From NCBI GenBank assembly GCA_964016885.1, contig OZ024743.1, positions 244,094,001 through 244,158,000 on the forward strand: a stretch of DNA of 64,000 bases, in the 5' to 3' direction. The notes under the pieces are model-generated. The model was not told the DNA's origin. It did no database searches and saw only the letters and a list, made by a program, of their open reading frames with translations. Of this stretch, positions 1 to 64,000 are shown piece after piece. The position numbers were made by a program, and so were the translations under genes. This stretch comes from Eledone cirrhosa (lineage: Eukaryota). The stretch's first letter is position 1, and every line of letters starts with the position of its first letter.

Positions 1-124
1 CCAATTATTCCTACGTCTATCCCTTCAGGATAACAGGATACTTTTTTTCTATTGCACATAATTATCGACTGCTCTACACATACATACATATATACACACA
101 TACATACATAAACACATACATGTA

Positions 125-203
<79 letters not shown>

Positions 204-741
204 TATTCTGGTTTTTAGACAGTCAACAATATTAATTATAGATAATGTCTATTTTCTTTCTGCCCATTATTTCTCATTTCTAAAAATAAGCAAATTTCTA
301 CGTAACAAACGAAAAACTAACGATTTCATTTCATCATAATTATCATCATCATCATCACAAGTGTATAACATAGTTAGGTGTCTTTGTATTCTGAGTTCAA
401 ATCCTGTTGTGGTCAATTTTACTTCCTCCACCAACCTGACAGCCATTACAGAAAAAAACGTGGCCACTGTACTTCTTTTTCTCATTTGAGCTTCTCCGTT
501 CTGTGACTAAATCATTAAAAAGGTCATCAGCATTTTCTTTCCTCTGGTTACACCAATAAAAAGTAATGACCTCTGTCAAAGCCATTAAATTATCCTTCCT
601 CGTGTAAATAATCATTTAAAATATCACTGTGGCTGCGCTTCCTCCTATGAATAATTCATTACAAAACTCGCGGTCGCTCTTCTTTTTCCCATGACAAAGC
701 CATTAAAAAATGCCCGATTAAACACTTCCCTCACTCCTTTC

Positions 742-1750
742 CTAGGAACTATAAATCTCTTCAGGTGCCGAGCTGCAAACCCACCAACTTTCCGAGTTGA
801 TGTTTGCTCCCGCCAACCTTTCCTCTAAGTAGTTGCTGAACACCTCAATTTCTGATGTGTTCGACACCATCACATTGTCGTCGTCCACATATGCCGACGA
901 AGCCCTTCCATGTTTGAAGGACCGGGCGCATAATCTGGAATAGTTTCGATCGGTGGTCATTTACTTTGACCATCGAGCTGATATCGCTGTGTATTGCAAT
1001 GATCCAGCCTCTGAAGACGGGATTGAAGCCGGCTACTTTGAGGACAACCTCCAGGTTTCGATGGTTGACCTTATCGAAAACTTTCGACTGATCTAAATTG
1101 GTCAGAGCACCATCGAAGTTGGGTTTACTCCCCACCCTTACCATGAGATGGAGTTTGACGTGTATGGACCTGATCGAGATTGCGCACGTCTGGGCCTCTC
1201 CTACCAGACCCTAGGTGACAAGCGCCAGCCTCGTTGCTAGCACCTTGGCCAAGAAATTTTAAACTTTGTATTGAGCAGAGTTATAGCCCGGAAATGATTT
1301 ATAACGTCCTCCTTATTGTCGTCTATCTTTTCTAATCGCTCTCTTGAGGGCATCCAATCAACTGTTGTTGACGACTGTTCCTGTCAACTGGTACTTAGCT
1401 AATGTGCTAATCCGGTTGATGCGGTCATTATGCACCGGGAACGACGCGTTAAGGTTCCAGTAACTGGGTACCTGCCTACGTGTTCTATCTAGGTCGACCA
1501 TGCAGACCACGAAATTGTGGTCTGAATAGGCGACTGTTTGAAATTGTGGAGATACTTGCTTCTGTTTAGCCCCTTTTTCCCTCCTCACTATTGATGTTGT
1601 CACTTCCCTTTTTTCTATCCATACATTAATAGTTGGTTTTGTCGTCTTTGTTGTTGCTGATGTTCTTGCAGTTGTTAATACCACCCTCACGGTGTTGGTG
1701 TTCGTAGCATTTGCTGTGCCACTAAAGATATTATTACGGCTGATAATCAT
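742..1750 (-). mobile_element. Heavily deleted L1/Tx1-clade LINE remnant (endonuclease-end and RT fragments)
   Basis: Minus-strand ORFs give VAYSDHNFVVCMVDLDR..SYWNLN (APE C-terminus), LDQSKVFDKVNH..FRGWI and AYVDD (RT motifs), matching the Tx1 copies downstream. Confidence 0.85.
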
Positions 1751-2369
1751 GCAGTCCGTGCGTTTGTTTTCTTTCCTCGTGCTTTCGTCGTCGTCGTCGT
1801 CGTTTTTGTTGTTTTTATTGCTGCTGCCTTTGCTGAGACTGTCTACCTGTTACTGAGTTATAGATTGCTTATAAATGGATAGGGAGATGATGACGTCATC
1901 TCTTAATATAATGTATTTTAAAACAAAAATCAACATTTTGTTTTCAAATTTCTGCTCACATGGGTCAAATAGAGAAAAAAAGAAAGAAAAGAAGCCGCCT
2001 ATAGCCCTTCTAGGTCTTGATTGGTTTGGCAAAGAGGGAGAACAAAAACAAGTTTACAATAACAAATACCTAAACGTCCAAACTTTCCACAATAATCTGC
2101 CAAAATATAAACACGTGTTGACACATCAAAAACAATAACAATAATAATACTTTCCTTGTTAGCCACAAGGGCTTGCATATAGAAATACAGTAAACATTAT
2201 AAATATGAGGATTACAATACACGTAGAGCGGGCCACCAATTATATCTTTTAAGAATATTTCAAGCCTGTAGCTAGAAGTGTAAACAATTGGTTAAGAAGC
2301 ATTGGAAAAAAAAAATTGAAAGTCTGTGTCCCAACACAGTTGATCATAACAATAATCGACCACTCTAAA

Positions 2370-3050
2370 TAATTGTTTCTACTTTTTGGCAAAGGCACAA
2401 GGCCAGCAGTATATTGTTCGACGCACTACCGATACTGCCAATCGACCGCCCTGAACCACTGTAAATAATAGTGAAGAAAATCGGTTAGAGTATTCCTGGA
2501 AACGGGAAAAGTATAAAAAGGCACCTGAAAGGAATTGAAATCGCAGTTGAATCCTTTCAATGTGTTATTAAAATAGAAAGCAACCAGTCTAACAATGTCT
2601 TATAAACATTGTTTCTACTTGTGGCACCAGACCAGTAATTTGAAAGGAAGGGAAAAGTCAATTAAAACGTCCCAATTCGTCACTGGTACCTTATTTTCTC
2701 GACCCCCGTAAGGAAAAAAAGCAAAGCTAACCTCGGCGGGATTTGAACTCAGAACGTAAAGGGCTGAAACTATATGTCGCAAAGCATGTTGGCCATCGAT
2801 CTACCGATATATGTTTTATAATTAATATTGAGAGGTTTTAGGCGGCCAATTGGAAAAGTGGTGAGGATGTTAGATAATTTATTTGTGGTAATGGTTTCAG
2901 CTGTCTTTGATCTTAGTTCAGATCTCGCCGAGGTCAACTTTGCCTTTCATCCTTCCGTGGTTGATAAGATAATGTACCAATCACATATTGAGGTTGATGC
3001 AATTAACTTTGACCTCCCCACGAATTTTGGCATCGTGCCTAAATTGGAAA
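2370..3050. mobile_element. Cluster of three tRNA-derived SINE copies (two minus, one plus)
   Basis: Matches to the window consensus GAGTTCAAATCCCGCCGAGGTTAACTTTGCCTTTCATCC..GGGTCGATAAAATAAAGTACCAGT..GGCCTTGTGCC..AGTAGAAACAATT. Confidence 0.75.
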
Positions 3051-3277
3051 TGTTTTATAGTGTTCAACTATTGTTATAACTATTTACGTTGGGACAACTT
3101 CATTTCAAAGTTTTATGATTTGCTAAAAGATCACAAAAGGAAATTTAACATGAATAGGCAAAAAGAAAAATGTAGTAGTCAGGTTTACAGGTAGGTTTTT
3201 TGGTGCAGTGCAACACAGTTTGGTCTAAAACCATTAGTGCTCCTGTTTAATTTAATACTTTGGTGATTAATGCAGGA

Positions 3278-3295
3278 ATATATATATATGTATAT

Positions 3296-3327
<32 letters not shown>

Positions 3328-3493
3328 GGAGAGAAAGAGAGAGAGAGAGAGAGAGGGAGAGAGGGAGAGAGAGAGGGAGATACACATGGGTAGATAGATA
3401 GATAGATGGACACCTAGGTAGATAGATAGAGAGAGAAAGATACGATAGAAAGGAAAGTAGACTGTGACAGGCATTTTGCCGCTGTTGCTGCCG

Positions 3494-3535
<42 letters not shown>

Positions 3536-3977
3536 TTGCTGAGGAATTATTATTATTACTTTACACCAACTCAACTCTTGCACCTTTTTTTAAGACAAAT
3601 TAATGAGCCTGAAGTGTGGCATATAATTAGGGGCCGTCCAAGCTTTAAGATATAAGGATAATGATGGGGCAACATGGCTTAGGGGTCAACTGTGGGTGTC
3701 GCTGTGAGAGGGCAATAAAAACAAAGTATTCATTGTTGTTTTGACAACAACCCATCATCTTTCATCTCTCCTCTCTCCTCTCTCTTATAGCCATTTTTCA
3801 CTTACTGCCGCCCTTTCTTTTTCCCGCTCTTCACTCATAATTTTCACTCCTTATCTCTCTGTCTCTGCCCCGCCCCTCTCTTTCTTTCTCTCCCTCTCTC
3901 TCTGTATATATACATATATACATATATACATATATATATATATATATCTTACTATCTATCTACCTACCAACCTACCA

Positions 3978-4054
<77 letters not shown>

Positions 4055-4126
4055 TAGGTAGGTAGGTAGGTTGGTAGGTATGTAGGTAGATAGGTTGATA
4101 TGTAGGTAGGTAGATGGATAGATATA
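3278..4126. repeat. Compound microsatellites (TA, GA, GATA, CTA, TCTA, TAGG)
   Basis: Direct reading. Confidence 0.95.
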
Positions 4127-6114
4127 TTTCTTTATTTGCCACAAGGGCGCACAAGAAAAGGGGACAATACAAAGACACATGCCGGAGATTTTACATACAG
4201 TCGTGTTAAATATTGAAACAAACAATTATAACAATCTAAATCCCCAATAGGGGCGAGGCGTCACAAATGGGTTGTTTAATACCCCGTCGATAGAACAACC
4301 CTCAACTTCAGGAGCGTGTTGTGCAAGTGCTCCTTTCTTCCTTTTGCTCTCTTCTTTAACCTACAGGCTTATAAACAGAGAAGGCCCAATCACTCGGGCC
4401 ATTTTCGCTTCATTCACCCACCTTTCAGTAAATTTACTGGGGTGCAGTGCCTCTCTCTCCACTCTGATTCTCCTTCTAAAGTGATACTTAAAGAAGGGAA
4501 TCAATTGTTGTCCGGAGAGAAAGGCATCTGTCCTCAGTCCTCTGAATCTCGTCCACCATATAACCTCTTTCATCATAGCTACTATACAGAGGAAAACCGC
4601 CTCTCTTTCGTTTTTGAAAGAAGCTGGGGGTTTGATCCTTACTATGGACTCGGCAGTGAACTGGATTTGTCCCATACGCGACAGCAGTTGTTCTGCATAG
4701 TTCCACAGGTCGCTTACGCCCGGGCAGTGTACAATTGCGTGCAAGACGGTTTCAATGTCCTGCTCACATCTTGGACACGTCCTCTTGGAAGGATCCCTGC
4801 GAGGCGTCCGTCCTGTAGATCTTACCTCGAACGGGTAGAGCTCTTCGGTAGCACTGCCAAGCCAGGGACCTCTGGAAGTTGTCCATAGGTCCCGGGCGGA
4901 ATGTCCAACCGAACAGACAGGTGAGCTCGTCGTCTTCGACGCCTAGAGTCTCCTCGAGCACGTCGTCGCACTTGTAAAGTGCAATCCCTCTATAGAATGT
5001 CGAAGTGGAGTCTCCACTGATTGCTGTGCCCGCTTGACAGAGGACTGTGAGCACCTGGGCGCATTCATTGTGCCAGGCGCCCATCTTCTTCGGTCTTCGC
5101 TTCACCCAAGACTGCTGTTCCATCAGCGAGACAAGTTGTGGGAAGACCTGTCTCACAAACGGTGCCCACACCGGTTGGACCGTGAGGAATACCTGGAGAT
5201 GCCGTAGCCTCAGCGCATGTTTGCGCATCATTAGCCACGGCATGCCCAGCCCTCCGTTGGAAGGGTGTTGATAGCAGACGGATCTCCTCACCAGTGAACC
5301 TTCTTCTTCCACAGGAACTGGAAGAGCATGCGTTCCATCTTGGTGAGGTATTCACAAGGACAAGGGTCGACAGTCAAGCGGTAGTAGATGACGGACGCTA
5401 TGAAAGTGTTCGCCACCTCCACTCTACCATTCAAAGACAGTTTGCACTCTGCCCACTTCTGGGTGAGCGCAAATACCTTGGCCATGACCTCGTTCCAGTT
5501 TTATTCTCCACCTGGAGGTCTGGACTGAACCAGACCCCGAGCAATTTCACCGGTCCTTCCGTCCAGCGTCCGACGACGCTGTCGGACGGCATCAGTTTGC
5601 CTCTCCACGTTCCGAGTTGCAAACCGACAGACTTGTCCGGGTTTAGTTTTGCTCCTGTCAACATTTCGTATTCCTGTAATAGGTTGCCGATTACCCTGAT
5701 TTCCGAGGTTTTCGACACCATTACCGTCACGTCGTCGACATAAGCCGACGCCGCTTTTCGCAGTCCCGGTTCTAAAGGGATGCCCTGCAAAAGCTCCAAC
5801 TTCCGCAGTAGTGGCTCTAGAGTCAATACGTACAGAATGGAGGAGAGAGGGCACCCCTGTCGAATGGAACGCGTGATTGCGAACGACTCCGAAAGGTAGC
5901 CTTTCACCTTGACCCTCGAGCAGATGCTGGTGTGCATCGCCTTGATCCAGCCTCTGAAAACGTGACCGAAACCGACCACCTTGAGAACCGCTTCCAAGTA
6001 TCGATGGTCGTCCCTATCGAATGCCTTTGACTGATCTAAATTGATCAGAACCGCGCCGAAGCCGGGTTTACACCCCACCCTCTCTATGATGTATCGCATG
6101 AGGTGGAGGTTGTT
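4127..6114 (-). mobile_element. Tx1-clade LINE family A, 5'-truncated (RT domain to 3' UTR)
   Basis: ORFs with LDQSKAFDR, RQGCPLS, AYVDD, GGLGMP and C-terminal ..GPSLFISL*; 3' end GCCCTTGTGGCAAATAAAGAAA followed by ATCT; 5' end abuts ATCTATC. Confidence 0.93.
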
Positions 6115-6123
6115 GATAGATAT

Positions 6124-9100
6124 GTTTCTTTATTAGCTACAGGGGCACAAAAGAAGGGGACAAATACAAAGGGGGAAGTTTACATACAATAAAAACGTGT
6201 AAAATATTATCACAAATGCAATTGAAAAGTTAATCGATTTTCCCCAATAGGGGGAGACATTTCATATGGGTAACACATACCCCCGAAAAAAATGTGCAAC
6301 CCTCATCTCCAGGAGTACGAAGAGTTTGTACTCCTTTCCTCTCTTCCTCCTTTTCCTCAACCTACAGGCTGATATAGAGAGAAGGCCCATTCAAATGGGC
6401 CATTCTCGCCACTTTCACCCACCTTTCATAAAACCTGCTGGGGTACAGCACCTCTCTCTCCATCCTGATTCTTCTTCCAAAGTGGTATTTGAAAAAAAGA
6501 ATCAGTTGTTGGCCGGAGAGAAAGGTGTCTGACATCAACCCTTTTAACCTCGTCCACCATACAACCTCTTTCGCCATAGCTATCACACAAAGGAAAACCG
6601 CCTCTCCTTCGTTTTTGAAGGAGGGTGGCGGTTTGATCATGACAATGGACTCGGTGGTCAACTGGATTGGTCCCACCCGCGACAATAGTCGTTCTACATA
6701 GCCCCACAGGTTGGTAAGGCCCGGGCAGTGTACAAATGTGTGCGCGACGGTTTCCTCGTCGCGCACGCATCTCGGACAGATTTTTTTCGAAGGGTACCTG
6801 CTCGGGCGCCCGTGTCTGTAGAGCTTGTCTCGAACTGGTAGAGCTCCTCGGTAGCACTGCCAGGCTAGCAACTTTTGGAAGTTGTCCATCGGTCCCAGGC
6901 GGAAGGTTCTACCGAACAGACTGGCCAGTTCATCTTCCTCTACGCCTAGAGTTTCTCCGAGCGCGACGTCTCACTTGCTGCGGACCAATCCTCTATAGAA
7001 TGACGAAGTGGAGTCTCCACTGATCGCTGGGCCCGCCTGCCAGAGGGCTGTGAGCGCCTGAGCACATTCGATGTGCCAGTCGCCCATTTTCCTCGGTCTT
7101 TGCTTGACCCAGGACTGCAGCTCGGTCAGCGGGACGAGTTGTGGGAATGCTCGCCTCACGTACGGGGCTCACACCGGTTGTCCGGTGAGGAATACGTGAA
7201 GGTGCTGCAACCTGACCGCGTGTTTGCGCATCGTCAGCCACGGCATCCCCAGCCATCCGTTTGAAGGGTGTTGGTAGCAGATGGATCTTCTCACCATAGG
7301 AACCCGCTTCTTCCAAAGGAATTGGAAGAGTGCGCACTCCATTTTGGTGAGCGTTTTGGCTGGAAAAGGCACGACGATCAAGCGGTAGTAGATGACGGAC
7401 GCTATAAAAGTGTTCGCCACCTCCGCTCGACCTTTCAAGGATAGTTTGCACTCGACCTTTCAATTCTGGGTGAGTGCAAACAACTTGGCCGTCACCTCGT
7501 TCCAGTTCTTCTCCACCTGGAGGTCCGGACCAGACCAGACCCCGAGCAGCTTTATCGGTTCTTCCGTCCAACGTCCGACGACGCCATCGGAAGGCACCGG
7601 TTTGCCTCTCCACGAACCGAGTTGCAAACCGATGGACTTGTCCCGGTTCAGCTTCGCTCCTGTGAACCTTTGGTATTCCTTCAGTAAGGTGCCAACTTCC
7701 TCGATTTGCGAGGTGCTCGACACCATTACTGTCACGTCGTCGGCATATGCCGACGACGCTTCCGCAGTCCCGGTTCCAGAGGGATGCCCTGCAACAGCAG
7801 ATGTTGCTGCTGTGCATTGCAGCAATCCAGCCCTTGAACACGAGTCCGAAGCCTGCCGCCTCGAGCACCGCATCCAGGTAACGACGGTCAACCCTATCGA
7901 AAGCCTTAGACTGATCCAAGTTGATCAGGGCCCCACCGAAGCCGGGTTTACACCCTACCCTCTCTATGATGTATCGCATGAGGTGGAGGTTGTTGTGTAT
8001 GGACCTGGTCGGGATTGCGCATGTCTGCGCTTCTCCCACCAGGTTTTCGACGACAAGCGCCAGCCTCTTTGCCAACACTTTGGCCAAGATCTGTAACTCT
8101 GTGTTTAGCAGAGTTATGGGCCGGAAGTTGCCTATGTCATCCCCCTTATTCTCGTCCTTCCTGACTAGTGTGACCTCGCCCCTGGTCACAGAACTGGGAA
8201 TTCTCCCGTTCTGCTGCCAGTTGCAGTAGACCGGTTCCAGGAGACCGGAGAACAAGTCCAGCATTGCTACGTAAAATTCGTAGGGTAGACCGTCGAGACC
8301 TGGAGATTTGCGTTTGCCGCATTGGCTCAGCTCGTCCCCTATCTCAGCGGCTCAAATCGGTCTTTCACAGAACTTCGCCTCGCTGTCCTGAGTCGCGGTA
8401 GGCCGTCGAGGTATGGACCGAAATCCATAGCCCCTCCCGGCGCGCCGCCCTGCCCGAACAGCTGAGCAAAGTGCCGCTGAAAGGCCGGGCACATCTGCTT
8501 CGGCACACGTATCACGCGTCCGTCTTGGTCCTTCAAAGACTGAATCGTGGACTTGTTGCCACTTTTTGCCCCCGTCACGCGGGCCCAGCTAACAGCTTTG
8601 GCTCCCTCGTTAAAGAGCACGTATTTTGTTTCTGACAACGCAGCCTTCATGCTTTGTGTAGGAAGAACTGGTCCAAGGCCGTTCTCGTTGCTAGCACGCT
8701 GGCTACGTTGCCACTTCTAATTGCCTCTTCTACTTTATCTATCAGTTCCTTCCCGGTCTTATTTCTATTTAACGCTAATTCTTTACTAAAAACTAACGAA
8801 TCTAATGTAACTGCCCTCTTGAGAGAGTACCACCATCTGTTGTTGACAATGGCCCCTGTCAAGTGCTGTTTAACTAAAGTGCTAATCTGTCTACTGTAGG
8901 CTTTGCATGTCGGTAACGACAAGTTCAGCTTCCAGTAGCCGGGTCCTTGTCTATGGGTTCTACGATGCAGGTCACTAGTTTGTGATCTGAATAGGCAACC
9001 ATGAACATTTGAGGAAACCTTAACATGTCCCTATCTTTATTTCTAACTAGAACCCTATCTAGGTACGATCTAGATGTTCCGCTACGATTACTCCACGTCC

Positions 9101-11543
9101 ACAGTGGCACAGTCGGAAAATATAGTCGATATCTATCGGCCAGGTGAAATCGGCCGATTAACTGTTTGAGGCTGTTACACCCCCCTTTATCGGGACATGC
9201 TCGCACATAGTCCCAACGTGCTTCTAGGATTCCATTCCAGTCCCCCACTAAAAGCAAGGAGCGGGACGTTCTGAGAAAAGTCTCTAGACATTTGAAGAAG
9301 TCTGGCCGCGGTGTCCCGGATGGGGCATATGCGGCCACCAGCCTGAAGGCTCCACCTTCACTACCGTCAACGTCTAGGACCACCAGTCGACCCTCCGGGT
9401 TCAGATGTATCGTCTGTGTTACGAGGTCCAGGTGTTTCCGCAGCAAAACAGCAACCCGCCCCCACCACCCGGCTGAAAGAGAGATGCGTAGATCTCAAAG
9501 TCGTCGAAGATGGGGGCCAGCTGTCGCTCGCTGTGGATCCTGGACTCGCAAATAGCTACTACATGCATATTGTGCGACCTGAGGTCGTTTAAGAGTTTGC
9601 CCTATTTCCAGGGCATCCCTAGGCCACGTACATTCACACATCTAACTCTTATATTGGCCATGTTGGTGCTGGAAAGTTAAAAGAAGAGGAAAAGAAATCA
9701 CTCACCTCTTCGTCTCCTGGGGACCAGGCTGCACAATGTCCATGGGGATGTTGGAGGGGTTGTTTGGTAGGGTCCTGGCGGGGTGGGGACGGAGATGTTT
9801 GGAGGGGAGGGGGGGGGGGGGTCTGGTAGGGGGGGGATTGGGTTGGGGAAACGTTTCAAGAGGACGCGGTTCGTTTGTTTAACACACATATCCCCCACGT
9901 CCTCAGCAAAGTTTTCCTTTAAGGACTTATAGGTGTCTGTAGGGACCCTAATCATCCTTAAATTAGGTTTGTCTTTACATTTGGTAAAATATTTTCCTTC
10001 GGTTTCCACGGAAGGGTTTTTGGAGATGACCTTCATCAAGGTTTTATTGTCAGTGTTTATGTATGTATAATATTTTTGTTGTATTGTGTTAGTTTTTGTC
10101 TGTTGTTCTTGTGTGTGTTTTCGTTTTGTTGTGGGTATTTGTGTTTGGAGTGTTGCCATTGTTTTGTTTTCGGGAGGGGGGATTTTTGTTTGTAATGTTT
10201 GTGTTGTTTCTGTTGCCTTTTTGTTCGTGTTATGTCTTTTTTCTTTTTTGGGGGGCGAAGGGGTTCTCCCTCATCATCACGTTGTGGTGTCTGTTTTATT
10301 GGGGAGGGGTACTTTTTGGGGAGCTGTTGTGCTTATGGGTGTTTTGGGAGTTGTTTTAGGGGGGGGAGGGGTTGGGTGGGACTGTGTTTGCAGTTTGGTA
10401 TGTTTTTGTTATTTTTGTGTGTTGTTGTTGTTGTGGTGGTGGTGATTGTGTTGTGTTAGGTGTCGGCAGTAGTGCCTTTTTTTAATGCAGTTAATTGAGG
10501 ACAGGAAGCCCTCAGGTGACCACTGCTTAAACACTGTTAACATTGAAGGCCGCCCACCCCCAACAGAAATGTTTATGTAGGAATTTCCATCCAGAGGCAC
10601 ACGTTGTGGTATTCTAGCTATCCGTTCTAGTCTCATTTGGACCAGAACTTCTAAGCTTGTACCGTTGAATATGCCCCTGGAGGACTTTCCTACCGAAATT
10701 ACTGTATCTTCATCAAAATTGATGAAACCAGCTAATATCCACCAGATGTTTACATTTGGTGTGATATTTGTTACTCTTATTTTTTGGGTCCCTTTTCCCA
10801 TATATGTGAGGAAAAAGGTGTAAAGGGGACACACAATTGGCGACACAGAATATTTTTGTGCTGTCAATTGGTCTTTCATTAGCACCAAAATGCTTCCAAA
10901 AAGTTTACATTTTTGGATGAAGGCAATATCCTTCATTGAATTCTTCAGAACCAGTTCAATTTCGTTTTGAGATAATTGAACTGGTTTTTTAGACACATTT
11001 GAAACTGTCCTAAAATTATTGTTTTTAGGATAGTTTCTCTACGTAACTGTTGAGGAGAAGTGATGCTGAGAGTACCACTCTCACCAAAAGTTACATACTG
11101 CTTTGCATCACTTAACAGCTCCCTAGCATTGGAAATGTCAAGGTATGTAAACAGTTCCGTCTTTTGGACGGTTTGTGCGAAGGAAATCTTTCCCTTGTTT
11201 GTGGAGTTGTTCGTGTTGCTGTTGTTGTTGGTGGTGTTGTTGTTATCATTGTTGCTGTTGTTATTGTTGTCCTTGTTGTCATTGTTGTTGTTGTTGTTCT
11301 TCTTCTTCTTGTTCTGGTTGGTATTGTTTACATTTTTCGGTGTTGGTGTTATAATCAACGTTCGACATCGTGTTTTCAAAACTGACGACATTTTCGACCT
11401 CTTTCAATGAGGTGGTGAGAGGAGATGACTGCGAGCTTAACACTCTTACCGCCTCTCCACCACTTCTAGTACTGGACGCGTCGTTCATGACTGAATGCAA
11501 AATTGTTTACAATTTTTTTCAAACGAAAATTTCACCCCAGTAA
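6124..11543 (-). mobile_element. Tx1-clade LINE family B, near full length (ORF1 about 11488-9702, ORF2 9661-6362, both frameshifted)
   Basis: APE endonuclease (LVGDWN, SYLDR, YSDH), RT (FRPITLLN, KAFDRV, YADD), C-terminal CPRC..H; ORF1 with FFLTYMG, NIWWILAG, QMRLERI. Confidence 0.93.
6362..9661 (-). pseudogene. ORF2 (APE endonuclease plus reverse transcriptase) of Tx1 family B, disrupted
   Basis: Overlapping ORF pieces 8925-9446, 8647-8922, 8339-8650, 6993-8264, 7460-7891, 7169-7438, 6362-6889; ATG at 9661 in CACCAAC-ATGGC context. Confidence 0.88.
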
Positions 11544-11549
11544 GATATA

Positions 11550-14030
11550 TTATTGATTAATGTTATATGATTTTTATATAAACCCCCGCCGTCACGTCTT
11601 GTAATGTGCCATTTTTTGTACGCCCTTGTGGCAGATAAAGAAAGCTATCTATCTATCTATTTTATGAAAGGTGGGTGAAAGTGGCGAGAATGGCTCGAGT
11701 GAATGGGCCTTCTCTCTATATCAGCCTGTAGGTTGAGGAAAAGGAGGAGGAGAGGAAAGGAGTACAAACTCTTCGTACTCCTGGAGATGAGGGTTGCACA
11801 TTTTTTCGGGGTATGTGTTACCCATATGAACTGTCTCACCCTATTGGGGAAAATCGACTATTTTTTTAAATTGCATTTGTGATAACATTTTACACGTTTT
11901 TATTGTATGTAAACTTCCCCCTTTGTATTTGTCCCCTTCTTTTGTGCCCCTGTGGCTAATAAAGAAACATATCTATCTTTCTATTTACCTATCTATCAAA
12001 TTATTTACCTATCTATCTATCTATCTTGCAGGCAATTGTACACTGCCCGGGCGTAACCGACCTGTGGAGCTACGCAGAACAACTGCTGTCACGTATGGGA
12101 CAAATCCAGTTGACTGCCGAGTCCATAGTAAGGATCAAACCGCCAACTTTTTTCAAAAACGAAAGAGAGGCGGTTTTCCTCTGTATAGTGGCTATGGTAA
12201 AAGAGATTATATGGTGGACGAGATTGAGAGGACTGAGGACAGATGCCTTTCTCTCCGGACAACAATTGATTCCCTTTTTTTGAAAGAGAATCAGAGTGGA
12301 GAGAGAGGTACTGCACCCCGGTAAATTTACTGAAAGGTGGGTGAATGAAGCGAAAATGGCCCGAGTGATTGGGCCTTCTCTGTTTGTAAGCCTGTAGGTT
12401 GAGGAAGAGAGCAAAAGGAAGAAGGGAGCAGTTGCACAACATGCTCCTGGAGTTGAGGGTTGTTCTATCGATGGGGTATTAAACAACCCATTTGTGGCGC
12501 CTCCCCCTATTGGGGATTTCGATTGTTGTAATTGTTTGTTTTTATATTTTTTACACGACTGTATGTAAAATACCCGGCATGTCTTTGTATTGTCCCCCTT
12601 TCTTGTGAGCCCTTGTGGCTAATAAAGAAATATATCTATCTATCAAATTATTTACCTATCTATCTATCTATCTTGCAGGCAATTGTACACTGCCCGGGCG
12701 TAACCGACTTGTGGAGCTACGCAGAACAACTGCTGTCGCGTATGGGACAAATCCAGTTCACTGCCGAGTCCATAGTAAGGATCAAACTGCCAACTTTTTT
12801 CAAAAACGAAAGAGAGGCGGTTTTCCTCTGTATAGTGGCTATGGTAAAAGAGATTATATGGTGGACGAGATTGAGAGGACTGAGGACAGATGCCTTTCTC
12901 TCCGAACAACAATTGATTCCCTTCTTTAAGTATCACTTTAGAAGGAGAATCAGAGTGGAGAGAGAGGCACTGCACCCTAGTAAATTTACTGAAAGATGGC
13001 TGAATGTGGCAAAAATGGCCCGAGTGATTGGGCCTTCTCTGTATATTAACCTGTAGGTTGAAGAAGAGAGCAAAAGGAAGAAAGGAGCACTTGCACAACA
13101 CGCTCCTGAAGTTGAGGGTTGTTCTATCTACGGAGTATTAAACAACCCATTTGTAACGTCGCTCCTTATTGAGGATTTCGATCGTTGAATTTGTTTGTTT
13201 AAACATTTTTTTTTACACGACTGTATGTAAAATCCCTGGAATATGTCCTTGTATTGTCCCCTTTTCTTGTGCGCCCTTGTGGCAAATAAAGAAATCTATC
13301 TATAGTGCTACCGATGAGCTCTACCGGTTCGTGACAAGATGTACAGGCACGGACGCCCCGCAGGGATCCTTCCAAGAGGACGTGTCCAAGATGCGCGCAT
13401 TGAAACATTCCTGCACGCAATTGTACACTCCCCGGGCGTAACTGACCTGTGGAACTATGCAGAACAACTGCTGTCACGTATGGGACAAATCCAGTTGACT
13501 GCCGAATCCATAGTAAAGATCAAACCGCCAGCCTCTTTCAAAAACGAAAGAGAGGCGGTTTTCCTCTGTACAGTGGCTATGGTGAAAGAAGTTATATGGT
13601 GGACGAGATTGAGAGGACTGAGGACAGATGCCTTTCTCTCCGGACAACAATTGATTCCCTTCTTTAAGTATCACTTTAGAAGGAGAATCAGAGTAGAGAG
13701 AGAGGCACTGCACCCCGGTAAATTTACTGAAAGGTGGGTGAATGAAGCGAAAATGGCCCGAGTGATTGGGCCTTCTCTGTTTATAAGCCTGTAGGTTAAA
13801 GAAGAGAGCAAAAGGAAGAAATGAGCACTTGCACAACACGCTCCTGGAGTTGAGGGTTGTTCTATCGACGGGGTATTAAACAACCCATTTGTGGCGCTTC
13901 CCCCCTATTGGGGATTTTTATTATTGTAATTGTTTGTTTTATATTTTTTACATGACTGTATGTAAAATCCCCGGCATGTCTTTGTATTGTCCCCTTTTCT
14001 TGTGCGCCCTTGTGGCAAATAAAGAAATCT
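11550..14030 (+). mobile_element. Train of five 5'-truncated Tx1 3' fragments (C tail about 11550-11645, B about 11660-11970, A about 12025-12630, A about 12672-13294, A about 13304-14027) separated by (TCTA)n
   Basis: Each ends in ..TGTGGC + AATAAAG-like + AAA + ATCT repeats; ORF2 C-terminal peptides (..QLTAESIVRIKPP..WWTRLRGL..). Confidence 0.92.
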
Positions 14031-14152
14031 ATCTATCTATACACATACCTATCTCATTCTTTCTCCACCTTCTCTCTCTTTTATTAACCCATTCTATTTC
14101 CCCCGTTTAAACTCTTTTGTACTTTCCCTTCTTATTTTACTTTTGCATTTGT

Positions 14153-14435
14153 TGTGAAGGCACGTAATTTAGTTGTTAGAGTCTTTGGCTCACAATGGTA
14201 AGGTCACGAGTTCGATTACCGATGGCACGTTGTGTCCTTGAGCAAGACACTTTATTTCCTGTTGGTGCAGTCAATTCAGCTGGCAAAAATGAGTTGGACC
14301 AGTAATTCAAAGGATCAGCCATGTCACACACTGTAACACGTTGAATATCCCCGAGAACTATGTTAAGAGTGTATGTCAGTGCAATACCCGGCCACTTGCA
14401 TGAGCTGGCCATTCTGTTGATGAAATAATAATTGG
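14153..14435 (+). mobile_element. tRNA-derived SINE, second family (GTGTCCTTGAGCAAGACACTT core)
   Basis: A/B-box-like head (TAGTTGTTAGAG..GTTCGATT) plus core; related copies at about 18060-18300(-), 25070-25160(-), 56385-56640(+), 59185-59325(+). Confidence 0.75.
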
Positions 14436-14563
14436 GTTGTCAACTAAGAAATTTGTAGAAATTTGTAGAAAGAAACAAATTTCTACAAATTTCATACTTG
14501 ATGTCCCAATAGAACAGTCATTCTGGAAAAAACAATGGCTCAACAGTTCCGCATTCACCCTTC

Positions 14564-14642
<79 letters not shown>

Positions 14643-16401
14643 TCATACTCTAACTCTCCTTATTTTCCCTCTCACACTCACTTATTATATCATCATATCT
14701 TCTTCTGAGTTCCAATCCCGCCGAGGTTAACTTTGCCTTTCATCCTTACGGGGTCGATAAAATAAAGTACCAGTAATTGCTGGCCTTGTGCCTAAAATAG
14801 AAACAATTATTTCACTATCTCTCCTCGTTGCTCTCTCCCTCACTCACCCATTATTTCACTCTCATCACATACCCCTCTCTCACTCACTAATTTTCTCCTC
14901 CTTGCTACATTCCCCTCTCTTACTCTATCATTTTTTCACAATCTCACTTCAATTCCCTCCCATTCACTCGCTTAATTTCTCACAAACTCTTCTCGTTTCC
15001 CTCTCTTACTCACTCATTATCTCCCCATCTCTCTTTATTCCCCCTCTTTCAATCACTCATTATCACTCTATCCCTCCTCATACCCTCTTGCCATCATGAG
15101 CTGAACACTGTACCCTCTAAGCCACGTGCCTTCACCACGGGGTATCTGGGAATACATTGTTCAATGTACTTCATTATGATAGTAAGATGAGATTTGAGGC
15201 AGATTTAGCTGCTATTTGTAGCAGACCAGGTGACCATTTATAGTAGGAATACCTTTAACCTTTTAGACAATCAGCCCTTTCATGGATTTCATGACCCCTC
15301 CTCAACCTCAGGCATTTATAAAAAATAAATGAATAAATAAAGAAAATAAAAAATAAATAGACAATAAGGGCTGTACGTATGTATGGAGCCGTACCTCCCG
15401 GTGGAGTCATAGGGGCGCCATCGTGACATACGGCGTGTCTAGCTTACTTTAAAACTGTTGGAGACCACCATTCTCCGGATCTTCCAAGAGATGGGGGGGG
15501 GGGTATATATATATGCAAATCAGGCCGATCAGTCACTGTATATTTCTACTGTTCTCCATGCAATCGAGAAGTCCTTCATGCATTTGTTGTTGTTAAGAAG
15601 GATTAACATTATTATTTTTGTTATATATAACTGTTTCTACTTTTGGCACAAGGCCAGCAATTATCCAGTGTATTACTGGTACTTTATTTTATCGACCCCG
15701 TAAGGATGAAAGGCAAAATTAACCTCGGCGGGACAAGGACGATTGGTTAAGCTTTCATTACGTTTATTGATTGGTGACGCGCATTTCGTTATTGATCAGC
15801 TCAAGATTCGATCTGGCCCGATTCTGGAATGAAAAGCTCGTCGGACCTCTGTTATAGTAATGACAGAATGATTATACATTATATTACACTCTGTCTAGCT
15901 CTACATCTCGCTACTGACGTGAACCTAAACATCGAGTGCTCACCTGGGTGAACCTACAGTAACTTCGCGTTACGCTCCCTGGATATATATATATTATATA
16001 TATATAGCCTCTTATCCGCTAGGAAAAAGCTCGTTGATGAAGTAAACTTCCATTCCGCTTGCTCTAGAAGTCTTATATATTTATATGTGAGCTGATAGAG
16101 TACAGTCTAAGGATTTACAGAAACCCAAGAAGCTAGATTTAACACCTTTCTAGTGGGTCCGGGTATGATTTTACATTCATTTAAATTATTGATGTATTGT
16201 TTTATTGATATTTTTTATCTGATTGTCCCGAATCTTCTATTATCGATTTTTTATCGTATGGTTGATTTTAGACTTGTTCTATGTGTGACGGTATTTTAAC
16301 GATAGTTATAGCTCTGATTCATCTGAATTATTGAGCCCTCTGCCGCTCATTTCGAATATTGTTTATCGTGAACTCGTGCGCCGATTTTTCGATACTCGAT
16401 C

Positions 16402-16479
<78 letters not shown>

Positions 16480-16758
16480 AAATGAAATAAAACGAGGATG
16501 AGTGGTTACTCCTTCATTACGTTTAATGGTTGGTGACGCGCGTTTCGCCACCGATCAGCTCAAGGTTTGATCTGTATCGATCTAGCCCGACTCTTATCCG
16601 CGGCTCACCACACCCCTTTATTGGTAATGAAAAAATGATTATACGTGGATATATGATTATACGTGGATTCGTTTGCAATTATACAAACAAGCCTCATTTT
16701 TAAAGCCATGTCAGTAGAATGAACCCTTTAATTTTGCTCTTGTGCTGGCATGTAAACA

Positions 16759-16808
16759 GAACTGCAGACACTAATGTTTCTGGGTATTACCCTTCATCAG
16801 TACAGCTC
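16759..16808 (-). ncRNA. Minimal type I hammerhead ribozyme
   Basis: Minus strand GAGCUGUA-CUGAUGA-A-GGGU AAU ACCC-A-GAAACA UUAG UGUC/UGCAGUUC: intact core, 8-bp stem I with G-U pairs, stem II, 3-bp stem III, GUC site. Confidence 0.8.
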
Positions 16809-16916
16809 ACTGTTCACCTGCCAACTGTCAGAGCTAGTGAAAATATATGCGAGCGATAAATGGTCGGCTTTGCCACATTAAGAAAAAAAAAAAGAAATTC
16901 GAAAAACTCAGATTAC

Positions 16917-17002
<86 letters not shown>

Positions 17003-17436
17003 GAGAGAGAGGGGGGAAGAGGGAGAGGGAGTGAAAGCGTGGAAATTATAAAGAGATATAGAGGAAGAACCGATCTCAGTACTGAATAACTTTTTTTTTC
17101 GATCTTGAAATGTTGAAAGGAAAAGTTGTCCTCAATTAGATTTGAACTCAGAGCGCGGTCAGCAGGAACGAGTACCGCAAATCATTCTATCCGATGTTAT
17201 TACGACTCCTAACATTATACCTCCTTACAATCAGAAATATGTATCAAAAATTGTATTTCATAATATCAACTTATGTATTTTCATTTCTGATACAAATGTC
17301 TCCTTTTAACCCAAAAGTTCAGTTGACATTTTGGGTAGCCCCATGGACTACTGGGGATCGATTTGGGCCATATTGAGGCCCCTAATCCAGAGGTTCCGCC
17401 ATTGACACACTTTCTTATTATTATCTTTAGGGCTAT

Positions 17437-17616
17437 CGATTGGCAGTATCGGTAGAGGATTGGTCACGATGCTTTGCAGCATAAACTTACATCCCTTTGC
17501 GGTCTGAGTTCAAATACGCCGAGTTTAACTTTGCCTTTCATCCTTACGAGGTCGATAAAATAAAGCACCAGTAATACACTGGGATAAATGCTGGCCTTGT
17601 GCCAAAAATTGAAACA
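17437..17616 (+). mobile_element. tRNA-derived SINE (Nin/Deu-like core) with target-site duplication
   Basis: Consensus match; ATTATCTTTAGGGCTAT repeated at 17420-17436 and 17617-17633. Confidence 0.85.
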
Positions 17617-18726
17617 ATTATCTTTAGGGCTATTACGGATTAGGTGTGACAATAGAGCCCATGCCTTTTCCTTCCTTTTCCCTTTTTTATAACCACAAAA
17701 GACCCTTGAATATTCAATGTAACTCTACTTAGTGTAGTGACTACTGTTTTTATTTGCTTATATATGTTATTTTAATAAACCTTATGAAATATTAAATACA
17801 TCACTGATCACTGGTATTAGAAATCACATTATTTTTCATCCTTATAGTAAGTACGTAACACCATTGTAATTTTTTAAGCGAATGGAATTAGCAAAACAGC
17901 TTTCGTTTCATTTGATGTTCTTATATTACGGGAGTGATGAACGTCTCGACATTGTATTACTATAAACATTATCAACTTCAAAAAGATACGTAATTTAGAT
18001 ACTAGAACTGAAACAGACCTCCGTCGGTTTCGAGGGTGAATGTTCGAGTTATTCTATCAACAGACAGCCTACTCATGAAATTAATACGTTCGTGGCCGAG
18101 CATTCAACATAGAAGAGTAACCATAACGTAATTCTCGACGAGATGGTCTTTTGAATTTCAGGTACAGCTTATTTGTTGCACCGAGCAACAGTAAATAAAG
18201 TGTATTGCTAAGGGACACAAAGCACTTCCAGGAATCGAACTCAGGACTTTATACTTGTGAGCCAAACACCTTAAGATCCAAGCCACGCACCTTCACATCT
18301 AGTGTCAGTCTAAGATCCAATACAGAATCTAATGCAGGTTATAAAGTTTGCAATGGGTGCAGTAGAAGCAGCTAGTAGTTAGTACCACAACAGGGGAAAA
18401 AAATGGAGCATCATCAACATCATCAGTATCATCAGCAGCAACAGTTGCTGCAGCAGTAACAGTAGTAGCAACAACAATAACAACAAGATTATCGCGTGCA
18501 GTGATTTTTCGGCGATGGCGATGGTAGTAACGAGTGCAGCAGCAAGGAAAAGTGCAACAACAGCGTCAACAATTACAACATGTAATGTAGTAGCAGTTGG
18601 AACATAATGTTCTACAATATGCAGCAATGGCTGTGTGTTTAAGAAGATCGCTTCGCAACCATTTGGCTTCGGGTTTGATCCAACGGTGAGATAACCTGGC
18701 CAAGTTTTATATTATAAGCCTCAGAA

Positions 18727-18862
18727 GGGCAGTGGATAGGCAGTATCAGTAGAGCGTCTAACAACATGTTTTGCGGCCTATAGTTACGTCCCTTTACGTT
18801 CTGATTACAAATCTCGCCGAGGTTAACTTTAGCTTTCTTCCTTACAGGGTCGATAAAATAAA
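18727..18862 (+). mobile_element. tRNA-derived SINE, 3'-truncated
   Basis: Consensus head and core to GTCGATAAAATAAA, then joined to an R4 fragment. Confidence 0.8.
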
Positions 18863-18969
18863 TGGATTGTACTTGTAATTTCCTATGTATGTATGTATGT
18901 ATATATGTATGTATGGTTGTGTACACATGTATACATGTACTATATATATATATATATATATATACAGAT

Positions 18970-19098
<129 letters not shown>

Positions 19099-19104
19099 AA
19101 TACA

Positions 19105-22016
19105 GATATGTGTGGATGTGGATGTTTTGAGTTGTATGTGTATATGCTTTGTATCTGTACATGTGTATATGCAGTTATTAGATGCAACATTTTTGGAATG
19201 TTTTACATATTTTTACTGTTCCATTAATGGATTGTACTTGTAGTTTCCTAACTAGTTGTGTTCTTTCTGTTCCTGTGAAGCCTAGCTTCTCAAGATTTGT
19301 ATTGAGGCAGTTACTAACATATCCCAGTGCCCCAATAATCACAGGGATAAATCTGAAGGTGTAATCAGGGTGGAGTATCTGCAGATTTCTCATCAGTTCT
19401 ACATAAATATTCTCCTTTTCACTAATCTTTGATATTATATTGGCATCTGCTGGGCAGCTAATTTCCACTACTGTGCATGTTTTCTTCTCCCTGTTCCATA
19501 TCATAATATCTGGTCTGTTATGCCTGCATTTTATTGGGGTTTTTACTGGAACATTCCACCAGTACTCTTTCATATTATGTACATGGATGTCTTCCACATT
19601 GTTGTAGCTTTTAATGTGTTTATTATCGGGGCTATCTTTTTTACGAACTGCATCGTACAGTGTTTTGGCCACTACATCATGCCTTATAGGTAGATAGTAC
19701 CGCGATGACATCTTTGGGCAGCTGCTGATGACATGGGTGATATCCTCGATGTTAGTTCTGCAGAGTCTGCACTTGTTATCACATCTAGGTGTTTTGTCTG
19801 CATCCCTATCTCTTTTTTGAATCAGGTAATTCGTGCTAATCTCCTGTTCTTGGATTGCAAAAGCGTATCCTTCAAAGTGGGAGCCAATATAGCGGTTGTT
19901 GGTCCAAGATAGACTAGTTTCCTTATCTTTATTACTCTCACTCTGGAGATTCCTGGCAACATATCCATGCATGATTTTTTGCTGATAGGCATGCAGTTTT
20001 TCATCCATGGATTCACTGCGATACTGCTGAGCGATATCCCTTGGTGTGAGTTTTTGATTATCACACAGGGAATATCTCTCAAGGAGTTCCTTCCCAACTC
20101 TCGTGATCTTATCTGTTTCATGCAGATAGACTTGCTCGAGAAGCGGGCTCCTACGCTTCGAGGTTCGTAGATGTTGTCGGAGAGATATGATGCGACATTC
20201 AAATGTTGTCTGGACTGATGTTAGGCCTCTGCCTCCCTGCTTACGTTTCAAGTAAAGGCGGTCTATGTCACTGTTGATGTGGAAGTTTGCGGTGTTGTTC
20301 AGTATTTTTCGAGTTCCAACATCAACTGCTCGGATTTTATCTATCGTCCAATTGAGTATTCCAAACGTTGGTGTTAGGACAGGCACAGCAAACACATTGT
20401 GAGCCACTGTTTTGTTTTGCGCAGAGAATTCAGATGACCAGATCTTTCTTAATCGGATGCAGTATTCCCTGGTTACGCGTTCTTTATTACAGATACCATT
20501 ATAGGATATGTTCTCATCTATCCCCAGGTATCTGTAGCAGTCCTCATCAGATATCGGTGAAACAGTTAGACCATTGATGACAATGTTGCTAGATTGGGTT
20601 GTTGTTTTTCCCCGCTTTACAGTCATGTATGAACATTTATCTTGGCCAAACTCCATTCCTATATCCTTTGAGAACGTTGTAACCAGGTCAAGATTTTTCT
20701 TCATCCCATCCATGTTCTTGGCATAGAGTTTCAGATCGTCCACAAAGAAGTTATGGGTTAGGTTTGTATTTCTGTCCTCCTGTGAGCCAATGATGTATCC
20801 CTCACATTTCTTGAGCAGAAAGGACAAGGGGTTTAATGACAAGATGAACAATATCACAGAGAGACTGTCCCCCTGAAATATACCCCTACAATATTTTATT
20901 TTATCAGTGAAAATAGAGTCCTCCCTCTCTGTCTTTAACTTTAGGATAGTAGCCCAAGAAGAAGACAGCCTCTCTATGGCTCTGACAATAATGTCTGGGA
21001 CTTTAGCAAGTTGGAGGGCCTCTATCATCCAAGAGTGGGTTAACAGAATCGAAAGCTTTCTTGTAGTCCAGCCAGACTGTAGCCATATTCCTCCTAAGTT
21101 GTCGCACCTCCGACATCGCAGTTTTGTTGATTAGGAGTTGTTCAGCACATCACCAAACCCTTTTCTTTCCAGCTGCTTGTTCATCTGTGATGATGTTATT
21201 ATTTTCACAGTGATCTTGGAGGAATAGGTTCAGGCAGGCTGTATACATCTTATACATCAGGTTCTGGCATGCAATGGGTCGGTAGTTTTTTGGAAAGTGG
21301 GTGTCTTTGTTCTTGGGGACCAGTAACGTTTGTGCTAATGTCAACCATTCTGCTATAAGTGTATCTCCCTTAAGAACTTGTTGGTAGAGGTCAGTAAGAT
21401 ACTTCCGATATAATATTAGTTTTTTGTGCCAGTAGCCGACAATCATGTCTCTTCCTGGTGTTTTCTTATCTTGGAGTTTTCCTATCACAGTCTCAAGGGT
21501 ACCCTCACCTATTTCGTATGTTTTTGTTGTAGTCTAGGAGCAATAGTTCTTTCGGATTTCTCTTAGCCACACTGCATCTTGGTTGAAATTCTTCTTTTCA
21601 CCCCATATTTTTCTCCAAAAGGAATCTATGTCTTTCTGGGATGGGGCCTCAGTGACACTTATTATTTTTCCCTTCATATCTCTATAGACTGATGTTTGGT
21701 TTCGTCTGAATCTTATTAAGCATTTTTCTCTCATCTACCTTCTTCAGGTATCGGCGTTTTTCGCTAACAGCTCTCAATTCTTGTTTGAGGGTGATCAGCT
21801 TATATTGGAGAGTTCTGGTTCTACTGTTACCAAACATCGTCTCTATTTTATTTTTCACTCTTTGTTGGTGAGGAGTGAGGTTTTTTTGTGTTTGTTTGCA
21901 TGTAAGGAGCATTGTCACATGTCCTATGTTTTTTCGTAGGTCAGCACTCTTTTTTTCTATTTTAGTTATATATGATGGTATTTTTGGTGGTGTTTTGTTC
22001 TTGTTAATATCTCTGC
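19105..22016 (-). mobile_element. R4/Dong-type RLE non-LTR retrotransposon, family 1, 5'-truncated
   Basis: RT ([22 protein letters not shown]), CCHC (CRLC..HVISSC), RHD, PD-(D/E)xK-like RPDIMI..VVEISCP; 5' end abuts (CATA)n on the element strand. Confidence 0.93.
19178..21028 (-). CDS. Uninterrupted 616-aa segment of R4/Dong polyprotein (RT C-half, zinc knuckle, restriction-like endonuclease)
   Basis: ORF track and the motifs above; upstream RT pieces 21150-21918 are frameshifted. Confidence 0.85.
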
Positions 22017-22063
22017 ATGTATGTATGTATGTATGTATGTATGTATGTATGTATGTATGTATG

Positions 22064-22094
<31 letters not shown>

Positions 22095-22130
22095 TATGTA
22101 TGTATGTATGTATGTACGTATGTATGTATG

Positions 22131-22619
22131 TTCTTCTGGTTTTATAATTTCACAAAGTTTTACCAATAGAGAGAGAGTCGGTTTCTAACATAGACATAAG
22201 ACTCTCTCATTGGAATTTACACAACATCAACTAGGTAGATATGTATGTATGCATGTGTAGATAAGGATGTTATTGTATGTGTGGATGTGGATGTTTTGAA
22301 TTGTATGTGTGCATGTGTATATGCTTTGCATCTGTACATGTGTATATGCAGTTATTAGATGCAACATTTTTGGAATGTTTTACATATTTTTACTGTTCCA
22401 TTAATGGATTGTACTTGTAATTTCCTAACTAGTTGTGTTCTTTCTGTTCCTGTGAAGCCTAGCTTCTCAAGATTTGTATTGAGGCAGTTACTAACATATC
22501 CCAGTGCCCCAATAATCACAGGCATAAATCTGAAGGTGTAATCAGGGTGGAGTATCTGCAGATTTCTCATCAGTTCTGCATAAATATTCTCCTTTTCACT
22601 AATCTTTGATATTATATTG
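22131..22619 (-). mobile_element. R4/Dong family 1, short 3' fragment flanked on both sides by (TATG)n/(CATA)n
   Basis: Encodes [27 protein letters not shown]; full 3' UTR ending AAAACCAGAAGAA-(CATA)n. Confidence 0.92.
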
Positions 22620-23144
22620 TATGTATGTATGTATGTATGTATGTATGTATGTATGTATGTATGTATGTATGTATGTATGTATGTATGTATGTATGTATGT
22701 ATGTATGTGTGTGTGTATGTTTGTGTGTATTTATGTATGTATGTATGTATGTATGTATATACATGTATGTGTATTTCCGGGTCTATGTTAACAACCGGTA
22801 TTGCTTGTTTGTGTATTATAATATAGCAGTTCGACAACCAGAAATTGAGGAAGTACCAGATTTAAAAATAAGTACTGGGTCCGATATGATCAACTAAACC
22901 CTTGAAGACGGTGCCCTGAATCGCCTCAGAATAAAATAATAATTGTTTCTACTTTTGGCACAAGGCCAGCAATTATCCCAGTGTATTACTGGTACTTTAT
23001 TTTATCGACTCCGTAAGGATGAAAGGCAAAGTTAAATAATAATATGACGTAAAATGACTAATTAATGGTATAGAGCAGCGTTTCGTAATTTTCCTACACA
23101 CCTACGGTATATTGTTGTAAAATGCTTGGTTATTATAATAAAAG

Positions 23145-23600
23145 GTAGAGCGATGGATTAGCAGTATCGGTAGAGAGCCAGACACCATGCTTTGCAGCAT
23201 ATAGTTACGTCCCTTTACGTTCTGATTTCAAATCCCGCCGAGGTTAACTTTAGCGTTCATCCTTACGGGGTCGATAAAATAAAGCACCAGTAACGTACTG
23301 GGGTCGATTTTATCGACTTTCCCCTCCCCCAAAATTTCTGGCCTTGTGCCTATAGTAGAAACAATTATAACAAAAGCTAGAGCGGAGGATTGGTGGTATC
23401 GGTAGAACGTCAGAAACCATTCTTTGTAGCATAGAGTTATGGCCCTTTACGTTCTTGATTCAAATCCCGTCGAGGTTAGCTTTGCCTTTCATCCTTACGG
23501 GGTTGATAAAACAAAGCACCAGTAACATACTGGGGTCGATTTAATCGACTTTCCCCTCCCCTTCAAATTACTGGTCTTGTGCTTAAAGTAGAAACAATTA
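23145..23600 (+). mobile_element. Two tandem full-length tRNA-derived SINEs (Nin/Deu-like core)
   Basis: Two approximately 225-bp consensus copies head to tail, each with an internal GTCGAT..ATCGAC hairpin; a minus-strand half copy at about 22940-23035. Confidence 0.88.
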
Positions 23601-23622
23601 TAATAAAAGCTTCAACATCTTA

Positions 23623-24148
23623 TCTATATATCTAAAGCAGAGAATTATTACTACTGTTGTTATGTACATCTAAGTATTGAGCAATATAATTTCTTTGTGA
23701 TGAAAGAATGGTATTTATGTCTGTCTGACTCCCTAAAACACTAGAACCACCCAACCGATTGTTTTCAAACTTTACACATGTAATACCTATGGTCCTGTGA
23801 GTGTTTTGAGGAAAACATATTTCAAATTGTCAATGCCTTAGGGACCGCATTAGGCGATTTAGCGATCTCTCTCTATAATTCTTAGTCTTTCTTTTTAGAT
23901 AGATACATAGATATAACGTTGCGCCCTTATAATATCTCTCTGTATGTCTGGCTGTCTGCATTACGACATTATGACGTCGCTATATGTGTATGTGTATATA
24001 TGTATATATAGTGTATGCGTATATATATGTATATATAGTGTGTAACGTTTTTGAGAATATTTACTTCTGAGTTCACAGATTGATTTTTTAGTTTCAGAAG
24101 ATCCCGTTAAGGGTGAAAGCAGCGATTCTTTGCTTAAACTTTAATCTG

Positions 24149-24195
<47 letters not shown>

Positions 24196-24341
24196 TATAT
24201 TGGTGTACAGATATTTTTGCATACACAATAACAAAATATAAACAAACGTATTTATTTCACGAGGCTCGATAAGGATAAATATATATCAAATATATAAGAA
24301 CCCTAGATTAAAGCCCGAGCAACGCCGGGCCATTCTGCTAG
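23623..24341 (+). mobile_element. Non-autonomous Helitron
   Basis: 5' A|TCTATATATCTAAAG; 3' GC-rich hairpin GCCCGAGCAACGCCGGGC shortly before CTAG|T (24338-24341); sits between A and T with no TSD. Confidence 0.8.
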
Positions 24342-25365
24342 TATTATTTAAAACTATGTCGTTAACCGTCGCTATGCTGCCGGTAAAATCCACACACACT
24401 GTTATCCGAAAAAAAATATATATGTTTACCATGTGAAGAATGTTTCAACACATGCCTTCCCAGACCGCAGTACCCAGTGGTGTAACTGTGAGCTCTGTCT
24501 TCAACATATCATTCACACTTTTTGGTACGAATTTGCCTAAAACCGGCCGTGGTTCTATCATACAAAACTGCTTGTTTTAAAGTGTATATATTTGCCTAGA
24601 AACATTCTGTCATAATTTCATGTAAGAACCTTTGTTAAATTATGCTCCAAACGCCAGATAAATAATGAGGAAGAGAGTTCTGTTACTAAATACCTCCGAA
24701 GTTATGATGAATTTCAAAAGGATTTGAAGACCAAAGGCAGTGTTTTTGAAATTTAGAAGTATTAGAAATATGGTAACGATAGGCTTAACTAGACATCAGT
24801 AGACAGTGATGTACATGTGAGATATCTCTTCAAGACGTTGTTCGTCGTTTACTTCTAGTCAAATCCTTATTTATTCGTCTAACGTATGAGGGTATTAGCA
24901 ACAATGTGGAATGTTAAGTCTCCTACTTAATGCGTAACTGTTGATAGTGTTGGGTGTTGGTAAGTGGTAGTATGGTTGAATGAGTGTGGTTGTGGGATGT
25001 GTGGTAGTGTTGATGGGTATTTGCGTGGATGTTGGGTAGTGAAAAGTTGAGGAACGTCAAATAAAGTGTTTTGCTGAAGAACATGAGGCATTATCGAGAT
25101 TGGAACTCACGAATCTACGATTGTTAACCAAACACGCTACCCACTAACCCACGGGCTTTCATTGGACGTTGTTTCCTTATTTAAAGGAGAACTGAAATTT
25201 GCTGCTATTTTTAGCGTTCAGAGGCTCCCTATAGTTGGGCGATAAAGGTGGGTGGGGTCAGGATAGTGAACTTCCAGTCAATTATTTTCTATTACGCTTT
25301 TATTTTATTTTTTCCTCTTTCTCATAGCTCTCATATTCCTGGCTTTTCAATCTCTCTCTCTATCT

Positions 25366-25648
25366 ATGGGTTTCTCTGTATATAAACCTGTAGGTTGAGG
25401 AAGACAAACAGGGGGAAGACGGGAACACCTACAAAATGTGCTCCTGGTGTTGAGGGTTGTTCTATTTACGGGGTGTAAAACAACCCCACAGTAACGTTCC
25501 TCCCTATTGGGGATCTCGATTGTTATTTTATTTTATATATAGTTTATTATTTATTAACGTTAAAGTTATATGATTTTATGTAAAACCGCCGCCGCCACGT
25601 CTTGTAAGGTTCCATTTTTGAACACCCCTGTGGCAAATAAAGAAAGAT
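25366..25648 (+). mobile_element. Tx1 family C 3' fragment
   Basis: ..AACCTGTAG stop plus a 3' UTR matching 38525-38772; flanked by ATCT repeats. Confidence 0.85.
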
Positions 25649-26048
25649 ATCTAGCTATCTATCTACCTGTCTATATGTCTATCTATCCATCTATCTCCCT
25701 ACTTACCTACCTATCCATCCATCTCTCTCTTTATATATATATATCTATCTGCCTAATTTTTTAAACTTCAACGTTGTTGTTGTTGTTGTTGTTCTTCTTC
25801 TTCTTCTTCTTCTATTGTAATCTTGTGATCACAATACACATTGCGGTATCAGCACATCTTTAATATGTACTGTTGTAATTACCGTGATGACCTCTTGCTG
25901 ATACTCAGTTAGAGATTCTATATCTGGATGGAGAGTTAAGTAGCTTATATGAGATACATTCATTAAGAGATATTAATAAAATATTCACAAATATTCACAG
26001 ACATGTTGTCTGCCGCTCATGTGTTTTTCGTGTACAACTTTACTATGT

Positions 26049-26109
<61 letters not shown>

Positions 26110-26271
26110 TATATATATATACATAACAAAGTATATATATGGTTAAAAATAGTGCCCAACGGCTGAGCTCAAGCCGTTTCAAAGGCGAGTGGATAATTCG
26201 TATCGAGTACTTAGCTGAATATAGTCTTACTAGTCTAACCGGTAACTTCCAGTCTATCTATCTATCTATCT

Positions 26272-26503
26272 AAAAAAGAGGAAGAGAGGAAGGGGGTACT
26301 CACTCTTCGTACTCCTGGAGATGAGAGTTGCACATTTTTTTGGGGGGTATGTGTAACCCATATGTAATGTCTCCCCCTATTGGGGAAAATCGACTAATTT
26401 TTAAATTGCATTTGTGATAGTATTTTACACGTTTTTATTGTATGTAAACTTCCCCCTCTGTATTTGTCCCCTTCTTTTGTGCCCCTGTGGCTAATAAAGA
26501 AAC
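26272..26503 (+). mobile_element. Tx1 family B 3' UTR fragment
   Basis: Matches 11740-11970 and 38809-39010; (TCTA)n on both sides. Confidence 0.88.
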
Positions 26504-26519
26504 ATATCTATCTATCTAT

Positions 26520-26623
<104 letters not shown>

Positions 26624-26793
26624 AAATGTGTGAAATCCTTGGTACATTTAGGTTTATTTGACAAAAGGAAAATAATTGTCTCTACTTTTGGCACAAGGCC
26701 AGAAATTATCCCAGTGTATTACTGGTACTTTATTTTATCGACCCCGTAAGGATGAAAAGCAAAGTTAACCTCCGCGGGATTTGAACTCAGTCC

Positions 26794-26829
<36 letters not shown>

Positions 26830-26830
26830 A

Positions 26831-26990
26831 AAAAAGGAAAATAACGACTTCACTTGTAGTTCTAAACAATTTAATTTTATATTATAATTTTACAATTTGG
26901 TTTTGTAGATCTACAAAACCAAATTGTAAAATTATAATATTATAAAATTAAATTGTTTAGAACTACAAGTGAAGTCATTATTTTCCTTTT
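26831..26990. repeat. Near-perfect spacerless palindrome of about 160 bp between (TA)n tracts
   Basis: Arms of about 80 bp centred on GTAGA|TCTAC (26909/26910). Confidence 0.92.
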
Positions 26991-26996
26991 TAAAAA

Positions 26997-27080
<84 letters not shown>

Positions 27081-27302
27081 ATTATGAAAACATGGCGTGC
27101 TGCGTGGTTGCAAATGGGTTACATATGAATAAATTTAGTCCTTCATCAGTGATCTTCCAACCTTCATTGGTATTTCATCGCTTTAAAGACCATATACCTC
27201 CGGTTGGTGCGAGAAATGGCTAAAGAAAGTCGTTGGGACACGTAAATCGGGGGAACAAGCGAGACAGTAAACAAACAAAGATGGTAATGCAACGAAAAGT
27301 GA

Positions 27303-27504
27303 GGAAGAATGAGTCAAGTCCCTGAAATCGACGAATATAAGTTCTGTGAAATCATGGACGAGAGAGAATAAAGACCATCAAACCTGGTCGAAATGTGAGT
27401 AAGGAAGAATTTCGCACAGGTCAAACGGGAGGAAGAATGAGTCAAGTCCCTGAAATCGATGAACATAAGTTCTGTGAAATCGTAGACGAGAGAGAATAGA
27501 GACC
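27303..27504 (+). repeat. Direct repeat of about 74 bp (27303-27376, 27431-27504) in a (TA)n-flanked insert
   Basis: GGAAGAATGAGTCAAGTCCCTGAAATCGA..GACGAGAGAGAATA occurs twice. Confidence 0.85.
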
Positions 27505-27508
27505 TTTG

Positions 27509-27544
<36 letters not shown>

Positions 27545-27546
<2 letters not shown>

Positions 27547-28510
27547 AGGAGGTTATAGTTCACTTGAAGCATTGTGTAATGAGGTATAAACGTTTGAATA
27601 TGTATAATAAAGCCAAAACAATGCAGGTATGGACATAGAATAAAGAATGCAAATGCAAAAGATTTTGTTGACAATAAATGCAACAACTTCTACGTAGGTA
27701 GCACCACCAGACCACTCCACATAAGAATAAAAGAACACCTCAATACTAACGCTTCCTCATTTAAGAAACACCTAGTTAAATGCAAAAACACCGACAAAAC
27801 CATAACAGTTAGGATAGAAACTAAGGAAAGATACCTCGGCAATCTTAGAATTAAGGAAGCACTAATTATAGATAAGACACAACCACCAATCAATAATAGA
27901 CTAGAACTCAACACCCAATTTATAACCTGATAGAGCTTCTAGTCCCATATTTACACACACCTCACACACACACGCACGCACGCACACACACACACACGCT
28001 TACACCTCCACTTATTCTCTCTCACACATACACACACAAAACCAGTTCTAACAAAAGATAACACCTATCCCCCACATTTACGAATAGACTTATCTTCTCA
28101 CACTCACACACACACACACTCACATACTTACACCTTCATGCATTCTCCCACATATTTAAACAGGCATGTATATAAAAAAACAAAAAAAAAACAAAAAAAA
28201 ACAAAAAAAACAAACAAACCCCTTTTAAAGGGAGACTACTCCTTATCCACCTAATTTTAACTCTCTGACATTAGAGATAGAACAGATACTCTATACCATT
28301 TCCTGTCAGCATGACTTGGCAAGCTATTTAGAACGCTGGTTTGAGACTTTTTTTTCTCTCTGAAGAAGAGATATTATCTCGAAAATTAAGGACATTTAAA
28401 TAAATCTAAGGTAAAAGACTAATTGTCAACAATATCTTTTGCATTTGCATTCTTTATTCTATGTCCATACCTGCATTGTTTTGGCTTTATTATACATATT
28501 CAAACGTTTA
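27545..28510 (+). mobile_element. Penelope-like element, 5'-truncated, with an inverted copy of its 3' end at the 5' side; in (TA)n
   Basis: GIY-YIG fragment; about 27587-27675 is the reverse complement of about 28422-28510; degenerate hammerhead CTGAAGA-A-GAGAT ATT ATCTC-GAAA at 28360-28384. Confidence 0.85.
27673..27930 (+). pseudogene. C-terminal part of a Penelope GIY-YIG endonuclease (not in the ORF track, no start codon)
   Basis: Manual translation NKCNNFYVGSTTRPLHIRIKEHLNTNASSFKKHLVKC..LRIKEALIIDKTQPPINNRLE..*: YVG-T-R..R..EH and E..I..P..N motifs. Confidence 0.88.
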
Positions 28511-28534
28511 TATATATATATATATATATAAATA

Positions 28535-28857
28535 ATTGCGTAATTGTTCTCACCACTCCACATAATCACGTATTATCTTCGCTTTTTCCCGTTCATTGCC
28601 AGGGAACGTCTTCACGAACCAAAGTATCGTCTTCCTGTTTTCTTTCGGTTGCAACGTTTTTAGAAATATTTACTTCTGCGTTCACAGATTGATTTTTTTT
28701 ATTTCAGAAGATCCCGTTAAGGGTGAAAGCAGCGATTCTTTGCTTAAACTTTAATCAGTTATTTTAATAAATATTTGCTCTAGGGTTCTTATATATTTGA
28801 TATATATTTTTCCTTATCGAGCCCTCTTTGGATTTTAGTCTTCAAATTTATTATTAT

Positions 28858-28860
<3 letters not shown>
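28535..28860. mobile_element. (TA)n-associated interspersed repeat of unknown class
   Basis: Pieces recur at about 24045-24155 (same strand), 24262-24306 (inverted) and 45221-45305 (inverted), always next to (TA)n. Confidence 0.65.
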
Positions 28861-28928
<68 letters not shown>

Positions 28929-29020
28929 CGTATATATATATATATATAAGTATACAAAGATCGGAATTAAGAGTATTCTGCAGTTCACAGTAATAATAAT
29001 AATAATATTAGCTCAAAGAA

Positions 29021-29064
<44 letters not shown>

Positions 29065-29190
29065 CAAAGGTGTGGCAAGATACCAGGTGGACCATAACGC
29101 ACCAGAGTACTCGATACTTAGGGTAGTAGAGTGGGTAATAGGAAAAGGGCCAGGACCTCAAAGAGTCACTATTCAGCCTTAATATAATGA

Positions 29191-29250
<60 letters not shown>

Positions 29251-29282
29251 AGAAAAATGAGATGAGGTCCTGACTCTTTTCC

Positions 29283-29333
<51 letters not shown>

Positions 29334-29944
29334 CGCAAAATTGTGAGTGGCGCGGTCAGTTATTTGAAAACAATGTAGTATGTGTGACGTCAGTAGGAAA
29401 CTAGCAGGAAAAATGCTATGAATTTAGATATTTCGCTTTACATCTGATTTACAGTTTTAACATTTGTCTTACTGACTGATAAATCAAACGGATGGAAAAA
29501 CGAAAGAAGCAAACAAACCAAACACGAACATCGGTTAATTATCTCCCTATAGATTCTTAAATAATAACATATTTCCACATTCCTGCATACAATCAATCAT
29601 TTAACGAAACCTTTACTTGTCTCTTGTTCATGCTTTTGTATACACACACGCACACACACGCATATATATATGTACACACACATGCATGCACACACACACA
29701 TACACATATATATGTATGTGTGTGTGTGTGTGTGTCTGTGTGTATATATGTTTATATATATATTATGGTATCCCTAAACTGCTTCTATGGTTTATGCTGT
29801 GATCTTTTTCCTGTGGTCATCTCATATATATAATTTAAAGATTATATATCGACAAATGCCTGTCCTGGTTTCCAATAACGCGTGCTTATACTGACCAAAA
29901 TGTTCGAATCTTAACTGAAACTTCGTCTGTACATCTATCTATCT

Positions 29945-32900
29945 CCCTCCAACACCCCATGGAAATTGTGCAGCCTGGTCCCCAGGAGACGAAGAGGTGA
30001 GTGATTTCTTTTCCTCTTCTTTTAACTTTTCAGCACCAACATGGCTAATATAAGAGTTGGATGTGTGAATGTACGCGGCCTGGGGATGCCCTGGAAACAG
30101 GGCAAACTCTTAAACGACCTCAGGTCGCACACCATGGATGTAGTAGCCATTTGCGAGTCCAGGATCCACAGCGAGCGACAACTGGCCCCCATTTTCGATG
30201 ACTTTGAGATCTACGCATCTCTCTGTCAGCCGGGAGGTGGGGGTGGGGTTGCCGTTTTGCTGCGGAAACACCTGGACCTCGTAACACAGACGGTATATCT
30301 GGACCCGGAGGGTCGACTGGTGGTCCTAGACGTTGACGGTAGTGAAGGTGGAGCCTTCAGGCTGGTGGCCGCATATGCCCCATCCGGGACACCGCGGCCA
30401 GACTTCTTCAAATGTCTAGATACTTTTCTGGGAATCTCCCGCTCCTTGCTTTTAGTGGGGGACTGGAATGGAATCCTAGATGCACGTTGGGACTATGTGG
30501 GAGCATGTCCCGATAAAGGGGGGTGTAACAGCCTCAAACAGTTAATCGGCCGATTTGACCTGGCCGATAGATATCGACTAAATTTTCCGACTGTGCCACT
30601 GTGGACGTGGAGTAATCGTAGCGGAACATCTAGATCGTACCTAGATAGGGTTCTAGTTAGAAATAAAGATAGGGACATGTTAAGGTGTCCACACATGTTC
30701 ATGGTTGCCTATTCAGATCACAAACTAGTCACCTGCATGGTCAACCTTGATAGAACCCATAGACAAGGACCCGGCTACTGGAAGCTGAACTTGTCGTTAC
30801 CGACATGCAAAGCCTACAGTAGACGGATTAGCACTTTAGTTAAGCTGCACTTGACGGGGGCCATTGTCAACAACAAATGGTGGTACTCTCGCAAGAGGGC
30901 AGTTAGATTAGACTCGATAGGTTTTAGTAAAGAATTAGTGTTAGATAGAAATAAGGCCGAAAAGGAAACTGGTAGATAAAGTAGAAGAGGCAGCGTGACA
31001 GCGTGCTAGCGTGACAGCGTGCTAGCGACGAGAACGGCCTTGGACCAGTTCTTCCTACACAAAGCATGAAGGCTGCGTTGTCAGAAGCAAAATACGTGCT
31101 CTTTTAACGAGGGAGCCAAAGCTGTTAGCTGGGACCGAGTGACGGAGGCGAAAAGTGGCAACCAGTCCACGATTCGGTCTTTGCGCGGCCTTTCAGTGGC
31201 ACTTTGCTCAACTGTTCGGGCAGGGCGGAGCGCCGGGAGGGGCTATGGATTTCGGTTCATACCTCGACAGCCTACCGCAACTCTCGGATTGCGAGGCGGA
31301 GTTCTGCGAAAGGCCGATTTCGGCCGCTGAGATAGGGGACGCGCTGAGCCAATGCGGCAAACGCAAATCTCCAGGTCTCGACGGTCTACCCTACGAATTT
31401 TACGTAGCAATGCCGGACTTGTTCTCCGGTCTCCTGGAAGCTGTCTACTGCAACTGGCAGCAGAACGGGAGAATTCCCAGTTCTGTGACCAAGGGCGTAA
31501 TCACGTTAGTCAGGAAGGACGAGAACAAGGAGGATGACATAGGCAACGTCCGGCCCATAACTCTGCTCAACACAGAGTTACAGATTTTGGCCAAGGTGTT
31601 GGCAAAGAGGCTGGCGCTTGTCGTCGAAAACCTGGTGGGAGAAGCGCAGACATGCGCAATCCAGACCAGGTCCATACACGACAACCTCCACCTCATGCGA
31701 TACATCATAGAGAGGGTAGGGTGTAAACCCGGCTTCGGTGGGGTTATGATCAACTTGGATAAGTCTAAGGCTTTCGATAGGGTTGACCATCGTTACCTGG
31801 ATGCGGTGCTCGAGGCGGCAGGCTTCGGTCCCGTGTTCAGGGGCTGGGTTGCTGCAATGCACAACAGCAACATCTGCTCAAGGGTCAAGATGAACGGCTA
31901 CCTCTCGGAGCCGTTCCATATCACGCGATCCATCCGACAGGGATGCCCTCTCTCCTCCCTTCTGTACGTACTGACTCTCGAGCCACTACTGCGAAGTTGG
32001 AGCTATTGCAGGGCATCCATTTGGAACCGGGACTGCGAAAAGCGGCGTGACAGTAATGGTCTCGAGCACCTCGTAAATCGGGGAGTTCGGCACCTCACTG
32101 GAGGAATACGAAAGGTTCACAGGAGCGAAGCTGAACCGGGACAAATCCGTCGGTTTGCAAACCGATGCCTTCCGTTAACGTCGTCGGAAGGACCGGTAAA
32201 GCTGCTCGGGGTCTGGTTTGGTCCTGACCTCCAAGTGGAGAAGAACTGGAACGAGGTGACGGCCAAGGTGTTTGCGCTCACCCAGAAGTGGGCCGAGTGC
32301 AAACTATCCTTGAAAGGTCGAGCGGAGGTGGCGAACATTTTTATAGCGTCCGTCATCTACTACCGCTTGACCGTTGTGCCTTGTCCAGCCAAAACGCTCA
32401 CCAAAATGGAGCGCGCGCTCTTCCAATTCCTTTGGAAGAAACGGGTTCCTTTGGTGAGAAGAACCATCTGCTGCCAACACCCTTCAAACGGAGGGCTGGG
32501 TATTCCGTGGCTGACGATGCGCAAACACGCGCTCAGGCTGCGGCACCTCCACGTATTCCTCACCAGACAACCGGTGTGGGCCCCGTTCGTGAGGCGAGCC
32601 TTCCGACGACTCGTCTCGCTGACCGAGCTGCAGACCTGGGTCAAGCAAAGACCGTGGAAAATGGGCGACTGGCATATCGAATGTGCTCAGGCACTCATAG
32701 TCCTCTGGCAAACGGACCCGGCGATCAGTGGAGACTCCACTTCGACATTCTATAGAGGGTTAGTCCGCAGCAAGTGCGACGACACGCTCGGAGAAACTCT
32801 AGGCGTAGAGGAGGACGAACTGGCCAGTCTGTTCGGTAGGACAACTTCCAAAAGTCCCTAGCCTGGCAGTGCGACCGAGGAGACCGTCGCACACGCATTT

Positions 32901-33503
32901 ATACACTGCCCGGGCCTTACCGACCTGTGGGGCTCTGTAGAACGACTATTGTCGCGGGTGGGACCAATCCAGTTGACCACCGAGTCCATTGTCATGATCA
33001 AACCGCCACCCTCCTTCAAAAACGAGAGAGAGGCGGTTTTCCTATATGTTATGGCTATGGTGAAAGAGGTTATATGGTGGACGAGGTTAAAAGAGCTGAG
33101 GTCAGACAACTTTCTCTTCGGCGTGCAACTGATTCGTTTTTTCCAATATCATTTTGGAATAAGAATCAGGATGGAGAGAGAGGGGCTGTACCCCAGCAAA
33201 TTTTATAAAATGTGGGTGAATGTGGCAAAGATGGCCCGAGTGGTTGGGCCTTCTCTCTATATAAGCCTGTAGGTTGAAGAAAAAGAGGAAGAGAGGAAGG
33301 GAGTACTCACGCTTGGTGCTCCTGGAGATGGGGGTTCTACATTTTTTCGGGGTGTGTACAACCCCTGTGTAACACCTGCCCCCTATTGGGGATTTCAATT
33401 GTTATTTGTTATTGTATTAATAGTTTTCTTTTCATATACCTGTATGTAAACTCCCCATTTGTATTTGTCCCCTTCTTTTGTGCCCTTGTGGCTAATAAAG
33501 AAA
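29945..33503 (+). mobile_element. Tx1 family B (variant 3' UTR), truncated within the last codons of ORF1; ORF2 30041-33272 disrupted
   Basis: MANIRVGCVNVRGL..ICES..LVGDWN..SYLDR..YSDH APE domain; RT KSPGLDG, KAFDRV, RQGCPLS; flanked by ATCTATCT. Confidence 0.95.
30041..30979 (+). CDS. APE-type endonuclease domain of Tx1 ORF2 (open for 312 aa, then frameshifted)
   Basis: L1-endonuclease motifs present (NVRG, E, GDWN, DR, SDH). Confidence 0.85.
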   Translation: MANIRVGCVNVRGLGMPWKQGKLLNDLRSHTMDVVAICESRIHSERQLAPIFDDFEIYASLCQPGGGGGVAVLLRKHLDLVTQTVYLDPEGRLVVLDVDGSEGGAFRLVAAYAPSGTPRPDFFKCLDTFLGISRSLLLVGDWNGILDARWDYVGACPDKGGCNSLKQLIGRFDLADRYRLNFPTVPLWTWSNRSGTSRSYLDRVLVRNKDRDMLRCPHMFMVAYSDHKLVTCMVNLDRTHRQGPGYWKLNLSLPTCKAYSRRISTLVKLHLTGAIVNNKWWYSRKRAVRLDSIGFSKELVLDRNKAEKETGR

Positions 33504-33529
33504 TTTATCTATCTATCTGTCTTATCTCT

Positions 33530-36500
33530 AGGATAGACACATGTGTTAAACTTGCTCGGTAAGTTTTGTTTAAATTTCTTTAGAAATTCGTCATTGGGAA
33601 CTTCTATTTTTATACCAATTTGTAGAGGGAGTGGCAGGTCAAATTTTGATCTGGTCAGTCTCCCAAAATATCATGCCTCTCAGGGCAAAAACATCCAACA
33701 TATTTTCGAAAGATTTTTGCAAAACACTTCAATTTAAAAAAAATGGCCGAAGCAAAGGCACCTACTTCTTTGTCAATACAAGAAGATGGGAAGGGAAAGC
33801 CATGCCTACTTGACCAGCAGATAGTAGCAGACATGGACAAAGGAATGCCAACATTATCGCCTCAATATTTAGAAGCAGAACAAGCTTCAGCTGCTTGTAA
33901 GCAACTGAACACGCCTGACGTCACAAACGTCACATGTATCCACACACAGAAGGAAGAATGTGTAGCAAATACTAACACCACCACAAGCAACAACAACAAC
34001 AACACAATAAATGAGAACAACAACAATACAACAAAAGGAATAAGCGGCCACACAACGAATGAGACCATCATCACCACTAACAACAACAATAAAAAAAATG
34101 TCATTTGCAGCAACAGGATTTTAAATATTACCGCATGGACATTTCCCCAAAGTCCCAAAATTTGGAAGATGCTTCCAACTATGTGACGTTTGAGGGAGAC
34201 ACCCCACACATACACATACCCCCACAAGTAAGAGAGATGACACAGAAAAAGAAACTGATCTACAGAACAGCTGACATCATCACCAAAAAACCCATAACGC
34301 TCCCAACAAGCACTATTGAAGTTGCACTAAAAGATATCAAGCTAGACGTGGCATACCTCCAAAGAGCTAAACAGTATGGAAGTGTGTCAGTGCTCTTTAA
34401 GAGCGAAACTCTGGCTCAAAAACACTTGGTTCACCCAATAAAAACGGATCAACACATCTTCTTCCCCACATACATGGGAAGAAGATCCTACAAAATAAAA
34501 ATAACCAGGATCCCAGCAGTGGTCAACATATGGTGGATCCTACGCTGCACCCTGAAGGATGAGGACACCCTCCTATCTGTAGACCGGAATAACTGGTTTG
34601 GAACCTGCATCGACGTTCTGGTACAAATGAGGCCAGAGAGAGTTGAGAAAATTCCGGACAGGATCGTCCTTGAGGGGAAAAGACCTCAGTGTCATAAGTG
34701 TGGGAAAACCACACACTTACAGGCCTTCTTAAACAAACCGAGGACAAACAAGGGGTTATTACCAACACCAAAACCCCAACATCAACACCCCAAACCAAAC
34801 ACAACACAAAAACCTGCAACATCCACTCCCACACCACCACAGCTCAGAGACAACCACGCACACAGCATCCGACTGAAAACCCCTCCATTGCCTCCTCTCT
34901 CCCTGTCAAATAATTCCACAAACACCTGCACAAACACTCCACCACACAACATACCCCTCCCATTTACCCCTGATTCAGAAGTCTCAGACACGGGAACCTC
35001 TACATCTCCAAGTGAGAATGAAGAGGAACCCCAAAAATCCTAAAAATAAAAAAGAGACAAAAAAAGCACAAAAACATCTACAAAAAACACGCACACACCC
35101 AACCCCACCATAAACACACCGCCACAAACGACAAACACACCAACAACACAATCACCACCAACACAACCAAACACTTCACCAACAAAACAAACACCCACAC
35201 CAACCCCAGCCACAAAAAGAAAACTACAAACAGAAACAGTACACATAAAAACAAAACACATTACACATACATAAAAACAACAAACAAAGAACTAGTAGAA
35301 ACTGTCCGAAAGGACCCTACTATCCAAACGGAAGGGAAAACCTTCCCCACCAACGACGCACCCCCAAACCTCAAACTGATCAGGGTAACAACCCTACAAC
35401 ATGAAACATTGAAAGGGACCTTCCCACATGATGTGGGCTCCCCTTGCCAAAAGACCCTTAACCGTGTCCTGCTAAAAGGATTCCATCCCTCCCCAAACAC
35501 CCTCAATCTGGACATGGAGTTCGAACAATCCGACCTCCAGGAAACGAAAAGGTAAGTGTTCCTGCCTTTTCTCTCCCTAACTCTTCTTCACCAACATGGC
35601 GACTATACAAGTTGGATGTTTGAATGTACGTGGCCTGGGCATGCCCTGGAAACAGGCCAGCTTTTAAATGATCTCAGGTCACATTGTATAGATGTGATAG
35701 CCATCACCGAGTCCAGGATTCACGACCAGCAGCAGCTAACCCCCATGTTCGATGACTTTGAGATCTACGCATCTCTCTGTCAGTCATGAGGTGGAGGGGA
35801 GTTGCTGTTCTGTTTCGAAAAAACTTGGATCTCAAAGCACAGACGATTCACTTGGGCCCAGGGAGCAGCTTGGTGGTCCTGGACGTGAATGGTAGTGAAG
35901 GTGGAGCTTTCAGACTGGTGGCCGTATATGCCCCGACCAGAGTTCTTCAAGCGTCTGGAGCCATTCCTGGGAACGTCTCGCTCCTTAGTGTTAGCGGGGG
36001 ACTGGAATGGCATCGTAGATGCACATTGGGACTATGTAGGAGCTTGTGATAATAAAGGGGGGTGTAATAGCCTAAAAAATCTAGATATCGACTAGACTTC
36101 TCAAGTGTACCACTGTGGAAGTGGAGCAACCGCACTGGGTCTTCTAGATCGTATTTAAATTGATTTTTAATTAGACAGAATGATAAGGAAACATTAAACT
36201 GTCCACAAATGCACATGGTTGCCTATTCAGACCACAAATTAGTCACCTGCGTAGTCAACCTTGATAGAACACATAGACAGGGACCCGGATACTGGAAGCT
36301 AAGCATGTCGCTTCCGGTGCGTAAGGCCTACAGTAAACGGATTAGCACCTTAGTTAAGTGCCAGTTGACGGGGGCGATCGTCTACAACAGGTGGTGGAGC
36401 TCTCTCAAGAGAGTAATTAGAATAGAATCGATAGCATTTAGAAAGGAAGTAGCTTTAGAAAAAAACAAAACCGTAAAGGAATTGGTAGCTAAAGTAAAAG

Positions 36501-38772
36501 AGGCACTTAGGAATGGCAGTACAGCTGACATACTAGCGGCGAGAACAGCACTAGACCAGTTCTTCAACGTGAAACACGACGTGCTCTAAGAAACGAGAGA
36601 GCGAAAGCTGTTAGCTGGGCCTGAGTGGCAGAGACGAAAAATGGAAACAAATCCACAATTCGGTCTTTGCAAGACAAAGATGCACGCATTCTACTTGAAT
36701 CCAAGCAGATGTGCACGGCTTTCCAGCAGCATTTTGCACAACTGTTCGGGCAAAGCGGTACGTCAAGGGAGGTGATGGACTTCAGCTCCTACCTCGACGG
36801 CGAACCACGACTTTCCAGCACGGATGCAGAGCTGCGAAAGGCCGATCATAGTGGGCGAAATAGAAGATGTCCTAGGCCGCTGTGAGAAACGCAAATCACC
36901 CAGTTTAGATGGTCTACCCTATGAGTTTTACATAGGCATGCCAGACTTGTTCTCTGGCGCCCTCGAAGCGGTCTACTGCAACTGGCAGCAGAACGGGAGG
37001 ATTCCCAGTTTTGTAGGCAGAGGCGTAGTAACGCTGATCAGGAAAGATGAAAACAAGGGGGATGAGATAAGCAATTTCAGGCCCATAACTCTGCTCAACA
37101 CAGAGTTAAGATTTTGGCCAAGGTGTTAGCAGCGAGGCTGGCGCTTGTCGTCGGGAACCTGGTAAGGGAAGCGCAAACGTGTGCAATCCCGACCAGGTCC
37201 ATATATGACAACCTCCACCTCATGCGATACATCATAGAGAGGGTAGAGTGTAAACCTGGCTTCGGTGGGGCTCTGATTAATTTAGATCAGTCTAAGGCAT
37301 TTGATAGGGTCGACCATCAATACTTGGAAGCGGTTCTCAAGGCGGCCGGCTTCGGTCCCGTCTTCAGAGGCTGGATCGCTGCCATGCGCACAAGCATCTT
37401 TTCGGCAGTCAAGGTGAATGGCTACCTACCGGAGCCATTCCAAATCATGCGTTCCATCCGTAGGGGGTATCCTCTCTCCCCCATTATGTATGTACTGACT
37501 CTCGAGCCATTACTGCAGAAGGTGGAGCTGTTGCAGGGCATATCGTCCGTCATCTACTACCGCTTGACAGTCATGCCTTGTCCCCGCGAATACCTCACCA
37601 AAATGGAACGCCTACTCTTCAAGTTCCTCTGGAAGAAACAGGCTCCATTGGTGAGGAGTCCCTCTGCTGTCAACACCCTTCTAACGGAGGGCTGGGCAAG
37701 CCGTGGCTGATGATGTGCAAACACACGCTGAGGCTACGCCATCTCCAACCAGTGTGGTTGTCGTTTGTGAGACGAGCTCTTCCACAACTCGTCTCACTAA
37801 CAGAGCTGCAGTCCTGGGTCAAGCGAAGACCGAAAATGGGCGCCTGGCACCTCGAGTGCCTTCAGGCGCACACAGCCCTCTACTAAGCGGAAACGGCAAT
37901 CAGCGGAGATTCCACTTCGACATTCTATAGCGGATTAGTGGAGAATAAGTGCGACGACGTTCTCGGGGAAACTCTAGGCATCGAGGAAGACGAACTGACC
38001 AGTCTGTTCGGGAGGACTTTCCGTCCAGGGCATATGGATAACTTCCACAGGCCTGGCAGTGCTACCGAGCTCTACTAGTTTGAGACAAAGTCTACAGGCA
38101 CGTACGCCCTGGCAGAGATCCTGCCAAAAGGGCCTGTCCAAGATGTGAGCAGGACATCGAAACCGTTCTGCACGCAATTGTTCAGTGCCCAGGGGTGACC
38201 GACCTGTGGAATTATGTCGAACAGCTACTGTCACGTGTAGGACGCATCCAGTTGTCAGCCGAGTCCATCGTGAGGATCACCCCGCCGCCTTCATTTAAGA
38301 ATGAAAGAGAGACGGTCTTCCTCTGTCTGGTGGCTATGGCGAAAGAGGTAATATGGTGAACGAGGTTAAAAGGACTGAGGGCAAGCACCTTTCTCTCCGG
38401 ACAATAACTCATCCCCTTCTTTAAGTAGCACTTCAGAAGGAAGGTGAGAGTGGAGAGAGAGGTGCTACACCCCAGTAAATTCGCTGAAAGGTGGGTGAAT
38501 GTGGCCACTCTGTATATAAACCTGTAGGTTAAGGAAGATAGAGGGAAGACGGGAACACCTACAAAACGTGTTCCTGGTGTTGAGGGTTGTTCTATCCACA
38601 GGGTTGCAAAACAACCCCGCAGTAACGTTACCCACCCCTCATAATGGGGATTTCAATTGTTTTATTTTTATATAGTTTGTTATTTATCATTGTTAAAGAT
38701 TTTATGTAAAACCCCCGCCGTCACGTTTTGTAAAGTCCTATTTTTGTACGCCCATGTGGCAAATAAAGAAAG
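33530..38772 (+). mobile_element. Tx1 family C, full length, decayed (ORF1 33743-35555, ORF2 35596-38527)
   Basis: ORF1 LQRAKQYGSVSVLFKSE, FFPTYMG, CHKCGKTTH knuckle; ORF2 APE and RT fragments; 3' end AATAAAGAAAGAT(ATCT)n. Confidence 0.93.
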
Positions 38773-38773
38773 A

Positions 38774-38808
<35 letters not shown>

Positions 38809-39010
38809 TTCTTCGTACTCCTGGAGATGAGGGTTGCACATTTTTTCGGGGGTATGTGTTACCCATATGAACTGTTTCCCCCCTATTGGGGAAAATCGAC
38901 TAATTTTTTAAATTGCATTTGTGATAACATTTTACACGTTTTTATTGTATGTAAACTTCCTCCTTTGTATTTGTCCCCTTCTTTTGTGCCCCTGTGGCTA
39001 ATAAAGAAAC
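38809..39010 (+). mobile_element. Tx1 family B 3' UTR fragment within (TCTA)n
   Basis: Matches the family B 3' UTR. Confidence 0.9.
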
Positions 39011-39011
39011 A

Positions 39012-39096
<85 letters not shown>

Positions 39097-39099
39097 GAC

Positions 39100-42000
39100 T
39101 GACGCGTGAAACATTGCCGGTAAGCTTTTTTGTTAATTTCTATGCAAAAAACCGAACTAATTGTTTGAAAAAAGATATCATTTTGTAGATTAACCCCAAG
39201 CTGAATTGTCAGCTGGGTGGTAATCTCATTTTTCGCCCCTTTAGGGGCGTAGATTTAATTTAAAAATTGTTTTAAAATATCAAATTTTGCCAATTATAAA
39301 ACATGAATAGTTCGGTAAGAACGCTAGAGAACGCCGAGAGCGAGAGAAGAGAGGCAGATATTAACGTTATATCTACTTCTGCTACTATGGACGTCGCCAT
39401 AGATACGACTGTCAACAAAGAGAAAAAAAATATTACCACTTGAAGATTTTAAAATTTCTACCATCGAAGCGGAGAAAAATAACAATAACACACAGTAAAA
39501 ACACAGGAATTAAACCCATTAACATACATACACATGAAAAAGACAACATCAACAACTCCACAGATACATCTACGCATAAAGTTTCACCTCGTCAAGGAAT
39601 TGAGATTTCCAACACGGAGGCTAACAACGATAACAACAACAACAACAACAACAGCAACACCACACAAAAAAAATCTCTTTCGCTGAAACAGTGAACAAAA
39701 AACAAGATTTTATAAATCTTGACATCTCCAATGCAAGAGATATGCTCCAGCAAGGGAGAAAATTTGTAACTTTCGAAGACTAGGGTGGGTTTAGAATTAA
39801 CTCACCCCTCGAAATAAAAGAAGAGACAGTTCGAAGGACAGTGACCTTTAGGACTGTCTCCAACACCACAACGAGAAAGCCAATATTTGTTAGTCATGCA
39901 GATATAGAAGCCAACTTCAAGGAGACTCTAAAAAATATTGACTTTCTCCAACGAGGAAAACAGTACGGAAGTGTTTCCGTACTGTTTAAAAGCGAGGCAC
40001 TCGCCCAAAAACATTCTGTGACACCAATGGTGTCAAAAGCATTCACCTTTTTCCCTACGTACATGGGGAAAAGGACACAAAAAAAAAAATATACCACCAA
40101 ACATTAACATCTGGTGGATCTTGGCTGGCTTCGTAGAGCCAGAGACTGATATGATTCTTTCGATACGAAAGTCTATTAGACAAAGGTGGGCGGGTACTGA
40201 TTTGGAGATTCTGATTCAAATGAGACCGGAGAGAATCTCCAAAATACCCGAAAAAAGTTGTCAACGACGACAACAACAAAATAAACATTACGGTGGAGGG
40301 TCGAAAACTTCATTGCTTTCGCTGTGGTAGCACAGCACACCTAAAGGCCTTCTGTCCTTCACAAACACACCACACCATCATTAAAAAACACTATTACCAA
40401 CACCAACACCAAAACAACCACTACCACAAGTACAACAACAGACGAAACGAGCAAACACACCAAAACAAACAGCCACTCAACCAACAACAACAGAAAAAAC
40501 ACAGACAACACCCCTGAAGAACACAGCCCCACCCATCCCACTCCATCAAACACTACCACAAACACACACACCGAAACACCACCACCACCACATAACATAC
40601 CCCTACCCCACACTCCTGACGATTATTCATCGACAGCTGAGGTTGCTTCTTCTTTAAGTGAAGAAGAAGAAGAGCCTCGGAAATCTAAAAAAACAAAAAA
40701 AGAGACACCACAAAACCCACAAAACTCCAATCACCAACACCAACACACAACCACAGACACAAACAACAACACAAACAACACCACAGTCAAACATGCCCCT
40801 ACCAGCAAAACCAACACCAACACCACCCCAAACAAAAGCACCCACCATAAAAAGAAAACTCCCGGACGAACAACAAACTAAAACAACACAACAAAAACAC
40901 AAACAACAATACGCATACATCAACACAAACAACAAGAGTTTGATGAAGGTGGAGACGAGGTGGGGGCAACACTTTCGTCAAAGCAGAATCGTCTCCACAC
41001 CTTAAACTTATAAGGGTTTCTATGGAGACCTATAGTGACCTGAAAAATAAATTTTCACAAGACGTGGGCAACCCCTGCCAGAAACCCATCAACCGCGTCC
41101 TATTAAAATGTTTCCCCATCCCACCCAACACCCCATCCAGCACCCAAATAGAGATTGAACAACCCGATCTCCAGGAAACGAAAAGGTAAGTGCACCTTTC
41201 GTCCTTTTTCTCCAACTTTTCTTCACCAACATGGCTAGTTTACGAGTTGGAAGTGTGAATGTGCGTGGCCTAGGAAACAGGGCCAACTTTTAAACGACCT
41301 TAGGTCACACGGTATGGATGTGATAGCCATCACCGAGTCCGGGATCCACAACAGGCAGCAACTAACCCCCATCTTCGACGACTTTGAGATCTACGCATCT
41401 CTCTGTCAGCTAGGAGGTGGAGGGGGAGTGGCTGTCAAGTTTCGGAAGAACCTGGACGTCGAAGTACAGCAAGTACACTTAGACCCGGGGGGTAGACTGG
41501 TATTCCTAGACGTGAACAGTATTGGAGGTGGAGCCTTCAGACTGGTGGCCGTTTATGCCCCGACCGGGCAATCGCAACCACGGCCAGACTTCTTTAAGCG
41601 TCTAGAGTCTTTTCTGGGAACATCTCGCTCCTTACTTTTAGTGGGGGACTGGAATGGTATCCTATGTGGGAGCATGTCCCAGTAGAGGGGGGTGCAACAG
41701 ACTCAAAACTTTAATCGGCCAATTCCAACTGGCCGATAGGTATCGACTGGATTTCCCGACTGCACCACAGTGGAGGTGGGAAAACCGCAGCGGGACATCT
41801 AGATCGTATTTAGATAGGTTCTTCATTAGAGAAAGGGACAAGATGTTAAGCTGTCCACGAATGCACATGGTTGCCTACTCAGATCACAAATTAGTCGTCT
41901 GCTTAGTCAACCGTGATAGAATACATAGACAGGGACCCGGATACTAGAAGCTGAACGTGTCGTTGCCGGCACGTAAAGCTTACAGTGAACGGATAAGTAG

Positions 42001-44558
42001 ACTAGTCAAGCAACAGTTAACGGGAGCCATCGTCAACAATAGATGGTGGTACTCTCTCAAGAAAGCAATTAGAGTAGAATCGATAGAGTTTAGCAGAGAG
42101 TTAGCCTTAGAGAAAAACAAAATAGAATGAGAACTAGTAGCCAAGGTAGAGGAGGCACTTAGAAGTGGCGACGCGGCTAGAGTGTTAGCGTCGAGAACGG
42201 CACTAAACCAGTTCTTCGACTCGAAACACGAAGGCTGCGTAGTCAGAAGCAAAACACGTGCTCTAGGAAACGAAGGAGCGAAAGCTGTTAGCTGGGCTCG
42301 AGTGGCGGAAGCAAAAATGGCAACAAATCCACGATTCGGTCTTTGAAAGACCAAAACGGACGCGTGCTACTTGACCCCAAGCAAATGTGCGTGGCCTTTC
42401 AGCAGCACTTTGCGCGACTGTGAGCAGAAACAGGTTAATGGACTCTAGTTCATACCTCGACGGCCTGCCGCGTCTCTCGAACACGGACGCCGAGTTCTGC
42501 GAAAGACCGATCACGAACCTGGGCCGCTGCGGGAAAGGCAAGTCACCAGGTCTAGATGGTCTACCCTATGAGTTTTACATAGGCATGCCGGACTTGTTCT
42601 TTGGCATCCTCGAAGCCGTCTATTGCAATTGGCAGCAGAACGGGAGAATTCCCAGTTCTGCAGGCAAGGGCGTAGTAACGCTGATCAGGAAAGACGAGAA
42701 CAAGGGGACGAAATTAACAACTTCAGGCTCATAACACTGCTCAACACAGAGTTAAAGATATTGGCCAAGGTGCTAGCGACGAGGTTGGCGCTTGTCGTCG
42801 AGAACATGGTAGGGAAAGCGCAAACGTGTGCAATCCCGACCAGGTCCATACACGACAACCTCTACCTCATGCGATACATCTTAGAGAGGGTGGGTAGTAA
42901 ACCCGGCTTCCGTGGGACTATGATCAATTTGGATCAGTCTAAGGCATTCGATAGGGTCGACCATTGTTACTTGGTAGCGGTTCTCAAGGCGGCCGGTTTC
43001 GGTCCCGTCTTCAGAGGCTGGATCGAGGCGATGCACACCAGCATCTGCTCGAGGGTCAAGGTGAACGGCTACCTATCGGAGCCGTTCGTAATCACGCGTT
43101 ACATTCGACAGGGGTGCCCCCTCTCCTCCATTCTGTATGTATTGACTCTAGAGCCACTACTGCGGAAATTGGAGCTGTTGCAGGCATCCCACTAGAACCT
43201 GGACTGCGCAAAGCGGCGTCAGCTTATGCCGACGACGTGACGGTAATGGTGTCGCGCACATCTGAAATCGGGGTGATCGGCAACTTACTGAAAGAATACT
43301 AAACGCTGACGGGAGTAAAACTAAACTCGGACAAATCTGTCGGTTTCCAACTCGGTACGTGGAGAGGCAAACCGATGACGTCCGACAGCGTCGTTGGACG
43401 CTGGAGGGACGGACCAGTTAAATTGCTCGGGGTCTGGTTCGGTCCAGACCTCCAGGTGGAGAGAAACTGAAACGAGGTCACGGCCGAGGTGTTTGCGCTC
43501 ACCCAAAAGTGGGCAGAGTGCAAACTGTCCTTGAAAGGTCGAGCGGAGGTGGCGAACACTTTCATAGCGTCCGTCATCTACTACCGCTTGACTGTCCTGC
43601 CTTGTCCCCGTGAACACCTCACCAAGATGGAACGCATACTCTTCCAGTTTCTGTGGAAGAAGCAGGCTCCGCTGGTGAGGAGATCCGTCTGATGTCAGCA
43701 CCCTTCCAACGGGGGGCTGGGAATGCCGTGGCTGAATGTGCGCAAACATGCGCTGATGAGCTCACCAGTCTGTTTGGTAGGACTTTCCGCCCGGGACCTA
43801 TGGACAACTTCCAGAGGTCCCTGGCCTGGCAGTGCTACCGAGGAGCTCTACCGGTTCGTGACAAGATCTACAGGCACGGACGCCCTGGCAGGGATCCTTC
43901 CAAGAGGACGTGTCCAAGATGTGCGCAGGACATTGAAACAGTCCTGCACGCATTTGTACTCTTCCCGGACGTAAGCGACCTGTGGAACTATGCAGAACAA
44001 CTGCTGTCGAGTATGGGACAAATCCAGTTGACTGCCGAGTCCATAGTAAGGATCAAACCGCCAGCCTCTTTCAAAAACGAATGAGAGGCGGTTTTCCTCT
44101 GTACAGTGGCTATGGTGAAAGAAGTTATATGGTGGACGAGATTGAGAGGACTGAGGACAGATGCCTTTCTCTCCGGACAACAATTGACTCCCTTCTTTAA
44201 GTATCACTTTAGAAGGAGAATCAGAGTGGAGAGAGAGGCACTGCACCTCAGTAAATTTACTGAAAGGTGGATGAATGAAGCGAAAATGGCCCGAGTGATT
44301 GGGCCTTCTCTGTTTATAAGCCTGTAGGTTGAAGAAGAGAGCAAAAGGAAGAAAGGAGCACTTGCACAACACGCTCCTGGAGTTGAGGGTTGTTCTATCG
44401 ACGGGGTATTAAACAACCCATTTGTGACGCTTCCCCCTATTGGGGATTTCGATTGTTGTAATTGTTTGTTTTATATTTTTTACACGACTGAATGTAAAAT
44501 CCCCCACATATCTTTGTATTGTCCCCTTTTCTTGTGCGCCCTTGTGGCAAATAAAGAA

Positions 44559-44559
<1 letters not shown>
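39100..44559 (+). mobile_element. Tx1 family A, full length, decayed (ORF1 39303-41189, ORF2 41231-44327)
   Basis: ORF1 CFRCGSTAHLKAFC CCHC knuckle (40314-40355); ORF2 APE and RT pieces, YADD; long (TCTA)n on both sides. Confidence 0.94.
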
Positions 44560-44622
<63 letters not shown>

Positions 44623-45150
44623 ATCTATTTATCTATCTATCTGTCAGTCTTTCCTTCTGTCTAAAAGTGCATTTTCAATTTCTTTTCCCTATATTTTTGC
44701 ACGTGTGGGATATTTTAGAATATAGCTTCGCGTGCAAATGAGGCTAATCAGCCCACCTACACAAGGGAAAACATTATATATTTTCGCTTGTCTCAAAGAC
44801 CAGCAGTAGGCAGAGGGATGCATTGTCCTGATAAGAACCATCTAAGTTCGAAATGTCTTGCTTCTGTTGGACCCCGCTAGACAGCGCTGGCCGCAAGCCT
44901 TTTATTCATAGCTGGGGCTTTCAAAATGTTTATTTATTAAACACACCGTATCACTTTACATATACAAAATTCACATACATGTATGTATACAGCTATATCG
45001 AAGCTAAAACCTAATATATATATAAAGGACAAACCTTGTTTTGTTCTTAATGTATACACTCTTCTATAGCAGAGAGTGATACTATTGGTATATTCCTTAG
45101 TTAACCACAAATCTACAGAATCATCTAATATATATATAAAATCATATGAA

Positions 45151-45224
<74 letters not shown>

Positions 45225-45470
45225 ATAATAATAAATTTGAAGACTAAAATCCAAAGAGGGGTCGATAAGGATAAATATATATCAAATATATAAGAACCGT
45301 AGAGCATTTCTCGGAGCCGAAGACGCTTCGTCCTCGGGGACACACCCTAATTTTGACAACCAAAATTAAAAAAAAACAATAATAAACAACCTTCAATCTC
45401 CAGGACGTATGTTAGATTTTTGAGATTTGTTTTAGGAAAAATGTTGCATCTTCGACGCCGGGAAATACTG

Positions 45471-45546
<76 letters not shown>

Positions 45547-45967
45547 TCAAAGAGATTTCCTCCAAACTAACCCTCCATCTCATTTCTACTTTTGAAAAGC
45601 AGAAGAACTGCGAAACTGGTAAAGGAACCAAATAAATATATATTTTGAAAAAAAGACTCCAGTTGCATTTTCGATTTCATCTTTCTTCCTTATACTTTCA
45701 CTCGTGTAGGACACGTCGTTTTTTTTTTCATTTTGTAAAAAACCCTCAGTTTCTAATATATATATATACCCTCTCCCCCTCACTCTTAAGAGCGTGAACC
45801 TATAAACCTTTATTTGTCTGCCTCTCTGTTTTGTTCCCGTCCAAATTTGCACTATATGTATATATATATATAAAAACATTTACATATACATAAAGTCATA
45901 GATATATATGTGGCAACCACTCACGTTGTGGCTCAATGAAGAATTAATAAATTAAATAATCAGAGCA

Positions 45968-47471
<1,504 letters not shown>

Positions 47472-47922
47472 AGTGTATGTATTTACCGAGCTCGATATGA
47501 TCGACTAAATCCTTTAAAAGTGATACACCAGCATGATCGTAAAAGAATAAAAGATTAGTATCGCAGCTTAGTGATCCTTTGGATATTTTTCCTTATAATT
47601 TTCTTGAGAATGCATGTTTTTTAGTAGAATTCGGCAGATTGTGTTGATGAAATTTCTATCAAAATAGATGTTTTCATTATACATTTTAAAAGAAATAAGC
47701 AAAGGTGGGTTATAAGGGTTTAATAGCGAAAAGGTTATTAAAAGCAAAGTGGCAGTCTCCTAGGAATTTTACCCTGAATTGATATTATGTTAGTTCAGAA
47801 AAAAAACGTATATTTCGATACGGTTCTGGAAACAAAGTTGCCAAAAGATCGGTGTGTGTATATGTACATCTCTATGTCTGTGTTTCATTGTGTGTGTGTG
47901 CCTGTGACAGATTGTATGTATG

Positions 47923-50900
47923 TTCTGGTTTTATAATTTCACAAATGTTTTACCAATAGAGGGAGAGTCGGTTTCTAACATAGACACAAGACTCTCTCAT
48001 TGGAATTTACACATCAACTTGGTAGATATATATGTATGCATGCATGTGTAGATATGGATGTTATTGTATGTGTGGATGTGGATGTTTTGAGTTGTATGTG
48101 TGCATGTGTATATGCTTTGCATCTGTAGATGTCTATATGCAGTGATTAGATGCAAAATATTTGGAATGTTTTACATATTTTTACTGTTCCATTAATGGAT
48201 TGTACTTGTAATTTCCTAACTAGTTGTGTTCTTTCTGTTCCTGTGAAGCCTAGCTTCTCAAGATTTGTATTGAGGCAGTTACTAACATATCCCAGTGCCC
48301 CAATAATCACAGGCATAAATCTGAAGGTGTAATCAGGGTGGAGTATCTGCAGATTTCTCATCAGTTCTGCATAAATATTCTCCTTTTCACTAATCTTTGA
48401 TATTATATTGGCATCTGTTGGGCAGCTAATTTCCACTACTGTGCATGCTTTCTTCTCCTTGACCCATATCATAATATCTGGTCTGTTATGCCTGCATTTT
48501 ATTAGGTTTTTTACTGGAACAATCCACCACTACTCTTTCATATGTACCTGGATGTCTTCCACATTGCTGTAGCTTTTAATGTGTTTATTATCGGGGCTAT
48601 CTTTTTTACGAACTGCATTGTACAGTGTTTTGGCCACTACATCATGCCTCATAGGTAGATAGTACCGCGATGACATCTTTGGACAGCTGCTGATGACATG
48701 GGTGATATCCTCGATGTTAGTTCTGCAGAGTCTGCACTTGTTATCACATCTAGGTGTTTTGCCTGCATCCCTATCTCTTTTGTGAATCAGGTATTTCGTG
48801 TTAATCTCCTATTCTTGGGTTGCAAAAGCCTATCCTTCAAAGTGGGAGCCAATATAGCGGTTGTTGGTCCAAGATAGACTAGTTTCCTTATCTTTATTAC
48901 TCTCACTCTGGAGCTTCCTGGCAACATATCCATGCATGATTTTTTGCTGATAGGCATGCAGTTTTTCATCCATGGATTCACTGCGATACTGCTGAGCGAC
49001 ATCCCTTGGTGTGAGTTTTTGATTATCATACAGGGAATATCTCTCGAGGAGTTCCTTCCCAACTCTCATGTTCTTATCTGTTTCATGCAGATAGACTTGC
49101 TCGAGATACGGGCTCCTACGCTTCGAGGTTCGTAGATGTTGTCGGAGAGATTTGATGCCACATTCAAATGCTGTCTGGACTGATGTTAGGCCTCTGCCTC
49201 CCTGCTTACGTTTCAAGTAAAGGCGGTCTATGTCACTGTGATGTGGAAGTTTCCGGTGTTGTTTAGTATTTTTCGAGTTCCAACATCAACGGCTCGGATT
49301 TCGTCTATCTTCCAATTGAGTATTCCAAACGTTGGTGTTAGGACAGGCACAGAAAACACATTGTGAGCCACTGTTTTGTTTTGCGCAGAGAGTTCCGATG
49401 ACCAGATCTTTCTTAATGGGGCGTAGTATTCCCTGGTTACGCGTTCTTTATTACAGATACTATTATAGGATATGTTCTCATCTATCCCCAGGTATCTGTA
49501 GCAGTCCTCATCAGATATCGGTGAAACAGTTAGGCCATTGATGACAATGTTGCTAGATTGGGTTGTTGTTTTTCCCCGCTTTACAGTCATGTATGAGCAT
49601 TTATCTTGGCAAAACTCCATTCCTATATCCTTTGAGAACGTTGTAACCAGGTCAAGATTTTTCTTCATCCCATCCATGTTCTTGGCATAGAGTTTCAGAT
49701 CGTCCACAAAGAAATTATGGGTTAGGTTCGTATTTCTGTCCTCCTGTGAGCCAATGATGTATCCCTCACATTTCTTGAGCAGAAAGGACAAGGGGTTTAA
49801 TGACAAGATGAATAATATCACAGAAAGTCTGTCCCCCTGAAATATTTTATTTTATCAGTGAAAATAGAGTCCTCCCTCTCTGTCTTTAACATTAGGATAG
49901 TAGCCCAAGAAGAAGACAGCCTCTCTATGGCTCTGACAATAATGTCTGGGACTTTAGCAAGTTGGAGGGCCTCTATCATCCAAGAGTGAGGAACAGAATC
50001 GAAAGCTTTCCTGTAGTCCAGCCAGACTGTAGCCATATTCCTCCTAAGTTGTCGCACCTCCGACATCGCAGTTTTGTTGATTAGGAGTTGTTCAGCACAT
50101 CCCCAAACCCTTTTCTTTCCAGCTGCTTGTTCATCTGTGATGATGTTATTATTTTCACAGTGATCTTGAAGGAATAGGTTCAGGCAGGCTGTATACATCT
50201 TATACATCAGGTTCTCGCATGCAATGGGTCGGTAGTTTTTTGCCAAGTGGGTGTCTTTTTTCTTAGGGACCAGTAATGTTTGTGCTAATGTCAACCATTC
50301 TGGTATAAGTGTATCTCCCTTAAGAACTTGTTGGTAGAGGTCAGTAAGATACCTCCGATAGAATATCAGTGTTTTGTACCAGTAACCGACAATCATGTTT
50401 CTTCCTGGTGTTTTCTTATCTTGGAGTTTTCCTATCACAGTCTCAAGGGTACCCTCACTTATTTCGTATGTTTTTGTTGTAGTGTAGGAGCAATAGTTCT
50501 TTCGGATTTCTCTTAGCCACGCTGCATCTTGGTTGAAATTCTTCTTTTCACTCCAGATTTTGCTCCAAAAGGAATCTATGTCTTTCTGGGATGGGGCCTC
50601 AGTGACACTTATTATTTTGCCCTTCATATCTCTATAGACTGATGTTTGGTTTCGTCTGAATCTTTTATTAAGCACTTTTCTCTCATCTACCTTCTTCAGG
50701 TATCGGCGTTTTTCGCTAACAGCTCTCAATTCTTGTTTGAGGGTGATCAGCTTATATTGGAGAGTTCTGGTTCTACTGTTACCAAACATCGTCTCTATTT
50801 TATTTTTCACTCTTTGTTGGTGAGGAGTGAGGTTTTTTTGTGTTTGTTTGCATGTAAGTAGCATTGTCACATATCCTATGTTTTTTCGTAGGTCAGCAAT

Positions 50901-52188
50901 CTTTTTTCTATTTTAGTTATTTATGATGGTATTTTTGGTGGTGTTCTGTTCTTGTTAATATCTCTGCTATCACCAAGATAATGCTTCACTCTCGTTGCTA
51001 AGGCATATAAACAGGCGTTGATTTGCCAAAATGTTGGGGTTTTTATCCGTCGTAAATATTCATCCCCTATTTCGTCAATAACACGTAATATTTCATTATT
51101 TGGTTTTATTTATTAAACATTGTCGTTTTAATACGTTCAGCAAGATAGATATTTATACATGAATTTATTTCTCTCTGGAAAATTTCGTTGAGGGAAAATT
51201 TCAATTGTTTATACTTCTGATTATTATCATTATCGATAGTATTTTCCACAACAGTCGAGGTAGACTCGAATGGTACACGTGGTGTCAAATTTCTTCGATT
51301 ATTATTATTATCGATAGTGTTTTCCCCAGTATTCGAGGTAGACTTAGATGGTACAGGTTTCTTACAGGCATAGTTGTTTCAAGGCACTGTTCGACTTGGC
51401 TGCTAGGAAGTCTAGTAGCACGGCAACCTGTAGCACGTGTTGTTGATAACATGTTTGTTGTGGGGGACTTACAATTAATAATATTTATCTTATTTTTACG
51501 TTCAACAAACATCGCTTGTTGGCGAAATTGTTTCGCTGTGAAATAATTTAGCTCTGGGTGTATTTCGTCCCCGTGTAGCTTCATTCTGTTCAAATAGCCA
51601 ATGGAGGGATTGTTTTTTGCCATTTTATAACAATTAAATAAATCATTATTAAGTTCGCAAGGCGGTGGATTGGCAGTATCGGTAGAGGGTCGGACGCCAT
51701 GCTTTCCAGCATAGTTACGTCCCTTTACAATCTGAGTTCAAATCCCGCCGAGGTTGACTTTGCCTTTCATCCTTACGGGGTCGATAAAATAAAGTACCAG
51801 TAATGCACTAGGTAATTGCTGGCCTTGTGCCTAAAGTAGAAACAATTATTAAGTTCGCAACTCCAAGAGAAATGCGATTTATAATTTCGGTTTCTTCTGT
51901 AGCTACAACTGAACAAAGTTTGTTTACCTTCCTTGTTATTTGTCTTCGATACTCCCTTAATTTTCTTGTTGATGTTGTGTTCAGCCATGCTGTTTGTAGC
52001 AAATCCTTGTAAAATGAATTATGTATTTAGTCGGATATATCTACGAATTCGAATAAAAGGTGTCTTCAGAAGATATAGTTAGAAGAATAACCAGTTATTC
52101 AACATGACTGTAGTTGTGGCATTACTCCCGGAGATAGTATTCATCTTAAATTTAATAAATAGTCTCCCACGACTGATCGCGTTGACTG
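47923..52188 (-). mobile_element. R4/Dong family 1, apparently full length, decayed; single ORF from 51988 to 48146, interrupted by a SINE
   Basis: N-terminal W..ELN..L..CY..A..GY..RM..P motif, RT (WLDYRKAFDSV, FFVDDL), CCHC, RLE; (CATA)n at both ends on the element strand. Confidence 0.93.
51661..51844 (+). mobile_element. tRNA-derived SINE inserted in the R4 ORF with a 16-bp TSD
   Basis: ATTATTAAGTTCGCAA at 51645-51660 and 51845-51860. Confidence 0.93.
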
Positions 52189-52272
52189 TCTGTATGTATG
52201 TATGTATGTATGTATGTATGCATGCATGCATGCACGCACGCACGCACGCACGCACGCATGTATGTATGTATG

Positions 52273-53120
52273 TTTTCTCTTTCTCTTAATTTCGAGTATA
52301 TTTTTTTGACCGGCCACCTTCCTGGTGGCAAGGTTGTAAACGAAAAGAAATTGTCATCCCTTGAATCGCAAGAATGTTTTGCAAATTTTGAAGGTGCCAG
52401 CTATCGCAGCCATTTGTAGACTATGAATTAGGGAGCTGCGCTTTTTGTCCGCAAATCCAAGTTCTGTCATACTTTGGTCCAAGCGGGTTGGTATATAACC
52501 CGTAGCACCAATAATGATTGGTATGAAGCTAAAGGTGTATCTTGGATACTGGATTTGTAAACTCCTCATCAATGGTCCGTAGATGTCCTCCTTCTGTATT
52601 TTTCTGACAACGTTTACATCAAGTGGGCAGCTGATCTCCACAACAGAACACGTTTTCAATGTGTGGTCCCAAACTACAATATCAGGCCGGTTGTGCTTTA
52701 ATTTGGTGGCAGTTTTTATTTTCAGGTTCCACCAGTATTCCTTAGTGCCATCTGTCTCAATATATTCTTCCTCGTTTGTTGTTAATTTTGTTTTCCGAAG
52801 TGCGTTCCAGATGGTTCTAGCTATCCCATCGTGTCTCATGGGGAGGTAGTAGCAAGATGACATTCTTTCGCAGCTGGCAACAATGTGGCTTACATCCTCG
52901 ATCTTTGTTTTACATAGCCTACATTTATTGTCAGCTGCTGGCCCTTCTCTTTTGTGCAGCAGATATTTGGTAGGGAGTTCTTGTTCCTGTATTGCATAGA
53001 GATATCCCTCAAGGTGTGATGTCATAAACTTATCTTAACTCCATGCCAGGCTTTTTGAGTGGTTTATCCCCTCTATGGTCTGTGTTTTACGCCTCAAGTA
53101 TCCATGCACAACTTTTTCTG
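52273..53120 (-). mobile_element. R4/Dong family 2 (diverged), 3' fragment; ORF 52354-53025
   Basis: AIQEQEL, CRLC..HIVASC, RHD, RPDIVV..VVEISCP; different 3' UTR; (CATA)n on both sides. Confidence 0.92.
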
Positions 53121-53152
<32 letters not shown>

Positions 53153-53179
53153 TGTATGTATGTATGTATGTATGTATGT

Positions 53180-53737
53180 CACATGGTCGGGTCTTTGGCG
53201 ACTAAACTGGCAGCCCCACCAAGGTTTCTTGGTGAGGAGGGTGACTTTGGACATCCTGCAGGACTAAAAACAAAACCTGTCAAAGGGCAAAGGAGCTCTT
53301 AAGAGTCAATGGCCATCCAAAATCACCGGGAGAAATGACCCCTTAGCCTTTGTCAAGGCAGAATTCTAGGAGAAGGAAAACTCCGATATAACACCTGCAA
53401 CCCTGATGGTATCCAATGATGTTGACTTGTTCTTCTTTTTGGTAAATATCATCTTGGTTAAGAGAGTGGGACTGGCTTTGTGCAGTGCCTTTGCTCACTA
53501 TAAAAGCTTCACGACACAGGCATTGCTTTATATCTGGAGATCTCTCTGCACTTGTCGTCACATGGTACCATGGGCCCAGCACTATGTGTCAATAATTGTC
53601 ACAAGTGTAGTGTTTGTACCAGAGTTTTCAAGTCGCTGGCTGGACTAAAAAGTCACACTCGTTCAGTGCATCGGTAGGGGTTCTCCTACATGGATATAAA
53701 GTAGTGGCCGTACTCGAAAACGAGTTGGCAGCCACCA
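53180..53737 (+). mobile_element. Internally deleted RTE-clade non-autonomous element with a (GTAT)n tail
   Basis: 53600-53677 encodes HKCSVCTRVFKSLAGLKSHTRSVHR* (C2H2 finger typical of RTE C-termini); 3' hairpin CTCG AAAA CGAG then GCAGCCACCAT(GTAT)n; 5' part resembles RTE leaders. Confidence 0.72.
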
Positions 53738-53881
53738 TGTATGTATGTATGTATGTATGTATGTATGTATGTATGTATGTATGTATGTATGTATGTATGT
53801 ATGTATGTATGTATGTATGTATGAGTGTGTGTGTTTGTGTATGAGTGTAGCATGAGATTTATATATTGGTTTGCGTATATA

Positions 53882-54050
53882 CTAGGGTCGGTTGAATAGT
53901 TCAAAGGCTGGCTATGAAGGAGTGATGCTAGGGCTGTGAAATCTTGCATGCATTATTTTCAACTCTTCTAACTAATAACTGCATTGTTTATTTCCAAATA
54001 AACCTCATTTGGTCATTCCATGAGAGTATGAACTTTTCAGCCGACTTTCA
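53882..54050. mobile_element. Tc1/mariner-type MITE
   Basis: Imperfect TIRs of about 22 bp (GTCGGTTGAATAGTTCA / TGAACTTTTCAGCCGAC) flanked by TA. Confidence 0.55.
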
Positions 54051-54059
54051 TATATAATC

Positions 54060-54215
54060 TACTATCTGGGAGGAGTATCACCAGGTTCCTAATTAGTTCG
54101 GCATAATTGTTCACATTTTCAATAATCTTTAAACATCTGCTAGTCAGCTGATTTCCACAACTGTGGATTCTTTCTTTTTTCCTGTCCCATATCATTATTC
54201 CTGACTTGTTATGTC
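54060..54215 (-). mobile_element. Old R4/Dong RLE fragment
   Basis: Minus translation about HNKSGIMIWDRKKKESTVVEIS, resembling [22 protein letters not shown]. Confidence 0.6.
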
Positions 54216-55655
54216 AACATTATATCTACAGAAGCCAGAAATGCCCTTCATACATACACAAATATGATTATACAACATTATGCAAATGCCATCAGTGTGA
54301 CAAAAGCAACGTGAATGTCATCAACAATTGGTTATGAATAACAGGAAATTGTAGCAAAACCTAACAAATGGTTTTGTTGATGTTGCCACTGATCTGGACA
54401 CAGCATAGCTGATGCTTAAGTAGTTGCTCCTGCGTTATTTACAATAGCTTAGGGTCAACCCATGCCTTGTGAGTAAAATTGGATAGGCGGGGGGAGCTGT
54501 TTGGAAGCCCGTCGGATGGGCTGTAACTGTAATTCAAAGGGCCGACTTGTCACACAATGTCTCGCTGTCTCCCAGAGAATTACACACTAATTTCATGAGA
54601 AGGCTGTTCCTTTGATTGAAAAACTGGAACACCCATTGGCGAAACCGACGGAAGTCCATTCATTCATTCCTATCACTGATAAGATTTTGTTGAGTTATTT
54701 CTTACATCTATTTTATTTCTAGTAAAGATTGTTAAAAGGCAGCAAATTAGCTGTCATCAGAGTGTCGGATAGAATGCTTTGCAGTATACCTTACGGCTCA
54801 ATGCATTCCGAGTTCAAGTTCCACCAAGGACTTGAATTCAGAGTGCATTGCATTTCATCCTTTCTAGGTCGACAAATAAAGTACCAGTTCGCTACTGGGA
54901 TCGTTTCTTCCTCTTTACTTTATTTCTCGCTTCTCTCTCGCCTGTACTTTATATAATTCTGAGGAAGAAATTGGTTTTGTTCAGAACTAAAAACATGAGC
55001 TCCGGTCGCCATGTTTAAAACACGTCGTGTGTCAGGACGGCGTCCCTACGACTTCATCAAAAGGTAAGGGTACTTTACTTAAAGCTTGTTGAAAAAACTT
55101 TTCTATGATAGAGCTGCCATGTTTGCTTCTATTAAGTGTCTATTACGGTCGCCCCATTTGTTACAATAAACAGACGTCATAGTGGCATTCCTTTGTCGTC
55201 TGCCGTTGAAAGTGGCGTTTGAATTGCTAGCTTTATCCCTGTTACATTACTGGTGTCATTGTTTTTCTAGCCTTTATTCTGACTGACAACGCTATTTTCT
55301 ACACTAATAGTGTGCAGGCTGGTCTCTCCTTACCTTTTTTTTTCTTTCTAACTCCCTCCTTTCATTTACCTTGTTGATTGGTTCCTTTTCTTTATACATT
55401 CTTTTTTCTTTTGACATTTGTTTTGATGTTGTTGTTGTTGTTGTTGTTGTTCTCCTCCTCCTCCTCGTCCTGGTCTTCTTCTTCTTCTTCTTCTTCTTCT
55501 CATTAACGTCCATTTTTGAGGTTTCCTTTTCCCGCAGATGCCTCTTGTAAATACTGTTCTTTTCTTTGGCTCAAACACATAGCTAAACATACATACACGC
55601 AAACAGAAACGCACATACATACATACATGCATGCATACATACATACATACATACA

Positions 55656-55687
<32 letters not shown>

Positions 55688-56109
55688 AACATACATATAT
55701 ATATATATATTTATATACATATATGTATATATATATACATACACAAATACATACATACATAGATACATACATAATACATACATTCATACATACATACATA
55801 CATACATACATACATACATACATACATACATACATACATACATACATCATACTTACATACATCATACTTACATACCAAAGCACACTTACATGTAGACTGT
55901 CGTACATACGAAAATTAGCTGTCTTCAACTGTCATGAGGTGTGTACACATACACACTAAACGCACAGCCACTGTTTGTCTCCCCTGTCCTCTCCTTCCTT
56001 TCTCTTTCTCGCTCCCTCACTTTTTCCCTCTCGTTCAAATACGGAAGTTTTAGTTCATTCATACATCATTTGATATCCATCTTCGCCCGCATTATAATCC
56101 TGATACCCT

Positions 56110-56270
<161 letters not shown>

Positions 56271-56981
56271 AATTATCAAATCGATAGAGTCTCATGTCTA
56301 TGTGCTGGGACTGATGCAATTCTTGCTGTTTATCAACGATTTACCGGATGAAACACGATTTTTTGCAATCTCACTTCTCAGGACACGCGTACCCTAGTAA
56401 TTGGGTTGTTGGACTTACGATCATAATGCTTTGGGTTCGATTATTGGATTGGGTGGTGCATTGTGTTCTTAAGGAACACACTTCATTTCACGTTGCTCCA
56501 TTACACTCAGGTGAAAATTAGTATCGGTAGTAACTGGGAGTTAAACTTGCGATAGACTGGCGCCATATCCAGGGGTGAGTCTTATAATTTCAGTCGCTTA
56601 ACGCCGAATAAACCGGGATAACACTAGCCTAATGAGCCTCCATGCTTAAGGCAGCATATAAGAACGTCACACAGTCATAACACTATATTTCTTCAATGAT
56701 TTAACTGACTTTGAGCAATCTTCCCACAACCACCACCACTACCACCACCACCATCACCACCACCACCACCACCACCACCACCACAGTGAAATTGCTGATC
56801 TACTTACTATTTTGATGTGTGGTGGCGGATCCTCCGTCGGTTTCAGCTGTTCGACTATCTGAACGCCCAACGCATGAATTAACGTGTAAGTGATTGGGTA
56901 TACAAAAACACATATCTTTAACGCAATTTCCAAGTTTCAAGTGTGATAAAACTGGAACTTTGAATTACAGATACAACCCAA

Positions 56982-57145
56982 CCGACGGGCTTTCATATAA
57001 TTACCCTCTGCCAAATGTTACTCACAAGGCTTGGGTCGAACCGAGGCTTTGGTGAAGACACATGCCCCAAATAACACGCAATTGGTCGAATCCGGGACTT
57101 CCTGTTTGCAAAGCGAACTTCTTAACAACTCAGCCATGCCGGCAT
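56982..57145 (-). mobile_element. tRNA-derived SINE, third family (GCCTTGTGAGT..AAGCCCGTCG tail)
   Basis: tRNA-like head on the minus strand; related tail at about 54450-54515(+) and head at about 18625-18700(+). Confidence 0.6.
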
Positions 57146-57312
57146 TCACTTTCCTGTTTAATGCTACTTTGAACGAGCCTTCTTGTCTGGATAGATTCCT
57201 AAGTAGTAAATTCCCACCCGAAACTCCTACATAGGATTTTTAGACCTAAAATTCATAACTAATTTAAAATGATGATACTGTAGCTGTTCCCAAACTGTGA
57301 GTCCTAGCACGA

Positions 57313-58750
57313 GATGTAATTAGGTGGCTACGACATGGTGCGCCGCGAAATATAATTAGGTGCAACACCAGATGTAATTAGGTGCGCCACCAGATATAAT
57401 TAGGTGCGCCACTAGATATAATTAGGTGCGCCACTAGATATAATTAGGTGCGCCACCAGATATAATTAGGTGCGCCGCCAGATGTAATTAGGTGCGCCAC
57501 TAGATATAATTAGGTGCGCCACTAGATATAATTAGGTGCCCCACTAGATATAATTAGGTGCCCCACTAGATATAATTAGGTGCCCCACTAGATATAATTA
57601 GGTGCGCCACCAGATATAATTAGGTGCGCCACCAGATATAATTAGGTGCCCCACTAGATATAATTAGGTTCGCCGCCATATGTAATTAGGTGCGCCACCA
57701 GATGTAATTAGGTGCGCCACCAGATATAATTAGGTGCGCCACCAGATGTAATTAGGTGCGCCACCAGATATAATTAGGTGCGTCACCAGATGTAATTAGA
57801 TGCGCCACAAGATATAATTAGGTGCGCCACCAGATATAATTAGGTGCCCACTAGATATAATTAGGTGCCCCACTAGATGTAATTAGGTGCGTCACCAGAT
57901 ATAATTAGGTGCCCCACTAGATGTAATTAGGTGCGCCACCAGATGTAATTAGATGCGCCACTAGATATAATTAGGTGCCCACTAGATATAATTAGGTGCG
58001 CCACGAGATGTAATTAGGTGCCCCACTAGATGTAATTAGGTGCGCCACCAGATGTAATTAGATGCGCCACAAGATATAATTAGGTGCCCACTAGATATAA
58101 TTAGGTGCGCCACGAGATGTAATTAGGTGCCCCACTAGATATAATTAGGTGCCCCACTAGATGTAATTAGGTGCGCCACGAGATGTAATTAGGTTCGCCG
58201 CGAGATGTAATTAGGTGCCCCACTAGATATAATTAGGTGCCCCACTAGATGTAATTAGGTGCGCCACTAGATATAATTAGGTGCGCCACCAGATGTAATT
58301 AGGTGCCCCACTAGATATAATTAGGTTCGCCGCCAGATGTAATTAGGTGCGTCGCAAGATATAATTAGGTGCGCCACCAGATATAATTAGGTGCGTCACC
58401 AGATGTAATTAGGTGCCCCACAAGATGTAATTAGGTGCGCCACCAGATATAATTAGGTGCGTCACCAGATATAATTAGGTGCGCCACAAGATATAATTAG
58501 GTGCGCCACAAGATATAATTAGGTGCGCCACCAGATATAATTAGGTGCCCCACTAGATATAATTAGGTGCGTCACCAGATATAATTAGGTGCGCCACCAG
58601 ATATAATTAGGTGCGCCACCAGATGTAATTAGATGCGTCACCAGATATAATTAGGTGCCCCACTAGATATAATTAGGTGCCCCACTAGATATAATTAGGT
58701 GCCCACTAGATATAATTAGGTGCCCCACTAGATGTAATAACGTGCGTCAC
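57313..58750. repeat. 22-bp tandem satellite, about 65 units, consensus GATRTAATTAGGTGCSCCACYA
   Basis: Direct reading; occasional 21-bp variants. Confidence 0.97.
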
Positions 58751-58861
58751 GAAAGGGCAAGGTTCTATTTCAAAATGTGAAAACTACAAATTTAAATTGG
58801 TAATAAAGTTCACCTATAACTGTGAAAGTGTGAAACAACTAAACTAAGAATGAAACATTGC

Positions 58862-59078
58862 TAGAACACACCATCAAATGACATGTTTCTCATAGAACAC
58901 ACCATCAACTGACATGTTTCTCATAGAACACACCATCAAATGACATGTTTCTCATAGAACACACCATCAAATGACATGTTTCTCATAGAACACACCATCA
59001 ACTGACATGTTTCTCATAGAACACACCATCAACTGACATGTTTCTCATAGAACACACCATCAACTGACATGTTTCTCA
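58862..59078. repeat. 31-bp minisatellite, 7 copies (TAGAACACACCATCAAMTGACATGTTTCTCA)
   Basis: Direct reading; 217 bp = 7 x 31. Confidence 0.97.
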
Positions 59079-59628
59079 TTGATAACTTTGCTTCATTTAT
59101 TGACCAAAGAAGAAAATACAAATAATTCTTTTTTCTATATTTTGAATTATCTATATTTCTATTTATGCTATGCCGATATGTATATGTGGAGGTACGTGGC
59201 CTGGTGGTAAGGGTGTTGGACTTACGATCATAATGTCGTGGGTTCGATTCCTAGGTTGCGTGTTGTCTTCTTGTGCAAAACACTTCATTTTACATTGTTC
59301 AAGTATAATCAGCTAAAAATGAGGTTTAACCCTACAAAGTTCCTAACATTTGAAACACTATTGCATCCACTCGCGGTCAATAATGAATGTTTATTCTATT
59401 TTATGTTTAATGTAAATGGATGTTAGTTTTAAAATACCAGATTTAAAAAATACATTGCTAAGGAGAGATATATGTTTCCACAAAGTTTCGTCTTGAACCT
59501 CCATATCGCATGATACCAAATCCAACATTTTAACTTTTAGCTGACGCCGCTCACACACCTCAATCATACACATATATGCGTGTACGCGTGTGTGGGTGTG
59601 TATGCATATATATATATATATATGTGTA

Positions 59629-59671
<43 letters not shown>

Positions 59672-59720
59672 ATATATACATATAATGTATGTAGTATGTA
59701 TGTATATATGTGTGTGTGTG

Positions 59721-59760
<40 letters not shown>

Positions 59761-60269
59761 GTATGTGAATTTGTTTATGTGTATATCTGTGGTGTATCGT
59801 TATGTAAATGTCAAGGTATTGCTACCATTTGTGCTCAAATGGATTCCGCCATCTTTTCATAACAGACCAGCTTAATGTCGGTATTTATGTTGAAAGCAAA
59901 TCAGATGAGTCTCCATGGAGAGAAAGGGCAAATTAACACCAATCTAAGGCAAGTCAACAAGCCAGACGTGTAACAAGCTCGTCTTTTGCTAGACGAGCAA
60001 TGAAAGCTGGCGCCATAGCAGATCGCCTCTGTTAACGTGTCTGTCTACTAGTATAATAATTGGTTGTTCCTTTAAGGAATTTTCTACACTTCTTCTTACT
60101 AGTAAGTAGACTAGCCTGTCATTTGACGATCGTCACTCACTACCGCGCATATCACCGCCTCGCAGTCTATATATAGTCTATCTGCCACTCATTTCTTCAT
60201 AAAATGTGAAGGCCTTGTACCCTTTGCCAACAGGTTTCACGAGCCCTGTGTGGCTAATAAAGAACTTTG

Positions 60270-60915
60270 TCAGTGAGAGCGTCTGACACCATGCTTCGCG
60301 GCGTAGAGTTAAGGTACTTCTGAGTACAAATCCCACCGAGGTTAGCTTTGCCTTTCATCCTTACGGAGTCGATAAAATAAAGTGCCAGTCATGCACTGGC
60401 ACCGATTTCATCGACTCCCCCAACCCACAAATTTGTTGGCCTTGTGCCTAAATCTTTGCCTGCAGTGCCTAGTAGTGCTATTATTTGTATGCTGTATATA
60501 TTTGTAAGTTCTGGAATTTTGGTTATGTGTGTTTGGACTGTGATTTTTTTATTATTCTCTGAGCAGCTCTTATTATAGATATCGTTTCTGTCGTAATCAT
60601 TCACTTCTCTGTATTCGGACAGCGCCCACGACTGTTTTAATGGCATTCGAAACTGATAAGAAGGAAGGAAGAAAGTATTCTTAAATCGGAGACCTAGTTC
60701 GAATGCTTACAATAGAATGAGCTTTGCCAAACACACCCAAGTGCCATGTGGTTGTGTTAAGCTGGGCAATGGTTGAGCTCTACTATCCAAGTAGGCCACA
60801 ATAAGATTAGAACTGAAAGCGCAAAGAGACAGAACAAATACCGCAATATACAAATCCACCATCCTAGACTGGTACTTTATTTTATCCAAAGGATGAAACG
60901 CAAAGGTTCTTCCAG

Positions 60916-60981
<66 letters not shown>

Positions 60982-61521
60982 AAAAAGAAATATAATGAAA
61001 GAACTGACTTTAGTACTGGATTGTTTCTCTATTTATCGACCTTGAAAGAATGAAGACAAAGTTGAACTCGGTGGGATTTGAACTCAGAAGCAAGAAGTAT
61101 TTTGTGCAACGCTCTAAATGTTAATTCTCCCTAATATCAATAAATCAAATGCCAGTAACTCTATACAGTTTTGTACATCATAAACTATTGAAAATATAAA
61201 AGTGAAGAAAGGATTACAACAGATGCCGCCTCACCACATTCAGTGTTGTATCCCGTCTTTCTTGACCAAATGAATAATTAAAATAATGATTTTCCTCATT
61301 CACTAGAGATTTGATTTTTACGAATAATTCAAAATGTCGTAACTCACTACATTAAGTATGCTTGTGTCCACTTAATCGTGCGTCATAAAATATGATTTTA
61401 TGACGTCAACAGTCACGCAAGTGACATGTGACATTCTAAGGTCACGTGAACTCTGACCTGTGGGATGCTATGGTCACGTGAACTGTGACATGAAACAACT
61501 CCAGGGAGGAGTGACATCAGT

Positions 61522-61559
<38 letters not shown>

Positions 61560-62835
61560 CGAGAGTCTATGGCTCCGTTAATTTATCTTGATATATACAT
61601 ATATATATATATGTGAGAAAGAGAGAGCAAGAAAGGAGAGAGAGAGAGATGGAAAGAGAGATGTTAGAATATATATAATATGATTGTGCGTATATAGCAC
61701 AAATGTATGTATATAATTATTTATTTGAACCATCAGCAAGGCACTAAAAATGAACGTGAGCAAGTTTTCATTTATACTGTTTTTTTACTTTTTCTATCTT
61801 TTTCTGTCGTTGTTTATCGTTACTCGTTTCATTATTGTTCTTCTTCGTGTTACTCTTACTGTCGGGGTTAGATTAGTATTCTTGTTCTTGTGGATTTGTA
61901 GAATCGTTAGAGCGTCAGACAAAATGCATTGCGGTATTTGTTCTTGCTGTTTACGTCCTGATTTCAAATCCTTCCGAGATCAACTTCGTCTGTCACTCCG
62001 GGTTCAATGAAATAAAGTATGAGGCAATTACTGCAGTCGATTTTATTAACTTTCTCCTCCCCGCGAAAATAGTTGGTCTCTCAGCCTAAATTAAAAACCA
62101 TTAATATTCTTGTTGTTATCGTTATTTAACTTCAGGTCCGTCCTGATCCAATAGAAGCATGATCAAAATGAGAAAGGTATCCTCAATTTAAAGACTTAAG
62201 TCGAAAGCTTGCAACCCAGTGTACTTCGCTAGTCACCAAAGAGTCCTCTGGATGGATTGAACTGTGACAGATTATTTGCCACCTAAGACATTTGAATTTA
62301 GAATGCAAAGAACCTGGCCAAACACCACTTCTTGTGCGATGCTATAACAAATCCGCTAACTCATCACCCTGGAGTGCTACATTATTTTATTATTCTAGAA
62401 ATGGAGAGGACAAAAGATGACTTCAGCGGGATTTGAACTCTAAGAGTAGAGAGCCGGAACAAATATTTCAAAGCATAATGACTCTCAGTTGGGCATTTTA
62501 TCTTTGTTACTTTAGTAATTACCCCCTTATTGCATTGTTAGTGATATCTTATTCTACGATACTATTTGTGTTGTTGACGTTAGTCTTATCAACAATTGCA
62601 TTATTGCCACTGTTGTTAGGGAAATGGATTGACAGAATCGTTAGAGCGCCGGACAATATGCTTTACGTCATTAAGTAACGGCTCTTTACATTCTGAGTTC
62701 AAATCCAGTGATATTCAGCTTTGCCATTTATCCTTCAGAAGTCGATGAAATAATATACCAGTCAAATACTAGGGTGATCTAGCCGATTTCCCATACACCA
62801 AATTGCTGGCCTTGTGTCTAAATTAGAAACCAATA
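60270..62835. mobile_element. Scattered older SINE copies (about 60270-60452+, 61010-61115-, 61890-62100+, 62380-62480-, 62620-62835+) and an RLE-LINE C-terminal fragment (about 60450-60560-)
   Basis: SINE consensus matches; peptide HITKIPELTNIYSIQIIALLGTA resembles RLE LINE C-termini. Confidence 0.65.
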
Positions 62836-63417
62836 TTGGTGTTTTTTGTAATCAGTTGTGAGCAATGATATTGTTACTGTTGTGTTTGTTGTTATTCTAT
62901 TTGCGACAACAATATAGTTACTGTTGTTATTATTGTTAATTATGCTGTAATTATTTCTCCAAATAACGTGCACACACATACATACATTTCCTCAAATTAG
63001 CTGACTAAACACATACTCTTTTACTCTTTTACCTGTTCATCCATCAGGCTGAGGCCATGCTGGGGCAACGCCCTCGCCATACACACTTTCCTTCCGTAAA
63101 ACATTTTTTTCTGTTTCTTCCCCTTCTTCCTCTTGTCTATCTTTCTATTTCTTCTTCTATTTCTCATTCTATCTTCTGATGAACGACTACGTCCGAACCA
63201 TTATCACTCTTTTCCTACCATATCAGGTGTGAATCTAATATTTATTTTCATTTTACTGTATCGTCCCCCTCCGTTGTTTTACCTCGTTGACTTACATTTA
63301 TATCTATATAAATATATATACACACACACACACACGCACACGCACACGCACACGCACACACACACACACACACGCACGCACGCGCGCGCGTATATTTATA
63401 TATATATATATATATAT

Positions 63418-63448
<31 letters not shown>

Positions 63449-63849
63449 AACTGAGTTCGAGGGTTATAAATTGAAGTAATGACTGTATTCCAGGCCATTC
63501 TCCCTTTTTCACATTTTGTAGAACAACAAAACAAGTAAATCCTGGATACAGTGAATTAATAATGATGTGATAACTACACTTCATTCTAGTGAAGTGTAGT
63601 TGATTAAAAAAATGTATTAATTTCTAACCCAAACACAAGGAATCTCATTTGCGCGTACTTCAATATTTTATCCTTTGGAAAGATGAAAAGCAAAGTTCAC
63701 ATTGGCCGGATTCGCAATCAGAACGATATTTTTTAACATTTTGTAATCCTGTTTTATTTTTTATAATAGATTCTGTTGTTAATTGTTTATTTCGCTTACA
63801 CCTGTCTGTTGCTTCAGTCTCATTTATATATATATATATCTTTTTTTAG

Positions 63850-64000
63850 GCTTCTTTGAAGATTTTCAGTAACCACTCAATTTTCAGTGATGAAATAGCT
63901 ATGATAGAAAACTCAAGTACGATTGAAGACTTAGCTCTGATTGAATACTCAGCTATGATTGAAGTCACAACTATGATTGAAGACTCGGATATGATTGAAT
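63850..64000 (+). CDS. Candidate host exon encoding a hexapeptide repeat (runs off the window)
   Basis: Follows CTTTTTTTAG acceptor; open frame ASLKIFSNHSIFSDEIAMIENSSTIEDLALIEYSAMIEVTTMIEDSDMIE; 18-nt periodicity. Confidence 0.4.

Follow-up and report, generated by a model that had tools for sequence, protein, structure and literature searches.

A length-conserved, putative 5′ UTR intron retained in genomic copies of Tx1-like LINEs of Eledone cirrhosa

Elements in the window and their classification

The 3.0-Gb genome of Eledone cirrhosa is rich in microsatellites, and in the stretch analysed here (hereafter the window; 64,000 nucleotides of contig OZ024743.1, positions 244,094,001 to 244,158,000 of the forward strand) two-ORF non-LTR elements are clustered and nested within (TATC)n runs. 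Two of these, both lying within (TATC)n, display full 5′ ends: a Tx1-like LINE of family C at 33531..38771 (+), which is frameshifted and internally deleted, and a degenerate copy of a Tx1-like LINE of family A at 39097..44558 (+). A family B copy with a 5′-truncated start is found at 11491..11540 (-), and neighbouring elements yield three further families, termed C′, D and E. Of 145 anchored copies, 126 have a TATC repeat within the 30 nt preceding their 5′ end, and the 3′ ends of the elements continue into TATC.

Profile searches identified in ORF2 the domains Exo_endo_phos (E 1.6e-08) and RVT_1 (E 5.9e-25), together with a C-terminal zf-RVT whose match (E 1e-05) falls just below the cut-off, while zf-CCHC matches in two of the six ORF1-region pieces scanned (E 0.001 and 0.008) are both below the cut-off; Tx1 elements typically have a separate ORF1 that bears a zinc knuckle of the CCHC type. 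Among solved structures, ORF2 is best matched by human L1 ORF2p (E 4e-34), with R2 at 5e-17, and its only named homologue is a hypothetical protein of Argonauta hians, 60% identical. The Tx1 label, which derives from the original prediction and from features typical of the group, is reasonable but provisional. The elements carry an APE-type endonuclease and two ORFs, and neither the GIY-YIG endonuclease nor the pseudo-LTRs that define Penelope-like elements; they are not members of that class, and the resemblance to Penelope lies at most in intron retention.

Nucleotide identity of ORF2 between families ranges from 74 to 93%. The families exchange 5′ modules and ORF2s (L101, L183 and L046): a C-type 5′ end occurs with a B-type ORF2, and C and C′ have similar UTRs, yet their ORF2s are 74% identical, a mixture pointing to probable recombination within tandem arrays. 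Given their shared ancestry and swapped 5′ modules, the six families amount to roughly three UTR lineages that are independent of one another.

A GT-AG segment of conserved position and length in the 5′ UTR

In families C and A the segment starts at a distance of 24-32 nt from the boundary of the (TATC)n run. In family C, a putative exon 1 (33531..33558, +; about 28-32 nt after the TATC boundary) is followed by a putative intron 1 of 67 nt, GTAAGT...TAG (33559..33625, +), which extends from CG/GTAAGT at 33559 to TTTGTAG at 33625. In family A, a putative exon 1 of about 24 nt (39097..39119, +) precedes a putative intron 1 of 69 nt, GTAAGC...TAG (39120..39188, +), with CG/GTAAGC at 39120, CTAAT at 39157 and TTTTGTAG at 39188. 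Both segments agree in position and length with the original prediction, which had read them as an intron-like segment conserved between two diverged families. A third, weaker pair that it proposed for family B (11535 and 11491, minus strand, 45 nt) is not the counterpart of these segments: the B copy of the window starts only at 11540, past the place where the real segment would lie. Full-length B copies located elsewhere carry TG/GTAAGT...TTTTATAG, 68 nt long and placed as in A and C; the TG/GTAAG anchor was found in 26 of 30 B loci, with a YAG at 65-72 nt in 23 of these 26.

Measured from the donor to the nearest AG that lies 30 nt or more downstream, the distance is 67 nt in C (26/30 loci) and C′ (20/20), 69-70 nt in A (19/29), 67-69 nt in B (21/26) and E (13/20), and 69 nt in D (19/20), one A and four B loci without the anchor having been left out; the loci were found by segment-containing queries, and the sample leans toward segment bearers. 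Most departures correspond to new private AGs in decayed copies, and the A copy of the window has one such extra AG at 39173. Of the 145 anchored copies, likewise recovered by queries that contained the segment, 142 have an intact GT and 138 a YAG at 65-72 nt. Apart from the A copy of the window, the representative copies examined in the six families have no AG in the last 40 nt of the segment, and the acceptor is preceded by a T-rich, AG-free stretch, which in family D is hairpin-bound. As for branch-point words, CTAAT occurs in part of A and TTAAC/TTAAT-like words in B and D, none of them aligned across families; the CTAAT at 39157 is common neither to all A copies nor to all families. Regarding the host, genome-wide counts of the donor-acceptor pattern were 131 versus 99 for the control at 50-80 nt and 143 versus 102 at 81-111 nt, with no clear short-intron length peak between 50 and 111 nt.

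Conservation relative to chance, and the displaced pair of family D

In dinucleotide shuffles of each UTR, the configuration (GTAAG, with the first AG that is at least 30 nt away and preceded by Y lying at 65-71 nt) was obtained in 21-134 of 20,000 sequences, and 30 of 737 other GTAAG sites in the DNA examined satisfy the spacing rule. The identity of segment interiors between the C/C′ and the A/B/E lineages is 0.43-0.62, for shuffled means of 0.47-0.54, and 0.64-0.76 within lineages; G/GTAAG and TAG are invariant in the five families C, C′, A, B and E.

Family D is colinear with the others and has CC/TCAAGT and TAA at the shared donor and acceptor positions. Its own pair consists of A/GTAAGT, 38 nt further downstream, and a TAG about 31 nt further downstream, the two lying 69 nt apart, so that its donor is at +64 versus +25-38 elsewhere; its shuffle rate is 134 of 20,000. 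By ORF2, D is the sister of C′ (88%), so its state looks derived, although, with 5′ modules swapped among these families, other orders of events are possible. The D acceptor falls in hairpin 1, within its 3′ arm, where structure constrains the G-run; because this AG is inside a conserved hairpin arm, it is weaker as an acceptor, and D may have kept a donor only.

Predicted hairpins and other features of the 5′ region

The original prediction had also held that the rest of the UTRs shows little similarity, which is correct for the sequences themselves; the UTRs are nevertheless colinear homologues with the same layout and a common block of two predicted hairpins. This block extends from the acceptor in family C (33626..33690, +) and follows the acceptor in family A (39189..39256, +), and its predicted shape is kept with differing letters in six families (L131-L150), with fold z values of -4.2 to -6.7 in a 75-nt window picked after viewing; the second hairpin is missing from most family E copies. 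A strong hairpin begins 0-1 nt past the acceptor and may keep splicing partial.

Masking of the donors by local hairpins was rejected as a general mechanism, being inconsistent across families: the predicted cost of opening donor 1 exceeds that of shuffles in E (4 of 300), C′ (17) and B (23), and weakly in C (47), and does not in D (169 of 300) or A (288), and for donor 2 it does so only in D (18 of 300). An upstream ATG hidden by the intron was likewise discarded, as C could gain an in-frame exon-1 ATG (by eye) and A, B and E are without one. Regarding known RNA families (SL RNA, snRNA, HDV-like ribozyme), no Rfam match with E ≤ 1 was obtained at the 5′ ends. Separately, five of the six families display, about 5-15 nt inside the 5′ boundary (33533-33545 in the window, and equivalents), a word that fits RGWYV, which we take to be the DPE consensus; were this DPE-like word genuine, the transcription start would fall in the TATC run upstream.

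Retention in genomic copies and search for spliced forms

Copies with and without the segment, a comparison suggested together with the original prediction, number 455 and 0 in four families (C 83/0, A 212/0, B 51/0, D 109/0), as counted with paired exact 10-nt anchors on each side, "without" meaning a gap of 0-6 nt, and with C′ and E outside the paired count. The 95% upper bound on spliced copies is 0.66%, and under the human SpIRE rate of 1.8% the result has P = 2.6e-4. That unspliced RNA serves as the template fits these copy counts, although such a reading would be meaningful only if splicing occurs, since zero spliced fossils are equally expected from a segment that is never spliced.

Among exon-1 copies with a non-G next base (1 for C and 7 for A) there was no junction, and the genome search for donor 1 or acceptor 1 joined elsewhere, which misses junctions whose next base is G, returned only point mutants and small indels. 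A foreign exon on acceptor 1 gave no matches for A and two for C/C′, both of them intron-bearing point mutants; this search would also have detected a spliced C′ copy. In contigs from a sequencing run that may be of DNA or RNA, the C and A segments appear unspliced, and none of the joints listed (15 of 491 and 15 of 16) falls at the segment, which speaks neither for nor against splicing. Distant metagenome relatives (21-47% identity; 80 loci, 22 with a readable ORF pair) showed GTRAG over the upstream stop in 1 of 22 and a GTRAG-AG spacing of 66-69 nt within 350 nt upstream in 2 of 22, both too few to call.

Further splice-site-like motifs at the ORF1 stop and at the end of ORF2

In all six families, the ORF1 stop is found inside a near-perfect AG/GTRAGT (window; L172-L190). 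The site in family C is AAG/GTAAGT (35549..35557, +), whose TAA is the ORF1 stop (35552); that of family A overlies the ORF1 stop at 41186 (41183..41191, +); and in family B GAG/GTGAGT (9700..9708, -) overlies a TGA stop (9705), the stop having changed from TAA to TGA with the donor consensus maintained, with a further B copy of the site at 29997 (+). Between this second donor and the ORF2 ATG there is a pyrimidine-rich spacer of 27-46 nt. At the end of ORF2, acceptor-like sites are located at 38505..38527 (+) in family C, consisting of pyrimidines followed by CCTGTAG, and at 44305..44327 (+) in family A; the pyrimidine-rich CCTGTAG at the ORF2 end is also present at 33272 and at other 3′ ends (L190, L172, L175 and L185). 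Furthermore, in all four families tested the best predicted pairing partner of the donor-2 flank is the beginning of the 3′ UTR (-44 to -55 kcal/mol), as the best of about 270 windows per family; the predicted pairing spans 3.4 kb, and the letters on both sides are family-specific.

The original prediction had envisaged that the 5′ donor could be joined to an acceptor before ORF2, giving a subgenomic ORF2 message. This proposal is not supported, as the interval from the ORF1 stop to the ORF2 ATG contains an AG in B alone and none in the other five families; the anatomy points instead to a possible ORF1-only spliced message. For copies lacking ORF2, the look covered those 44 of 76 donor-2 variants with a non-G next base, and a junction at the ORF2-end acceptor begins with G and thus escapes it. 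A short in-frame intron from donor 2 to YAG/G at ORF2 codon 28 (111-128 nt) had no exact genomic junction at up to 2 mismatches; one copy (L210/L243, C2:135302707), which retains the 5′ segment, carries a deletion from donor 2 to codon 28 that is one base short of the exact junction and is ambiguous.

Interpretation and alternative explanations

The intron ends, the fixed length of 67-69 nt with diverged interiors, the retention in 455 of 455 copies, the second donor-like site and the acceptor-like site at the end of ORF2, taken together, make a real intron likely. As regards the reading of the original prediction, intron anatomy and genomic retention were borne out and extended to six families, and splicing remains putative. 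We hold it about evenly balanced that the segment is a real, incompletely spliced 5′ UTR intron, whose spliced RNA would likely make the ORF1 protein and of which only the unspliced RNA would be copied.

The layout that we infer comprises two introns, namely a short exon 1, intron 1, the remaining UTR with ORF1, intron 2 corresponding to ORF2, and the 3′ UTR. Spliced RNA would be the ORF1 message, with intron 1 presumably aiding export or translation by analogy with Penelope, and ORF2 protein would be produced only from RNA that retains intron 2. RNA escaping splicing would do so at both sites, through a putative coupling of the two introns, and the cis preference of the ORF2 protein would then result in the copying of fully unspliced RNA only. 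The splicing itself and the intron coupling are presumptive steps of this scheme, as is the benefit of intron 1. A bolder and more tentative version, to which we would not commit, is that these elements are canonical, target-primed LINEs organised as two-intron genes with a retrovirus-like splicing switch, in which fully spliced RNA yields ORF1 protein and fully unspliced RNA yields ORF2 protein and is the sole template, the intron having slid by about 31-38 nt in one family with its 69 nt kept, and the introns surviving without exception.

An alternative that is possible, if doubtful, is that the donors are docking sites for U1 snRNP without productive splicing, the acceptor being incidental or rarely used; docked U1 could keep the A-rich ORF1 region from being polyadenylated prematurely, could stimulate transcription or, where elements stand in tandem arrays, could silence the poly(A) signal of the element upstream. 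The 0 of 455 spliced copies would be explained at no cost, and so would the donor being the one feature present in all six families, even in D, which is without the shared acceptor, and the position of the second donor at the ORF1 stop, with no nearby acceptor in five families. Each full-length copy also contains 2-9 sense AATAAA/ATTAAA words, most of them within the UTR and ORF1, and in the EVD element U1 is described as preventing premature termination of unspliced RNA (PMC5580714). Docking leaves unexplained why a TAG is invariant at 67-69 nt, why the 40 nt before it are free of AG and why D has its first AG at 69 nt; moreover, docking and splicing are not mutually exclusive, as the EVD donor is also spliced according to the same account (PMC5580714).

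We consider it improbable that the segment is a DNA-level internal promoter, with factor-binding sites at a fixed spacing that merely resemble splice sites. Its situation less than about 100 nt from the 5′ end, where LINE promoters are located, and the lack of spliced copies would both be accounted for, and a conserved, seldom-used donor of L1 has been described as kept for promoter activity (PMC5860796); however, the motif is at +64 in D rather than at +25-38, it appears again 2 kb downstream at the ORF1 stop, and both ends follow the sense-strand splice consensus around an unconstrained interior. Finally, chance motifs of one ancestral AT-rich UTR, inherited without selection, are a very unlikely explanation, for although all families have a single ancestor and 30 of 737 background GTAAG sites satisfy the spacing rule, between lineages the interiors have drifted to shuffle level and yet the length and eight letters at the ends have stayed the same, and D has a new pair.

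Relation to known systems and significance

A real, incompletely spliced intron would have its closest counterparts in Penelope-like elements, in which introns persist through retrotransposition, a behaviour described as peculiar to them and of unknown cause (PMC8557442). Penelope of D. virilis is reported to have a 75-nt intron 46 nt from its start, mostly spliced and retained in copies, whose deletion abolishes reporter protein and not RNA (PMC2377424), and Chlamys-3_cRei has a 398-nt 5′ UTR intron (PMC8557442). Like both of these introns, the present segment is a short GT-AG stretch that lies a few tens of bases inside the element, overlaps what is presumed to be the internal promoter, is retained in genomic copies and shows conservation among diverged relatives; in contrast, their hosts are GIY-YIG elements with pseudo-LTRs whose splicing is documented by RT-PCR or Iso-Seq, whereas the present elements are two-ORF APE LINEs with putative splicing.

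Human L1 is likewise an L1-group LINE with a long-conserved donor near its 5′ end, at +98 in a RUNX3 site; its RNA is described as mostly unspliced, with rare 5′ UTR splicing that leaves about 2% spliced fossils, the rate for SpIRE97/622 being 1.8% (PMC5860796). It differs in having several acceptors hundreds of bases away, against one conserved acceptor at 67-69 nt here, and in its spliced fossils, about 2% against 0 of 455 (PMC5860796). In the Ty1-copia element EVD of Arabidopsis, a donor also lies at the end of the ORF for the structural protein, making a message for that protein alone possible, and it additionally binds U1, which protects the full-length RNA, in parallel to the second donor described above; EVD is, however, an LTR element in which splicing and the role of U1 were tested by mutation, and its site is at the Gag end rather than in a 5′ UTR intron (PMC5580714). 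The Tx1-clade elements Kibi and Koshi share two ORFs, an APE endonuclease with RT, and microsatellite-specific insertion, their targets being (TC)n and (TTC)n, respectively, versus (TATC)n here, and no intron in Tx1 elements is known from their description (PMC4494074).

Retained 5′ UTR introns in Penelope-like elements and splice sites in L1 are thus already known. We found no report of a retained, length-conserved 5′ UTR intron in a Tx1 or cephalopod LINE, in a search with most subscription journals and Repbase reports outside its scope; functional splice sites in zebrafish LINEs were reportedly the subject of a 2007 paper. If true, a retained and partly spliced intron would imply that ordinary LINE machinery distinguishes unspliced from spliced RNA, contrary to what cis preference predicts and in contrast with human L1, whose spliced RNA gets copied, and these families would offer a compact test system for template RNA choice and for the ratio of ORF1 to ORF2 protein. 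Should docking of U1 alone be true, the elements would represent a LINE using U1 sites for protection.

Other features of the window

The segments 19144-22016 and 48112-50967 are two inverted copies, 96% identical, of another element that encodes an RT and has no relation to the Tx1-like families; a piece of this element interrupts a Tx1-like copy elsewhere (L099). A weak match to the hammerhead ribozyme HH9 at 47022-47093 (36.5 bits for a gathering score of 52; E 1.4e-05) lies between inverted repeats and adjoins the RT-bearing element at 48112-50967, which is possibly Penelope-like. The window also contains a minisatellite at 57337-58750, with a 22-nt unit in 64.5 copies and 89% matches.
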